DNA of 64,000 nt, from assembly GCA_963773065.1 (NCBI GenBank), contig CAVYZN010000008.1, positions 229,752-293,751 of the forward strand. The letters are read 5' to 3'. Source of the stretch: an uncultured Gammaproteobacteria bacterium. Its GTDB lineage: Bacteria; Pseudomonadota; Gammaproteobacteria; UBA9214. This document shows positions 1-64,000 of the stretch, one piece after another. Under the pieces are notes generated by a model, which saw only the letters and a list, made by a program, of their open reading frames with translations, was not told the origin of the DNA and searched no databases. The translations under genes and the position numbers were made by a program. Each line of letters opens with the position of its first letter. Position 1 is the first letter of the stretch.

Positions 1-295
1 CCGTAATGGACGATTGGATCTGAAGACCACGGGACCGCCCGGAAGTCAGCCGGAGGGTTTTTATCCCTGGTTCGAGATTCCCGCGCGCGCCAGCCAGGGA
101 ATGAACATCATTTTCGGTCACTGGTCCACCCTGCGAACCCCGGACATCCCCGGCGTTTACCCGATCGATTCGGGATGCCTGTGGGGCGGGCTACTGACGG
201 CGCTGCGGATCGACACCCGGCCCGAGCGTATCGACCTGCCCTGCCCGGGATGGCTGGCGCCGGGCAATGGCCAACAGGCTGTTAATCGAGTTTGA
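1..295 (+). CDS. apaH: Symmetrical bis(5'-nucleosyl)-tetraphosphatase, C-terminal part (5' end outside window)
   Basis: PWF...IIFGHWSTL...IDSGCLWGGLLTALR motifs; convergent with folA as in other gammaproteobacteria. Confidence 0.9.
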   Translation, partial: RNGRLDLKTTGPPGSQPEGFYPWFEIPARASQGMNIIFGHWSTLRTPDIPGVYPIDSGCLWGGLLTALRIDTRPERIDLPCPGWLAPGNGQQAVNRV

Positions 296-811
296 TCAGC
301 CCGTATCCTGCGGGGCCACGCGCTCGAGCCGGATAAAACTGTAGGGCCAGGGGTTCTTCTCGTCCGGCTCGCAGTCCGTTCGCTCAACCTCCCGCCATTC
401 ACCTACATTCAGCTCCGGGAACAGGGCATCACCCTCGAATTCCTCGTGGACCAGGGTCAGATAGATACGATCGGCCTTCGGCAACAGTTGCCAGTAAAAA
501 TCCGTGCCACCGATCACCATCACTTCCTCATGATCGCCTGCCGCCTTAAGCGCACTCTCGATAGAGTGCACGACGACACACCCTGGAGCCGCGTAAGCGT
601 GGTCGCGGGTGACGACGATATTGGTACGCTCCGGCAAGGGACGGCCGATCGATTCATAGGTTTTGCGCCCCATCAGGATCGGCTTGCCGAGAGTCACCCG
701 CTTGAAGTGCCTGAGATCCGCCGGCAGGCGCCAGGGGAGCCGGTTATCCCGTCCGATGACACGGTTGGCGGCCATCGCCACCACGATGGCGATTTTCATG
801 GGGCCGCTCAA
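296..811 (-). CDS. folA: Dihydrofolate reductase
   Basis: [47 protein letters not shown] motifs. Confidence 0.97.
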
Positions 812-1602
812 ACCGCCACCGGCGCCTTGATAGGCGGATACGGGTCGTAATGCTGCAACGCGAAGTCCTCGAAGGTAAAGGCGAACAGATCCTCGATCGC
901 GGGATTGATGCGCATGACGGGCAAGGGCTTCGGTGTGCGCGATAGTTGCAAATCGGCCTGTTCCAAGTGGTTAAGATAGAGGTGCGCATCACCCAGGGTA
1001 TGCACGAACTCCCCTGCCTGCAGGCCTGTCACCTGGGCCATCATCTGCGTCAGCAGTGCATAGGAGGCGATATTGAACGGGACGCCCAGAAAAATATCCG
1101 CGCTGCGCTGGTACATCTGGCAGGAGAGTTTCCCGTTTGCCACGTAGAACTGGAAAAAGGCATGGCAGGGCGGCAACGCCATTTTTTCGATCTCTCCCAC
1201 ATTCCAGGCGCTGACGATGAGGCGGCGGGAATGGGGATTGTTTTTTATCTGGTCGATGACCTGGCCGATCTGATCGATGTGACGGCCATCGGCCGTCGCC
1301 CAGGAACGCCATTGGGAACCGTAGATCGGCCCCAGTTCGCCATTCTCATCCGCCCACTCATCCCAGATGGTGACGTTGTGGTCGTGCAGGTAGGCAACGT
1401 TGGTATCGCCCTTCAGGAACCACAGCAGCTCGTGAACGATGGAGCGCAGGTGCAGTTTCTTGGTGGTGACCAGCGGGAACCCCGCAGCGAGATCGAAGCG
1501 CATCTGGTAGCCGAACACGCTGAGCGTGCCGGTGCCGGTCCGGTCTTCCTTGCGCACACCGTGATCGCGCACCTGGCGCATCAGGTCAAGGTATTGCTTC
1601 AT
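808..1602 (-). CDS. thyA: Thymidylate synthase
   Basis: DRTGTGT, ALPPCH catalytic Cys, [18 protein letters not shown]. Confidence 0.98.
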
Positions 1603-1619
1603 GGTTTGCCGTTATCCAG

Positions 1620-2423
1620 CTACCAACTGACGGCGCCGTCGGTGCGCCGGTAGGCGTAGGCAAGAAACGCGGCGCCCAGGACGATCATGGGCAGGGACAG
1701 CAGATGCCCCATCGTGAGCCAGCCGAAGGCGATAAACCCCATCTGCGCGTCCGGCTGGCGCATGAACTCGACCAGGAAGCGGAACACGCCGTAACACAGC
1801 AGAAACAGGCCGGACACGGCCATGGTGGGACGCGGCCTGCTCGAGTAAACCCACAGGATGACAAACAGCACCACGCCCTCGAGCAGCGCCTCATAGAGCA
1901 TCGAGGGATGGCGCGGCTGGGCGTCCACGAAGGGAAACACCATCCCCCAGGGCAGGTCGGTGGGCCGTCCCCAGAGTTCGCCATTGATGAAATTGCCGAT
2001 GCGCCCGGCGCCGAGCCCGACGGGAATCAAGGGTGCGATATAGTCCGTCACCTGGAAGAATGTCCGGCCGGTGCGCCGCGCATAGAGCCACATCGCGAAC
2101 AACACACCCACCAGGCCGCCATGGAAGGACATGCCGCCCTGCCAGATGCGCAGCAGCACCAGGGGATCGGCGAGAAACCCGGAGAAGTTGTACACCAGGG
2201 TGTAACCGATGCGCCCGCCGAGCACCACGCCGAGCGCGGCATAGAATACCAGATCGCCGATTTCCACCGCGCGCCAACCGGTGCCGGGACGGCGGGTGCG
2301 CAGCCGCCCGAGCCACCAGCCGCCCATAAACCCGACCAGGTACATGAGACCATACCAGTGCACCTCGAGCGGGCCCACGCTGATCGCGACGGGGCTTATG
2401 TCCGGGTAAATCAGCATACTCAA
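1620..2423 (-). CDS. lgt: Prolipoprotein diacylglyceryl transferase
   Basis: [37 protein letters not shown]; lgt-thyA synteny. Confidence 0.97.
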
Positions 2424-3625
2424 TCCCGTGCCGGCAATACCCGGCAGAACAATGTCTTCAGATAGGCCGTTTCCGGTATGGCGGGATGGACCGGATGATC
2501 CATGGCCTGAAAGCCCCGCTCCAGGACCTGCAGGCGCCGGCCGGAATCGCGCGCCGCCTGGAGCAGGAGCTGCTGCAGGCGTTCGGCAGCCAGATGCATG
2601 GAGCAGGAGGATGATATCAGGAACCCGCCCGGCTCCAACAGTTGCAGGGCCTGGCGATTGAGGCGGTGGTAGGCACCCTCGCCGCTTTGGATATCCTTGC
2701 GCCGCTTGATAAACGCCGGCGGATCGACCATGACGACATCGAAACGCCGGTTCGCGGCCTGCAGCGCGCCGATGACCTCGAAGGCATCCCCGCTTTCCAC
2801 CCGCACGCGCGCCTCCAGGCCGTTGGCCGCCGCATTGCGCAGCAGGAGTTCCCGCGCCGGCGCCGAGGAATCCACGCAGCAGACCTCCGCGGCGCCGGCG
2901 AACGCCGCCTGCAGACCCCAGGCGCCGATATAGCTGAACACATCGAGCACGCGCCGGCCGCCGACGTACTTGTGCATGGCCAGCCGGTTGCCGCGCTGGT
3001 CGAAGAACCAGCCGGTCTTCTGGCCCTCGCCCAAGGGCGCCTCGAATTGCACGCCGCCCTCTTCGAGGCGCACGCAGGCGGGCACCACGCCGATGGTTTC
3101 AACATAGGAATCCAGCCGCTCCAGTTCGCGCACCGGGGTATCGTTGCGCAGCAACACCCCCTTGACGTCCAGCACGCGCCGCAGCGCGCCCAGGATTTCC
3201 GCCTTGCAGCGCTCCATGCCGGCCGTGGTGATCTGCATCACCAGCACCTCGCCGTAGCGGTCGACGATCAGGCCGGGAAGGCCGTCGCCCTCGCCATACA
3301 CCAGCCGGTAATACGGCCTGTCGAACAGCGCCTCCCGCAACGCCAGCGCCGTTTGTATCCTGTGCGCGAAGAACGCTTCATCGAATGCCGCGTCGGCGCG
3401 GCGGGTCACGAGCCGCGCGCAGATGAGCGTATGGGGATTGATGTAGCCGGTACCGAGGCTTCGGCCGGCGGAGGATTGGATGTTGACCGCGCCGCCCGGT
3501 TCAAACGCGGGCAGCGGGGTCTTGCGCGTATCGACCTCGTTGCTGTACACCCACAGGTGACCGGCCAGCAGGCGACGTTCCTCGTTCTTCTTCAGCATCA
3601 GGACCGGAAGCGAGGCTGCGGGCAT
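2420..3625 (-). CDS. rlmI: RlmI-type SAM-dependent 23S rRNA m5C methyltransferase
   Basis: [12 protein letters not shown]-like start, [41 protein letters not shown]; start placed at ATG 3625. Confidence 0.85.
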
Positions 3626-3659
3626 GCGGGTAGCGGAAACGGTGGGCCAGTGCGGCATT

Positions 3660-5255
3660 CTACGGTAAAAGCGTCGGATCGGCCGCAAGCACGCGACCCT
3701 CCCAGATCGCCAGATGGCCGCCGCGATAGGGTTGGTCGAAGACGGCGGCGGAGTGTCCGGCCGCCGGGCCGGGATAATAGGCGATGACATAACCCTCCGG
3801 GTGTTCCCTGGACCATGCCGGCGCCTGCTCCGGGGGCAGGTTCTCGATGGGGCGCGCCAGCCGGCCGTAAAAACCGAACTGGCCGTGATACTCGGACAGA
3901 GCTGGCGACCGGCCGCCCCGCCGCCTGGGCCGCGGCGATCACCCGGCTGGCCTCGCGCAGGTCATAGGCCGGCGCGGCGATCCGGAAGACGCCGAGGTAC
4001 ACGATGGAGAGGACCCCGGCGGACAGGACCGCCACCATGACCGGGTATTGTTCCATGCGCAGCGGTTTCATCAGCGCCAGTGCTACGGCGCCGGCGATGA
4101 GCGCGCCACCCCAGAGCGGGCTGACCGAACCCGCCCACGGCGGCGCGGCGAACAGGGAGGGGGCCGCCACCAGGAACATGCCGCCAAGCAATAACAGGAC
4201 GGCCAGCGCCCGCGGCCGCCGTGTCGCGCCCTGTTGCTCCGCCAGCGACAGCACGCGTGAGACCAGCAGGGCAAACGCCGGCAACACGGGCAGCAGATAC
4301 TTGAGCTGCTTGCCGCTCGTGATGCTCATGAGCAGCAGCGTGGACAACAGCCAGACCAGACACAGGCGCAGGCCGGTATCGCCGGGATGGCGCATCGACC
4401 GCCACAGGTATTTCCACAGCCAGGGCAACAACAGCCAGGGCGCGAACAGCACCGGCAACCAGGGGAGATACCACCACCCGGGTTGGGCATGGGCGAAGGC
4501 GCTCACCATCCGCTCGGCCGTCTGTCCCCACAGGAGCGCGTGCCGGTAGTCCTCGCCACCCGACCTGCGCCGCCGGCAACACCCAGGCAAGCGCGATCAT
4601 GGCCCCGAGCAGCAGACTCGCGCCGATACCCGCGTACCAGGACCGCCAGGAACACAGTGGCTGGTCACGCAGCCAGACCGGTCCCAGCAGGGCCGCCGGC
4701 AGGACATGCAGCAGAATCACCGGCCCCTTGGCCAGACCGCCGAGCCCGAGGCAGAGCCCGGTGAGCAGCCAGCCGCCGCGCCTACCCTCGCCCGCCGCCA
4801 CGAGACCGGTCATGGCGAGTACGGTAAACAGCACCAGCAGCATGTCGAACTGCACCCAGGTGTAAAAGGCCGTCCAGACGATGCAGCCGAAACAGGACCC
4901 AGGGCACGAGTTGTCGCGTCATGGCATCCCGCGGCCAGAGCCGCCAGGCCAGGTTTGCCGTCGCCCACAGCGCGGCCAGCGAGACGAGCGCGGCCACGCA
5001 GCGCGGCCACCACTCGTTGACTCCGAACAACCACCAACCGGCGTGGATCAGCCAGAAAAACAGCGGCGGCTTGTCGCTGTAGGGCGCGCCGTTGAGATAC
5101 GGGACGAGAAAATCCCCGCGCCGCCACATCTCCCAGGCGACGCCGACATAGCGCGTTTCATCGACGGGCAACAGCGGGCGCGTCAGCAGGGACAGCAGCA
5201 GAAGCAGCAGCCACAGCGCCAGCAGACCCAGCGGCGCCCATGAACGCGGCGTCAT
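3660..5255 (-). CDS. ArnT-like GT39/GT83 membrane glycosyltransferase (split by several frameshifts, probably sequencing errors)
   Basis: DETRYVGVAWEM, YSDKPPLFFW, LAKGPV, FAHAQPGWWYL, SGKQLKYLLP lie in three consecutive frames. Confidence 0.85.
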
Positions 5256-5539
5256 CCGCCGCCGGCCGCCGGCCGGTCATCGCGGCGTTCCCGGTAGATG
5301 AAATACAGGTTGCGCGCATAGATCAAGAGGCCGCCGGCCTGGCCGGCGATGAACACCGGGTCCTGGCGGTAGATGGCGTAACTCAACAGGGTCACCCCTC
5401 CCGCCAGGCTGAAAAACCAGAAGGCCACGGGGATGACGCTGCGTTTCCGCCGTTCGCTGTACCACCACTGGATGATAAAACGCATCGAAAACAGCGCCTG
5501 TCCCGTAAACCCGACCACCAGCCAGAATATGCCCTGCAT
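5252..5539 (-). CDS. Lipid A biosynthesis N-terminal domain (LAB_N) membrane protein
   Basis: GFTGQALFSMRFIIQW..SE...SVIPVAFWFFSLAGG...DPVFIAGQ. Confidence 0.88.
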   Translation of the reverse strand: MQGIFWLVVGFTGQALFSMRFIIQWWYSERRKRSVIPVAFWFFSLAGGVTLLSYAIYRQDPVFIAGQAGGLLIYARNLYFIYRERRDDRPAAGGG

Positions 5540-5542
5540 CCG

Positions 5543-6262
5543 CTACTCCCCTTCCTCGACCACCGGCCGCAGCGCGCGGCGTTTGAGCCACCACACCCCC
5601 AGCAGGTCCACGATCCCGACCCAGAGGCGGTTGTTAAGGCCATATTTCGAGCGCCCGCCGGTGCGCTCGCGATGCGTGATCTCAACCGACAGCACCCGCC
5701 CGCCCTGGCGTTGCACCAGCGCCGGCAGGAAGCGGTGCATGTGATCGAAGCGCGGCAGACTGGCAAAGGTTTCGCGCGCGAACGCCTTGAGACCGCAGGC
5801 GCTGTCCGGCGTGCCATCGCCAAGCACCAGGTGCGCGCACCCGGTTGGCGATGCGGGATGAAACGAGCTCTCAGCACTACTGTCCCGGCGCGACACGCGA
5901 TGGCCGATGACCAGCGCGACATCCGCCGGCTGCCTTCCGCAGGGTGCGGTAGAACGCAGAATGTCGGCCGGGTCGTTCTGCCCGTCGCCGTCCAGGGTGA
6001 CGATCCAGGCGGAGCGCGCCGCGGCGACGCCGGTGGCGATGGCCGCCGACTGCCCGCAGCGGGTCCGGTGGCGGATAACCTTCAGTCGCGGATAGCGCTC
6101 GCGGCAGCGGGACAGTTCGGCGCGGGTGGCATCGGTACTGCCGTCATCCACCACGATGATTTCGTACCCCGCCTGCCCGGTGAGGGCGGCGGTGATTTCC
6201 TCAAGCAGCGGAGCTAGGCTTTCCGCCTCATTCAGAACCGGGATGACGATGGCAAGATCCAC
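5543..6262 (-). CDS. GT2 polyprenol-phosphate glycosyltransferase (ArnC/Dpm1-like)
   Basis: [47 protein letters not shown]. Confidence 0.92.
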
Positions 6263-6379
6263 GCGATTTCCCTACAGCAGGTGGGTTGTAAACCTTCTTC
6301 CCAGGCGACACGCTATGATTATCCAAGTCCGGCAGACCCCTACCGCACGATGCCTGTTGACCGGCACTTCCCCCTGGCC

Positions 6380-8477
6380 ATGAGCGAGCACAGCGACTAT
6401 ACCAACCAACTCATCAACGAGACCAGCCCTTACCTGCTGCAGCATGCGCACAACCCGGTGAACTGGTATCCCTGGGGACCCGCGGCGCTGGAGAAGGCGC
6501 GCAGCGAGAACAAGCCCATCCTGCTCTCGGTGGGTTACTCGGCCTGTCACTGGTGCCACGTCATGGCGCACGAGTCCTTCGAGGACCCGGCGACCGCCGA
6601 CCTCATGAACCGGCTGTTCGTCAACATCAAGGTCGACCGGGAGGAGCGCCCGGACATCGACAGGATCTACCAGACCTCCCACTCCTTATTGACCCGAAGG
6701 CCGGGCGGCTGGCCGCTGACCGTGTTCCTGACGCCGGATGACCGGGTGCCGTTCTTCGCCGGCACCTATTTCCCGAACGAACCCCGGCACGGCATGCCGT
6801 CCTTCCGGGAGTTGATGCAGCGCATCGTCGGCTTCCTCGCCGAACACCCGAACGAGATACGCGACCAGAACGCCTCCCTGCTTAAGGCCCTGCAATCCCT
6901 CGACGGCGATGAGCGGCGGCGCGTGCACCCTCAGCCCGCTGCCGCTCGATACCGCCCGCCGGCAGCTCGAGCAGAGTTTCGATGAACGCCACGGCGGTTT
7001 CGGCCAGGCTCCGAAGTTCCCGCACCCGACCAACCTGGAATGCCTGCTGCGGCACTGGGCCGGCACCTGCCGCCATGGCGGCGGGAGCGACCGGCGCGCC
7101 CTGCACATGGCGGTGTTTACGCTGGAGAAAATGGCGCAGGGCGGCATCTACGACCAGTTGGGCGGCGGCTTCTGCCGTTATTCCGTGGATGATCGCTGGA
7201 TGATCCCCCACTTCGAGAAGATGCTTTACGACAACGGCGCCCTGCTCGCGCTCTACGCGCAGGCGTATGCCGCGACCGGCAACGCGCTGTTCAAGCGCAC
7301 CTGTGAACAGACCGCCGCCTGGGTGATGCGCGAAATGCAGGCGCCCGAGGGCGGCTACTATTCCAGCCTGGATGCGGATTCCGAAGGCGAGGAAGGCCGG
7401 TTCTACATCTGGACGCCGCGGGAAATCGAGCCGCTGCTGGAGCCGGCGGACTACGCGCTGTTCGCGCGCCACTTCGGCCTCGACCGGCCCGCCAACTTCG
7501 AGGGCCATTGGCACCTGCACGTCTATCGCAGCCGCACGCAGCTCGCCGGGGAATTTTCCCTCACCCTCGACGAGGTCGACCGCCGCATCGACCGGGCCTG
7601 CGCGACGCTGCTCGCGGTGCGCGCGCGGCGGGTGCGCCCGGGGCGCGATGAGAAGATACTGACCGCCTGGAACGGGCTGATGATCCGCGGCATGGCGATC
7701 GCGGGACGCCACCTCGACAACCCGGCCTGGATCGCGTCCGCGGAGCGCGCGGTCGATTTCATCCGGCAGCGTCTTTGGCAAGACGGCCGCCTGCTGGCCA
7801 CGTGCAAGGAGGGCCGCGCGCATCTCAACGCCTACCTCGACGATCATGTCTATCTGATCGATGGCCTCCTGGAACTGCTGCAGGCGCGCTGGCGCGACGC
7901 CGACCTGGCGTTTGCCGTGGAACTCGCCGAGGTGGTGCTCGCCCATTTCCGCGATCCCTCCGGCGGCTTTTTCTTCACCTCGGACGATCACGAGGCGCTG
8001 ATCCAGCGGCCCAAGGCGAACCACGACGACGCCACGCCCTCCGGCAACGGCATCGCCGCCACGGTGCTCTTCCGGCTCGGGCACCTGCTGGGTGAAACCC
8101 GTTACCTGCAGGCCGCGGAGCAGACCGTGAAGGGCCTCTGGCCGAGCCTCGAGTCCATGCCGCACGGCCATGCGAGCCTGCTGGTCGCGCTGGAAGACGC
8201 CGTCTCGCCCGGACAGACGGTGATCCTGCGCGGCGGCGCGGAGGCCATGGGAGACTGGCGCAAGCGCTTGAACCGGACCTATGCGCCGCGACGCCTGGCG
8301 CTGGCCATCCCGGCAACCGAGGCCACGCTGCCCGGCATGCTGGCGAACTACACGCCGCAGGGAGAGGTGGTCGCCTATGCCTGCACGGGTTTACAATGCG
8401 GCCCGCCGGTCACGCGCTTCAGCGACTTCGAGGCCCTGCTCGCCGAAACGGACGCGACCGCAACCGAAGCGGACTAG
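6380..8477 (+). CDS. Thioredoxin-domain protein, YyaL/DUF255 family (frameshift near 6910)
   Basis: [60 protein letters not shown]. Confidence 0.92.
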
Positions 8478-8485
8478 CGTTGTGA

Positions 8486-8625
8486 TTTACCGCAGAGACG
8501 CAGAATACTCAGAGAAAAACATTGCCTGATAAAATCGCGTTGATCACATCCCCGTCATCCCCGCAAGTCGCAACGAATGAACCAGTGAATTTTCATTGCG
8601 AATTTCTCTGCGCCTTTGCGGTGAA
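8486..8625. repeat. 140-bp intergenic element with inverted arms (copy 1)
   Basis: TTTACCGCAGAGACGCAGAA...TCTCTGCGCCTTTGCGGTGAA. Confidence 0.75.
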
Positions 8626-8654
8626 TAATTAACCCTCATTTACAACACGTCACG

Positions 8655-9055
8655 ATGGATACCACAAGCAGCTTGCAGCTACCCGGCGCCCAACTGGAGC
8701 GCATCGAACGGGGCGACGACGACATCACCCTGCACTTCTCGCTGGTTCACCTCGTCCAGGTGATGGAAGGCACCATCCAGGACACCCTGTGGAAACAGGC
8801 ATGCGATCTGGTCATCAGGAACGTGGCGATCCAAGGCGAACTGCCGCCGTGCCCGTGCGAGATCCAGGGCGGTGACATGATCAACAACATCTACACCTAC
8901 CGCGACCACGCCCCCCTGCCGATCGACTGGAGCGGCAGCGTCGGCTGCAAGTTCAGCTCGCCGGCAGCGGCGCCGTGTTCTCGATCGACGGCACCTCCAT
9001 GCAAATGGAAATGATCGACCACCCGCGTTACATCAGGCACATCGACAAAATCTGA
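8655..9055 (+). CDS. Hypothetical protein (probable frameshift near 8960)
   Basis: Coding-like GC3 bias; reading continues in another frame to TGA at 9055. Confidence 0.6.
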
Positions 9056-9087
9056 GGTTGCATGTAAAAGAAAGCCCTGATTCAGCC

Positions 9088-9116
9088 TGTCATTCCCGCG
9101 CAAGCGGGAATCCAGT
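9088..9116. repeat. REP-like palindrome TGTCATTCCCGCGCAAGCGGGAATCCAGT
   Basis: ATTCCCGC-N5-GCGGGAAT hairpin at the left edge of the accessory region. Confidence 0.75.
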
Positions 9117-9138
9117 CTGTCCAGGATCTCTTTATTAC

Positions 9139-9207
9139 GAATTACACTGGTATGAGGCAACGGGTATTGGTAAGAAGGAATTCAAGATTAAACGCTATAT
9201 AGATTGA
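9139..9207 (+). pseudogene. 3' remnant of the usual upstream partner of the 9218 gene (putative TA pair)
   Basis: Translates ELHWYEATGIGKKEFKIKRYID*; no 5' part. Confidence 0.6.
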
Positions 9208-9217
9208 GGATGCAGCG

Positions 9218-9448
9218 ATGACTACTATGACTTCGCGTCAGTTGGTTATATGTGTAAAGAATGAAGACTATCCAGCCTCACTTGAGAAACGGAAGATATA
9301 TGAGGCAATTCCAGATCCGGTGGCAGAAAAGCATGGCCAGATCCGGGTCATAGATGAGTCTGGCGAGGATTATTTGTTTCCGCAAGAATATTTTATTCCC
9401 GTATCACTTCCCAAGAACATAGAAGAAGCCGTAATAAAAGCCGCATAA
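9218..9448 (+). CDS. Small conserved hypothetical protein, putative TA-module component
   Basis: LVICVKNEDYPASLEKRKIY...RVIDESGEDYLFP; GAGG RBS; stop codon inside attC-like GCATAAC. Confidence 0.75.
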   Translation: MTTMTSRQLVICVKNEDYPASLEKRKIYEAIPDPVAEKHGQIRVIDESGEDYLFPQEYFIPVSLPKNIEEAVIKAA

Positions 9449-9611
9449 CACCCCGTTCAACGGGGACTCGCAAAAAGGATCACCGAAGACAGTGTACTTA
9501 TTTCCTGAGAACAGGCATTCGCTCATCGCTAACTTTAGTAAACTGTCGCTGGAATTCGACCAACACCGCGCTCCGATTCAACTCAATCCGCGCGGCGGAT
9601 AAACGCTATTC

Positions 9612-10377
9612 GTCAGGCAACATTGAGCAGTCATGGAGAAAGAGCAGATTCTGAAGGACATTAGACGCCTTGCTGCCGCAAGCGGCGGCAAGCCGCCCGG
9701 AAGTCAGAGATTCCAATCGGAAATGAACCTCGGCAAAGCCGACTGGTACCCTAAGTACTGGCTTCGTTGGAGCGACGCGATTCGCGAAGCTGGTCTTGAG
9801 CCGAACACCTTGAGCGCGCGTTTTGATGAAGAATTCTTGATCAAATGCTACCTTGATCTAACTCGCGAGCTTGGTCGTTTCCCGATCGAGGGCGACTTGA
9901 TGGTTAAGCGCCGCGGAGATCGGAACTTTCCGAATCGGGATGCTTTCGCCCGTCTGGGATCAAAGGCCGAACGGGCTATCAAGATTCTCGCTTACTGTCA
10001 CGAGCACGGTGATTTCGCATCTCTGGTTCCCTTAGTAGAATCCGCAGTTATTGCGACGTCGCCAGAAAACGGGGAATCGTCGGAGCAGCCGACTGTTGGC
10101 TATGTATACCTCCTGCGGCATGGTATACGCCGGTGAATTCAAGATTGGTCGCACGAACAATCCAATGCGGCGAGAAGGTGAAATCGGCATCGAGCTCCCG
10201 CAGGCTCTCAAGCCGATTCACGTCATTGCCACTGATGATCCGGCGGGCATTGAGGCTTACTGGCATCGTCGGTTCGTTGAAAAGCGGTTGAAAAATGAGT
10301 GGTTTGCCTTGTCGCCCGCGGATGTTCTGGCATTCAAGAGATGGAAACGCATTATTTGAGCGCAAATGTTGCCTAAC
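9612..10377 (+). mobile_element. Integron-type gene cassette boundaries (degenerate attC core sites)
   Basis: GTCAGGCAACATT at 9612 and AATGTTGCCTAAC ending 10377 are complementary at 12 of 13 positions, matching GTTRRRY/RYYYAAC. Confidence 0.65.
9633..10359 (+). CDS. GIY-YIG (T5orf172/MUG113-like) nuclease with N-terminal homing-endonuclease-associated repeats (frameshift near 10125)
   Basis: WSDAIREAGLEPN repeat-like segment; GYVYLL...FKIGRTNNPMRR...IEAYWHRRF..KR..NEWF. Confidence 0.8.
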
Positions 10378-10540
10378 CCATCGAGAAAAACCGCCGCAAG
10401 CATAGTTTGCGGCTCCCTCCAGCACTGCCCTCGGCGGTCCCTCATGCGCGGCATTGTACACTCGCACCGCGCTAATTTTCCGATACGTCATTACAGCCGA
10501 TGCCGAGAACGCGTGCGGCCCACGTTTTGGAGTTTAACCA

Positions 10541-10948
10541 ATGGTAATTCTAAGAATGTCCACGCTCTTCACCCAGTCAGCAAATCAGCTGCCGAAAGAA
10601 GCAAAGGTTAAACTGACCAAAACCTTTATGCTTCTAACTAACAATCCCCGACATCCATCACTGCAACTGAAGAAAATCGAGGGCGCTATCCGAAAGAATG
10701 TTTATGAATGTCGGCTGGATCAATTCTGGCTGATTATTCTGCAAGAAGTTGGAGAAATGACCTTTGACTTAGTTTATGTTGGCGCACACGATGAAGCTAT
10801 CCGTTATGGTGCGGGCGTACGTGAAGCGACTGCTCACTATAGCTCGGACCTCCCCCTGGACCGAGTGAATTCATACTTAGCAGGAAACGAGCAAGCACTT
10901 GAGTTTGTAAAAGTAAGTCAGAGTGACTTGGAGATGTTAGGAGATTGA
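10541..10948 (+). CDS. RelE/ParE-superfamily toxin-like protein with C-terminal extension
   Basis: NPRHPSLQLKKIEG...YECRLDQFWLII...VYVGAHDE. Confidence 0.7.
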   Translation: MVILRMSTLFTQSANQLPKEAKVKLTKTFMLLTNNPRHPSLQLKKIEGAIRKNVYECRLDQFWLIILQEVGEMTFDLVYVGAHDEAIRYGAGVREATAHYSSDLPLDRVNSYLAGNEQALEFVKVSQSDLEMLGD

Positions 10949-11059
10949 AGCAATATGTACACCCTGAATTTCTTCCTGTGTTTTCATCAGGAGAGGTATT
11001 TACTGCGGTATCACGTTCTAACCGCCAAGCAGCCTATCACCCCTGCACCCGACCGCTAA

Positions 11060-11125
11060 GCCTGGCTATGACACGATGCTGAAGCTGCTGCACGCCTTGG
11101 GGGTCAAGCTCTCCGCTTCTCCCCT
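11060..11125 (+). pseudogene. C-terminal fragment of HI1420-type addiction antidote (HTH)
   Basis: PGYDTMLKLLHALGVKLSAS resembles the P.FDTILKV..ALG.KL end motif. Confidence 0.45.
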
Positions 11126-11199
11126 CCATTCATGAGCCTGTCGCGCCCCCCATCGCCAGGCCCAAATTTATCTTCCAAGAGAAAGCGAAGTGAATCAAT

Positions 11200-11409
11200 A
11201 TGGGAAGCAAGGAAATACTTAAACAGGCTTTGAAACTAAAACCGGAAGAGAGGTTCACGGTCGTTGAAGGACTGCTGAAGAGTCTTGATGAACCAGACAA
11301 ACAGCTTGATGAGATCTGGGCGGAAGAGGCGGAGAAAAGACTCAAGGCGTATAGAGAAGGTAGATTGGAAGGGATACCCATGGAGGAAATTTTCAAGGAC
11401 GAAACATGA
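11200..11409 (+). CDS. Addiction module antitoxin (TIGR02574-type)
   Basis: ALKLKPEERFTVVEGLLKSLD...WAEEAEKRLKAYREG...IPMEE; overlapping downstream ATG gives only MKAVFLN before breaking off. Confidence 0.85.
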   Translation: MGSKEILKQALKLKPEERFTVVEGLLKSLDEPDKQLDEIWAEEAEKRLKAYREGRLEGIPMEEIFKDET

Positions 11410-11490
11410 AGGCTGTCTTCTTGAATCGCGGGGTTCAGAGTACTTGAAAGGCCAATCAAGATTTCTTTATCGCGCTATATAGATAGATTA

Positions 11491-11680
11491 CCCCATCGTT
11501 GCATAAACGCGATGAAAGAACATCCCGAATCACCGTAAATTATCGCGCAAAACACATCTTTGGAAGAGGTTTAAGGACCTCATTTTGAGAGAGGTTTAGC
11601 GACAGCATTCATTGAGGTGATTCATAGGCAATTCATAGCGATTTCTGTGATTATGTTTTCCAGTTTATGCAACGATAGGG
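11491..11680. mobile_element. 190-bp MITE / internally deleted IS
   Basis: 18-bp terminal inverted repeats CCCCATCGTTGCATAAAC / GTTTATGCAACGATAGGG (1 mismatch), flanked by ATTA on both sides. Confidence 0.75.
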
Positions 11681-11751
11681 ATTAGTGTTCTGACCCTTTG
11701 ATCTCTTTGGTCGCGCGGGCAGGAAGTCTTTAAGCAACCTGCTGTCACTGT

Positions 11752-12408
11752 TCATTTTTTGTCACTACCATCCATGACCTCAGCCTCTTGCCATGGGAAA
11801 GGCTTAGTCTCAGGGTATTCGTCCCTGTAGGCTTTCAACTCATCCTGGTCTAGCGGGTACCATTCGTCGTATGGGTAACGTCTGAAGAACTCACCGATAC
11901 GCTCGCGGAAATGCTCGTCCGCGATTGCGTTAAGCCGTCCTGTGCGCAGCTCTCGCAGTTCTTCAAGTTCAGCCCTGGGAACGCGCAGAGTCACCATGAA
12001 ATCAACAGCCATTTTCTCAGAAAAACCGACTTTGCCATCCGGCGGGAGATAAAACCACTTCTGATTGATGCGTGCGTGCTGGGTAATCAGGTTCTTCCAG
12101 CTCTTCGCTGAAGTCGTGTCTTTGCTCTTACGCTCTACATCTTTAAAACTTCTGATTTCGCAAAGCGTTATGTCCCGGCTACGAATAGCATCGCAATCTT
12201 GCGTAGCCACAATCGCGGCAACAGGTCGAGCGGGAACAATCATATTCACCGGATCACCCTTTGCGGCTATCTCTGCCCATTTTGCGACACGTTCGCCGGC
12301 TTCACTGACAATGAGGACATTGTTGAGCGAGATATCGACCCGTGGAAGCCCCACAAAAATGTCTCCCTGGCGAATGGATGAGGATGTTTCGGGAAACTCA
12401 TAAATCAT
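11752..12408 (-). CDS. Hypothetical protein with MazF/PemK-like motif spacing
   Basis: RQGDIF...RPVAAIVATQDCD...ITLCEI...VDFMVTLRVP...GRLNAIADEHFRERIGEFF. Confidence 0.7.
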   Translation of the reverse strand: MIYEFPETSSSIRQGDIFVGLPRVDISLNNVLIVSEAGERVAKWAEIAAKGDPVNMIVPARPVAAIVATQDCDAIRSRDITLCEIRSFKDVERKSKDTTSAKSWKNLITQHARINQKWFYLPPDGKVGFSEKMAVDFMVTLRVPRAELEELRELRTGRLNAIADEHFRERIGEFFRRYPYDEWYPLDQDELKAYRDEYPETKPFPWQEAEVMDGSDKK

Positions 12409-12431
12409 GGCTGTTCCCCCATTGAATTCCT

Positions 12432-12779
12432 CTAGCAGCCTCCAATTCGGCAGTGCGAGTCGTTCTGCTCTGCCTGCTCAAGAATCTGGCGGGCTATCCG
12501 CAACGCCTCACACCGCGAGATGAATCGACCCAAAACTCCTTGGTAGATCGATATGGTAACCACAGCATCACGCCGCCTTCTTTCCAGTAACCATGGATCG
12601 GGCATTGCTGTAATAGGTGAAACAGCAAGTGAGACAGCAAGTCCGGCGATCTTGGCTATGCGGTAAAAGTCAAAGGCTTTCTCAGTGAGTTGTTCATGGT
12701 CTCCACGCCAGAAACCTGTTGCCGGAGCCTCTGCTGTTCGCCCTCTATCAAGGAGGTCAACGGTATACGCCCTATTCAC
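12432..12779 (-). CDS. Small hypothetical protein translationally coupled to the TIGR04255 gene (3' end possibly frameshifted)
   Basis: GTG start overlaps the end of the upstream gene; ISRCEALRIARQILEQAE helix. Confidence 0.6.
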   Translation of the reverse strand: MNRAYTVDLLDRGRTAEAPATGFWRGDHEQLTEKAFDFYRIAKIAGLAVSLAVSPITAMPDPWLLERRRRDAVVTISIYQGVLGRFISRCEALRIARQILEQAEQNDSHCRIGGC

Positions 12780-13545
12780 CTGAGAACCTCCTTTCAAGAT
12801 CTCCTTCTATCATCTTGAAAAACCAGTCATCCGTGATCTTGTGGGCGTCATCGAGCCAGCCTTCAAAGGCTTTGGGGATTTCTGGCAAATCGTCTACGGC
12901 TGATTCGACAGTTGTTTCCCAAACCACGGCAGGCGTATCACTCTTCTGGCCCGTTGCAAACCGAACATTGATAAGACCTTTTGGCTTTTCACACTTGAAG
13001 GAGCACTGCCATGTGAAACCGTTTGGTTTGTTTTCAACATCGGTGTCTTTGAACAAGCTGTCCGGCAACGACATCTTCAATTTCAGCTTGTCTGCTAGAA
13101 ACTCAAAGAGGTTGCCAGCCCCAACGTCAAAGGCTACCGCATCGATGTATCGCAGGATCAGATTGGTTATCTTCAGGTCTTCGACCTTGGGATGTGCATC
13201 GTATAGCTTATTTACAGCGGACAAGACACGAGGGCGGAAGTCCGGCCACTTGTAGTCGTCTGTCGAGTTCACGGTGAAAACACCTGGTCCAACCTGTACC
13301 AACGGCCATGAGTTCGCCGCTACGCGAAACCGGTGTTGAACAAAATTGCCTACGAATTCATCAGGCATATTCGCGGTTGGGAGTTGTTCATGTTCCGGGT
13401 AGTCCGTCAGCATCCGATCAAAGAGGCGCCCAAGCAGTAGCTTGTAATGCGGATCGGTCTGAGGGCCAGGTGCAACACCCTGCAGTTTCCATCTGACTTC
13501 CAGGATCGCTTCAACGAGCGGCTTGTTTTTCAGTTCCTTGGCCAT
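12772..13545 (-). CDS. TIGR04255-family protein
   Basis: LKNKPLVEAILEVRW, VQVGPGVFTVN..DY.WPDF, LILRYID motifs; GAGG RBS. Confidence 0.8.
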   Translation of the reverse strand: MAKELKNKPLVEAILEVRWKLQGVAPGPQTDPHYKLLLGRLFDRMLTDYPEHEQLPTANMPDEFVGNFVQHRFRVAANSWPLVQVGPGVFTVNSTDDYKWPDFRPRVLSAVNKLYDAHPKVEDLKITNLILRYIDAVAFDVGAGNLFEFLADKLKLKMSLPDSLFKDTDVENKPNGFTWQCSFKCEKPKGLINVRFATGQKSDTPAVVWETTVESAVDDLPEIPKAFEGWLDDAHKITDDWFFKMIEGDLERRFSGE

Positions 13546-13691
13546 ATCTATACCTCGTTTTTTCTGTCTTTATTCATTGGCTTCATGGATCGCCTCGGCT
13601 GGATTCTCGTAGAATCTCGCCGCCACGATCTCCCGCTTGGCATGGTTGAGCTTGGCTGCGGGATTATGGATATGCGGAGAACATCAAGGGG

Positions 13692-14077
<386 letters not shown>

Positions 14078-14165
14078 CTAGGGGGCAAAACACTCGAAAA
14101 ATATTCTCTTTCACGTGTTCTGATAATCCTTTGATCTCCACGATCAAACCGGCAAGAAGGTCCTT

Positions 14166-14636
14166 TCACCGTTTCCTATCCGACCACGTGCCGGTCTTGC
14201 CGTTGAAGGCGAGCACGCGGTCCGAGGTGACGACCAGGGCGGAATAGTCCTGGGCCTCGGCGCTGGTGACCGTCTCGCCCGCGATGCGGCGGATGCTCTG
14301 CCAGCCGCTGGAGAACACGCCGATGCCGGCGTAACGCTGGTTGGTCACCACGATGGCCACGCCGTTGGCGACGAGCTGCTGCAGCACTTCTTCCTTGGCG
14401 CTGAAATTGAGATCGAAGAACTGGCCGGTCTGGACGTTGCTGGCGATGATCCGATCATTCTCGACGACCAGATATATGGACTTCTCGACCACCTCGTCGG
14501 CCGCGGCGGCGGCCAGCCAGAGCAGCAGCAGTACGCCGGCGGCGAGCCGGCGGATAAAGGAAGCCCAGCAAGCCTCTCGGTCCGGACGATAATGACCTCT
14601 GGATTCAGCGGAACGCGTCATGGGTATTGCAATCAT
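14166..14636 (-). CDS. Hypothetical exported protein
   Basis: Signal-peptide-like LLLLWLAAAAA followed by two similar beta-rich segments (AIVVTNQR / ALVVTSDR). Confidence 0.65.
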   Translation of the reverse strand: MIAIPMTRSAESRGHYRPDREACWASFIRRLAAGVLLLLWLAAAAADEVVEKSIYLVVENDRIIASNVQTGQFFDLNFSAKEEVLQQLVANGVAIVVTNQRYAGIGVFSSGWQSIRRIAGETVTSAEAQDYSALVVTSDRVLAFNGKTGTWSDRKR

Positions 14637-14706
14637 GTGAGAATTCCCCGCGGCCGTCGGAGGCGCCGGGCATCCGCCGCGGCACTTGCGATAATGTCTT
14701 ATTTAT

Positions 14707-14745
14707 CCCTCCTCATCCTGTCCTTCTCCCTGAGGGAGAAGGAAC
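14707..14745. repeat. REP-like palindrome CCTCATCCTGTCCTTCTCCCTGAGGGAGAAGGA
   Basis: TCCTTCTCCC-TGA-GGGAGAAGGA hairpin with CCTCANCC leader. Confidence 0.65.
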
Positions 14746-14810
14746 GCACTGATTACATGGCATGGTAACAATAACGCAAAGCGGTTTAGTTGTTGTTCGA
14801 TAAAGAATCC

Positions 14811-14839
14811 CTTTGCGTACTCTGCGTCTCTGCGGTGAA
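14811..14839. repeat. Solo right arm of the 139-bp element family
   Basis: CTTTGCGTACTCTGCGTCTCTGCGGTGAA. Confidence 0.75.
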
Positions 14840-14860
14840 AACGGTGTTCAGGGACGGACA

Positions 14861-15796
14861 CTACACCAGTTCGTTGCCGAAGCTTTCGCTGTAGCGGCGC
14901 CTGAAGTCGTCCGCGTCGAAGACGTGGTTCTGGGTGCCGTGATGTTCGATCTTGATGGCGCCCATGAGCGCGGCGATGCGCCCCGTGGTCTCCCAGTCCA
15001 TGGCGTGCATCAGGCCGTAGAGCAGCCCGGCGCGGTAGGCATCGCCGCAGCCGGTGGGATCGACCACGTCGTGCACTTTGGCCGCCGGCACCTCGATGCG
15101 CCGGTTCTCCGTGTAGATGCGCGAGCCCTCGCCGCCCAGGGTCACGACCAGCGCGTCCACCCGTCCCGCGATCTCGTGCGGCGACATCCCGGTGCGTTCC
15201 TGCAGCAGTTCGGATTCATAGTCGTTGACGCACACCCAGGTGGCCTGGTCGATGAAATTCACCAGTTCCTCGCCGCCGAACTGCGGCAGACCCTGGCCGG
15301 GATCGAAGATGAAGGGGATGCCGGCTTCGACGAACTGCTCGGCGTGCTCCAGCATGCCCTGGCGCCCGTCCGGGGAGACCGTGCCGATGGTGACGCCGGT
15401 CGCGGCATCGACCCGGTTGGCGTGCGAAGCGTCCATGGCGCCGGGATGGAAGGCGGTGATCTGGTTGTCGTCCATGTCCGTGGTAATGAAGGCCTGCGCC
15501 GTGTAGGTCCCCTCGATAGCGGTGACGTAGCGCAGGTCGATGCCACGACTTTCCAACCAGAGCGCATACGGACCGAAATCGGTCCCGACCGTCGCCATCG
15601 GCAGCGGATCACCGCCCAGCAGCTTCAGATTGTAGGCGATGTTGCCCGCGCAGCCGCCGAACTCGCGGCGCAGTTCGGGTACATGAAAGGCGACATTCAG
15701 GATGTGCACCTTCTCCGGCAGGATATGATTTTTGAATTTGTCCTTGAACACCATGATGGTGTCGAAGGCCAGCGAACCGCAGATCAATGCCGACAT
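14861..15796 (-). CDS. PfkB-family carbohydrate/adenosine kinase
   Basis: GSLAFDTIM, GGCAGNIAY, DPGQ, DPTGCGDAYRAG. Confidence 0.92.
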   Translation of the reverse strand: MSALICGSLAFDTIMVFKDKFKNHILPEKVHILNVAFHVPELRREFGGCAGNIAYNLKLLGGDPLPMATVGTDFGPYALWLESRGIDLRYVTAIEGTYTAQAFITTDMDDNQITAFHPGAMDASHANRVDAATGVTIGTVSPDGRQGMLEHAEQFVEAGIPFIFDPGQGLPQFGGEELVNFIDQATWVCVNDYESELLQERTGMSPHEIAGRVDALVVTLGGEGSRIYTENRRIEVPAAKVHDVVDPTGCGDAYRAGLLYGLMHAMDWETTGRIAALMGAIKIEHHGTQNHVFDADDFRRRYSESFGNELV

Positions 15797-15852
15797 GGTT
15801 TTGCCCCCTTGTTTTGTATGAACATGCGCCGCGGCAGATGTCGATCGAGGTC

Positions 15853-17316
15853 TCAGTCAGGCGCTCCCGACCAGACCAAATCGAGCTGCTTGGCGGCGCG
15901 GACCTCGTCGAGCCGGCGCACCGGCCGGCTGTGCGGCGCCTCCTTCAGCCGTTCGGGTGCGGTTTCCGCCTCCTGCTGAATCTTCACCATGGCCTCGACG
16001 AAGGCATCCAGGTCTTCCTTGCTTTCCGTCTCGGTAGGCTCGATCAGCAGACACTCCGGCACCAATTGCGGGAAGTAGGTGGTCGGGGCATGGATGTTGT
16101 AATCCAGCAGGCGCTTGGCGAAATCCATGGCGGTGACGCCCTGCTCCCTCTGCTGGCGTTTCAGGGTCACGATGAATTCATGGGTGGCGCGGCGCTGCGG
16201 GAAGGCCACGTCGAAACCGGCGGCCGTGAGCCGCGCCATCAGATAATTGGCGTTCAGCGTGGCGAACTCCGCCACGCGCTGCATGCCCTCGCGGCCCAGC
16301 ATTCGGGCATAGACATAGGCGCGCAGCAGTACGCCGGCGTTGCCCATGAACGCGGACAGGCGGCCGATGCTTTGCGGGCGGACCGTTTCGTCGATCCAGT
16401 AATACTCGTCGCCGTTATAGCCGACTAAAGGCACCGGCAGGAACGGCTCCAGGCGCTTGCCGACGCCCACCGGCCCGGCGCCCGGTCCGCCGCCGCCGTG
16501 GGGGGTGGAAAAGGTCTTGTGCAGGTTCATGTGGATGACGTCGAAACCCATGTCGCCCGGGCGCACCTTGCCGAGGATGGCGTTCAGGTTGGCGCCGTCG
16601 TAGTAGAGCAGGCCGCCGGCCTGATGCACCACGGCGGCGATCTCCTGGATGCGCCGCTCGAAGACACCCAGCGTGGAGGGGTTGGTCAGCATGATGCCCG
16701 CCGTGTTCGGCCCGACGGATTGCCGCAGCACGGCGAGATCCACGTCACCCTGCCGGTCGGTCGGAATCTCCCGCACCGTGTAACCGCACATGGTGGCGGT
16801 CGCCGGGTTGGTGCCGTGGGCGGCATCCGGCACCAGGATTTCCCGGCGCGCGCCGTCGCCGCGCGCCTCGTGATAAGCGCGGATCATGGCCACGCCGGCG
16901 AATTCGCCCTGGGCGCCGGCGGCCGGCGTCAGCGACACCGCGGGCATGCCGGTCACCTCCTTGAGCATTTCCTGCAATTCATACAGGCAGGCGAGGAAGC
17001 CCTGTCCGCGTGATTCCGGCGCGAAGGGATGGCAGGCGAGGAAACCCGGCAGCATGGCCAGGGTGTTGCAGGCCCGCGGATTGTATTTCATGGTGCAGGA
17101 ACCCAGCGGGTAAAACTGGGTGTCGATCGAGAAATTCTTCTGCGAGAGCCGCGTGTAATGCCGCACCGCCTGCAGCTCGGACACCTCGGGCAGCAGCGGA
17201 CGGCCCCGGCGCAGCAGCCGCTCGGGTATGTCCGGTGTGTCCGCCGGCGCGGCGGGCGCCTGCGCCTGGGCGCGGCGGCCGCTGCGTGAATGTTCAAAGA
17301 TCAGCATCTGTTGCAT
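15853..17316 (-). CDS. gcvPB: Glycine dehydrogenase (decarboxylating) subunit 2
   Basis: [43 protein letters not shown]. Confidence 0.97.
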
Positions 17317-17394
17317 CCAACCTGTCGTCCAGCGCAGGCGCGGATCCGCCCGCGAGGCATCCTCCGGCGGGCCCGCGCCTGCACACGCGCGGCA

Positions 17395-17892
17395 TCACAA
17401 CGCCGCAAGCGCCGCCTCGTAATCCGGTTCGTCGGCGATCTCCGGCACGAGCTGCGTATAGACGACCTTGTCCTTCTCGTCGACGACCACGACCGCGCGC
17501 GCGGTGATGCCGGCGAGCGGCCCGTCCGTGATCAGCACGCCATAGTCCTTGGCGAAACCGCGGCTGCGCATCATCGACAGCGGGATCACGTTGTCGATTC
17601 CTTCCGCCCCGCAGAAGCGCCCCTGCGCGAACGGCAGGTCGGCGGAGACCACCAGCACCGCCACATCCTCCCGGCCGCGGGCGAGCTCGTTGAATTTCCG
17701 GGTCGATGTCGCGCAGGTGGGCGTGTCCAGACTGGGTACGATATTGAGCAGCTTTTTCTTGCCGGCGTAGTCCGACAGGTGCACGTCATTCAGCTTGCCG
17801 TCCACCAGATGGAAATCGGGTGCGCTCGCCCCAACCGCCGGCAGCTCGCCATTGGTATGAATTTTATTGCCCTGCAAAGTCACAGTCGCCAT
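17395..17892 (-). CDS. tpx: Thiol peroxidase
   Basis: [36 protein letters not shown]. Confidence 0.95.
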
Positions 17893-17936
17893 GATTCAAC
17901 CCCCTTCGGGTTCGGTTGCGTTCTCGGTTGATACTT

Positions 17937-19337
17937 CTATGCCATCTTGGGTTTGACCGGACAACCGGCCGCGGTCTGCCTCTCGATGATGCGGTTCAAA
18001 TGATCGGCGTACAAGTCGATGTCCGCCTCGGTCCGCGCCTCGGTGGCGCACACCAGCAGGGCATTGCCCAGCTCCGGGTAGTCCCTCGACAGATCGTAGC
18101 CCGGCAGCAGGTTGTGCGCGTACAGCGGCCGCAGGATATCCGCGAGCGGCAGCGACAGACGCAGCGCCGACTCATGGAAGCAGGGACGGTTGAACACGGC
18201 CTCGACATGCGCGTTTGCCGTCAGCTTTTTCACCAGCGCCAGGGTATTGGCATGACAGGCCTGCGCCACGCGCGCGAGCCCGTCGGCGCCGAGCAGCGAC
18301 ATGTAGATGGTCGCCGCGGTCACCAGCAACCCCTGGTTGGTGCAGATATTGGAGGTCGCCTTGGAGCGGCGGATGTGCTGTTCACGCGCCTGCAGGGTGA
18401 GGGTATAACCCACGCGCGCGTCGCGATCCAGGGTGCGGCCGACGATGCGCCCCGGCATCTGGCGCACCAGTGCCTCCTTGCAGCACATATAGCCGAAATA
18501 GGGGCCGCCCCCGGCGAGCGGCACGCCGAGCGGCTGGCCTTCCCCGCAGGCGATGTCCGCGCCCGCCTCGCCCCAGGCGCCCGGAGGCTTGAGGATGGCG
18601 AGCGCGGTCGGATTGCACACCGCGATCACCAGCGCGCCCTGGCGGTGCGCCCAGTCGGTCAATTCATCCACGTCTTCGAGGATGCCGAAGAAGTTGGGAT
18701 GCTGGATCACCAGGGCCGTGATGTCCTGGCTCGTGTAGCGTGCGAGGGATTCCGGCACGGTATGGCCGCCCTCACCGCAGTAGGGCAGTTCGATGAGCTC
18801 GATGCCCTGGTTGCGCACGATGGTGCGGGTCGTCCTGCGGTAGGTGGGGTGCACCGCCGCGGGCAGGAGGATGCGGCGTGATTTCGACTGGCGGTTGGAG
18901 CGCACGGCCATGAGCACGGCCTCGGCCAGCGCCGAGGCGCCGTCGTAGAGCGAGGCGTTGGAGACATCCATGCCGGTCAGGCCGGCCATCATGGTCTGGA
19001 ATTCATAAATCAACTGCAGCGTGCCCTGGCTGGCCTCCGCCTGGTACGGGGTATAGGCGCTGTAGAATTCGCCGCGCGTGGTGATTTCCCAGACGGCCGC
19101 CGGAATGTGGTGATCGTAGGCCCCGGCTCCCAGAAAACACAGCGGGCGCCCGTCGGACTCCGCGCGCGCGGTCATCAGCCGGCTGACTTCCTGTTCGGTC
19201 ATGCCGCGCGGTATTCCCGGCAATCCCCCCACCCGCAACTCGGCAGGGATTTCATCGAACAGCTCGTCGATCTCACGCACACCGATCGCGGCCAGCATGT
19301 CGCGGATATCGGCATCGGTATGCGGTATGAAAGGCAT
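17937..19337 (-). CDS. gcvPA: Glycine dehydrogenase (decarboxylating) subunit 1
   Basis: [45 protein letters not shown]. Confidence 0.97.
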
Positions 19338-19369
19338 GGTACTGGATTCGCTGATTTCGGGCCGCCGGG

Positions 19370-19765
19370 CTAGTGACTCTCGGATTCAAGCAAGGACTCG
19401 TAGGTCTCTGCATCCATCAGCTCCTCCAGTTCGGCAGGATCGGAGGGCCGCAGACGGAACATCCAGCCCTCGCCATAGGCATCCTGGTTCACGATCTCGG
19501 GGCTGTCGACCAGGTTCTCGTTGATCTCCACGACCTTGCCCGCGAGCGGCGCATAGACATCGGAGGCGGCCTTCACCGATTCCACCACGGCGCAGGCCTC
19601 CGCCGCGGCCACGGCCCGCCCAACCTCGGGAACTTCGATATAGACCATGTCGCCCAGTTGTTCCTGGGCATGGTCGGAAATCCCGACGGTGACGGAACCA
19701 TCGTCATTCAGGCGCGCCCACTCGTGTGTCGGGGCGTATTTGAGATCCACAGGGATGTTGCTCAT
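19370..19765 (-). CDS. gcvH: Glycine cleavage H protein
   Basis: [13 protein letters not shown] lipoyl motif. Confidence 0.97.
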
Positions 19766-19826
19766 GGCTGTCCTCGCTCATTAGTGGAATTATCAGTCTG
19801 TACGGCATAGTTCATATAAAAACCTT

Positions 19827-19965
19827 CTCACCGCAAAGACGCAATGATCGCAGAGAAATCATAAATTAAAAAATCACAGTAACAGTCCCTGCCTGTACAA
19901 GCGCGGTAATCGGTATTTCTTGATAGGGTTAGATCCCTTTGCGTCCTTCGCGTCTTTGCGGTGAT
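19827..19965. repeat. 139-bp intergenic element with inverted arms (copy 2)
   Basis: CTCACCGCAAAGACGCAATGATCGCAGAG-81 nt-CTTTGCGTCCTTCGCGTCTTTGCGGTGAT. Confidence 0.8.
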
Positions 19966-19971
19966 ATCGAT

Positions 19972-21063
19972 CTATAACTCGATCTGGGCCTTGCCGTGGC
20001 GTACGAACGGCGGCTTGACCACGCGCGCCGGCAACAGCTTGCCGCGGATCTCGACCCGGCAGCTAGCGCCGGTGTCCCGCGGGACGCGCGCGAAAGCGAT
20101 GGCGCGCTGCAGGGTCGGCGAAAAACTGCCGCTGGTGATTTCACCCGCGCCGTCATTCTCGATAACGACCTTCTGATGATTGCGCAGCACGCCCTTGCCC
20201 TCGAGCAGCAGGCCGACCAGCTTGCTGCGGGGCGCCCTCCCGGCGTTGTTTCTCCAGTGCGGCGCGCCCGATGAAATCACGCTCCGGCGGCTCCCACGCC
20301 ACGGTCCATGCCAGTGCCGACTCGAGCGGCGTCACCGCCTCGTCCATATCCGCACCGTACAGATTCATGCCGGCTTCGAGCCGCAGCGTATCGCGTGCGC
20401 CGAGACCGGCAGGACTGACACCGGCGGCGCGCAGTTTCCGCCAGAACCCGGCTGCCTCGTCACCGGGCAGGATAATTTCAAAGCCGTCCTCGCCCGTGTA
20501 GCCGGTGCGCGCGATAAACCACTCGCCCGCGAAGGCGCCGAAGAAGGGTTTGAGCGCCGCCGCGATGGCCGCCGCCTCGCATCGAGCACGCCCAGCACCT
20601 TGTCCCTGGCGTTCGGTCCCTGGATGGCGATCATGGCCAGTTCGGGACGCTCCTTCACCGTGACGGCAAACGCCGCCGCCTGCTGCGCTAGCCAGGCCAG
20701 GTCCTTCTCCCGGGTGGCGGCGTTGACCACCATGCGGTAGTAATCGTCCCGCAGGTAATAGACGATCAGGTCGTCGATCACGCCGCCGGTCGCATTCAGC
20801 ATGCAACTGTAGAGCGCCTTGCCGCCGTCCTTGAGGCGGGCGACATCGTTGGCGAGCAGGCGGCGCAGGTAGTCGCGCACCCGCTCACCGCTCAGATCCA
20901 CGACGGTCATGTGCGAGACATCGAACATGCCGGCGCCGTTGCGCACCGTGTGGTGCTCCTCGATCTGGGAGCCGTAGTGGATCGGCATGTCCCAGCCGGC
21001 GAAATCGACCAGTTTACCGCCGGCGGCCAGGTGTTCTTGGTAGAGTGGTGTCCTGTTTCCCAT
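19972..21063 (-). CDS. gcvT: Aminomethyltransferase (two frameshifts, probably artefactual)
   Basis: [47 protein letters not shown] across three frames. Confidence 0.93.
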
Positions 21064-21106
21064 TGGGCCGATCACTTTGCCGCTACGCCTGCCGATGTGG
21101 CAACAA

Positions 21107-21149
21107 TAAAAAAGGGCGACGGGGTTTTGCACCACCGTCGCCCCTCTGT
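21107..21149 (-). terminator. Intrinsic terminator, expression platform of the glycine riboswitch
   Basis: AGGGCGACGG...CCGTCGCCCT followed by a T-run on the minus strand, just before gcvT. Confidence 0.8.
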
Positions 21150-21335
21150 CCGGTTACCTGAGAGTTTAGGCACCTGCCTGGATAGCAGGCGGGCCACGTC
21201 CCCTTCGGTGGGCCATGCTGCGGCCGCTCTCCAGAGTCAACTGTCTGCCACAGTCCTTTTGCCTGAGCGTTTCCGGGCGTGTTGCGCCTTCGGCGGTTCC
21301 CGGTCGATCCGACCGTGAACCCTCTCCCGCAGCAG
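21140..21335 (-). promoter_or_regulatory. Tandem glycine riboswitch
   Basis: Minus strand: GGGAGAG...CCGAAGG...CTCAGGCAAAAGGAC...CTCTGGAGAG...CCGAAGG...CTCTCAGGT; upstream of gcvT. Confidence 0.93.
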
Positions 21336-21408
21336 AATCACATCGAGCGGCAAATATACTCCTGCCTGTCGGCTAGTGCCAGATTCAGCGGGAACTGTCA
21401 TCGAGGGA

Positions 21409-21548
21409 TTTACCGCGGAGACGCGAAGTATGCCGGGACATGCAAGGAATCCGGGTAAATACCTTTCAAGCGGCCATGCGTAGTGGGTATCAGAGATATT
21501 TAAACCGAAAAATCATTAACTTCGCGACCTTTGCGGCTTTGCGGTGAA
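21409..21548. repeat. 140-bp intergenic element with inverted arms (copy 3)
   Basis: TTTACCGCGGAGACGCGAAG...CTTCGCGACCTTTGCGGCTTTGCGGTGAA. Confidence 0.75.
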
Positions 21549-21586
21549 AAATCCAGGACGGTTCCTGCGCTATCTATATATTATGA

Positions 21587-22807
21587 TCAAGGGGTATCGA
21601 CCGTCCCGCGCGCCAGGGCCGGCAGGTCGCCCGCGAGGCCGGCGGCGTGGCGCATCAGCAGCTCCTTGGCCGGACCGGCCGCATTCACCAGCGACAAACC
21701 GGCGTTGCGCAACCAGCGCACCGGTCCCAGTTCATTGCCGAACAGCACATTGAACCCGTCCATGGCGGACAGCATGAGCAGATTGTCACCACGGCGCCAA
21801 CGTTCATAGCGACGCAGCACCGGCAGCGCCCCCGGGTTGACCCCGCGCGCCCTGGCGGCCAGGATCACCTCCGCCAGGGCGGCCGCATCCAGCAAACCGA
21901 GGTTGACCCCCTGCCCCGCCAGGGGATGAATGGCATGCGCCGCATCGCCAATCAGCGCGATGCGTTCACCGACATAGCGGTCCGCATGCAATCGCGTCAG
22001 TGGGTAAACCTCGCGCGGTTCCGAATCCATGATCCGGCCGAGCCGGAAATCAAAGGCCGTCCCCAGTGCCTCGTGAAAGTGATCTCGGTCGAGCGCCAGC
22101 ATCTCCTCCGCCTCGGCCGTCGGCAGGGTCCACACGATGGCGCTCCAGCCCGCCTCCATCGGCAGAAAGGCCAGCGGCCCTCCCGGCAGAAACCGCTGCC
22201 GGGCCGTGGCCTGATGCGGATATTCGGTGGCCACCCGCGCGACCAGACTGCTCTGGCGGTAGTCATGCAGATGTGTCGGGATACCCAGCCGCTCGCGCAG
22301 CGGCGAGCGGGCGCCGTCCGCCGCCACGATGAGATCGGCCGTCAAGGTCGCGCCATCCTCCAGACTCACGCTGACCGCGGCATCGGTGATGGCAATGTCG
22401 TTGAATTGCGCCGGGCAAAACAGGGAAACCGCGGCGAGGGAACGCAGCCGTTCCCGCAGCGCGGCGTGGATGTGGCGCGGCTCGATGATGTGGCCAAGAC
22501 AGGGTTCGCCGATATCGGCGCAGTCAAACTGGATCACGCCCGTGCCGCCCGCATCCCACACCTCCATCTCCCGGAACGGGTAGGCATCGCGGGCGACGAT
22601 CCGGTTCCAGATATCGATCGCGGTGAAGATCCGCTGCGAGGCGCGGGTGATCGCGAAGACGCGCGCATCGCGCGCGCCGTCGTCCGCATCGCTCGCGAGC
22701 GGCCGGGCCTCGACCAGCGCGACCCTGACGCCCGCCTCACCCAGGGCGCAGGCCGCCGTCGCACCCACGATGCCGGCCCCGATGATAACGACGTCAAACT
22801 GGTTCAT
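21587..22807 (-). CDS. ubiI: UbiI/VisC-type FAD-dependent ubiquinone hydroxylase
   Basis: GAGIVG, ADGARS, GDAAHAIHPLAGQGVNLG; pepP-ubiH-ubiI-gcvT synteny. Confidence 0.85.
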   Translation of the reverse strand: MNQFDVVIIGAGIVGATAACALGEAGVRVALVEARPLASDADDGARDARVFAITRASQRIFTAIDIWNRIVARDAYPFREMEVWDAGGTGVIQFDCADIGEPCLGHIIEPRHIHAALRERLRSLAAVSLFCPAQFNDIAITDAAVSVSLEDGATLTADLIVAADGARSPLRERLGIPTHLHDYRQSSLVARVATEYPHQATARQRFLPGGPLAFLPMEAGWSAIVWTLPTAEAEEMLALDRDHFHEALGTAFDFRLGRIMDSEPREVYPLTRLHADRYVGERIALIGDAAHAIHPLAGQGVNLGLLDAAALAEVILAARARGVNPGALPVLRRYERWRRGDNLLMLSAMDGFNVLFGNELGPVRWLRNAGLSLVNAAGPAKELLMRHAAGLAGDLPALARGTVDTP

Positions 22808-22833
22808 GACATTCTCACTCAAGAGACGAAATT

Positions 22834-22972
22834 TTCACCGCAGAGACGCAAAGTACGCGGAGTAAAGAATCTAAAAAGTTAGCAACAATTTCTTGCTATC
22901 AAGCTTTTGATGCATGGTTTCATAATTTTTGTGCTTTTGTTTTCTCTGCGTACTTTGCGTCTCTGCGGTGAA
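22834..22972. repeat. 139-bp intergenic element with inverted arms (copy 4)
   Basis: TTCACCGCAGAGACGCAAAGTACGCGGAG and its complement match at 28 of 29 positions around an 81-nt AT-rich core. Confidence 0.88.
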
Positions 22973-22981
22973 TCATCATGA

Positions 22982-24202
22982 TTACAACGGCAAGCCGCGC
23001 GCGAGCCGCGGTATGCGGCCGGAACGGCCCATGGTCAGGCGCGTAAGCAGACGTTTCGCCGGCGGCAGCAGGTCCAGCGCCAGCATGCCCGCGGCGCGCA
23101 CCATGCCCAGCGCCGGCAACGGCAGGGTGAACAGACGCGCAATGCCGTCGGTGAAGTCCGTGACACGCTGGTGATCGGCATGCCGCCAGTCGCCGTAGCG
23201 GTTCAATACCTCCAGTTCACCGGGATCGCTTCCGTCCGCCAGGGCATCGACCAGCACTTCGGCAAGCACCGCGATGTCGCGCACACCCAGGTTGAAGCCC
23301 TGTCCGGCAATCGGGTGCAGGGTATGGGCGGCATTGCCGACCAGCGCCAGCCGATGACGAACCGATTCCATCGCTTTGACGAGGCGCAGCGGGTAGGCCT
23401 GCCGCCGCCCCACGCGCTCAAGCCGTCCCAGGCGATAACCGAAACGCTCCTGCAGGCGGCGCAGGAATTCGCCATCAGACAGTCCCATCACCGCCGCGCT
23501 CTCGCGGCTGTCAACGGTCCACACCACCGCGCAGCGCCGCTCGGACAAGGGCAGAAAGGCCAGAGGACCGGTATCCGTGAAACGCTCATAGGCAACATTG
23601 CGGTGCGGCAACTGCGGGGTGACATTGGCGATGACGGCGGTCTGGCCATAATCGCGGTCGATCACGGCAATACCCAGGCGGTCCCGCACCGCGGAACCGG
23701 CGCCATCCGCGGCCACGACCAGCCGCGCCGTCAGCGTCCGCGGCGTTCCATCCAGCAGCACCGTTGCGCTGGCCGCTTCCGACCCGAGGGTCAGTTCCGT
23801 CAGGGTCGCGGGACAATACAGGTCCAGCTCCGCGGCATGCCGCACGGCATCGCCAAGCACCTGGCCGAGCACCCGGGCCGGGACGACATAGCCCAGCGCC
23901 GGCAATCCTTCCTCCGTCCGTTCCATGCGGGTAAAACCGCAATGCCCGCGGTCGGACACATGGATACGGTGTATCGGGGTGGCCTCATCCACCAGGCCGG
24001 CCCATAACTCCAGGCCGCCGAAGATGCGCTGCGTGCCATGGGCCAGCGCAATGGCCCGGTCGTCGTAGCCTGCCTCGTTCCGCGTGTCGAACTGAACGGC
24101 CTCCACCACGGCGATGCGCAGCCCCTGGCCCTCAAGCGCGCGCACCAGGCTGGCTCCCACCAGACCACCCCCGACAATCAGGATGTCATAGTGCTTCGTC
24201 AT
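22982..24202 (-). CDS. ubiH: 2-octaprenyl-6-methoxyphenol hydroxylase
   Basis: DDRAIALAHG, AYERFTDTGPLA, GNAAHTLHPIAGQGFNLG. Confidence 0.92.
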   Translation of the reverse strand: MTKHYDILIVGGGLVGASLVRALEGQGLRIAVVEAVQFDTRNEAGYDDRAIALAHGTQRIFGGLELWAGLVDEATPIHRIHVSDRGHCGFTRMERTEEGLPALGYVVPARVLGQVLGDAVRHAAELDLYCPATLTELTLGSEAASATVLLDGTPRTLTARLVVAADGAGSAVRDRLGIAVIDRDYGQTAVIANVTPQLPHRNVAYERFTDTGPLAFLPLSERRCAVVWTVDSRESAAVMGLSDGEFLRRLQERFGYRLGRLERVGRRQAYPLRLVKAMESVRHRLALVGNAAHTLHPIAGQGFNLGVRDIAVLAEVLVDALADGSDPGELEVLNRYGDWRHADHQRVTDFTDGIARLFTLPLPALGMVRAAGMLALDLLPPAKRLLTRLTMGRSGRIPRLARGLPL

Positions 24203-24221
24203 GCCCGGCCCTGGACCCGCT

Positions 24222-25541
24222 TCAGCGGTTTTCCCCCATTAACGCCTCGATTTCACCGACGGTCTTCGGCGCATCGGCACTCAGCACCTCATGGCCGTCC
24301 TGCGTGACCAGCACATCGTCCTCGATGCGGATGCCGATATTCCACCATTTCCGCGCCACACCGCGGCTGCCGGCAGGGATGTAGATCCCCGGCTCGACCG
24401 TCAGCACCATGCCAGGTTCCAGGACGCGCCATTCTCCACCGACCTTGTAATCCCCCACGTCATGCACATCCATGCCGAGCCAGTGGCCGGTGCGGTGCAT
24501 GTAGAAGCGACGATAGGCCTCGCTCTTGATCAGGTCAGCCACTCTGCCCTGTATGTGGATGATACCGAGCCTGACCAGGCCGCGCGTCAACACCTTGATG
24601 GCGGCGGCATGCGGGGCATTCCAGTTATTGCCCGGTTGTACCTGCTTGATGGCGGCCGCCTGCGCGGCCAGCACAAGCTCGTACAATGCCTTCTGCGGCG
24701 GACTGAACCTGCCATTGACAGGGAAGGTGCGCGTGACATCCGATGCATAGCAATCGTATTCGGCGCCGGCATCGATCAGCAGCAGGTCGCCATCGCGCAA
24801 CTCGGCGCGGTTGTCCGTGTAGTGCAGGATGCAGCCGTTCTCGCCGCCGCCCACGATACAGGGATAGGCGGGCTGCATGTTGGCGTGACGGAATTCATGG
24901 AGTAATTCCGCCTCTATCTCGAATTCGTACCGGCCGGGACGGCAGGCCCGCATGGCGCGCCGGTGCGCGCGACAGGCCACCTTGGCCGCGTTGCGCATGA
25001 CCCGCACCTCCGAACTGCTCTTGTAAAGACGCATGTCGTGCAGCAGGTGATCGAGGGAGACAAATTCATCCGGCGCCCGCGAGCCGGAGCGCGCACCCGC
25101 GCGGATCCGCTTGACCCAATCGAGCACATGCCGGTCGAACTCAGGATAGGAACCCATGGTGTAGAAGACCCGGTCACAGCTCTCCAGCAGTCCTGGCAGG
25201 ATTTCGTCGATGTCGCCGATCGGGAAAGCGTCGTCGGCATCATACCTTTCAACGGCGCCCCGCGTTCCCGCCCGGCGCCCGGTCCAGGTTTCCATCTTTG
25301 GATCGCGTTCCCGGCAGAACATCAGGTACTCGCCATGCGCGCGTCCCGGAATCAATACCGCCACGGCCTCCGGCTCGCCGAACCCGGTCATGTATTGGAA
25401 ATCGCTGTCCGGGCGGTAGGTATATTCAACGTCCCGGTTGCGCGTCTTCGCCGGTGCCGCCGGGATAATGGCGATGGAACCTCTCCCCATCATGCGTATG
25501 AGCTGTTTGCGACGGCGGGCGAACTCCTTTCTGCTGATCAT
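24222..25541 (-). CDS. pepP: Xaa-Pro aminopeptidase
   Basis: DSDFQYMTGF, ILHY, DAGAE, HRTGHWLGMDVHD, TVEPG, GIRIEDD. Confidence 0.96.
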   Translation of the reverse strand: MISRKEFARRRKQLIRMMGRGSIAIIPAAPAKTRNRDVEYTYRPDSDFQYMTGFGEPEAVAVLIPGRAHGEYLMFCRERDPKMETWTGRRAGTRGAVERYDADDAFPIGDIDEILPGLLESCDRVFYTMGSYPEFDRHVLDWVKRIRAGARSGSRAPDEFVSLDHLLHDMRLYKSSSEVRVMRNAAKVACRAHRRAMRACRPGRYEFEIEAELLHEFRHANMQPAYPCIVGGGENGCILHYTDNRAELRDGDLLLIDAGAEYDCYASDVTRTFPVNGRFSPPQKALYELVLAAQAAAIKQVQPGNNWNAPHAAAIKVLTRGLVRLGIIHIQGRVADLIKSEAYRRFYMHRTGHWLGMDVHDVGDYKVGGEWRVLEPGMVLTVEPGIYIPAGSRGVARKWWNIGIRIEDDVLVTQDGHEVLSADAPKTVGEIEALMGENR

Positions 25542-25628
25542 TATCGCGTCCTACTCTGGCTTCGGATTCATGACCGGCACCGTTCGCTGGCACTGATTCT
25601 GGAGCCGATTTTCATTGCAAAGTGAAAA

Positions 25629-26193
25629 TTACTGCAAGCGCTCCGGCGCCTGCAACGGTTGGAGTTCCTCATGACACAGCAGCACGCTCATCCGAACATA
25701 CTCCACGATCTCGGCATATGCGGTTTCCTCATCCTCATCAGTCAGTTCATGATCAAACCGGGCATTCGATATCTCGAAAAAATCGTGCATGATCTCGCCC
25801 ACATAACCCTGCCGTTCCCGACCCTCGCGCACGCCGCCCAGGGCCAATCCATACAGGAATCCCTGGCACCATTCCCCGAGCGCCCTGCTGCGGAGCGGCA
25901 GCAACGTGGCGGCATCGGGCAGCAACAGAACCAGGCCCAGGTTGCCATCATTAAGATGCAGCAGCGATTCTGAATAAAGCTCGCGTTAGCAGCGTCCGGG
26001 CGGTTTGCGCCATTGCGCTGAGATCGTTGCCCGCACCAAGCAGATGATCGAGCCAGACGGCCGGATCCGACGTACCCGCGGCACAGATGATGCCGCATAA
26101 CAGCCCATGGCTTTCCGCCGCACCGCAATCTGCATCCGCCGCCTGTAGCACATCCTGCAACCGTTCATATGTCAAAGCTGCCTTCTCGTTCAC
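25629..26193 (-). CDS. ygfB: UPF0149 family protein (frameshift near 25980)
   Basis: AESHGLLCG; ALGEWCQGFLYGL; EIVEYVRM. Confidence 0.88.
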
Positions 26194-26351
26194 GGCTTCA
26201 ACCCTCGGCGGGGAATACAAACATTGCGGTTCCCGCCTGTCCTACAGGATGATTATGACACAGTCGGGAATCGGCGGTCCGCTGGTGCTATGTTTACCGC
26301 AAGCGGCCACCGGACATTGACCGTTTGCGTTTATCACACTATATTGATGGC

Positions 26352-26585
26352 ATGTCAAAGCCAATCAAATACGCACGCATCGACCAGGAACTCGCCCGAC
26401 TCGAGGCCCAGGTCGACACCCTGTTAAAAACCAACGAACGCTTGGCCGTGGAAAACCGCTCCCTGCGCACCCAGCAGGATTCAATGGTAATCGAACGCGC
26501 CTCCCTGATCGAAAGGCATGACCTGGTGCGCAACCGGGTCGATGCCATGGTTACCCGCCTCAAGTCCCTGGAGACCGGCACATGA
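26352..26585 (+). CDS. TIGR02449/ZapB-like coiled-coil protein
   Basis: ENRSLR...ERASLIE...RVDAMVTRLKSLE; directly upstream of zapA. Confidence 0.85.
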   Translation: MSKPIKYARIDQELARLEAQVDTLLKTNERLAVENRSLRTQQDSMVIERASLIERHDLVRNRVDAMVTRLKSLETGT

Positions 26586-26896
26586 ACAAGGAAGCGGGGG
26601 CCATCAAGGTAAATATCCTGGACAAGGAATACCTGGTCGCGTGCCCGGAAGAAGAACGGGATGCCCTGAGGGCATCGGCAAAATACCTCAATGACAGAAT
26701 GACGGAAATCCGCGGGAGCGGTAAGGTCGTTGGAATTGACAGAATCGCCGTTATGGCAGCGCTCAACCTGGCGCACGAGATCGTCGAGTCCGGCGTGCAT
26801 GGCAATGAGCTGGACGCGTACGCCACCCGAATCAGTCACCTGAACGCCAGGATTGAGGAGGCACTTGGGCGCAACGCGAAGAAGGAGCTGAACTGA
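26582..26896 (+). CDS. zapA: Cell division protein ZapA
   Basis: ILDKEYLVACP...RIAVMAALNLAHE. Confidence 0.93.
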   Translation: MNKEAGAIKVNILDKEYLVACPEEERDALRASAKYLNDRMTEIRGSGKVVGIDRIAVMAALNLAHEIVESGVHGNELDAYATRISHLNARIEEALGRNAKKELN

Positions 26897-26920
26897 GCAG
26901 CTCCTGCAAAGATTAAATTC

Positions 26921-27106
26921 AGGCATCCCCTGCTGTGTTCGATAGTGGCTTAGATCTCCTTGAGCCTAATTTACAAATCAGGGGACAGTTTGCTGATGTT
27001 GGTGTGCATGTCCGCTGCTGGCGGAAAGCCTGAGACATCACTACCGTCCCCCCTTGAACCCTCGGTTCAAGGGCAATAGCCGCGCCGGCACAAGCGGGGG
27101 ATGCCT
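26921..27106 (+). ncRNA. ssrS: 6S RNA
   Basis: Closing stem AGGCATCCCC/GGGGATGCCT, CCTTGAGCC and CTTGAACCC..GGTTCAAG motifs; located between zapA and ygfA. Confidence 0.9.
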
Positions 27107-27157
27107 TACTTATCACCATCGTCGCCGGGCAAAGAGACGACCCTGATCACCAATTCC

Positions 27158-27787
27158 GTGGACAACGGGAAGGCAGACCGCCAGCGGCTGCGCACGCAGA
27201 TCCGCATGCGGCGCAGCCGGATGACACGCGCCGAACGCGCTGCCTGCGCCGCACGTCTGGCAGAGAACGCCGCCAGGGAACCCCTGGTAAGAAACAGCCG
27301 GCGTATCGCCGTCTATCTGCCCATAAACGGAGAGATCGACCCACGCCCGCTGATGGATTGCCTCGCGTCCCTGGGCAAGACGCTTTACCTGCCGATACTG
27401 GTCACCTTCTCCGAACGGAGACTATGGTTTTCCGCCTATACGCCCGGTGACCCGCTTGTTTGCAATCGTTTCGGGATCCTCGAACCGGAACGGGTTCACC
27501 GCAGGCGCATCAAGGCCGTCGCGCTGGACCTGGTACTGCTGCCGCTGGTCGCGTTTGATACAGCGGGCCACCGTCTGGGTATGGGCGGCGGGTATTACGA
27601 TCACTGTTTTGCCTTCATCAACCGAAGGAAGCATTGGCGCAAACCCCGCCTCATGGGACTCGCCTATGAATTCCAGCGCCAGACGCACATCGAATCCGAA
27701 CCCTGGGATGTAACCCTCGACGCTATCGCAACGGAGCAGCGGGTGTATCACTGCCGTGGCATAAAACCAGGGAAGGGCCGGGGATGA
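27158..27787 (+). CDS. ygfA: 5-formyltetrahydrofolate cyclo-ligase (start uncertain)
   Basis: PLVAFD..GHRLGMGGGYYD, EPWDV.LD. Confidence 0.92.
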   Translation: MDNGKADRQRLRTQIRMRRSRMTRAERAACAARLAENAAREPLVRNSRRIAVYLPINGEIDPRPLMDCLASLGKTLYLPILVTFSERRLWFSAYTPGDPLVCNRFGILEPERVHRRRIKAVALDLVLLPLVAFDTAGHRLGMGGGYYDHCFAFINRRKHWRKPRLMGLAYEFQRQTHIESEPWDVTLDAIATEQRVYHCRGIKPGKGRG

Positions 27788-27857
27788 TCGGCAGCGCCGT
27801 GTATGTGGTGCATTTATTGACTGTGTTATTTTGACCACACCACCCGGGTATAGGGAA

Positions 27858-28316
27858 ATGAAATTCTGGCTGATGAAATCCGAACCCGATGTATTCGGCA
27901 TCGATGACCTGAAGAACGCACCGGGAAAAACCGAACCCTGGGATGGGGTGCGCAATTATCAGGTGCGCAACATGATGCGGGATGAAATGAAAACAGGGGA
28001 CCTCGCTTTCTTTTATCATTCCAACTGCAAGGAACCCGGTATCGCGGGCATCATGAAGATCGTTCGTGAGGGATACCCCGACTCCACCGCATACGACCCG
28101 GATGCAAAGTATTACGACCCGAAGAGTGACCCCGGCAAGCCACGCTGGTACCGTGTGGACGTCCGCTATATCCGCAAACTGAAACGCGTCATCACCCTCT
28201 CCGAATTGAAAGTACATCCCGAATTAACCGACCTGCCTCTGCTCAGACGGGGTCATCGCCTGTCCATCATGCCGGTAAGCAGACAACAGTGGGATTACAT
28301 CCTTACGCTTGAATGA
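27858..28316 (+). CDS. EVE domain protein
   Basis: WLMKSEPDVF, WDGVRNYQVRN, FFYHSNC, YYDPKS, RLSIMPV. Confidence 0.93.
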   Translation: MKFWLMKSEPDVFGIDDLKNAPGKTEPWDGVRNYQVRNMMRDEMKTGDLAFFYHSNCKEPGIAGIMKIVREGYPDSTAYDPDAKYYDPKSDPGKPRWYRVDVRYIRKLKRVITLSELKVHPELTDLPLLRRGHRLSIMPVSRQQWDYILTLE

Positions 28317-28802
28317 TACGGCGGGCCGGCCGCCTATCAACGGCGAGGCTAGCGGTGTAACAGAGCACAAGCAACGGGAGCATGTAGTCATGCATTCGAA
28401 TCCGGCCAGGCGGCGATAACGTCACTGTGTTCGAAAATCACTGTTATTTGCCTGCCAAATCGCTGTTGACTGGTCATGTCAGCGAACGGCCAGGCGGTCG
28501 GGAAGACGCAAGCTCTCCTCAACGTACAGCCCGAGATGGCCCTGCGTTGTTAACTTAAAACTGGCCGCATCAACATATGTTAACTGACACGCATCATCAG
28601 GACGATGATGCCCACGATACAAACATCGCATGCACGAATTATGTTTGACGCCAGTGATCACATGATGAGCGGACGTTGGAGATAAAATATTCGCCCGTTG
28701 ATCTCGTAATGAAGCATGAATGATTGTCAACAAAAAAACTGGCATTTTGTATTTCTTTGTTTATACTCAGCGTGGGCAATTCGAATAGAGTGGAGGTTTG
28801 TT

Positions 28803-28985
28803 ATGGCTACAAAGAAGAAGGTCGCAGCAAAGAAGAAGGCAGCACCGAAGAAGAAGGTCGCAGCAAAGAAGAAAGCAGCACCGAAGAAGAAGGTCGCAGC
28901 AAAGAAGAAAGCAGCACCGAAAAAGAAAGCCACAGCAAAAAAGAAAGCGGCTGCAAAGAAGAAGACTACCGCCAAGCGCGGATAG
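28803..28985 (+). CDS. Histone H1-like Lys/Ala-rich DNA-binding protein
   Basis: (KKKVAAKKKAAP)x3 encoded by a 36-bp tandem repeat; GGAGG RBS. Confidence 0.85.
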   Translation: MATKKKVAAKKKAAPKKKVAAKKKAAPKKKVAAKKKAAPKKKATAKKKAAAKKKTTAKRG

Positions 28986-29029
28986 TCACGAGGTAATCCG
29001 GAGCGCTGTAATAGCCTCCTGATAGCACC

Positions 29030-29067
29030 AAAAAAAAGGCCCGTACTTGTAGTACGGGCCTTTTTTT
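29030..29067. terminator. Bidirectional intrinsic terminator
   Basis: A-run, GGCCCGTAC-TTGTA-GTACGGGCC, T-run. Confidence 0.9.
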
Positions 29068-29089
29068 ACGAGACGGTCTAGCCAGCGCA

Positions 29090-30610
29090 TCAGCCTTCGC
29101 CGAGAAACAGGTGATAAGCCGTACTAACCGTTTCCTCCCAATACCGATAGCCCAGATCATCAAGAAAAACCTGGAACTCCTTGCGACTGGCCGGTGGCAC
29201 CTGGATACCCGCCAGGACACGGCCGTAATCGGCACCGTGATTTCGATAGTGAAACAGACTGATATTCCAGCGCTTGCCCATGGATGTCAGAAACTTCAAC
29301 AGCGCACCGGGTCGCTCCGGGAACTGGAAACGATAGAGCACTTCATCCTTGAGACCGACTGCCCGACCACCGACCATGTAGCGTATATGGAGCTTGGCTA
29401 TTTCATTGTCCGTCAGGTCCTCGACGGGATACCCCTCATCGCGTAATTGTCCGATGAGCGCGTGACGCTCTTTCTCACCATTATCGAGTTGTACACCGGC
29501 GAATACATGCGCCTGTCGTGTGTCCGCGTAACGGTAGTTGAATTCCGTGATACCCCGCTTACCCAGCGCCTGACAGAAGCGGCGGAAGCTGCCCGGTTCT
29601 TCGGGAATGGTCACTGCCAGCAGCGCCTCGCGATGCTCGCCGATCTCCGCCCTTTCCGCCACATGGCGCAGACGGTCGAAATTGATGTTGGCGCCACTGT
29701 TGATCGCTACCAGCCCCGCGCCGGTGATGCCGCTGCGTTCAACGTATTTCTTTATTCCGGCAACGGCGAGTGCGCCGGCCGGTTCAACAACCGAGCGGCA
29801 GTCGTCGAAGATATCCTTCATCGCGGCGCAGATCTCGTCTGTACTCACGAGGATGACATCATCCACATGGCGGCGCGCAATCCGGAAAGGTTCCTTACCC
29901 GCCTGCCGAACTGCCACACCATCGGTGAATATTCCCACCTGGTCGAGAAGGACGCGCCGTTTCTGTCTCAGGGCTTCAAACAAACATGGTGCGTCATCCG
30001 GTTCTACCCCGATGACCTTGATGGATGGCTGCAATGCCTTTACACAAACCGCGATTCCGGCGATCAGACCGCCTCCTCCCACGGGGACAAAGATCGCATG
30101 CAGTTCGCCTTTACGTTCGCGCAGGATTTCCAGGGCAATAGTTCCCTGGCCGGCGATGACCTCCGGATCATCGTAGGGATGGATAAAGGTCATGCCCTTC
30201 TCTTGCGCCATCTTGGCCGCATGGGCGTAGGCCTCGTCGTAGGCGTCTCCCGTGAGGCTGATGCGCGCACCAAGACGCCTTACCGAATCGATCTTGATGG
30301 ACGGAGTGGTTCTGGGCATGACGATCAGAGCCTTTATTCCCCGCCTGGCGGCCGCGAGCGCAACACCCTGCGCATGATTGCCGGCCGATGCGGCGATCAC
30401 CCCATTCGCGCAGGCCTCATCCGACAGGCCGGCGATCTTGTTGTAGGCTCCGCGCAGCTTGAACGAATGCACCGGTTGCAGATCCTCGCGCTTGAACCAC
30501 ACGGTGTTGCCCAGGCGTTCCGAAAGCCGGTCTGCGATCACTAATGGCGTCTCCAGCGCGACATCGTAGACGCGTGAGTTCAGTATCATTTTCAGATAGC
30601 GTTCCAGCAT
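29090..30610 (-). CDS. ilvA: Threonine ammonia-lyase, biosynthetic
   Basis: KREDLQPVHSFKLRGAYN, SAGNHAQG, FPERPGAL, FHYRNHG. Confidence 0.97.
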   Translation of the reverse strand: MLERYLKMILNSRVYDVALETPLVIADRLSERLGNTVWFKREDLQPVHSFKLRGAYNKIAGLSDEACANGVIAASAGNHAQGVALAAARRGIKALIVMPRTTPSIKIDSVRRLGARISLTGDAYDEAYAHAAKMAQEKGMTFIHPYDDPEVIAGQGTIALEILRERKGELHAIFVPVGGGGLIAGIAVCVKALQPSIKVIGVEPDDAPCLFEALRQKRRVLLDQVGIFTDGVAVRQAGKEPFRIARRHVDDVILVSTDEICAAMKDIFDDCRSVVEPAGALAVAGIKKYVERSGITGAGLVAINSGANINFDRLRHVAERAEIGEHREALLAVTIPEEPGSFRRFCQALGKRGITEFNYRYADTRQAHVFAGVQLDNGEKERHALIGQLRDEGYPVEDLTDNEIAKLHIRYMVGGRAVGLKDEVLYRFQFPERPGALLKFLTSMGKRWNISLFHYRNHGADYGRVLAGIQVPPASRKEFQVFLDDLGYRYWEETVSTAYHLFLGEG

Positions 30611-30747
30611 AGGGCGTACAGTATCAGTTCATCAGCATCTTGGACAGATGCGCCCGCTCCATGTGCCGAGCATCCAGATTGCGGCGATGACTTCCCCCCG
30701 GTGTACAGGTATGATTTTGATCAAACATCTTTTCATGGAGTTCTGAC

Positions 30748-31404
30748 ATGACGCCGGATGAAATGAAGAAAATGGCCGCGCAGGCCGCGTTGGACTATGT
30801 GCAAACCGGAACGGTAATCGGCATCGGCACCGGCTCGACCGCAAATCACTTCATCGACAACCTCGCCGGGATCAAGCACAGAATCGATGGCACGGTCGCC
30901 AGTTCCAAGGCCAGCGCAGAACGACTCAAGACGTACGGCATCCCGGTGCTGGACCTCAACAGCGTGGACGAGATCTCGGTCTACATCGACGGCGCCGATG
31001 AATCCAATCACCACCTGCACCTGATCAAGGGCGGCGGCGGCGCCCTTACCCGAGAAAAGATCGTGGCGGCCGCCAGCCGCAAGTTTGTCTGTATCGCGGA
31101 CGAGAGCAAACTCGTCGATATACTCGGAGCGTTCCCCCTTCCCATCGAGGTTATCCCAATGGCGCGCAGTTATGTCGCACGGGAACTCGTCAAACTCGGC
31201 GGCCAACCGGTTTACCGCGAAGGTTACATCACCGATAACGGGAACATCATACTCGATGTGCACAATCTGCAGATCATGGAGCCGGTCCGTCTGGAAGAGG
31301 AGCTGAACAATATCCCCGGGGTCGTAACCGTTGGCATCTTCGCGCGGCGCCCGGCGGACGTATTGCTACTCGGCACCCGAGAGGGGGTAAAGACACTGAC
31401 CTGA
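30748..31404 (+). CDS. rpiA: Ribose-5-phosphate isomerase A
   Basis: [30 protein letters not shown]. Confidence 0.97.
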
Positions 31405-31601
31405 ACGCGATTCCCGCCCATTGGAACTCTTTAATGGGTACGCCGTGGACAACATTAAATGAATGCACGAGTACCAGGGCAATTACATTCCCTGGCATGA
31501 CACACAGTATGCGGTTACATGAATATTTCATGATCCAAACCGCCAAGACGCCAGGATTTTATACTTTCAATACTGAACGTATATTCTCGGTGAGCTAGAC
31601 G

Positions 31602-32586
31602 TCATGGCGGTGAAAATATCGGACTAGTTGGGATTCCCTCCCCCTGCCGGTTCAACACCCAGATGCGCACACTGGCATCATCGCTGGTCGTCGCCAGGTA
31701 TTGGCCGTGCGGCGAAACCGAGATGGCCGCGCCGCAAAGTTCATGCGGCTGAAAACGGCGTGTCACCGCACCCGTCAGGGGGTCCAGAAACAACACGGCA
31801 CTGTCGGTCTGGCGGCTGATGGTCGCAAGCTCGCTGCCGTCAGCCGTAAACTTAATGGACTTGATAATGCCATGATGCCCGGTCGGCAGCGTCACGAGCG
31901 AATTGTCACCCAGATTCCAGCGAAACAGGCGGAACCAGCCGCCGCCATACAACTGCCGTCCGTCAGGCGAAAAGGCCAGCGACCAGGCGTCCGTCGGCGG
32001 GCTTTCAAGCTGCGTCGGCGCCCCGTTGCCGGTCCATACAAAGACGGCGCCATCCGTACCGCTGGAGGCATAGCGCGCTCGCGTTCGGTTCAATGGCGAC
32101 CGCCTTGACTCCGCCACGATGCGGCACCCGCTCATCGAGGAGACTTAAATCCCGCAGTCGCCAGACACGCACCGAGCCATCGCTATGACCGGTAATCAGG
32201 CGGTCGGCGCGGGTGTCTCGCCGCCATACCAGTGATCGGCGCCGGCGTCATGACATGCCGGAGCGATGTCCCGCCAAGCTCCCACTCGGCAATCCATCCA
32301 TCGTAACCGGCGGTTACCACATGCCGGTCGTCATGCGGTAAATACCACGCCATTTACCGAATCCTGGTGCGCTTTCCAGCGATAAAGCGGCTCACCATCC
32401 GGTAAGCGCCAAATTTGAACACTGCCTTCCCAGCCACCCGAGGCGAGCAGGTCACCGGATTCACTGAAACCCACGCTGCTGCCGCCGTTATGGGCCTGTG
32501 CATGGATGACATCCGGCGCGACTGCCAGCGGCTGCGCGGTACATGCCGTCAGCATCAAAACATAACAGTGGAAAGACACGCCGCAT
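31602..32586 (-). CDS. WD40-repeat protein, probably a lipoprotein (multiple frameshifts)
   Basis: LLASGGWEGSVQIW, LATTSDDASVRIW; LTAC lipobox-like motif. Confidence 0.7.
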
Positions 32587-32740
32587 GACTATCGCACGGA
32601 AGACAGGGAAAGAATCAGTGGGAAAATATACCTGCCTGCCCTTGCAAACCACAATACGGCTGACAACCTTGCGGGAGAATAAACGCATGAAAGAACGGGG
32701 CCCGTGAGCCCCGTTTTCATCAGACAGATCAAACCGGCAA

Positions 32741-33646
32741 TTAGAACTTGTGCCTTATACCCAGGCTGAACTTGTCATCTTCACCGCCATCCGTGCCTGC
32801 TTTATTGCAGACATCAGGATTTTTGTCGATGCAGCCGGTTCCACTATAGCCCGCATAAACGCTGGTGAGCTTGCCCACCGAATGCATGCCAACGATCTCC
32901 CAGGAATTGTAATCGGGGAGCGCACTGGCGTTCACGCCATTGTCACCCTTGCCATAACCGGCATAAATCGAATTATTGCCTAGTGTGACACTGCCGCCGA
33001 GAAACCAGGGATCTGCGCCATCACCTGGAATACTCGCCTTCTCGCTGTTGGTAGGGCCAGGGTCGAGCTTATATTGACCGAACACGGCAAAATTGCTCAT
33101 GGTGTATTTCGCGCCGACTTTATAGGCCGTATCCTCATTAGCGGATTTGCCGGCGATGTAGTCCGCGAAGACCAATATGCCGGCGTTCTCATAGCTGAGT
33201 CCGACCCCTTCATCCTTGTCAACCTTTTGATCGGACCGATTGGACTGCACAGCGCGCTCGCTCATGGGCAGTGTAGTACGATAAATCGGGTCGGGCGTCG
33301 CGCCTTCAGACTTGTAGCGGGTGGACATAGTACCGACCTTCACCTCGCCGAAGTTACCACTGACGCCCAGCCACTGGTCACGACCGGCAGGGGCTGTACC
33401 ACTATTGCTGTCGTATTGCCGATCCAGCCGGTAGATCGCCTTGAGGCCGTTACCCAAGTCTTCACTGCCATCGAAACCGAACGAACAGGTGGCGCAGGCG
33501 TGGGATTGATCGCCACTACCCTCCGGCTGGTCGGGCCCAGCCAGGGCCGCATCGCGCTGACCCGACACGGTAACATCGGCCTGGGCGACCATCACGCCTG
33601 TTGCCAGTACGACAGCCATCAGTATGGATAACATCTTATCGGTCAT
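32741..33646 (-). CDS. Gram-negative porin family protein
   Basis: GFDGSEDLGNGLKAI, RDQWLGVSGNFGEVKVG, C-terminal SLGIRHKF. Confidence 0.85.
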   Translation of the reverse strand: MTDKMLSILMAVVLATGVMVAQADVTVSGQRDAALAGPDQPEGSGDQSHACATCSFGFDGSEDLGNGLKAIYRLDRQYDSNSGTAPAGRDQWLGVSGNFGEVKVGTMSTRYKSEGATPDPIYRTTLPMSERAVQSNRSDQKVDKDEGVGLSYENAGILVFADYIAGKSANEDTAYKVGAKYTMSNFAVFGQYKLDPGPTNSEKASIPGDGADPWFLGGSVTLGNNSIYAGYGKGDNGVNASALPDYNSWEIVGMHSVGKLTSVYAGYSGTGCIDKNPDVCNKAGTDGGEDDKFSLGIRHKF

Positions 33647-33939
33647 GGCGTTATATGTTGGGCACAAGCGTTATTCACTATAAAAACTTGGCGCCCATCA
33701 TTATATACAAAATCACACTATAAAATAGACAAAAACAACAGCTAAATTATTACTGTCTCCATCCAGCAACAACAGGACCCGTTGCAACCATGCCCTGGGT
33801 CCGAATAATCGGGATGTTATGCGCGAGTCCCAGTCACGGCGCCCGGTTTCGAGACCAATAGAACGGACGGAGATGACCGCCGCAACAAACGGAAACGGGG
33901 CCCGAAGGCCCCGTTTCCTTAGCTCCAATCAGACCACGA

Positions 33940-35064
33940 TCAGAACGTGTGCTTCGCACCCAGGGTGTAGCACCGGACCAGATCGTACAGATCACGATTA
34001 CTATTAAAGTCACCATCCGGCTTGGATCCTATATAGCCTAAGTAAGCCAGCGTGCGCTTGCTGAAGTTGTGGACACCGACAACCTCCCAGGACTTGAACT
34101 TTGGCTCATTTATAGCATTAGCGCCGGCGGGGGAGCGTGTCGTCGGTGGTGCTGGCGTTGTCATCCTGACCATAGCCGGCATAGAGCATGTTGTTGCCCA
34201 TGGTGTAGGTGCCGCCGACCATCCAGACGTCCGCGCCATCACCGTCGTTAGTCTGCCCCAGCGTACCAGTAACGGAGTCCGTGATGAGGCCCATGTCTTT
34301 CTCGTACTGGCCGAAGACGGCGAAGTTGTTAAACGTGAATTTGGCGCCGACACTGGCCGCCGCATCATCACCGTCTGAGTTATTGCTGATATAGGCCGCG
34401 TTGATCAGGAAGCCGCCGTTCTCGTAGCTGACGCCGCCACTGTAGGGGCCCTTAGTACGCGGATCGTACTGCTATCGGGCTGAATGGTATAGGTGGCGTT
34501 AAGCTTCAGGCCGTTCCAGTCCGGGCTATCATAACCCACGGTGTTGGTCGCGCGACCTTGCCCGATGTCGCCCTTTCCGTTGTGCAGATTGGACTGCAGG
34601 CCGATATTACGCTGCTGGGCGACGGTACGATAGACCGGGTCGAGCTACGGCGCCGTAGGCCTTGTAGACGGTCGACATGGTGCCGGCCTTCAGCCGTGCC
34701 GAAGTTGCCGCCAAAGCCCAGCCACTGGTCACGACCCGAAAACCGCCATGGCGGGGTACTAGTGCCATTGCCGTTGATGTCATACTCCGAAGTCGAGGAA
34801 GAACAGCGCCTTCAGGCCGTTGCCCAGATCCTCGCTGCCCTTGAAGCCGAGGGAGCAGTCGGTACACACCAGATGGGTATTGTTGTCGCCCTTGGCAACA
34901 AGATTAGGGTAGAAATTTTGACCGCCTGAATTTTGAATCCTACCGCCGTCGACATAGGCAAGAGATTCGTCGATATGACCGAAGACCTGGACGTCCGCCT
35001 GCGCGACGCCCACGCCACCGGCCAAGATCATGCCGATCACTGTCGGTAAAAGTTTCTTAGTCAT
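33940..35064 (-). CDS. Gram-negative porin family protein (multiple frameshifts)
   Basis: AQADVQVFG, GFKGSEDLGNGLKA, C-terminal LGAKHTF. Confidence 0.82.
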
Positions 35065-35390
35065 GATATTCCCCTTTAACACAGTTGATAGAAAATCGGG
35101 TTCGGTAATAAAGCTACTGTCATTGCACTCGGGTACTTTACAACAGTGTAATGCAAAAATGCAACAGTTTTTTTCAAAAAAACTACAAAAATCTGCATTC
35201 TGTTGTACAAATGCAACGGATCAGGCGGTTTTGATAAGTCGGTGACTCGATTTGCCCCAGTCAGTTTGAGAGGTCACTCATCGTATGATTCAGGCAAGCC
35301 AATTTTGCCGCGCGCGTTCGTCGAACCCGAGTTTCTCAACCAACCCCCACAACGAAAACAGCCCGCCGGATGGCGGGCTGTTTCGTCAAA

Positions 35391-35464
35391 TGGCTGGGGG
35401 ACTAGGATTCGAACCTAGGTTGACGGAGTCAGAGTCCGTAGTCCTACCACTAGACGATCCCCCA
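35391..35464 (-). tRNA. tRNA-Gln (CTG)
   Basis: TGGGGGATCGTCTAGTGGTAGGACTACGGACT-CTG-ACTCCGTCAACCTAGGTTCGAATCCTAGTCCCCCAGCCA; terminator at 35355-35385. Confidence 0.97.
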
Positions 35465-35480
35465 GTAGGATTAGGAGATC

Positions 35481-35870
35481 TTAACGCTTGGAGAATTGTG
35501 GTGCGCGACGTGCCTTGTGCAGGCCTACCTTCTTGCGTTCCACCTGCCTGGCATCGCGGGTTACAAATCCGGCGCGACGCAGTGGGGAGCGTAGTTCGCC
35601 ATCGTATTCAATCAGCGCACGGGTAATACCGTGGCGAATGGCGCCCGCCTGCCCGCTTATGCCGCCGCCCCTGACGGTTACGGTGATATCCAGCCCACCT
35701 TCCATATTGGTTTTCTGGAGGGGTTGACGCACGATCATGCGGGCTGTTTCACGGCCAAAATATTCATCCAGCGGGCGACTGTTCACGGTGATGTTGCCTG
35801 CACCCTTGCACAGGAAAACACGTGCCGTGGATGTCTTGCGGCGACCGGTACTGTAATAGGTTTCACTCAT
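35481..35870 (-). CDS. rpsI: 30S ribosomal protein S9
   Basis: [44 protein letters not shown]. Confidence 0.98.
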
Positions 35871-35928
35871 TTCCGGGCTTCCTGTAGCCATCGGCTGTGT
35901 AGCCAATGGACCTTATCCGTCATGGCGA

Positions 35929-36357
35929 TTAGATTTCAAGCGTTTTGGGTTGCTGGGCGGCGTGATGGTGAATAGGACCTGCGTAGATCTTAAGCTTGCG
36001 GAACATGGCCCGCCCCAGCGGGTTTTTTGGCAACATGCCCTTCACGGCAATTTCGATCACCCGCCCGGGCTTCTTGACCTGCAGTTTCTCGAAATTGATC
36101 GACTTCAAGTTGCCGATATAACCGGTGTGATGGTAGTACATCTTGTCGGTCGCCTTGCGGCCGGTGACATGCACCTTGTCGGCATTGACAACGATAATAT
36201 AGTCGCCAGTATCCACGTGCGGCGTATATTCGGGCTTGTGCTTGCCACGCAGACGACGGGCGATCTCGGTGGCGAGACGCCCGAGTGTCTTGCCGGTCGC
36301 GTCAACGACATACCAGTCGTGATTCACCTCATGCGCTTTCGCGGAAAATGTCCTCAT
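35929..36357 (-). CDS. rplM: 50S ribosomal protein L13
   Basis: [28 protein letters not shown]. Confidence 0.98.
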
Positions 36358-36452
36358 TGGAGTAACCTAGCCCTGCCCAATCAAAGAGCGGGGATGTTAC
36401 AAAAGTCGCCTCTAACTTACAAGCTCTCGCTGGAAAGTGCCCACGAAAGGAC

Positions 36453-36553
36453 AAAAAAAAGCGCGGTTTTGGTAACCGCGCTCAAAGTACCTCCTTGGGG
36501 GAGGTGGAGGAGCACTGATTGGCTAATAAAAAGGGGGGCAAGCCAATCAGCGT
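36453..36553 (-). ncRNA. Candidate small RNA
   Basis: TTGACT-N17-GAAAAT promoter, perfect 10-bp hairpin, C-rich tract, GCGCGGTT/AACCGCGC-T8 terminator. Confidence 0.6.
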
Positions 36554-36722
36554 GTAAGTATTTTCTTATATACTATTCATAAAGTCAAGTATCGCGATTA
36601 TTAACATTTTGTCATTCTGACGATCATTACCATCCCATTGATTTATAGAATTTTTGCATTCTGTTATATTAATTGGGTTTGCCAGCACGTAGTCGGCTTA
36701 CCATCACTTGGCGACCCATCAG

Positions 36723-37031
36723 CTAGATCCTCAGCCGCTCAACCACCCTGCCATTTAGCAAATGCTCCTCGATGATCTCGTCCACATCTTGCTGATCAAC
36801 ATAGGAGTACCAGACCCCTTCCGGATACACAACGATTACCGGTCCTTCTTCGCAGCGGTCAAGACACCCTGCGGTATTTATGCGGACACCCCCGGAACCG
36901 TCGATGGCCAGGTCCTTGCAGCGCTGTTTGGCATGATTGCGCATGCCCAGCGCATCATAGCGCTGACAGCAGGCGCTGCCATCTTCCCGCAGGTTGGTAC
37001 AGAAAAACACGTGATAGCGATAGTAGGACAT
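36723..37031 (-). CDS. Thioredoxin-like [2Fe-2S] ferredoxin
   Basis: HVFFCTN...CC...GCLDRCEEGPVIVVYPEGVWY. Confidence 0.93.
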   Translation of the reverse strand: MSYYRYHVFFCTNLREDGSACCQRYDALGMRNHAKQRCKDLAIDGSGGVRINTAGCLDRCEEGPVIVVYPEGVWYSYVDQQDVDEIIEEHLLNGRVVERLRI

Positions 37032-37112
37032 GCAGTAACGATACCTGAGTATACCCGCCAGGTAAAAACAGCAGGCTGGGTCGCACCCTCCCGATCATGC
37101 TATCTTGTTTTC

Positions 37113-37757
37113 GTGAATGAGCATAATTTGACATTTTTTGACCGTTGCATTGAGCAGTTCGACCAGGCTGTCAAAACCATGTTCGGCCAGCCAGTGGGAT
37201 CAGGCCGGGCCAATCCGGCCCAGACGGCAACAGGCGATAAACTCTCGGCAACTGAGAAAGCCGAGAGCATTTGCCTGATGAGGGTGAACCATGCAGGTGA
37301 GGTTTGCGCCCAGGCTCTCTATCAGGGGCAGGCGATGACCGCACGACGCAACGAGGTCCGTGAACTGATGCAACACGCAGCAACGGAGGAAAATGATCAT
37401 TTACTGTGGTGCCAGCAGCGTCTCGATGAACTCGGCGGACATGCCAGTCTGCTGAATCCCTTATGGTATACGGGATCACTCCTGATCGGCGCGGTAACCG
37501 GGTTGCTGGGGGATAAATGGAGTCTGGGTTTTCTGGCAGAGACGGAACATCAGGTCGTCAACCATCTTCTGGCACACTTGGAGCGCCTGCCTGTGGCCGA
37601 CAGCAAGTCCAATGCCATACTGCAACAAATGAAAGAAGACGAAGCAGGGCACAAGGCAAGCGCGCTACTTTCGGGAGGCTCAGCGTTACCCGAGTCCGCG
37701 AAAAAGGTCATGACCCTGATGTCCCGGGTCATGACCAAAACGGCTTACCTAATTTGA
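37113..37757 (+). CDS. coq7: Demethoxyubiquinone hydroxylase (di-iron)
   Basis: MRVNHAGEVCAQALYQGQ, EENDHL, SLLNPLWY, ETEHQV..HL, DEAGH. Confidence 0.93.
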   Translation: MNEHNLTFFDRCIEQFDQAVKTMFGQPVGSGRANPAQTATGDKLSATEKAESICLMRVNHAGEVCAQALYQGQAMTARRNEVRELMQHAATEENDHLLWCQQRLDELGGHASLLNPLWYTGSLLIGAVTGLLGDKWSLGFLAETEHQVVNHLLAHLERLPVADSKSNAILQQMKEDEAGHKASALLSGGSALPESAKKVMTLMSRVMTKTAYLI

Positions 37758-37884
37758 CAATCCAGGGTTCATGAGATGGTCGGCTGATTGCTGTCGCGCA
37801 GGAAACAGGCGGTGCTACCGTCATGAGATGCCGGATACCACAGCCAGTGCGATCCATCCCTGTCAGACGTGTGTTCCAGTCTGC

Positions 37885-38700
37885 TTATTTCACTCGTAGG
37901 CCACGCTTCAAGTTACGGCCGTAAAACATCTCCAGCATTTCACGCCTGACTTGCTTGTGAATCTTGCATTGCTGCTCGAGCGTGAGTTCATCCTTGCCGA
38001 CGCCGAGCAGGTAATCATCCAGTTTCAGATCTTTCAGCATCATTTTGGTGTGGAAAATATTCTCCTGGTAAACATTGACATCAATCACCTGATAACGGTC
38101 AACGGTATCGAGGGACAGGTAATTCTGGATGGAGTTTATCTTGTGATCGATGAAGTGCTTCTTGCCGCTCACATCACGGGTAAACCCGCGGACCCTGTAG
38201 TCCATGATGACGATGTCCGACTCAAAACTATGTATAAGGTAATTCAGCGCCTTCAAGGGCGAGATGCGCCCGCAGGTGGATACATCGATATCGGCACGAA
38301 AGGTACTGATACCATTATCCGGATGACTTTCAGGATAGGTGTGTACCGTGATATGACTCTTGTCCAGGTGTGCGACCACGGCATCCGGCAACGGGCCGGG
38401 AGCCTCGGTATTTGACAGCCTTTCGGAAGTCATAGTCTCTTCCGAGATCAGCATGGTCACACTTGCGCCCTGGGGTTCATAATCCTGTCGCGCGGTATTA
38501 AGAATAGTGGCACCGATGATTTCAGCGACATCGGTCAGGATCTGCGTAAGTCGCTCGGCATTGTAGGCTTCGTCAATATACTCGATATATTTTCTGCGGT
38601 GGGCTGGCAGGTCCGCATAGCAGATATCGTAAATATTGAAACTCAGGGTCTTGGTGAGGTTGTTAAACCCATGTAGCTTGAGTTTGCGCATATCAATCAA
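37885..38700 (-). CDS. speD: S-adenosylmethionine decarboxylase proenzyme
   Basis: [44 protein letters not shown]. Confidence 0.96.
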
Positions 38701-38828
38701 CCTCCAGGCAAGCGGATAGCAGGAAGCAATGGGTGAGTGATAGACAATCCGGAGTAATCATGCCCGCATACCCCTGTTTGCTGACTTCAATGCGACGTGA
38801 CGCATCTCCAGTTTAGCCGCAGATTGGT

Positions 38829-39269
38829 TCATGCGGACTCATCACCTGCCTTGCCGGCTGGAACGACCTCGTAGTCATGTGTGATCTCTACCGTGTTACT
38901 GAGCATGATTGAAGCCGAGCAGTATTTTTCGGCGGAAAGCTGTATGGCACGGGCCACCTGTTTCTCGGACAAACCATCTCCGCTGATGACAAAGTGCACA
39001 TGTATCCGAGTGAATACCTTGGGCGGCTTATCGGCCCTTTCCGCTTCCAGTTCAACGACACAATCCGTTACCGGTTGCCGGGCTTTTCCCAGGATGTACA
39101 CCACATCGAACGCCGTACAACCACCCATCCCGAGCAGGAGCATTTCCATGGGGCGTATGCCGAGATTCCTTCCTCCACTATCCGGAGGACCGTCCATGAC
39201 CACCGCGTGGCCACTGCCGGACTCACCGACGAACGTCGCACCCTCGATCCATTTTATCCTTGCTTTCAT
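38829..39269 (-). CDS. OsmC/YhfA family protein
   Basis: RPMEMLLLGMGGCTAFDV, SAEKYCSAS; divergent from crp. Confidence 0.92.
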   Translation of the reverse strand: MKARIKWIEGATFVGESGSGHAVVMDGPPDSGGRNLGIRPMEMLLLGMGGCTAFDVVYILGKARQPVTDCVVELEAERADKPPKVFTRIHVHFVISGDGLSEKQVARAIQLSAEKYCSASIMLSNTVEITHDYEVVPAGKAGDESA

Positions 39270-39369
39270 GTAGTTCCGTAAATTGCAGCGATTTATTAGG
39301 CCTACCACACCAGCAGGACCGGCCCACTCTCACCCCTCAAGAAGTCGGCATATTAACCGATAAGGACAT

Positions 39370-40035
39370 ATGCACGGAATCCCACAGACACGCGACATGG
39401 AAAAGACACGTATCCCGACAGGCATCAATCCCTGTGTCCAGCGGTTCCTCGAACATTGCCACCGTCGCAAATACCCGCCAAAAAGCGTCATCATCTACGC
39501 GGGGGACCAGCCGGATGTGCTGTATTACATCATTAAGGGCTCGGTCACCGTCCTGATCGAGGACGAGGAAGGTCACGAAATCGTTCTGGCTTATATCAAC
39601 TCCGGCGGCTTTTTTGGTGAAATGGGGCTGTTCGGAGAACATCCCAATCGCAGCGCCTGGGTACGCACGCGCAGTGAAACCGAAGTTGCCGAGATCAGTT
39701 ATCCCCGCTTTCGCGCCCTGGCTAAGGATGATCCGGACATTCTGCTGGAGTTGACGGCACAGCTTGCCACGCGCCTGCGTAAAACCAGCCGCATGGTCAG
39801 CAATCTTGCCTTCCTGGATGTCACCGGCCGGGTCGCGCATACACTGCTTGAGCTTTGCAAGGAACCGGATGCCATGACACATCCGGATGGCATGCAGATC
39901 AGGGTCACCCGTCAAGAAATCGGTCGCATCGTGGGCTGTTCCCGCGAGATGGCCGGCCGAGTACTCAAGGCATTGGCCGAACAGGGCCACATCTCCGTGA
40001 AGGGTAAGACTATCGTGGTGTTCGGAACACGCTAG
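39370..40035 (+). CDS. crp: cAMP receptor protein (Crp/Vfr)
   Basis: [44 protein letters not shown]. Confidence 0.95.
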
Positions 40036-40046
40036 GATCCGGAACA

Positions 40047-40850
40047 TTACGACCGGCCAAACAGCTCAACCAGCTTCTCACCCGGTTCGGGAGCCTTCAT
40101 AAAGGCCTCGCCGACCAGGAAGGCATTCACTCCCCGCGATCGCATCAACGCCACATCAGCGCTGGTATGTATGCCGCTCTCGGTCACTACCAGGCGGTCA
40201 TCCGGAATCTCCCCCAGCAGCCCCAGCGTGACTTCCAGATTGGTCTCGAAGGAGCGCAGATCGCGGTTATTGATGCCAATCAGCGTTATTGGCGTCTTCA
40301 GCGCACGTTCCAGTTCTACCCGCTCATGTACTTCGAGCAGTACGTCCATGCCCAGATGCGCGGCCAACTGCAGCAAATCGAGAAGCATGGCATCGCCCAT
40401 CGCCGCCATGATCAACAGTACGCAATCCGCCCCAAGCGCCCTGGCCTCGTAAACCTGGTACGGATCGATAATAAAATCCTTGCGCAGCACTGGCAGGGAA
40501 CAGGCCGCCCGTGCCTGCTGCAGGTAGCTGTCGGCGCCCCTGAAAAAATCCACATCGGTCAGAACGGAAAGACAGGCGGCGCCGCCCCGCTCGTAACTCA
40601 CTGCAATCTGTGCAGGATCAAAATTCTCGCGCAACATGCCACGGCTGGGCGATGCCTTCTTTACCTCGGCAATGACGGCAGGCCGGCCGGCTTTGATCTT
40701 TCGGTACAGACTACCAAGGAAATCCCGCGGCAGAACGGCGTCCTCGACAAGCCGGCTCAGTAGGCGCAGATCCACCTTCCGGTTTCGCTCTTTGATCTCC
40801 TCAACCTTGCGCGCCAGGATCTTTTTCAGAATATCGGGGGTCTCCGCCAT
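40047..40850 (-). CDS. trpC: Indole-3-glycerol phosphate synthase
   Basis: [34 protein letters not shown]. Confidence 0.97.
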
Positions 40851-40859
40851 GCAGCTCTC

Positions 40860-41876
40860 TCAGACGGCATTCGAAACCCGGATCAATTCCTCCAGGGTTA
40901 TCCTAGCCTTGCCGATGCGCAACGCCTCGCGCGCGCGTTCTATACCATCCACCAGGGATGCGGACACGCCGGCCGCATAGATGGCCGCGCCGGCATTGAG
41001 TATGACGATATCACGCGCGGGGCCGGCCTCGTCATCCAGCACACGCCGGATGACGGCCAGACTCTGTCCGGCATCCTCAACCGCCAGCGTGGACAATGCC
41101 GCGCGCGGCATACCAAAGTCTTCCGGCGCGAGGGTGTAGAACGAAATCCCCCCATGCTTCAGTTCGGCCACCCGGGTGGGTGCGCCGATGCTGATTTCAT
41201 CCAGGCCGTCATCGGCATGCACGACTAGCACGTGCTCGCTTCCGAGCTGCTTGAGTACCTGCGCCAGCGGTTCGAGCCACTGCCGGCTGAATACACCAAG
41301 CACCTGGTTGGGTGCGCCGGCCGGGTTGGTCAACGGACCAAGCAGATTGAATAGCGTGCGTATACCCATCTCCCGGCGCGGTCCGATGGCGTGTTTCATG
41401 GCGCCGTGATGCTGAGGCGCGAACAGGAAGCCCACGCCCACCTGCTCGATACAGGCAGCCACCTGTGCGGGTGTCAGGTCCAGACGCACCCCGGCCGCCT
41501 CCAGCACATCGGCACTGCCGGATTTGCTGGATACGGAACGGTTCCCGTGCTTTGCAACTCTGCCCCCCGCCGCCGCGGTCACCAGCGCGCTGGCCGTGGA
41601 GATATTGAAAGTGCTGGCGCCATCGCCACCGGTACCACAGGTATCGACCAGGTGTGGCCCGGCCACCTCGACAGGTGTTGCCAGCTCCCGCATGACGCTC
41701 GCGGCGGCCGCGATCTCATCGACCGTCTCGCCCTTCATGCGCAAGCCTATCAGGAAGCCGCCGACCTGCGCCGGCGTCGCCTGTCCAGTCATGATAAGCC
41801 GCATCACCGACTGCATTTCTTCACTGCCGAGATCACGACGCTCGATAACGGCTCGAATGGCTGACTGCATGTCCAT
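40860..41876 (-). CDS. trpD: Anthranilate phosphoribosyltransferase
   Basis: [34 protein letters not shown]. Confidence 0.97.
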
Positions 41877-41910
41877 CAGACGTTCACTCCGAGGCTACGA
41901 TCGGGGGGCT

Positions 41911-42489
41911 CTAGTGTTCCAGAAAATTGCGCAGCAGATCATGGCCGCAGCCGGTCAAAATGGATTCCGGATGGAATTGCACGCCTTCGACCGCGAGTTC
42001 CCTGTGCCGTACACCCATGATTTCATCGAGGCTGCCCGGGCCACCTGCCGTCCAGGCCGTAACCTCGAGGCAAGCCGGCATGGAATCGGCCTCGATCACC
42101 AGCGAGTGGTAGCGGGTCGCCTCAAACGGATTCGGAAGACCGCGGAATACCCCCAGCCCACCATGGTGAATCAGTGAGGTCTTGCCATGCATGATCTCGC
42201 GCGCATGGACGATCCGCCCCCCAAAGGCCTGGCCGATACTCTGATGCCCGAGGCACACCCCGAGAATGGGAATACGGCCGGCGAATTGCCTTATGGTATC
42301 GACGGACACTCCCGCCTCGTTGGGCGTACACGGGCCGGGGGAGATAACGATTCTTTCCGGATGCAGGGCCTCAATTTCCTGTAGCGTAATCTTGTCATTG
42401 CGGTAAACGCGCACATCCGCACCCAGTTCTCCGAGATACTGGACGAGGTTATAGGTAAAGGAATCATAATTATCGATCATCAGCAACAT
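41911..42489 (-). CDS. trpG: Anthranilate/ADC synthase component II
   Basis: [33 protein letters not shown]. Confidence 0.95.
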
Positions 42490-43322
42490 ATAACAGATAT
42501 CCTATTGTTCTGCATTGTATTGATTGTCTGTTATGTTTTTTGGTACCCGCTAGGATACCCGCATTTTCTTGCGATACCCACGCTCTGAATGTGTAGAACC
42601 GAAAGCACGAAAGTTACTATTGTCGCTTAGATCGGCCTCGGTATAAACCACCACTTACCTCTACAAGTGTTTGGTAGGTGAGAGGAGATTCGTTCTTGAA
42701 CACAGCGGAACCGCAAACAGAAAGCCCGGCGCTTGGCCGGGCTTCTTGGAGCAAATAGAGTATCCCTCTAAGGGAGGCTATTCCAAGCAGCCATATGTAA
42801 GCTATAGCAACCGCAGTTGGTAAGGCGGACGCGCAGCCTGACGGCGGATAAAAGGATCATCTCCGACCGGCACCCAGAACAGATCCATCTGCCCGGTCAG
42901 CGCGGCGCGATTCGCCAGCAGAGTGTCGATCACTTCAACGCCGTCCATATGTCGAGTGCGCAACAATGCTTCGGCCAATGTACGTGTCAGCGCCGATACA
43001 CGCGGCAACCGGAAATACGCCCGACAAGCCTCCGTGATGAGATGCTGCCATGGCTCCATGTGCCGGTGGTAATACTCTTCCACAAACGAGGGTTCATCCG
43101 ATGCAGGAATCAACTCGGCTTTCCGTTCGAGATCACCCCATGCCCCACTGGTGAGATCATCCTCTGAGATCAAATTGAACTCCGCCTCGGCGACGGCCCC
43201 AGCATCGTAGATCCAGCATTCGCAGCGCCAGAGCCGCAACAGTTCCGGCAACATCCGGCGACGCTGATTGGCAACGTCGATAGCCTGCGCCAATTCACCG
43301 CACAAACCCTCACTCCATGTAG

Positions 43323-45730
43323 CTGACCTTTACCCACAACAATGACTGGACACAGTGCGTATTGTGTCGTAGAGTTGCGGCATGGTCACGATTGCTGGAC
43401 GGACATTTTCGCCGGACATTCTGTCGCGCATCACCGAGACGGTGAATGCGGAGCCGAACATTTCGCGACGGCAACTGTCGCTGCGCGTGTGCGAGTGGAT
43501 GGAGTGGCGCAACGCGAGCGGCCGACCGCAGGAGATGAGTTGCCGCAAGAGCTTGCTGGAATTGCATCGGCGCGGCGCGGTCAAGTTGCCAGCACTTACG
43601 CGTCGCTACGCCTTCCAGGAGGCGCGGCAAGCGCTGGCATGCCCACCCATCGCCGAGGTGCACTGCACGCTGGCGGAGTTGGGCGAGGTGGAGATCATCC
43701 GCGTCACCTCGAACGCCTTGTCGGCGCTGTGGCGCGGGATGCTCGATGCGCATCATTACTTGAAGGGCGGGCCGCTGTGCGGTGCGCAGTTGCGTTATCT
43801 GGTGCGTAGCAGCCGTTACGGCTGGCTCGGGGGCTTGAGCTACAGCGCGTGTGCGCTTCGCGTGGACTGTCGCGACCGTTGGATCGGTTGGACCGAGGCG
43901 ACACGCCAGCGCAATCACCCGCTGGTAGTGAACAACAGTCGTTTTCTGATTGCGCCGAGCGTCCAGGTGAAGTGTCTGGCATCGTGGGTGCTGGCACGCG
44001 CCCAAGCCCGCTTGGCGCAAGACTGGGAGCAGGTGTATGGGTATGCTCCGGTGCTGCTGGAGACGTATGTGGAGCGCGGCCGTTTTGCCGGAACCTGTTA
44101 CCGTGCGGCGAATTGGACGTGGGTCGGAACCAGCGCAGGGCGCGGCCGGCAAGGCACGGGGGCGAGCATCAAGGACGTGTATGTCCTGCCGCTGTCGCGG
44201 GCTTGGCAGAGCCAATTGTGTCGCGAGGCGGATGGTCAGGTGCGCGTCGCGTCCGCGCCATTGCCACGCGCACCGCGTGACTGGATAGAGGCGGAACTGG
44301 GAGGAGCGAACATGGGCGATGCGCGTTTGACCGCCAGACTGCTGCAGATGACCGGCATGTTCTACGACAAGCCGACGGCGAACATTCCCCAGGCCTGTGG
44401 CTCGGCGATGGCGGCCAAGGCGGCGTACCGGTTTCTGGACAACGAAAACGTGCGGTGGCCGGCGATCCTGACGTCGCATTACGCGGCCACCGAGGCGCGC
44501 GTGCGTGAGGCGCCTCTGGTGCTGGTGGCACAGGACACCACCACACTCAATTACAGCACCCATCCCCATACCGACGGTCTGGGACCGATCGGCACCGACA
44601 GCGAGCAGGTGCGAGGGCTGATGGTGCACGACACGCTGGCGTTCACCCCCGAGGGCACGCCGTTGGGGCTGCTGGACCTGCAATGCTGGGCTCGCACGGG
44701 AATTGGCAGCCGTCATGAGCGCCACAGCAAACCCATCGAGGACAAAGAGAGCTTCAAGTGGGTCGAGAGCTATCAAGCGGTCTCGGCGGTGCAGAAGCGT
44801 TGCCGCAACACCGTACTGGTGGTGATGGCCGATCGCGAGGCGGATATCCACGAAGTGTTCGCCGCGCAGGCCAGGACGGCGCATGGGGCGCAGTTGCTGA
44901 TCCGCGCCGAGCGCTCGCGCAACCGCCAAGTCCTCGGTGATGAAGACACCCATGAGTCGCTGTGGCGGGTGCTGGAGCAACAACCCGTCATCGGCAAGCG
45001 CGAGTTGCTGATCCCGCCGAATGAGAAACGGGCGGCACGTCAGGCACGCTTGGCAGTGCGCGCGGCCGCTGTTATCCTCAAGCCCCCGGCGCGCCGCCCC
45101 CAACTGGCGCCGGTGCCGGTGTGGGCGGTGTTGGCCCAGGAGATCAATCCGCCGGCTGGAGTGGAAGCCCTGGAATGGATGCTGCTCACCAGAGTGGAGG
45201 TCGAGCACAAGGACGACGCGTTCCAACGTCTGACTTGGTATGCGCGCCGCTGGGGCATCGAGGTCTATCACCGTATCCTCAAGAGCGGTTGTCGCGTCGA
45301 GGCGCGGCAACTGGAGAACAGCCATCGTCTGAGCAACTGCCTGGCAATCGATCTCATGGTGGCGTGGCGCATCTTCTATCTGACCCTGCTTGGCGAGCAC
45401 ACCCCCGAGGTGCCCTGCACCGTGTACTTCACCGACTCGGAGTGGCGTGCGTTGATCACCTTCGTGAACAAAACCAAAACGCCGCCCGAGTTGCCGCCAA
45501 ACCTGAATGAAGCCGTGCGATTGCTGGGCAAACTGGGAGGTCATCTCGGACGCAGTGGCGATGGTCATCCGGGCACGGAAGTACTCTGGCGCGGCATGGC
45601 GCGATTGGCCGATATCGAACGCGCCTATGATTCTCTACCATGGGGCTGCGGCTACCTGAAAATCTAACATCAAATTTGCCACCATGCCCTCAATTTCCTT
45701 GTGCTCTGAAAAGATGTGGGTAAAGATCAG
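43323..45730 (+). mobile_element. IS4-family (IS50/Tn5-like) insertion sequence
   Basis: Terminal repeats CTGACCTTTACCCACA / TGTGGGTAAAGATCAG; 10-bp target duplication CTCCATGTAG at 43313-43322 and 45731-45740. Confidence 0.93.
43382..45667 (+). CDS. IS4 transposase with N-terminal DUF4338-like domain
   Basis: VNNSRFLI, LETYVE..RF.GTCYRAANW; then GDARLTARL, QDTT, DREAD, YARRWGIEVYHRILKSGC, LGG...DGHPG. Confidence 0.9.
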   Translation: MVTIAGRTFSPDILSRITETVNAEPNISRRQLSLRVCEWMEWRNASGRPQEMSCRKSLLELHRRGAVKLPALTRRYAFQEARQALACPPIAEVHCTLAELGEVEIIRVTSNALSALWRGMLDAHHYLKGGPLCGAQLRYLVRSSRYGWLGGLSYSACALRVDCRDRWIGWTEATRQRNHPLVVNNSRFLIAPSVQVKCLASWVLARAQARLAQDWEQVYGYAPVLLETYVERGRFAGTCYRAANWTWVGTSAGRGRQGTGASIKDVYVLPLSRAWQSQLCREADGQVRVASAPLPRAPRDWIEAELGGANMGDARLTARLLQMTGMFYDKPTANIPQACGSAMAAKAAYRFLDNENVRWPAILTSHYAATEARVREAPLVLVAQDTTTLNYSTHPHTDGLGPIGTDSEQVRGLMVHDTLAFTPEGTPLGLLDLQCWARTGIGSRHERHSKPIEDKESFKWVESYQAVSAVQKRCRNTVLVVMADREADIHEVFAAQARTAHGAQLLIRAERSRNRQVLGDEDTHESLWRVLEQQPVIGKRELLIPPNEKRAARQARLAVRAAAVILKPPARRPQLAPVPVWAVLAQEINPPAGVEALEWMLLTRVEVEHKDDAFQRLTWYARRWGIEVYHRILKSGCRVEARQLENSHRLSNCLAIDLMVAWRIFYLTLLGEHTPEVPCTVYFTDSEWRALITFVNKTKTPPELPPNLNEAVRLLGKLGGHLGRSGDGHPGTEVLWRGMARLADIERAYDSLPWGCGYLKI

Positions 45731-45885
45731 CTCCATGTAGCGCCTGTCGAAGGTGAACTGACTTCGACCATGAATAGCCTCCGCCCGAGCAGCAAGACAG
45801 CCACCGTATGCCCGGCCTCGTGATAGGCCGTGGACAGCCAGGCGTGGGAATCGGATCGAGGATTTGGCCGGCACATGGTCGTACA

Positions 45886-46699
45886 TCACCCGTTGCTTCC
45901 ACCGCAATCGCACTCTAAGTCGTTAAGACGATTTCTGCGTCTGGCTATCCCAATCAGCCCCAGCAGGCCGGAGCCGAAGACCAAAGCGGCGGCAGGTAGC
46001 GGAACGGTATCACCCGGGTGTACAGCCCACACACTGAAGCTAGTGGACTTATCGTAGCCGCTCTGGCCACCGTCGCTGAAGAGGAAGAACCACACGAAGT
46101 TGGTAATGGGCGCGTACTCCGTACTATACAAGTAGACGTTGTTCTGCAGATTCGAAAAACGGACCCGTGTTGGTCAGGCAGTAGGGCGGACTGCCTGAAC
46201 ATCCCGTTTCGACGCCGCTCGTGTTGAAATAACCCGCCAGACTCAGGTTGTTATAATACATGTAGGCCATCTCGCTGCCCGTTGCCCCCGCATAGACCGT
46301 CCCCGGCGCGCTGATATTGTAGCCAATGTCCGTCGTACCGTTGTAAGCAAGGCTGTAATCAAAGGCCAAACCATCGATTGGGCTTACCTTCGGGAGCCGC
46401 CAATCGTTGTAGCCGAGATAGCCCGTGCCTCCGTCAGTGTTCATGGCCGCGATCCAGGAGTTGGCGGTGTTCCAGTTCATGGTGCCGTCGGCGTTGATAC
46501 CGGCGACGCCGAAGGTATTGGTGACGGCCAGATTCGCGTTAGCCAGCCAGGTAATATCCAGCACCGTGTCGTAATAGGCTTGATAGACACCACTACCCGG
46601 TAAGGTTTCCAGACGGCCCACCAGCGCTGCCTGGGTCAACGTTGAAATGAACAGCAACATACCGGCGCTGAGTGCGCCCCATAGACGAGATCGATACAC
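45886..46699 (-). CDS. VPLPA-CTERM (PEP-CTERM-type) surface protein with DUF1566/Lcl-like domain (frameshift near 46150)
   Basis: Signal peptide; YYDTVLDITWLANAN, GYNDWRLP, SEMAYMYY; C-terminal VPLPAAALVFGSGLLGLIGIARRR. Confidence 0.85.
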
Positions 46700-46770
46700 G
46701 GTGGAGTCTCAGTAAATCAAAATTATTAGTCATTCCCAGCCAGAACATCATTTCCATTCTCGTTTGTTAG

Positions 46771-48707
46771 CCTGACTTTCGCTACTCAACCATGCAGCGA
46801 CAGATAAGTGCTTGAAATTTCGAGCGGGGAGCCTCAAAGGTCTGTCCTACATTTGCCAACTTATTTTTGCATCGCCAGCGTGTTCTTCGCGGTAATCCTG
46901 GGCGGGGCCTGTGGCGGCAGTGTCCACTTCAGTTGCGCGAGAACGAGTAGTTGATCGGCTTCGGGCTCGGTGTGGCGGGTGAAGATGAGTTCGCGCCCAT
47001 CGGTGGTGGGGAAGTGCACGTCAAGCATCTGAATGGCAGCGAGTTTGTCGAGTGCTTGCCGGGCGGTAAGTCCGGGTGCTCGCTGTTTGAGTTGGTGACT
47101 CAGAGTGACTTGCACGCAGTACGCGAGGAAGCACACAAAAATGTGCGCTTCGATGCGATCCTCGCGTTGATGGAAGATCGGCCGAATGGCCAATTCGCTT
47201 TTCAGATTCTTGAATGCCGCTTCGACTTCCACCAGTTGCAAATAGAACTGCCACAATTGCGCCGGATCGGTGGCGGTGAGGTTGGAGCGTAGCAGGTAGC
47301 GGCCTTCGCGCTTGCGCACCGTGCGCAGCCTGGCGCGATCCAGCCGAGAGTCGAAATCGGTACGTTGCGTGCGGGTCTGTTTATCCGGCGCCTCGGGCAA
47401 GCGCAGTTTGACCAGACTGACCGCTCGCCCAGCAAGTGCTTGTGCAGCGCCGAGCTTGGTGAGCAGCGTGTAGTAGCGCGGGCGTTGCTGCTTGAGCGCG
47501 TGCAATCGCGCGAGGTAGCGCCGCAGCCGTTGCTGGCGCATGGCGCGCTCTTTGTGCACACGCGCCTGACTCTTCACATAGACGTAGAGTTCATCGTCCT
47601 GCGCCAAGAGCTTTACCTGCACCTGTTCGCGTGCCTGCTGCCAGCCACAGGCGGCAAGATCGGCTTCGAGTCGATTCAGACGCCCTTCGGCGTCCCCACC
47701 AAATACTGGGCACCGCGTTCACGCATCAGCGCCAGGTGCGCCTCCGTGGGAATGCCCCGATCCATCACCCAGACACGGCGCGCCTTGCCGTACAGCGCTT
47801 CAATGCGCTCCAGGAACCGCGGTAATGTCGTCGCGTCCGCCGTGTTGCCCGCCAGCACTTCGTAGGTGAGCGGAAACCCTTCCGGTGTGACAATCAGCGC
47901 GATCACCACTTAAGGCAATCCAGGCGATGATCGCGCGAATACCCGAAGCGGCGCTTGTCGCCCTCGGCAAACGGCGGATCGCTCTCAAAGTACGTGCTCG
48001 TCAAGTCATACAGCAGCACATCGAACGAGGCGCCGAACAAATCCTGCAGCGATGCTGCAAAAACACCTGCAGCGCCCATCGCGCTGCATTCAAACCACTC
48101 CCGATGCAGACGCCACTCGCTGCCCAGATAAATCAGTCGATACGCCACCAGCACCATCAACACCTGATGCCGATCCGTGCCCTCGCGCGATTCCACCAGC
48201 CGAGGTCGCCAGAATCATCCAACTACAGTTGCCGCCACAACTGCACAAACGCCCAACACGCACCCCACTGCCGTGGTCGATGCAACCGGAATTCACCCAG
48301 TCGCACCTGGCACCGCACGCTGCGGCATGCGGGGGCACACTGACATCGTCCGCAAACAACGCCAACGTGCGCGTTTGCGCGTGGTCATCCAGCACTTCAA
48401 TCTGCTTCAGCCACGCGGCGCGCTGCGAGTCGTTGATCTCACCCAGATACAAGATGTGTCGATCAACCGTTCCGCGCGCAACCCGTCGCTTCTCCGCAAT
48501 GCTGAAGTAGCGATGCTCCTTGCCGTCCTTGAATCGTCGATGACACTTCAGGTACATGCAGAAAGACTACCTGCTCTCGCGCAGCTTGCAAGCACCAAGG
48601 TCTGTACCCAACCAAAAATTAAAATCACAAGACCTTACAGGTCAAGCATTTACGCTCGCGATCACACCGAATATCAGCAAAATCCTGCTTGAGTTGCGAA
48701 AGTCAGG
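46771..48707 (-). mobile_element. IS1634-family element with fragmented transposase (46861-48557)
   Basis: Terminal repeats CCTGACTTTCGC.ACTCAA / TTGAGTTGCGAAAGTCAGG with flanking TTAG; YDLTSTYFE, GYSRD, VMDRGIP, VEAAFKNLK, RIEAHIF. Confidence 0.88.
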
Positions 48708-48848
48708 TTAGACCAAGCCTAACAAAATCGCGGAGTCATAGGCATTGTGGAAACTACGTACAAAAGACTATCTGAGGTGATAGTCGCGAAGGTTTATATA
48801 GAGTCGGAAGTACGCATTCAGGTAGCTGCACCACCCTGTATGCTGCTA

Positions 48849-48923
48849 AACGGCAAGGTTCGGCCACAACTTGCCCTTACCGGATGACTGGCGAACGGCA
48901 GGAATGCCGCAACTTCGGACATT
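48849..48923. repeat. Pair of 30-bp dyad sites, 45-bp period
   Basis: AACGGC-N18-GCCCTT and AACGGC-N18-GACATT. Confidence 0.65.
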
Positions 48924-49119
48924 TTTAGCAAACAAAAACGGCGACCCGCAGGCCGCCGCCTTTGTTATCGCAAGTGGTGAATGAAGACAATTTTCTCAAG
49001 TATTTCCCGTTCTCGGGATCGGGGGATTCGATCTGCCCGAAGAAACGTGTAAGCTTGCGGCCCCAACGCTAGGCGATTGTTTTCGCCATCAGTAACATAA
49101 CCAAGGAGACGGAAACATC

Positions 49120-49974
49120 ATGAGACGACTTATTGGCCTGCTGGTTCTGACGACGCTGGTCTGGCAACCGGCGATGGCAGGCAAGACCCCGAATACGCTT
49201 GCAAAGATCAAGAGCAGCAAGACGATCACCATTGCGTACGACACTGCTGGCGCGCCCTTCAGCTTTACCAAAGGCGGCGAACCCGCCGGCTACTCCATCG
49301 ATCTTTGCCAGGAAATCGTGACAAGCCTGGAAAAACAACTCGGCAATGACGATATCAAGATAGAATGGCGGGCCGGCAATACCCCTGAGCGCCTGAGCAT
49401 GGTGGAAAAGGGAGATGCGGATATCGATTGCGGCACAACCTCGATTACTCTGGGACGCCAGGAAAAAGTCGATTTCAGCAACCCGGTCTTCGTGGAATCC
49501 GGTGGGGTGCTAGTGCTCGAAAAGTCCGGCATTCATGGGCTAATCAGTCTCGCGGACAAAAAGGTGGCAGTCCTGTCCGGAACCACCACCGAGCAGCGCC
49601 TGCTTAAAGCGCTGGAACGCAAGCACATCAAGGCGGAGCTGGTGAAGATCAAGGATGCAAAAGAGGGAATGGCAGCCCTGGAATCCGGAAAGGCCGACGC
49701 CTATGCCGGCGACCGACTGGTTTTGATCGACCAGGTCACCGAATCTAAGGATCCGAGCCGTTACGCGATGTTGAAGGAAATGTTTTCCGTGGACCCCTAC
49801 GGTTTCGCCCTACCGCGCGGTGACGCCGATTTCCGCCTGGCGGTCAATCGCGCACTTGCCGACGTCTACCGTGGTGCCGCACTGGACCAGATTTTCGTGC
49901 ACTGGTTCGGTCCGGACGCGCAACCCTCAGAAGTACTGCAGGCCCTTTATCTGATTAACGCTTACCCTGATTGA
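49120..49974 (+). CDS. Amino-acid ABC substrate-binding protein (GltI-like), no permease adjacent
   Basis: TLAKIK, PFSF, GYSIDLC, VDFS.P.F, GTTTE, FRLAVNRALA. Confidence 0.9.
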   Translation: MRRLIGLLVLTTLVWQPAMAGKTPNTLAKIKSSKTITIAYDTAGAPFSFTKGGEPAGYSIDLCQEIVTSLEKQLGNDDIKIEWRAGNTPERLSMVEKGDADIDCGTTSITLGRQEKVDFSNPVFVESGGVLVLEKSGIHGLISLADKKVAVLSGTTTEQRLLKALERKHIKAELVKIKDAKEGMAALESGKADAYAGDRLVLIDQVTESKDPSRYAMLKEMFSVDPYGFALPRGDADFRLAVNRALADVYRGAALDQIFVHWFGPDAQPSEVLQALYLINAYPD

Positions 49975-50359
49975 GCGCAAAGAAACAACAAGGGCCGGTG
50001 GCAAATGTCAGCGACTATCACTTGCCACCGGCCTTTCCTTTATGCGTAACGACGGATCACCTGTCGAGCAGTTTATCCAGATGTTCCAGATCATTGACGA
50101 CCTTCCAGAGTCCGTCACCCGAATACGGATGTCCGGGATCCGCAGCCTTCCAGACATTTAACCTATGACGCACACCCTCTCCCTAGTCCTTCGAACGACG
50201 ATCATCACCCCAGTCCACCGTAGCTTCGCACTTGGCTCCGTGCTCATCGATATGCGCCATCTGTCACGCGTATGTTGATACCAGCAACCGAGAATGTCGA
50301 GGCCGCCCACCACAAGAGTTCAGTGGTAATTGGCCCCTGAGTCTCCTATGATTCCAGGC

Positions 50360-50974
50360 ATGCTTTTCAATGTCTATGTCATGCCGCTGGTGCTTTACCT
50401 TGCCGCCAAGATCGAGCCCGCATTGTTATCCGCGGATGGGGAACAGCATGCCGGTGCCAGCCATCAACAGGCGGAAGAGCGGGTAAAGGCCATCCAGGAG
50501 AGCCTGACACAGACCCTCGGGGTGGAAGTGCGATGGCCGGACGAGGGCGGTGTTGCGTTCACCGAGAGCACGGAGCGACGCATGCTTCACGCGCTCCGCT
50601 CGCTTGCCGCGTGGCATGAATATCCCATAGAGAAAGAGTTTGTATTGCTTGAGGACCCCAGAGACCACCTGAGCCTGATGAAGGTCTACCGCGGTGAGCA
50701 GACGCGCTATCCGCACCTGATGCGACACTCGGACAACCGGGGGTTCTGGTTGCCGGTTGACTATCCCCAACCCGCCGCATCCAGCGAGGCTGCCTGGTGG
50801 CTTATCGGCAGTTGCCAGGGCCTGGGTCGTGAACTTGAGGGAATCACCCCGTTGATCGAAGCCGTGCCCCCGGGGGCTGATCGTGAGTACCTGGAGAAGG
50901 CGCATGCCATCTTCGTTCGCGCGGTGTCAACAGCAAACGAACACGAACTTCCTGTCGTCATAGAAGCAACCTGA
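50360..50974 (+). CDS. Hypothetical protein
   Basis: Open frame of about 204 aa with YPHLMRHSDNRGFWLPVDY motif. Confidence 0.65.
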   Translation: MLFNVYVMPLVLYLAAKIEPALLSADGEQHAGASHQQAEERVKAIQESLTQTLGVEVRWPDEGGVAFTESTERRMLHALRSLAAWHEYPIEKEFVLLEDPRDHLSLMKVYRGEQTRYPHLMRHSDNRGFWLPVDYPQPAASSEAAWWLIGSCQGLGRELEGITPLIEAVPPGADREYLEKAHAIFVRAVSTANEHELPVVIEAT

Positions 50975-51107
50975 ATCTTCGCGAGAAGTTCCTTCGTCGG
51001 GTCCGTCGCTGCGCTCCTTTGGTCCAGTTACGCGTGAACTACCCGTAGGCCCAGGGAAAAAGGGTGTTTAATCTTATCGTATAGACGCCCCGTGTAAACT
51101 ATACCCC

Positions 51108-52154
51108 TCACACCGAAATCTTAAAGCGGCTGAAAGACAGCACCAGCAGCACGGCTAACGCCGCTGGAAACAGCACCCTTGAGACAGAGTTCAGGCGCTG
51201 CGCCAACTGCTTCCGCTCCCTCTCCCACAGCGCAGTGGTCACCACCGCCTGCGCCAGCGCTGCGAACACCAGCACGGTGGCGCCGATGGTGAAAACGTCG
51301 AGTTCGGTCAGGTAGGGAATCGGTGGAAGGCTGGAACCTAACGCCAGACGAAATGCGATCAGGGTGAGCATAGAGGTGGCCGATAGGCCGGTACGCGGCG
51401 CGATGTTCTGGGGGCTGAGCCAGAACACTGCCCAGGACATGAATACCACAAACGACATGGGCACGATCAGTTTCCACACGTAGTAGCCCGAACGCCGCTT
51501 GGCCGGAAACAGGATTTTCAGTTGCGTAATCGAACGGCCCGGCTGCACCCGGTACTCGCCGGTCGATGCTTTAGGGCTGCCGATCGACCAGTTGGGGCTG
51601 GAGAGATGCTCCGCTACCGCGAAGAGCTGCTCATCCACAACCAGTTTCAGGTCCTCAGGCCTGAAACGCGCCACGAGTGTGACGGGCAGCTCCTGGCTAT
51701 CGAAGGGAAAGCGGCTCAGATCGAGCGGCAGAGAATAGGTCCCATAAAAGCGCTGCACATAGCGCACGGAGCCGTCGGCTTGTACTTCCACCACATCGTT
51801 CATTTGGCGCTGCACGCTGCGCTGGTTCGTCACTAATACACCCGGATTCCAGATATCCCCTGCCGGCACCGTGCAGGGCGCATCCCGTCCGTTGACCAGC
51901 CGCGCATCCTTCCACTCGTAGCGCAGGAAGATATCGGCGACGTAACTCTGGTCGGCGTCATCGATCTTGGGAATATCTATCAGATAGACACCGACCCGGA
52001 CCTCGGTGGCACCTTGCCCAACACCGGGCCGGGAATGACGCACCGAGTCGGGAAACTCGCAGCCAGGTCCCGGGCTGCTCACAGTCTGACCTTGCACCAG
52101 TACCGAAGAACTTATCATGAGCAGCGCGAACAGTATTCGTGAGGTTTTCAACAT
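51108..52154 (-). CDS. Prokaryotic pentameric ligand-gated ion channel (GLIC/ELIC-like)
   Basis: W.D.RL, IWNP, DGSVRY, LDLSRFPFDSQ Pro-loop, YYVWKLIVP, M2 GLSATSMLTLIAF, LPPIPYLT.LD; four hydrophobic helices. Confidence 0.92.
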   Translation of the reverse strand: MLKTSRILFALLMISSSVLVQGQTVSSPGPGCEFPDSVRHSRPGVGQGATEVRVGVYLIDIPKIDDADQSYVADIFLRYEWKDARLVNGRDAPCTVPAGDIWNPGVLVTNQRSVQRQMNDVVEVQADGSVRYVQRFYGTYSLPLDLSRFPFDSQELPVTLVARFRPEDLKLVVDEQLFAVAEHLSSPNWSIGSPKASTGEYRVQPGRSITQLKILFPAKRRSGYYVWKLIVPMSFVVFMSWAVFWLSPQNIAPRTGLSATSMLTLIAFRLALGSSLPPIPYLTELDVFTIGATVLVFAALAQAVVTTALWERERKQLAQRLNSVSRVLFPAALAVLLVLSFSRFKISV

Positions 52155-52383
52155 ACTGCATTTCTGCCTGGTTAGCTGGCCAACTAGTTTCCTTCGATTT
52201 GATTGAGTCAAAGGCAGATTCTTCACGAACACGACCAAAAGCATGCACTTTATACAGCACAGGGTTTTACAGCAAGCTGCCTTAACATCGTAAAGTGCCG
52301 CACAGAATATCGTTATTGGAATTCTACTTGGTGGGCCAATCAAATATTTCTGCCAATAACCACTTAACAGAGTCCGATCTGGG

Positions 52384-52561
52384 AACGGCCGCTTATAGTA
52401 CATTCTTGCCGTACCCAGGGATATCCGGAACGGCAAGTTAGGGTCGACTCACGCCGTTTAACGAAATCTTATATAAGCGTCTCATGTAGGACAGGGATCG
52501 GCCAACTCCTGACCTACACGGACGACCAGCGGAGGGCAACTGTGCAGCAACTTCGGACATT
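52384..52561. repeat. Dyad-site cluster plus ~105-bp block repeated at 55605-55712
   Basis: Units at 52384, 52429 and 52532; TTTAACGAAATCTTATATAAGCGTCTC is identical in both blocks. Confidence 0.85.
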
Positions 52562-52606
52562 AAGGCGCACTACGTTAGATGGTCACTATCGGGTCTGACG
52601 ACTAAT

Positions 52607-53536
52607 CTATTTTTTGTCAGGCAGCCTTGGATCTCGATTATCCTTTAAGCAGCCAATAGTCACCTTGTGATACCAGTCGACCATGGTTAGCAGGTCCTGT
52701 GCGAGTTCAAAAGCTTCATTTACTCGCAAGTTGAGTAGCCAGCGCTCGCTCTTACCAGTCTGCTGCACGCTAATAAAGCGTTTACCTCGCAATGTTCTCA
52801 GTGCCGCGTCATATTTCTTCACTTCGATGTTTCTTTCGGCATCCATTTCAGGCGCGTCATTGGGTGTCGCGAGTTCCTTTGCAACCGCCTTTGCAATTTT
52901 CGCCTGATACGGTTCCGCCCATTTATGCCATTTGTTCCACTCGGGAGGAGCAAGCGACGGAATCACAAATATCGTTCTTTCGGCATCTCGGGTAAATACG
53001 ACCTGCCCAGGGTCCTTTGGAACGTCTGGCAGCGAGCCGAGCACTCTGCCTAATTCCTTAGCAGCACCAGCTCCGTGAACAATCATGACCCGTGGACGAA
53101 TATAGCGAAGCAAGTTTTCAAAGATCTCAGTTCCTCGCGCGGCCCCGCCCTTGTTGCCCGGGCGTTTCAGGTCTTCACTCATCGGCGTCGAGTAACAGAT
53201 GACGTTCGTTTCGAGAACGTTGCATACACCCTGGCGTTCGAGAACCTTACGAAGTCCATCAATATTCTTACGCGTATGTGAACTCCTATGGTTTGTCATC
53301 TCATCATATAGGCTACGACAAGACTCCCCATTACGATTGAACAAGGCATCCAGGTGGCGCTTGTGCGTGAGGCGCAAAACATCATATGTCATAGCCTGAT
53401 TCGCTCCAACGATGAAGACATCTGCCGACATCGGATCTTTCAAATCCGTCATCCATGGACGCGGGTACTGACCATCGAGGGGTTTGGTCAGTTCCTCAAT
53501 CAACAATTCAAATTTGTTTGTACGTTTGCTGTTCAT
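52607..53536 (-). CDS. Hypothetical protein, uracil-DNA glycosylase-like superfamily
   Basis: VFIVGANQA, LETNVICYSTP, IRPRVMIVHGAGAAKEL, IPSLAP follow the UDG motif order; lower GC. Confidence 0.6.
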   Translation of the reverse strand: MNSKRTNKFELLIEELTKPLDGQYPRPWMTDLKDPMSADVFIVGANQAMTYDVLRLTHKRHLDALFNRNGESCRSLYDEMTNHRSSHTRKNIDGLRKVLERQGVCNVLETNVICYSTPMSEDLKRPGNKGGAARGTEIFENLLRYIRPRVMIVHGAGAAKELGRVLGSLPDVPKDPGQVVFTRDAERTIFVIPSLAPPEWNKWHKWAEPYQAKIAKAVAKELATPNDAPEMDAERNIEVKKYDAALRTLRGKRFISVQQTGKSERWLLNLRVNEAFELAQDLLTMVDWYHKVTIGCLKDNRDPRLPDKK

Positions 53537-53632
53537 TTGGCCCGGGTAGTTCTGGTAATTGACGTTGGTATCACGTGGTCATAGCCCTCTTCCGACTGTA
53601 TACGGACTGACAGGACCCGGCAACCTGAGAAG

Positions 53633-53707
53633 GATGTCTGACTTCAGTACAAACACGACATGAAGCCCAAGACGCTGGACGTCTGGGTAGGGTCGATTCA
53701 GGTCCTT
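53633..53707. repeat. Pair of 30-bp dyad sites, 45-bp period
   Basis: TTCAGTACAAACACGACATGAAGCCC is shared with 55560; GTAGGGTCGA core in the second unit. Confidence 0.8.
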
Positions 53708-54285
53708 CAGGATTTGCTTATCCAGCAATCAGACCCCACCCGCCGTGGAAAGCATGGGGAGGGAGGGAGACTGCCGGACGACATTGCCGGACCCAGTGCA
53801 TACGTCAGGTTTCCGGATCGTCAGTCTTCCACGGAGCAGCACAGTCGGCATCAGCGCGGCCTGGGACCTCGGACTTCGGCGCGAAGTCGTACCCCCTCCA
53901 AGCAGCGACCCGACTCGGCCTGCTTGGTCCTGGTACGGCCTGGATATGGTGGCGGTCATGTTGATTTGGCCTCACGCCGGTGACGAGCCAATAAAAGTCG
54001 TCCTTGCGCAGTCAGAAAACCTGCGAAGAAGCCTTATGCATTTTATCGGCGCGACAGATTCAAATACGCCCGTACCGGTGGGGTCCCCATGATGCTGGTT
54101 TGTATTCCGCCTGAGACCCAAGTGTTGGCTGTATTCATTCCGAGCAGCGAGACGCCGTACACCGCCGTCGGGCCGCTTGCCTGACACGCATTCTTCATCT
54201 TCTCAGCGGCAGCGATTATCGTGATATAGTTAAACAATAAAAATGCTTCGCGGTAAACAACAATAAGTCAAGAAAGTCACGAGAT

Positions 54286-55420
54286 GTGTACTCCATGTCC
54301 AAAAGGCATTATGTAGAGGGACCCACGGTGTTGTTGGGCGTCGTGGTGGCCGTTACCGTAGCCGCGGTGGCACTGACCTACTATATCGGGCGCCACGTCA
54401 TTGAACAAAGTCGTATGTTTGTCGTGAATTCACCGCCAGTGCAACAGGGACCGTCCGCGACTTATGCCGGTGAGAGCCGCGAGTCAGCCAGCCCGCAAGG
54501 TTCCCAGCCGGAGTTGCAGGGACAGAATCATCCCGGCGAGACGTCTGCCCAAGAGGCGGACGGAGAGGTTGCTCGGGTTGGGGTCGCGATACACGGGAAG
54601 ACCGGCATCAAAATTACGAGGCGGGTATCGCAACAGTCCACGCTCGTATCTTCGACAGCAGTCGAGGAATCGCCAGCCGTAGGTGGACAAGGTGACAGGG
54701 GGTCGGGTAAGCAGTGCAGCCTGCTGGGCATGATGCTGAACCGGGTGTCCAGGACAGCGCACAGTCTGTCACTTCCGTGGCGATGAAAAATCGCCCGGTG
54801 CCACGGCCGGACACATTGAGTTCAGAGGGTCAGATCCAGGTCGCTGAACCCGCGCGTACAGCGGAATCAGCACGACCTGCCGTCAACACGGCGATGAGGG
54901 ACGGTTCCGGCCCTGCAGCACGCGATGTAACGCCCGCTACTCGCGATTCACGTCAGCCGCTCTCTAGCGGGCAAGCGGTGGTATCAGCGGTTCAGTCAAT
55001 GAGAGAATCGCCAAGCTGCTGGAGCAGGCAGGAGAAGCCCTGAGAGAGGACCGCCTAATGATCCCGGCGCATCGCAGCGCTTACAGTTATTATCAGCAAG
55101 TGCTGTCACAGGAGCCGGGTAACGCTGAGGCTCACGACGGATTGAAGAAAATTGTGGAACGTTATGTCACGCTGACAAGACATGCTATTCAGCGCGAAGA
55201 TAAATTCAAGGCAAACCAGTATATAACCCGCGCTCTGCGTGTCCGGCCCGGTGACAGACGCCTGCTGGCGATGAAAGACAGCATCAACACGATGTTAGCC
55301 AGCACGCGGTCCGAACCACCGGCCAGGCGGCTGAAGTCCCCTCCGCAGGAAGGGGAAACACCGAGGAATATTTTTCAGCGGCTGAGGGACTTTTATATCC
55401 TCCACGTTCCTTTGAATTGA
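54286..55420 (+). CDS. Membrane-anchored hypothetical protein with C-terminal TPR-like domain (fragmented)
   Basis: N-terminal hydrophobic helix, low-complexity linker, SAYSYYQQVLSQEPGNAEAHDGL. Confidence 0.55.
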
Positions 55421-55549
55421 CATGGGATGCAGTTCGATGCTTCTTCAGTGCTACAGGCCAAGCATTTTATGACTGAACCGCCGGCATTACACCGCGTGGC
55501 CTTCAGAAGGCGTAGATCAGCCGCGCAGACTGTCAATGGAAGGACGGTA

Positions 55550-55725
55550 AACGTCTTGTTTCAGTACAAACACGACATGAAGCCCGAAATGCTGGATGTC
55601 CGAGTAGGGTCGACTCCCGTCCTTTAACGAAATCTTATATAAGCGTCTCGTGTAGGACCGGGATCGGCCCAATTCATGACCTACAGATGCGACCCGCGAA
55701 GGGCAGCAATGCAAAACCGGTCATT
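55550..55725. repeat. Dyad-site cluster, mosaic of the 53633 and 52429 clusters
   Basis: Units at 55550, 55595 and 55699. Confidence 0.85.
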
Positions 55726-55729
55726 CGTA

Positions 55730-55985
55730 ATCGGGATAGGAAGAAGCCTTACGGCTCCTCCCTCTCACACCACCGGACGTACGGATCACGTATCCGGCGG
55801 GTCGATGAATTGAATTCCTACCGTGGCACAAGGCTGGGTAGTCCCATGCTGTTGAAGAAGCGCAAGGGTAGCGCCATCACCAATGCCCCCGTCTTCGACA
55901 GCCGCCACGGGCCGTGGGTCGCCGACTTGCTGGTGTTCCACGCTTCACGCACTGACACACCGCGTTGGCGCAGTTCCCGGTACCC
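55730..55985 (-). mobile_element. 3' remnant of a group IIC intron
   Basis: ORF end GYRELRQRGVSVREAWNTSKS..HGPWRLS...FFNSMGLPSL*; domain V CCGCCGGATACGTGATCCGTACGTCCGGTGG; domain VI ending CCTATCCCGAT. Confidence 0.88.
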
Positions 55986-56054
55986 TGTGACCCCAGCGGG
56001 TCAAGTAGTCAAACGGCCATCTAGGGGCGGCTAACCAGCCATTTCGGCGGACCC

Positions 56055-56267
56055 TTACGGGTTCGACGCCTTTTCGGCCTGCTGCAGTCTGTCCTGCTCG
56101 GTCCGCATCGCTGCGTTGAGCTGACTCCGGACTTGGTCCGTCAACTGTTGGGCCTGCTTTGCCTCTTGGGCATTGAGCGCGGCCTCGGTGGCCGACGTAC
56201 TTGCCAAGTCGGCCGCGCAGCCGGCCAAAGCGACGGTCAGAAACACCGATGATATGAGTCGGTTCAT
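56055..56267 (-). CDS. Small lipoprotein
   Basis: GGAG RBS; MNRLISSVFLTVALAGC lipobox. Confidence 0.75.
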   Translation of the reverse strand: MNRLISSVFLTVALAGCAADLASTSATEAALNAQEAKQAQQLTDQVRSQLNAAMRTEQDRLQQAEKASNP

Positions 56268-56448
56268 GACATTGCTCTCCGTTTAATTCGGCGGTCACAG
56301 TCGACCGGCCCGGCCGCCATTCCCACCCAAGGGCGATCAAAGGAAAGTCCAAGCCCTGTTGGTAGAGTATCGGCCGAATAAACGTCCTTTTTACTATCTG
56401 CCAACAGATCATCCACGGGTAAGGAAGTCCCCTATCCCCTCCCACTAA

Positions 56449-57222
56449 CCCGCAGCCGTCACCGATTCAGCGAATGGGCGGGAATCGGGTTGATCTGCGA
56501 CGAGGGTGAGGGGCTGAAGGGCGCGGTGGACGTCGTTTCGGGACGAGCGTGCACCATTTTCTCTATCGCCGCCAAGGATCATGGTCCTTGGCGGGGGTTT
56601 TTTCGGCGTTCTGCCAGGCCCAGGACGTGGCTTATCCTCAGCGCGTACTGATCGGAGCGACGCTGTACTCGGCGAAACCTGGTGGGTCTGTCCAGAGGCA
56701 GTCCACAGGGGATGGCAACGCAGGTTCGCCAGGATCTGCGCAAAGGCGTTCGCATACGGATACGCCTCAGAGAACGACAACCAGAGCTTGCGCACCGTGA
56801 TCTTCAGGCGAGCACCGATCTTCAGCAGCTTCAGCCGGATCGTGGTCGACTGCGCGCGCGCGAGCTTGGTGCCTTGCTACCCGAGACGACGCAGAGCGTG
56901 CATCAGCACATAGGCAAACGAGGCGAAGTACAGTCGCAGTTGATTCGCCCGCAGCGTCGCGGCACTGGTGCGGTCAGCGAACAGCCCCAGCTGATGCTCC
57001 TTGATCCGGTTCTCCATCTCTCCGCGCGTGCAGTAGAGCTGCTCGTACAGGCGCTGAGCGCCGGCGCGCTGAAGCAGCAGATTCGTCACCACGAAGCGCG
57101 GATTGGTACCCTTGGGCAGATACTCCGCCTTGCCGATCACTCGATGCCGGCGCGACCAGGATTTGCGCGTGCGATAGTGAAAGTCGCGGTAGCGGCGCGC
57201 GGGCTCGCCCGTGCGCTGATGC
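56449..57222 (-). pseudogene. IS1380-family transposase 3' fragment
   Basis: KAEY...GTNPRFVVTNL, Y..RGEMENRIKE, ANQLRL, TIRLKLLKIGA, WLSFSEAYP. Confidence 0.85.
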
Positions 57223-57703
57223 CCTACACGGGCGACCAGCGAAGGACAACTATGCAGTTCCGGTCGTTCCCTTTTCGCAGTGCTTTTTGATATATCCCGG
57301 GCTAACAGATGCTACCTTCGCACGAGCCACGCCCCAGCCGGCACATGATGTCTGAGTGAGATGCAGTCCGAGTATCTGGAAAGCAACCACGGCATGTACA
57401 ACCGCGTTCCCGCTAGCTGCAGAGATGTCCGAGGGGTGGAACACCGAGTTACTAAGGGTGCCTGCATAATCAGAGACTTAACCATACAACGTACTCCTAT
57501 GTGCCCGGTGATATACAGGGCCAGCAATGATGTGTCATTCTGATTTATTAGTATCATTAGGTTTTACGGGTATCACTGATGTTAAATCAGAATGTCAACA
57601 TTTCGCATAGTGCTGGTCGATCAATCGTTGTATCCCGAAAGGAACCAAGCCGTTTATCATTCTAGTCCGATGTCGTACCCACATTCAGGGCTAGCGCTGT
57701 CCC

Positions 57704-59484
57704 ATGAGTAATTCGGTTCCTTCCTGCCACCCCCGCAACCGGGTCGTATCGGCCGCCCGCAGGCAGCCGACCAGATCGGTTGGACGCGCTGGCTTCCAGG
57801 ACTCAAATCTTGCGCGGGTACGAGTTGGATTGGCTTCATCATGACATCGTGGCCGGGCTGGTGTTGACCACGATGCTGGTGCCCGTGGGCATCGCCTACG
57901 CGGTGGCATCGGGTGTCGGGCATCTATGGCCTCTATGCAACGATCATCCCGCTGCTGGCTTATGCACTGTTCGGTCCCAGTCGCATTCTGGTGCTGGGTC
58001 CCGACTCTGCGCTGGTCGCGGTCATCCTCGCCGTAGTCTTGCAGCAGTCTGGCGGCGATCCCCTGCGTGCCATCGCCCTGGCCGGCATGATGGCCATCGT
58101 GTCCGGGTTGGTGTGCATCGCGGCTGGCCTGGCGCGCCTCGGTTTCATCACCGAACTGCTTTCCAAGCCGATCCGCTACGGCTACATGAACGGCATTGCG
58201 CTGACGGTATTAATCAGCCAACTGCCCAAGCTATTCGGCTTTTCGATGAGAGCAGCGGACCGCTGAGAAACTTATGGGCCATCGCCTCTGCGGTGCTGGA
58301 TGGAATGGCCAACTGGACAACGTTCACGGTCGGCGCAGGCACCCTGGCGGTGATTTTACTGCTCAAGGGCAGCAAGCGCGTGCCGGGTATCCTGATCGCC
58401 GTGGTCGGGGCGACAGTCGCTGTCGGCGCGCTGGATCTTGCTGCGCATGCAGGCGTGTCGGTCCTCGGGTCGTCCCGCAAGGTCTGCCTGCATTCGCTAT
58501 CCCGTGGATCACCACCGCCGATATCGTCCCCGTGCTGATCGGCGGCTGCGCCGTCGCGCTTGTTTCGTTCGCCGACACCAGCGTGCTCTCGCGTGTCTAT
58601 GCGGCGCGGACCCGTAGCTATGTCGACCCAAACCAGGAGATGGTGGGGCTCGGCGTTGCCAACCTGGCTGCCGGATTTTTTCAGGGCTTTCCGATCAGCA
58701 GCAGTTCGTCGCGCACGCCTGTGGCCGAGGCCGCAGGCGCCAGAACCCGGTGACTGGAGTGGTCGGCGCGCTCGCTGTTGCCTTGCTACTGGTGGTGGCG
58801 CCAGATCTGCTGCGGAACTTACCTACCAGCGCACTGGCCGGTGTTGTGATCGCTTCGGCCATGGGGTTGTTTGAATTCGCCGACCTGCGGCGGATCTACC
58901 GCATCCAGCGCTGGGAGTTCTGGCTGTCGGTTGTCTGTACGGTCGGCGTGGCCGTGTTCGGGGCGATTCCGGGTATCGGCCTGGCGATCGTGATTGCCGT
59001 CATCGAATTTCTGTGGGATGGCTGGCGCCCGTACTCCGCGGTGCTGGGTCGTGCCGAAGGCGTCAGGGGCTACCACGACATCACGCGTCATCCCGACGCG
59101 CGCCTCATCCCCGGCCTGGTCCTGTTTCGCTGGGATGCACCCCTGTTTTTCGCCAACGCCAAGCTGTTTCATAACCGAGTGCTGGACGCGCTGGCCACAT
59201 CGCCCACGCCGGTGCGCTGGCTGGTCGTAGCGGCGGAACCGGTGACCAGCGTCAACGTCACCTCCGCCGACATGCTGGATGAGCTGGACGAGATCTTGCA
59301 CGCGGCGGGCATCGAATTGTGCTTTGCCGAGATGAAGGATCCCGTCAAGGACAAGCTGAAGCGATTCGGACTTTTTGCGCGGGCTGGCGATGAGATTTTC
59401 TTTCCAACCATTGGTGCGGCCGTCAGCAGCTATCTCAAGACCCACACGGTGGAGTGGGAGGACTGGGAGGACCGGAGTCCCTGA
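57704..59484 (+). CDS. SulP-family anion transporter with STAS domain (several frameshifts; start uncertain)
   Basis: DIVAGL..VPVGIAYA, GLYA..YALFGPSR, NQEMVGLG.AN, SSSSRT, APLFFANA. Confidence 0.9.
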
Positions 59485-59695
59485 AGCAAAGTCACGCTGA
59501 ATAAACGCGGCTATCCGTCTTCGCTTTTACGGCCACGGTAGCTCACCTCAGACGTTATCCGTGCACATAAGGCAGTAGCCGATAGTTGAAGTCCATAACA
59601 GCATTCCGGAAACGTTCGGAATTGCTTGCGTAGTTGCCCTTCGCAGGACGTCCGTTTAGGACAGGAGTTGGCCGAAACTTGCCATAAGCTTTGAG

Positions 59696-60855
59696 GTGTT
59701 TCAGTTCATCAGAAGTCGCACGCATTGTCTTGTGTTTGCCCTGTGTGTTGTCTGTGCATCGGGAATGCCAGCGTCCGCCACACCGCCCATCGGTCCATCG
59801 CCGCTCGACCGTTTCATCCTGACGCAGATGCAGTTGTCGCACACGCCGGGGCTGTCGGCAGTGATTGTGAAGGACGGGGCGATCGCCTGGCAGGGTGCCT
59901 ATGGCTTCCGCGATGCCGCCGCCACGCAACCGGTTACGCCCGACACCCTTTTCGACTTCGCCTCGCTCTCGAAAACCGTGCTCGCGGTGGACGATCCTAC
60001 AGCTTGCTGGAGCAAGGCCGACTTGCACTCGATAGTGATGTCAGCGTGGCACTGCCCTTCAAGGTGCGCAACCCGAATTTTCCTGACCAGCCGATCACGC
60101 TCCGCATGCTCCTTGGACACGTATCCGGCATCGTGGATAACTGGCCGGTGATCAAGGCACACAGCGTCGAGAATGCCGATGCGCCGGTCTCGCTCCGCGA
60201 CTGGTTTAGCGGCTACCTAACCTCAGGTGGCACCTGGTACTCGAAGGAGGCCAACTTCGCCAGAAACGCGCCCGGTACCGCCTTCACGTACTCGAACCAG
60301 GCCGCCGCGCTGGGCGCGCTGGCGGTGGAGGTGGCAAGCGGTGAGCCCTTCGACCGTTACTGCCGCGAGCATATCTTCACGCCCCTCGGCATGAGTGAGA
60401 CCTCCTACCGGCTCGCCGATCTTGACCTCTCGCATATCGCAATTCCGCAAGCCTGGTACGGCGGTGGCTTCGTGGAACTCGGCCATCAGGGCTTCCCCGA
60501 TTACCTGGCTGGTACGTTGCGCACGAGCGCGCCACAACTCGCACGTTTCCTCCCCATGGTCTTGAATGGCGGCGAATACCTGGACGTGCGCCTGCTCGCG
60601 CCGGCGATGGTGCGGCAGATGCTAACACCACAATACCCATCGCTCGATCCCACCATCGGCATGCTCTGGTTCAGCATCCGGCAGGGCGGTGACATTGTTG
60701 TCGGGCATGACGGTGAAGACCCAGGCGTGAATACGCTGATGTACTTCCGGCCGAAAGACCAGGTAGGCGTGATTGTGCTCGCGAATGGCAACTCCAATTT
60801 TCCGGCGACGCCCGTGGTTGCCGCCCGCCTGTTTGAGGAGGCCGCTCATCTTTGA
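59696..60855 (+). CDS. Serine hydrolase, beta-lactamase/AmpC-like family (frameshift near 59995)
   Basis: FASLSKT (SxxK), ITLRMLLGHVSG, YSN, IFTPLGM, GHDG. Confidence 0.88.
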
Positions 60856-61194
60856 GTCCTGCGGGACGCGGACATCCTGCGGCTAAATAGCATTCCTGTC
60901 ATCCACTGCGATTAGGGAAATGACCGGAGTTGGCCGAACCATGTCATTTGATCCCGTCGTGGGCGGTCCAGATACCGTAACGCGTACTTCCGACCAAAAC
61001 CAGCCTGTCAGATTTCCAAAATAGGCCAACGCCAACTTGGCCAAGAGCGTAAGCGATCCGGTGAAAACGTGTGTTGGATTATGCTGCGGCATCCGAATCA
61101 CCAATGTAAAGACCGTACTTCGTCCTTCGATTATTTTACTGGCCACCGTTCGCTTCGGATTTTATACTGGGGTTCCCTGCTTTCTGTCGCCGGA

Positions 61195-62124
61195 TCAAGG
61201 CACAATCTTCAGTTGGCCTGGATCAAGTAGTAGATAGTGGGCGAAGCTTCCTTCTTTCCGGTTTCCGTCATCGCTGACGATCACGATTCGTTGCCGGCCA
61301 TCGATTACGGCGGGACTAACTCCTTCAGCGTGCTCGAAGCCTTGCAAGCCCGGAACGGTGACACGGCGAGGCGGCTCACCTGACCGTCCGCTCCAGAACC
61401 AGAGTTGGAAGTGAACCTGCTCGCGCGTGACCGGGCCACTGATCACAAGATAGCCGCCTAGTGAGGGAATATAGGACATGCCGCGAATCCCGTGCCCTTA
61501 AATCCAACGTCTCCAGTTCGGCCGCGATCCGTGGTGGCTCGCCCGCTTCGAAGATCGCAGAGGGATTCTCGATGCAGGCGATGATGGCTCGATCGTCGAG
61601 CAACGGACTGCGAAAACCAATCAGCAGGCGCTGCTGGTCGGGGCTTATCTCCAGCGCCTCGATATTGAGTCCTCCGCCATTCTTGACGTCTCGTATCACG
61701 GCCGCATGGGCCAGCACGGGATGCATCACCACCAAAGCGTGCTTCAGTCCTTTGGACACTATTGGCGAAACTACGCGGTCGCCTTCGAGTCGGAACCGGA
61801 CCAATTTGTCGCGGGATTTTTTCTCGTCGCCGTCACCGTCGCGCGAATGTGATGTCAGGGCGAAGATATACCCTGACCGGTCGAGAGCGAGTCCTTCGAG
61901 ATCATCCAGCTTCCAGAAATCATCACCGGACTCCAACAGTCCAGGGCTCAACGGAGTGCCGCTAACGCTCCCATCAGGATTTATCGTGACGAGGCTGAAC
62001 GGATGCTTCTTTTATCTTCGACAACCAGGAAACGCCCGTCAGGAAGCTGCTGGATGGCGGATGGCTCATAGATTCCGGTCAGGGCCAAGAACATGATAAT
62101 GTTGTTGAGGGTCATGATTGCCAT
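61195..62124 (-). CDS. DUF3616-like beta-propeller protein (frameshifts)
   Basis: YEPSAIQQLPDG, DLEGL, TSHSR, LNIEAL, GFRSPL, AEGV, VSDDG. Confidence 0.75.
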
Positions 62125-62532
62125 TGTCTCCTGCTGCGATTATTTTGGGCAACCTGGATTCAGTACAATTGTCTGCTATTGGCCGTACCCGGATATTTAG
62201 CCAGCTCTTCTATTCGCATCGGCGAGGCGACGGAAGCCGACCCATTAGCGTCATCGCGCGATTACGGTTGTGCTTTCCGTTGTGATTACCCGCTTTGCCG
62301 CGGCACGGGCGAGTGGTGCATCCCAAGCCCCCCGGGCAGGCACACCAGCGTTTTTCCCTATCGCCGTGCGTGTGGTCTTGCCACCGTTGCGCTTCACTTG
62401 GCAGCGCTGATGGGGTTGTGTTCGCAGAGCGCGAACATTCGATCACCGCATCGCGATCGCGGTCTCTGCCCCGGTAGGCCGGACAAGTTTTAATTTATTT
62501 AATTTCAATTGGTTGAAATTTCTTCCAGGGAA

Positions 62533-62559
62533 CGGCACTGGTTTCGCACGGCTCCTGCT
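62533..62559 (+). promoter_or_regulatory. Putative sigma54 promoter of peptide gene 1
   Basis: CGGCAC-N5-TCGCA (GG-N10-GC), overlapping TCGCACGGCTCCTGCT; IHF-like TTTCAATTGGTTG just upstream. Confidence 0.6.
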
Positions 62560-62637
62560 CTTTACCAGACATGAGTGCCACAGCGCTCATTACCCAAACC
62601 CGTAACCTTAGACAACTTTAGACTTAGGAGAACTACC

Positions 62638-62886
62638 ATGATGACGATTAAAGATCTTTCCGTAAGCAAAGGAAAGCTGGACCGTAAGGCCATGACCGAA
62701 GTGCGTGGCGGTGGCGATGTCTTCTCGACCAACGTCCAGGGCTCATCCCAGAGCGCAGTCGGCGGCCTGGTGGCCGTCAACGAGAGCACCCAGACCCTGT
62801 TCTCGGAAAACAGCGCCTTCGACTCCAAGTACATCGAGAAGACGCTGGTCGCGATCGGCCAGAACAACGGCCTCGGCATCTTCTAA
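62638..62886 (+). CDS. Double-glycine-leader peptide precursor 1
   Basis: AGGAG RBS; MMTIKDLSVSKGKLDRKAMTEVRGG followed by a Ser/Asn/Gln-rich core. Confidence 0.8.
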   Translation: MMTIKDLSVSKGKLDRKAMTEVRGGGDVFSTNVQGSSQSAVGGLVAVNESTQTLFSENSAFDSKYIEKTLVAIGQNNGLGIF

Positions 62887-62950
62887 ATCGAAGTAGAGGC
62901 CAGCGATCCGCACGCAGACATAGCGGATCCCTATCTCGCAGCACGCCAGA

Positions 62951-62979
62951 GCGGAGGTCTTCGGACCTCCGCTTTTTTT
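62951..62979 (+). terminator. Intrinsic terminator after peptide gene 1
   Basis: GCGGAGGTC-TTCG-GACCTCCGC-T7. Confidence 0.9.
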
Positions 62980-63283
62980 CGATGTCTGCCGCGAACGTCG
63001 GCACCATCAGGATCCGGGATCAGCAGTAGTCTCGCCGGCGCTGAGTACGACGACTGGCCGGTGGTCCCTGCGGCGCAGGCGCTCGGGTGCCATCCCCGCC
63101 CAAGAGCTTGTGCCTCCCGGCTGTCGCACGAGGACGAATCCCCCGCCCTCCCGCGCTGTTGGCTCCAAAACGACTCGAAGACCGGGGACGGCCGCCCATG
63201 GCACCGATGCGCGACGGGCAGAACAATAAAATAGTATTGTTATTCAGCACTCTGTGTCGCACCACTCAAGGCAGCGTGCGACT

Positions 63284-63299
63284 TGGCACGGCGCCTGCA
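63284..63299 (+). promoter_or_regulatory. Putative sigma54 promoter of peptide gene 2
   Basis: TGGCAC-GGCGC-CTGCA with an AT-rich tract upstream. Confidence 0.72.
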
Positions 63300-63398
63300 C
63301 TCATCCCAGCGAGTCCTGACACGCTCAGCAACCGGGTGCAACTACCCAACCGTAACCGACACCTGTTCTATTTATCATTGACTAAAGGAGAGCCGGAA

Positions 63399-63634
63399 AT
63401 GACCAATCTGTTGATTAATGACCTCGTAGAGAGCAAAACTGGATCACGGCGCCATGCTGGCCGTGCGCGGCGGCACTGATCTGACCTCGTTCAACGCCCA
63501 GGCGCTGGCCGCCGAGGCCAAGGGGGGGATTGCGGCCATCACCGCCGCGACCCAAACCCTGGTGAGCCTGAATACCTCGCTCAATCTGGATATTTCCCCG
63601 GGTGACCAATGTCGTTGTGGGGGGTATTGCCTAA
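63399..63634 (+). CDS. Double-glycine-leader peptide precursor 2 (two homopolymer frameshifts)
   Basis: AAGGAG RBS; reconstructed MTNLLINDLVESK-LDHGAMLAVRGG|TDLTSFNAQ...TQTLVSLNT...VVVGGIA*. Confidence 0.75.
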
Positions 63635-64000
63635 GGGCATGCTTCGCCCGCGAGCAGAAAAGACTTTCGTTGGAATCGGCAAGTTCGATATTCCCAATAC
63701 GCGAGTCAAATGAAGGGATACGTCAACGAGCAGGGTCGACCGGACGTCACGCTTCCCATTCCCGGGCGGAGGTCTTCTGAACCCCTTTTTTTTGGACACC
63801 AACAGGGCATGGGGTGGCGGGACCGGTCTGCCGAGCCGGCGGCCAACCGGAAATGAGTCGCGCAGCGTTTTCCCTATAGTTGTGCGCTAGCCGTAGCTAC
63901 CCCTTGAGTGCTCCTATGCTTTCCGATGATCCAGTCGTAAAGGATATCTTACGGCTTACGACCTGCCGGTCGCCGCGCTGATAATCAGATATCAAAAATC

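What the first reader, a model, noticed from the sequence alone, without database searches (positions are those of the whole stretch)
48849..59686. 30-bp dyad sites, paired at an exact 45-bp period, punctuate the island cargo genes: candidate undescribed cassette/recombination system
Seen: about 13 degenerate units of form RAYGKC-N18-GHCVTK, all intergenic and all on the island side, at 48849, 48894, 50128, 52384, 52429, 52532, 53633, 53678, 55550, 55595 and 59657, with 27-bp variants at 55699 and 57242. Four tandem pairs have the same 30+15-bp spacing, and three second units share TAGGGTCGA. Clusters lie between the binding protein, hypothetical/pLGIC, UDG-like, TPR-like, SulP and hydrolase genes. 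The 55550 cluster is a mosaic: its left part matches 53633 and its right part matches 52429. The IS1380 fragment stops exactly at a cluster (CCTACACGGGCGACCAGCGAAGGACAAC). They do not fit attC, dif or CRISPR repeats. Inference: recombinase sites that assemble and shuffle single-gene modules, functionally like integrons or pdif modules. No recombinase is in the window.
Basis: partly seen in the sequence, partly recalled or inferred. Interest (0 to 1): 0.82.

Follow-up and report, generated by a model that had tools for sequence, protein, structure and literature searches.

The report
Clustered mosaic palindromic intergenic repeats
The 30-bp "dyads" are pieces of a longer, previously undescribed palindromic repeat of the REP/BIME kind that sits between genes in the variable parts of the chromosomes of one uncultured gammaproteobacterial family, and nothing found here shows that it is a recombinase site for gene cassettes.

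Summary
The repeats are real, but the unit is wrong. The 30-bp motifs and their 45-bp period are internal features of one mosaic element. It has an ~80-nt arm, and two inverted arms around CTTATATAAG make a 150-180-nt element.

- **Copies:** the window holds nine copies or fragments, three of them beyond the reported range. The genome holds 24 copies in 10 clusters.
- **Spread:** 29 of 53 other genomes of the same order carry it, at up to 15 matches each.
- **Not attC:** the genome has no integron integrase. Relatives that have one use classical attC sites, and those are unrelated to this element.
- **No recombinase:** no recombinase or Y1 transposase gene lies beside the copies.
- **Insertion hot spot:** an IS3-family IS, a 136-bp MITE and its IS5-like parent all inserted at the same GGGTCG motif. 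These insertions explain the one "precise" breakpoint I found.
- **Arrangement:** copies often, but not always, sit where gene order differs between relatives. Neighbouring copies are co-oriented in 30 of 31 pairs.

Best reading: a new low-copy, clustered REP/BIME/REPIN-like family that acts as an insertion and rearrangement hot spot (confidence 0.6). A dedicated cassette-recombination system is not excluded (about 0.12), but no positive evidence supports it.

The parts
48843..48923 (+).
   Evidence: nhmmer model positions 82-157. 71% identical to 52492-52561. Related copy at C14:35164.
50129..50196 (+). In C16 and C26 the same module follows directly on a GGGTCGA motif.
   Evidence: blastn 84% to C16:75135-75068 and 80% to C26:59500-59565. 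Sequences.
52394..52561 (+).
   Evidence: nhmmer model 1-157, 116-134 bits. 86% match in G017 and 78% in G003.
53643..53721 (+).
   Evidence: Model 2-80. 83% identical to 55553-55624.
55550..55727 (+).
   Evidence: nhmmer 107-127 bits. Aligned with full copies of G001, G002 and G017.
57217..57268 (+).
   Evidence: nhmmer E 6.5e-4 and arm alignment. IS homology to C21 ends at 57233 while the C21 copy runs on.
59611..59686 (-).
   Evidence: Model 96-169 / 89-154. Homology of the next gene to G002 and G003 starts at 59691.
60890..60949 (-). Lone arm, outside the reported range
   Evidence: Model 87-146, E 5.7e-6. Homology to G003:C441 ends at 60880.
62158..62266 (-). Core with parts of both arms, outside the reported range. 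Paralogue of the copy at C21:51365-51433.
   Evidence: Alignment of junctions.
56445..57233 (-). Truncated IS1380-family insertion sequence (context, not part of the repeat)
   Evidence: NF033539 positions 293-378 of 419, 74.3 bits. 90% identical to C21:35489-36274.
55730..55802 (-). Group II intron domain V/VI-like fragment that abuts the right end of the element (context)
   Evidence: RF00029, 33.3 bits, below the gathering score of 40, E 0.0021.

Best explanation
The motifs belong to a non-coding, non-autonomous mosaic repeat of the REP/BIME/REPIN kind, specific to one uncultured gammaproteobacterial family.

**Anatomy (shown).**
- The basic piece is an ~80-nt arm. It starts with GTAG and a weak hairpin whose loop reads YCGGCC (GGGTCGA on the other strand).
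- A second related half-site lies 45 nt further on, and the arm ends in ..CGGACATT.
- Two arms in inverted orientation around CTTATATAAG make the 150-180-nt element.
- Lone arms and other combinations also occur.

**Behaviour (shown).**
- Copies are intergenic, clustered and co-oriented.
- They are hot spots for the insertion of other mobile elements.
- They are frequent at places where gene order differs between relatives.

**Mechanism (inferred).**
- Copies were spread in trans, most likely as single-stranded DNA by a Y1 (RAYT/IS200-like) transposase. That would account for the GTAG hairpin, the inverted doublet and the strand bias.
- The copies promote rearrangement passively, by homologous recombination between copies, breakage of the palindrome, and attraction of IS elements. 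A dedicated cassette recombinase is not needed.
- I give the Y1 step itself only about 0.3.
For: **Motifs and spacing.**
- GTAG in 29 of 43 arms.
- YCGGCC loop in 47 of 59 arms.
- 45-nt spacing in 25 of 34 arms.

**Mosaic make-up, as in BIMEs.** Full, left-only, right-only and C-module combinations all occur.

**Lineage-wide but low copy.**
- 14 of 24 family genomes, and 0 of 16 genomes of other families.
- 29 of 53 genomes of the order, in 5 of 6 genera.

**Target for mobile elements, as described for REPs.**
- An IS3-family IS (HTH_21 + rve) and a 136-bp MITE sit in the GGGTCG motif of the C21 copy.
- The same MITE sits at the same position in C16.
- Its IS5-like parent (DDE_Tnp_1 + DUF772) is at the same junction in G017.
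- PMC1525189 (passages read) states that IS1397, ISKpn1 and IS621 insert into REPs. It also says that REPs occur at recombination junctions and that strain-specific loops of E. coli are associated with BIMEs.

**No recombinase nearby, and ordinary neighbours.**
- No intI over cut-off in the genome (best 81.8 bits against 265).
- No Y1 gene within 5 kb of a copy.
- Among the ORFs scanned in two G017 arrays, the only mobile-element gene is the IS5-like transposase; the rest are ordinary chromosomal genes.

**Strand bias.**
- 30 of 31 neighbouring copies are co-oriented.
- 79 of 115 neighbouring ORFs lie on the strand opposite to the model orientation (crude ORF calls).
Against: - **Copy number.** It is far below that usually given for REPs: more than 100 per genome in the abstract of PMC2817692, against 24 here and at most 15 blast matches in any relative.
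- **Clustering.** It is extreme for a dispersed repeat. 18 of 24 copies have a neighbour within 5 kb, against 1.38 expected (maximum 8 in 2000 random placements).
- **No RAYT signature.** No Y1 gene is flanked by the elements in this genome. None lies in the known arrays of five relatives.
- **Weak hairpins.**
  - Folding z-scores are -1.05 and -2.19.
  - There is no covariation in hairpin 1 (543 of 1000 shuffles reach the observed value).
  - Hairpin 2 shows only a modest excess (69.7% against 65.0%, 0 of 1000). That could reflect subfamilies rather than independent compensation.
- **No sign of transposition.** By eye I saw no target-site duplication at the ends of full copies. The terminal 15-mer finds no parent IS in the genome.
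- **Association with intI.** Element presence goes with intI presence across 53 genomes (odds ratio 5.4, p 0.006). It is not significant among genomes at least 90% complete (p 0.20), and element presence also goes with assembly size.
Confidence: 0.6

Rival explanations
1. The elements are sites of a dedicated, still unidentified site-specific recombinase or strand-specific transposase. It inserts and exchanges one- or two-gene modules, as integron attC sites or pdif sites do.
For: - **Arrays.** One or two ORFs separated by elements, spaced 1-4 kb, occur in G001, G002, G003, G017 and the window.
- **Co-orientation.** 30 of 31 neighbouring copies point the same way.
- **Edges of homology.** Several homology blocks shared with relatives end at or within about 10 nt of an element: 55718, 59691, 60880 and the SBP block in G001.
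- **A shared module.** A 656-nt module that is 89% identical between two genera lies next to an element in both.
- **Lone arms.** They begin close to the centre of the palindrome (model starts 82-102).
- **intI.** Element and intI presence are associated (odds ratio 5.4).
Against: - **No recombinase.** None lies next to any array examined. One integrase flanked by arms in G001:C151 has close relatives in only 3 other genomes of 31.
- **Gene direction.** Genes in the arrays point both ways.
- **Housekeeping genes.** Some lie between elements in G017.
- **Breaks without elements.** Some synteny breaks lack an element.
- **No fixed crossover point.** None was found. The one exact junction is due to IS and MITE insertion.
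- **intI loci.** Integron integrase loci in relatives carry classical attC sites, not these elements.
Confidence: 0.12
2. The element is kept by selection as a cis-acting signal. Either it is part of transcripts, for example a 3'-end stabiliser or terminator-associated structure as shown for some REPs, or it is a binding platform for a nucleoid or regulatory protein. On this reading it is not mobile DNA.
For: - The central ~35 nt and the arm motifs are conserved across five genera, with 86-96% identical stretches in other genera.
- The orientation follows the local direction of genes: 79 of 115 neighbouring ORFs.
- Many copies lie next to terminator-like hairpins.
- Hairpin 2 shows some covariation.
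Against: - No Rfam family matches.
- Folding is weak, and hairpin 1 shows no covariation.
- Presence is patchy (29 of 53 genomes), with many truncated copies, which does not suggest a needed signal.
- Copies are not tied to particular genes.
Confidence: 0.15
3. The copies are leftovers of attachment sites (attL/attR) from serial integration of small integrative elements by a tyrosine integrase that targets the element.
For: In G001:C151 a 371-aa tyrosine integrase gene lies between arms of the element.
Against: - Close relatives of that integrase (57-61% identical) occur in only 3 other genomes of 31, G043 and G019 plus a fragment in G002. G017 and G003, which have many copies, lack one.
- None is present in the window's genome (best hit 30% identical).
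Confidence: 0.05

Closest known systems
REP / BIME / REPIN elements of Enterobacteria and Pseudomonas (PMC2817692, PMC3333891, PMC3116915 and PMC3337134: abstracts seen; PMC1525189: passages read)
   Same: - Extragenic imperfect palindromes with a 5' GTAG.
- Units at regular spacing and in alternating orientation, which build mosaic composites.
- Inverted doublets with a spacer, as in REPINs.
- Specific targets for IS elements of the IS3 and other families.
- Found at recombination junctions and at strain-specific regions.
   Different: - The arm is longer (~80 nt) and folds weakly.
- There are 24 copies per genome instead of hundreds.
- Copies are strongly clustered and co-oriented.
- No RAYT gene is flanked by the copies.
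MITEs with long palindromic bodies (ERIC, Correia and similar; recalled, not from a call)
   Same: A size of 150-180 bp, imperfect terminal inverted repeats (AATGTCCG.. / ..CGGACATT), non-coding, intergenic, with truncated copies.
   Different: No target-site duplication was seen and no parent IS with these ends was found in the genome. Co-orientation of neighbours is not expected for DDE-type MITEs.
Integron attC sites and clusters of attC sites without integrase (CALINs; definition recalled)
   Same: Imperfect palindromes of similar length between one- or two-gene units, co-oriented in arrays. Many genomes of the same order do have integron integrases.
   Different: - No RYYYAAC / GTTRRRY boxes in the family: one chance pair overlaps a copy, at 52456-52580, among 6 such pairs in the window, and no other copy is overlapped.
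- No hit of a model built from the relatives' own attC sites.
- Not next to intI.
- Genes point both ways.
pdif modules (XerC/D sites flanking gene modules on Acinetobacter plasmids; recalled)
   Same: Short sites bracketing small gene modules that recur in different contexts.
   Different: The element has no 28-bp XerC-spacer-XerD architecture. The 11-nt XerD-arm motif, with up to 1 mismatch, has 12 hits in the genome and none lies in an element. The elements are chromosomal and much longer.

Membership tests
REP/BIME/REPIN | Extragenic imperfect palindrome with a conserved 5' GTAG | tested here: met
   GTAG in 29 of 43 arms that cover those columns. All window copies lie outside the supported genes.
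REP/BIME/REPIN | High abundance (usually more than 100 copies per genome, abstract of PMC2817692) | tested here: not met
   24 copies at E <= 1e-3 in the genome. 0-15 blast matches in 53 other genomes of the order.
REP/BIME/REPIN | Units regularly spaced and in alternating orientation, forming mosaic composites or inverted doublets | tested here: met
   Two inverted arms around CTTATATAAG. Half-sites 45 nt apart in 25 of 34 arms. Several combinations of parts occur.
REP/BIME/REPIN | A cognate RAYT (Y1 transposase) gene flanked by the repeats | tested here: not met
   10 Y1_Tnp matches in the genome, none within 5 kb of a copy (nearest about 8.7 kb). None in the known arrays of 5 relatives.
REP/BIME/REPIN | Stable stem-loop supported by compensatory changes | tested here: inconclusive
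   Hairpin 1 pairs in 59.5% of cells, equal to shuffles. Hairpin 2 pairs in 69.7% against 65.0% (0 of 1000 shuffles reach it). Folding z-scores are -1.05 and -2.19.
REP/BIME/REPIN | Specific target of insertion sequences | tested here: met
   An IS3-family IS, a 136-bp MITE (two loci) and its IS5-like parent (G017) all lie at the GGGTCG motif.
Integron attC | R'' RYYYAAC and R' GTTRRRY boxes at the two ends | tested here: not met
   A strict scan of the window gives 6 pairs. Only one (52456-52580) overlaps a copy, and no other copy is overlapped by a pair.
Integron attC | Similarity to attC sites of integrons in the same lineage | tested here: not met
   nhmmer with two attC alignments from G017 gives 0 hits in the genome. 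Model R1 (sequence only; RNAalifold found no pairs) gives 0 hits in the window and none at an element in the arrays searched.
Integron attC | Array adjoins intI and attI | tested here: not met
   No intI over cut-off in the genome. No element lies within the fetched stretch next to intI in G017, G002 and G019: about 20 kb on the array side in G017, less in the others.
dif / pdif | 28-bp site: XerC arm, 6-bp spacer, conserved XerD arm | tested here: not met
   The XerD-arm motif (up to 1 mismatch) has 12 hits in the genome, none inside an element.
MITE (DDE type) | Terminal inverted repeats, target-site duplication, and a parent IS with the same ends | tested here: inconclusive
   Imperfect terminal inverted repeats of 8-9 nt are seen by eye. 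No duplication was seen. The terminal 15-mer (up to 2 mismatches) finds 3 element copies and one unrelated site, and no IS.
CRISPR array | Identical 25-40-bp repeats with spacers of similar length | tested here: not met
   Copies are 1-4 kb apart, degenerate and separated by genes.

The most novel reading that the evidence does not exclude
The element is the site of an undescribed strand-specific recombination or transposition system. It adds and exchanges one- or two-gene modules in chromosomal arrays and runs in parallel to the classical integrons of the same bacterial family. The enzyme is encoded elsewhere in the genome, or only in some members of the population. The points this rests on are the co-orientation of 30 of 31 neighbours, the arrays in several genera, homology blocks that end at the element, and the association with intI-bearing genomes.
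Probability: 0.12. Interest if true: 0.8.

Novelty: new variant of a known kind. Interest (0 to 1): 0.4.

Why it matters
- **Annotation.** The element is an undescribed repeat family in a poorly known, uncultured soil and sediment lineage. It breaks short-read assemblies, since many copies lie at contig ends in relatives, and it marks the variable parts of these genomes. A model of it would improve annotation of these metagenome-assembled genomes.
- **Comparison with classical REPs.** Its low copy number, tight clustering and near-perfect co-orientation differ from classical REPs. That makes it a useful case for asking how such repeats spread and why they gather at rearrangement points.
- **If the cassette reading were true.** It would be a second gene-capture system beside integrons. 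The present evidence does not show that.

Tried and rejected
- **Rfam.** Nothing in the region at gathering scores. At E up to 5, only a sub-threshold group II intron fragment and chance miRNA-like hits.
- **attC structure model.** RNAalifold found no pairs in the attC alignment, so model R1 scores sequence only.
- **Palindrome tests.**
  - A fixed-offset pairing of the two arms was invalid, because the arms differ by indels.
  - Pairwise alignment of own against foreign arms showed no difference (0.48 against 0.50, Wilcoxon p 0.88). The alignments were erratic, so I draw no conclusion from them.
- **Orientation against GC skew.** With 8 copies in 7 regions the result was mixed and has no power.
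- **Public runs.**
  - No RNA holder is listed, and all 20 holders are kept as contigs.
  - Laying the contigs of 4 runs showed no joint between elements. The long 'skips' have sides of only 20-21 letters and do not end in elements. One apparent joint, 52504 to 48902, is a relative's copy of the element. This gives no verdict on circles or excision.
- **Breakpoint mapping.** Only 4 usable pairs were found among 91 copies, too few to map breakpoints.
- **G017 array in its own genus.** DNA similarity was too low and the pieces lie on different contigs.
- **dif.** The XerD-arm motif did not reveal the genome's own dif site.
- **Central TTATATAA.** The idea that it is flanked by 14-bp inverted repeats, like a tyrosine-recombinase core, holds only for the symmetrised consensus and one subfamily. 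It does not hold for the window's copies.
- **Supplements.** Supplementary files of papers were not consulted. The additional files of PMC1525189, which list IS-in-REP cases, were not seen.

Full report
**Setting.** The window is the last 64 kb of contig C8 of a 3.84-Mb, 33-contig genome.
- Core genes (COQ7, trpC, trpD) run to about 42.5 kb.
- Then come a multi-copy ORF that fuses a DruA-like domain to Tn5-type transposase domains (43382-45667) and an IS1634-family IS (46767-48709).
- A stretch of lower G+C follows, with a solute-binding protein, a 214-aa unknown, a pentameric ligand-gated channel and a UDG-like protein. It also holds TPR-like ORFs, a small lipoprotein, a truncated IS1380, a frameshifted SulP/STAS gene and a beta-lactamase-fold hydrolase.
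- Records that share the repeat are titled as metagenome-assembled genomes of uncultured Gammaproteobacteria, Ectothiorhodospiraceae and Thiogranum.

**The observation.**
- Eight of the 11 listed 30-bp units match exactly, two miss by one letter and two by four.
- TAGGGTCGA occurs three times, as stated.
- So the motifs are there and are more than chance. The excess exists because these stretches are copies of one another.

**What the unit really is.**
- blastn and iterative nhmmer join the clusters into one family.
- The stretch CAGTACAAACACGACATGAAG (53633, 55550) is the outer left extension. The stretch ..GCAGCAACTTCGGACATT (48894, 52532) is the outer right end.
- A full element, best seen at 55550-55727 and 52394-52561, is two related arms in inverted orientation around CTTATATAAG. 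The symmetrised consensus is close to a 157-nt palindrome.
- Arms also occur alone (48843-48923, 59611-59686, 60890-60949), as does a left part (53643-53721).
- A further 'C' module (50129-50196) follows GGGTCGA in C16 and C26.
- In 61 arms from several genomes:
  - GTAG stands in 29 of 43 arms.
  - The loop YCGGCC stands in 47 of 59.
  - The two half-sites are 45 nt apart in 25 of 34.
- The 'exact 45-bp period' is thus one inherited feature, not four independent ones.

**Structure.**
- The dyads are weak. Hairpin 1 pairs no better than shuffled partners (59.5% in both). Hairpin 2 shows a modest excess (69.7% against 65.0%, 0 of 1000). Hairpin 3 shows none.
- As single-stranded DNA the two full copies fold with z-scores of -1.05 and -2.19.
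- My attempts to test whether the two arms of one copy co-vary gave no usable result.

**Distribution.**
- The genome has 24 copies in 10 regions. 18 of 24 have another copy within 5 kb, against 1.38 expected (maximum 8 in 2000 random placements). G+C around copies averages 0.577, against 0.603 for random windows.
- The window holds nine copies or fragments, three of them beyond the reported range.
- The element is in 14 of 24 other genomes of the family and in 0 of 16 genomes of other families of the class.
- It is in 29 of 53 other genomes of the order, in 5 of 6 genera, with 0-15 matches each.
- Arrays with 1-4 kb spacing occur in G001, G002, G003 and G017.
- Using a model built from five full-length copies only, 30 of 31 neighbouring copies within 10 kb have the same orientation, among 64 copies with a strand difference of at least 10 bits.
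- With a crude ORF caller, 79 of 115 neighbouring ORFs lie on the strand opposite to the model orientation. The orientation therefore follows local gene direction, or replication direction. GC skew could not settle which.

**Is it an integron-like site?**
- The genome has no integron integrase: the best TIGR02249 score is 81.8 bits against a cut-off of 265, and those hits are the Xer proteins.
- Five relatives rich in the element do have one, at 314-482 bits and some with internal stops. So do 25 of 54 genomes of the order.
- Next to intI in G017 lie at least a dozen classical attC sites (..ATAACG.. 60-90 nt ..TTGTTAT..).
- These are unrelated to the element:
  - nhmmer with the element model finds nothing in the fetched stretches next to intI in G017, G019 and G002.
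  - The attC alignments find nothing in the window's genome.
  - The attC model finds nothing in the window or at any element in the arrays searched.
  - The RYYYAAC/GTTRRRY boxes are absent, but for one chance pair.
- Element and intI presence are associated across 53 genomes (20/9 against 7/17, odds ratio 5.4, p 0.006). This is not significant among genomes at least 90% complete (p 0.20). Element presence also goes with assembly size (3.13 against 2.53 Mb, p 0.0008), and the genomes are not independent.

**Other enzymes.**
- Ten Y1_Tnp matches exist in the genome, but none lies within 5 kb of a copy. In five relatives none lies in a known array.
- A tyrosine integrase flanked by arms in G001:C151 has close relatives in only three other genomes of 31.
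- ORFs in two G017 arrays are ordinary chromosomal genes plus one IS5-like transposase. They include ispH, ornithine carbamoyltransferase, FKBP, a class I tRNA synthetase, a Na/Pi cotransporter, SLT and YkuD.

**Breakpoints.**
- Several homology blocks shared with relatives or with other contigs end at or near elements:
  - 55718, next to the end of the full element.
  - 59691 and 60880, next to lone arms.
  - 62240, inside a copy.
  - 57233, where the IS1380 fragment meets an arm fragment.
  - The 954-bp SBP block, 91.5% identical to G001, where it is followed at once by an element and has different neighbours.
- The exact junction at 62240 has a simple cause. The paralogous copy on C21 carries two insertions in its GGGTCG motif:
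  - a 136-bp MITE with a 4-bp duplication, and
  - a 1.27-kb IS3-family IS, with an ORF carrying HTH_21 and rve.
- The same MITE sits at the same position in C16. Its IS5-like parent abuts GGGTCG in G017.
- The motif is therefore an insertion hot spot. This is what is described for REPs and IS1397, ISKpn1 and IS621 (PMC1525189, passages read).
- Other breaks have no element: upstream of the 214-aa gene in G003, and around the SulP gene in G020.
- Downstream of a conserved gene on C6, three genomes differ and only this genome has an arm there.
- A systematic search for in-register flank homology among 91 copies gave only 4 pairs, too few to map a crossover point.
- One of those pairs is a 656-nt module that is 89% identical between two genera and lies beside an element in both.

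**Population data.** Only assembled contigs of public runs were on hand. They show the empty site of the IS1634-family IS, but no joint between elements, so they give no verdict on excision.

**Conclusion.**
- The features fit a REP/BIME/REPIN-like mosaic repeat:
  - extragenic position;
  - a GTAG hairpin;
  - inverted doublets;
  - mosaic composition;
  - a role as an IS target;
  - a place at rearrangement points.
- It departs from the classical families in four ways:
  - low copy number;
  - tight clustering;
  - near-perfect co-orientation;
  - no adjacent RAYT gene.
- I therefore file it as a new variant of a known kind.
- I take the spread to be in trans and probably single-strand specific (inferred). 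I take the link with variable gene modules to be passive: homologous recombination between copies, fragility of the palindrome, and attraction of IS elements.
The copies are not evenly spread, they do coincide with some synteny breaks, and no known family matched. But it has no positive evidence of its own.

Noticed in passing
window 8486-8629, 14807-14843, 19827-19969, 21409-21552, 22834-22976: A second, unrelated repeat family: inverted pairs of CCGCAGAGACGC-type motifs about 140 nt apart. The 12-mer with up to 1 mismatch has 139 hits in the genome, so this is probably the genome's high-copy REP-like family.
   Followed up: partly
window 46767-48709 (-): An IS1634-family insertion sequence, with the transposase split over frames. 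There are 3 further copies in the genome (82-99% identical). Contigs of runs X1 and X4 join 46765 to 48707, which is the empty site.
   Followed up: partly
window 43382-45667 (+): A 761-aa ORF joining a DruA-like (Druantia) domain to Tn5-type transposase DNA-binding and dimerisation domains. The part of it that the search covered (45000-45732) has 97% identical copies on C28 and C11.
   Followed up: no
window 55730-55802 (-): A group II intron domain V/VI-like fragment (RF00029, 33.3 bits, below the gathering score of 40) that ends at the right end of the full element. In run X4 three contigs reach 55728 from different left flanks.
   Followed up: no
window 57737-59515: A SulP/STAS transporter gene broken into three frames. 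It is 87% identical over 1.8 kb to a gene of another genus (G020), where no element lies within about 3 kb.
   Followed up: partly
G000 C16:75171-75306 and C21:51434-51569; L035:10446-11882: A 136-bp MITE with ends CAGGCTGTGTAAAAACTC and a 4-bp duplication (GACC), inserted in the GGGTCG motif of two element copies. A full IS5-like IS with the same end sits at the same junction in G017.
   Followed up: yes
L033 (G017:C2:78000-97999), L027, L043: Classical chromosomal integrons in relatives: intI (some with internal stops) with arrays of canonical attC sites. 25 of 54 genomes of the order score over the intI cut-off, and the window's genome does not.
   Followed up: partly
window 28794-28991: An 18-nt tandem repeat (8 overlapping copies of a 72-nt unit), AAGAAGAAGGTCGCAGCA-like. 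By my own reading of the DNA it would code a lysine/alanine-rich repeat; no translation was run.
   Followed up: no
window 26924-27104, 21136-21339, 35391-35464: 6S RNA, a tandem glycine riboswitch and tRNA-Gln(CTG), all over Rfam or ARAGORN thresholds.
   Followed up: no
window 51108-52155 (-): A pentameric ligand-gated ion channel homologue (Neur_chan_LBD and Neur_chan_memb). The listed ORF runs on to 52436, but by eye the start is the ATG near 52155, so the element at 52394-52561 is intergenic.
   Followed up: partly
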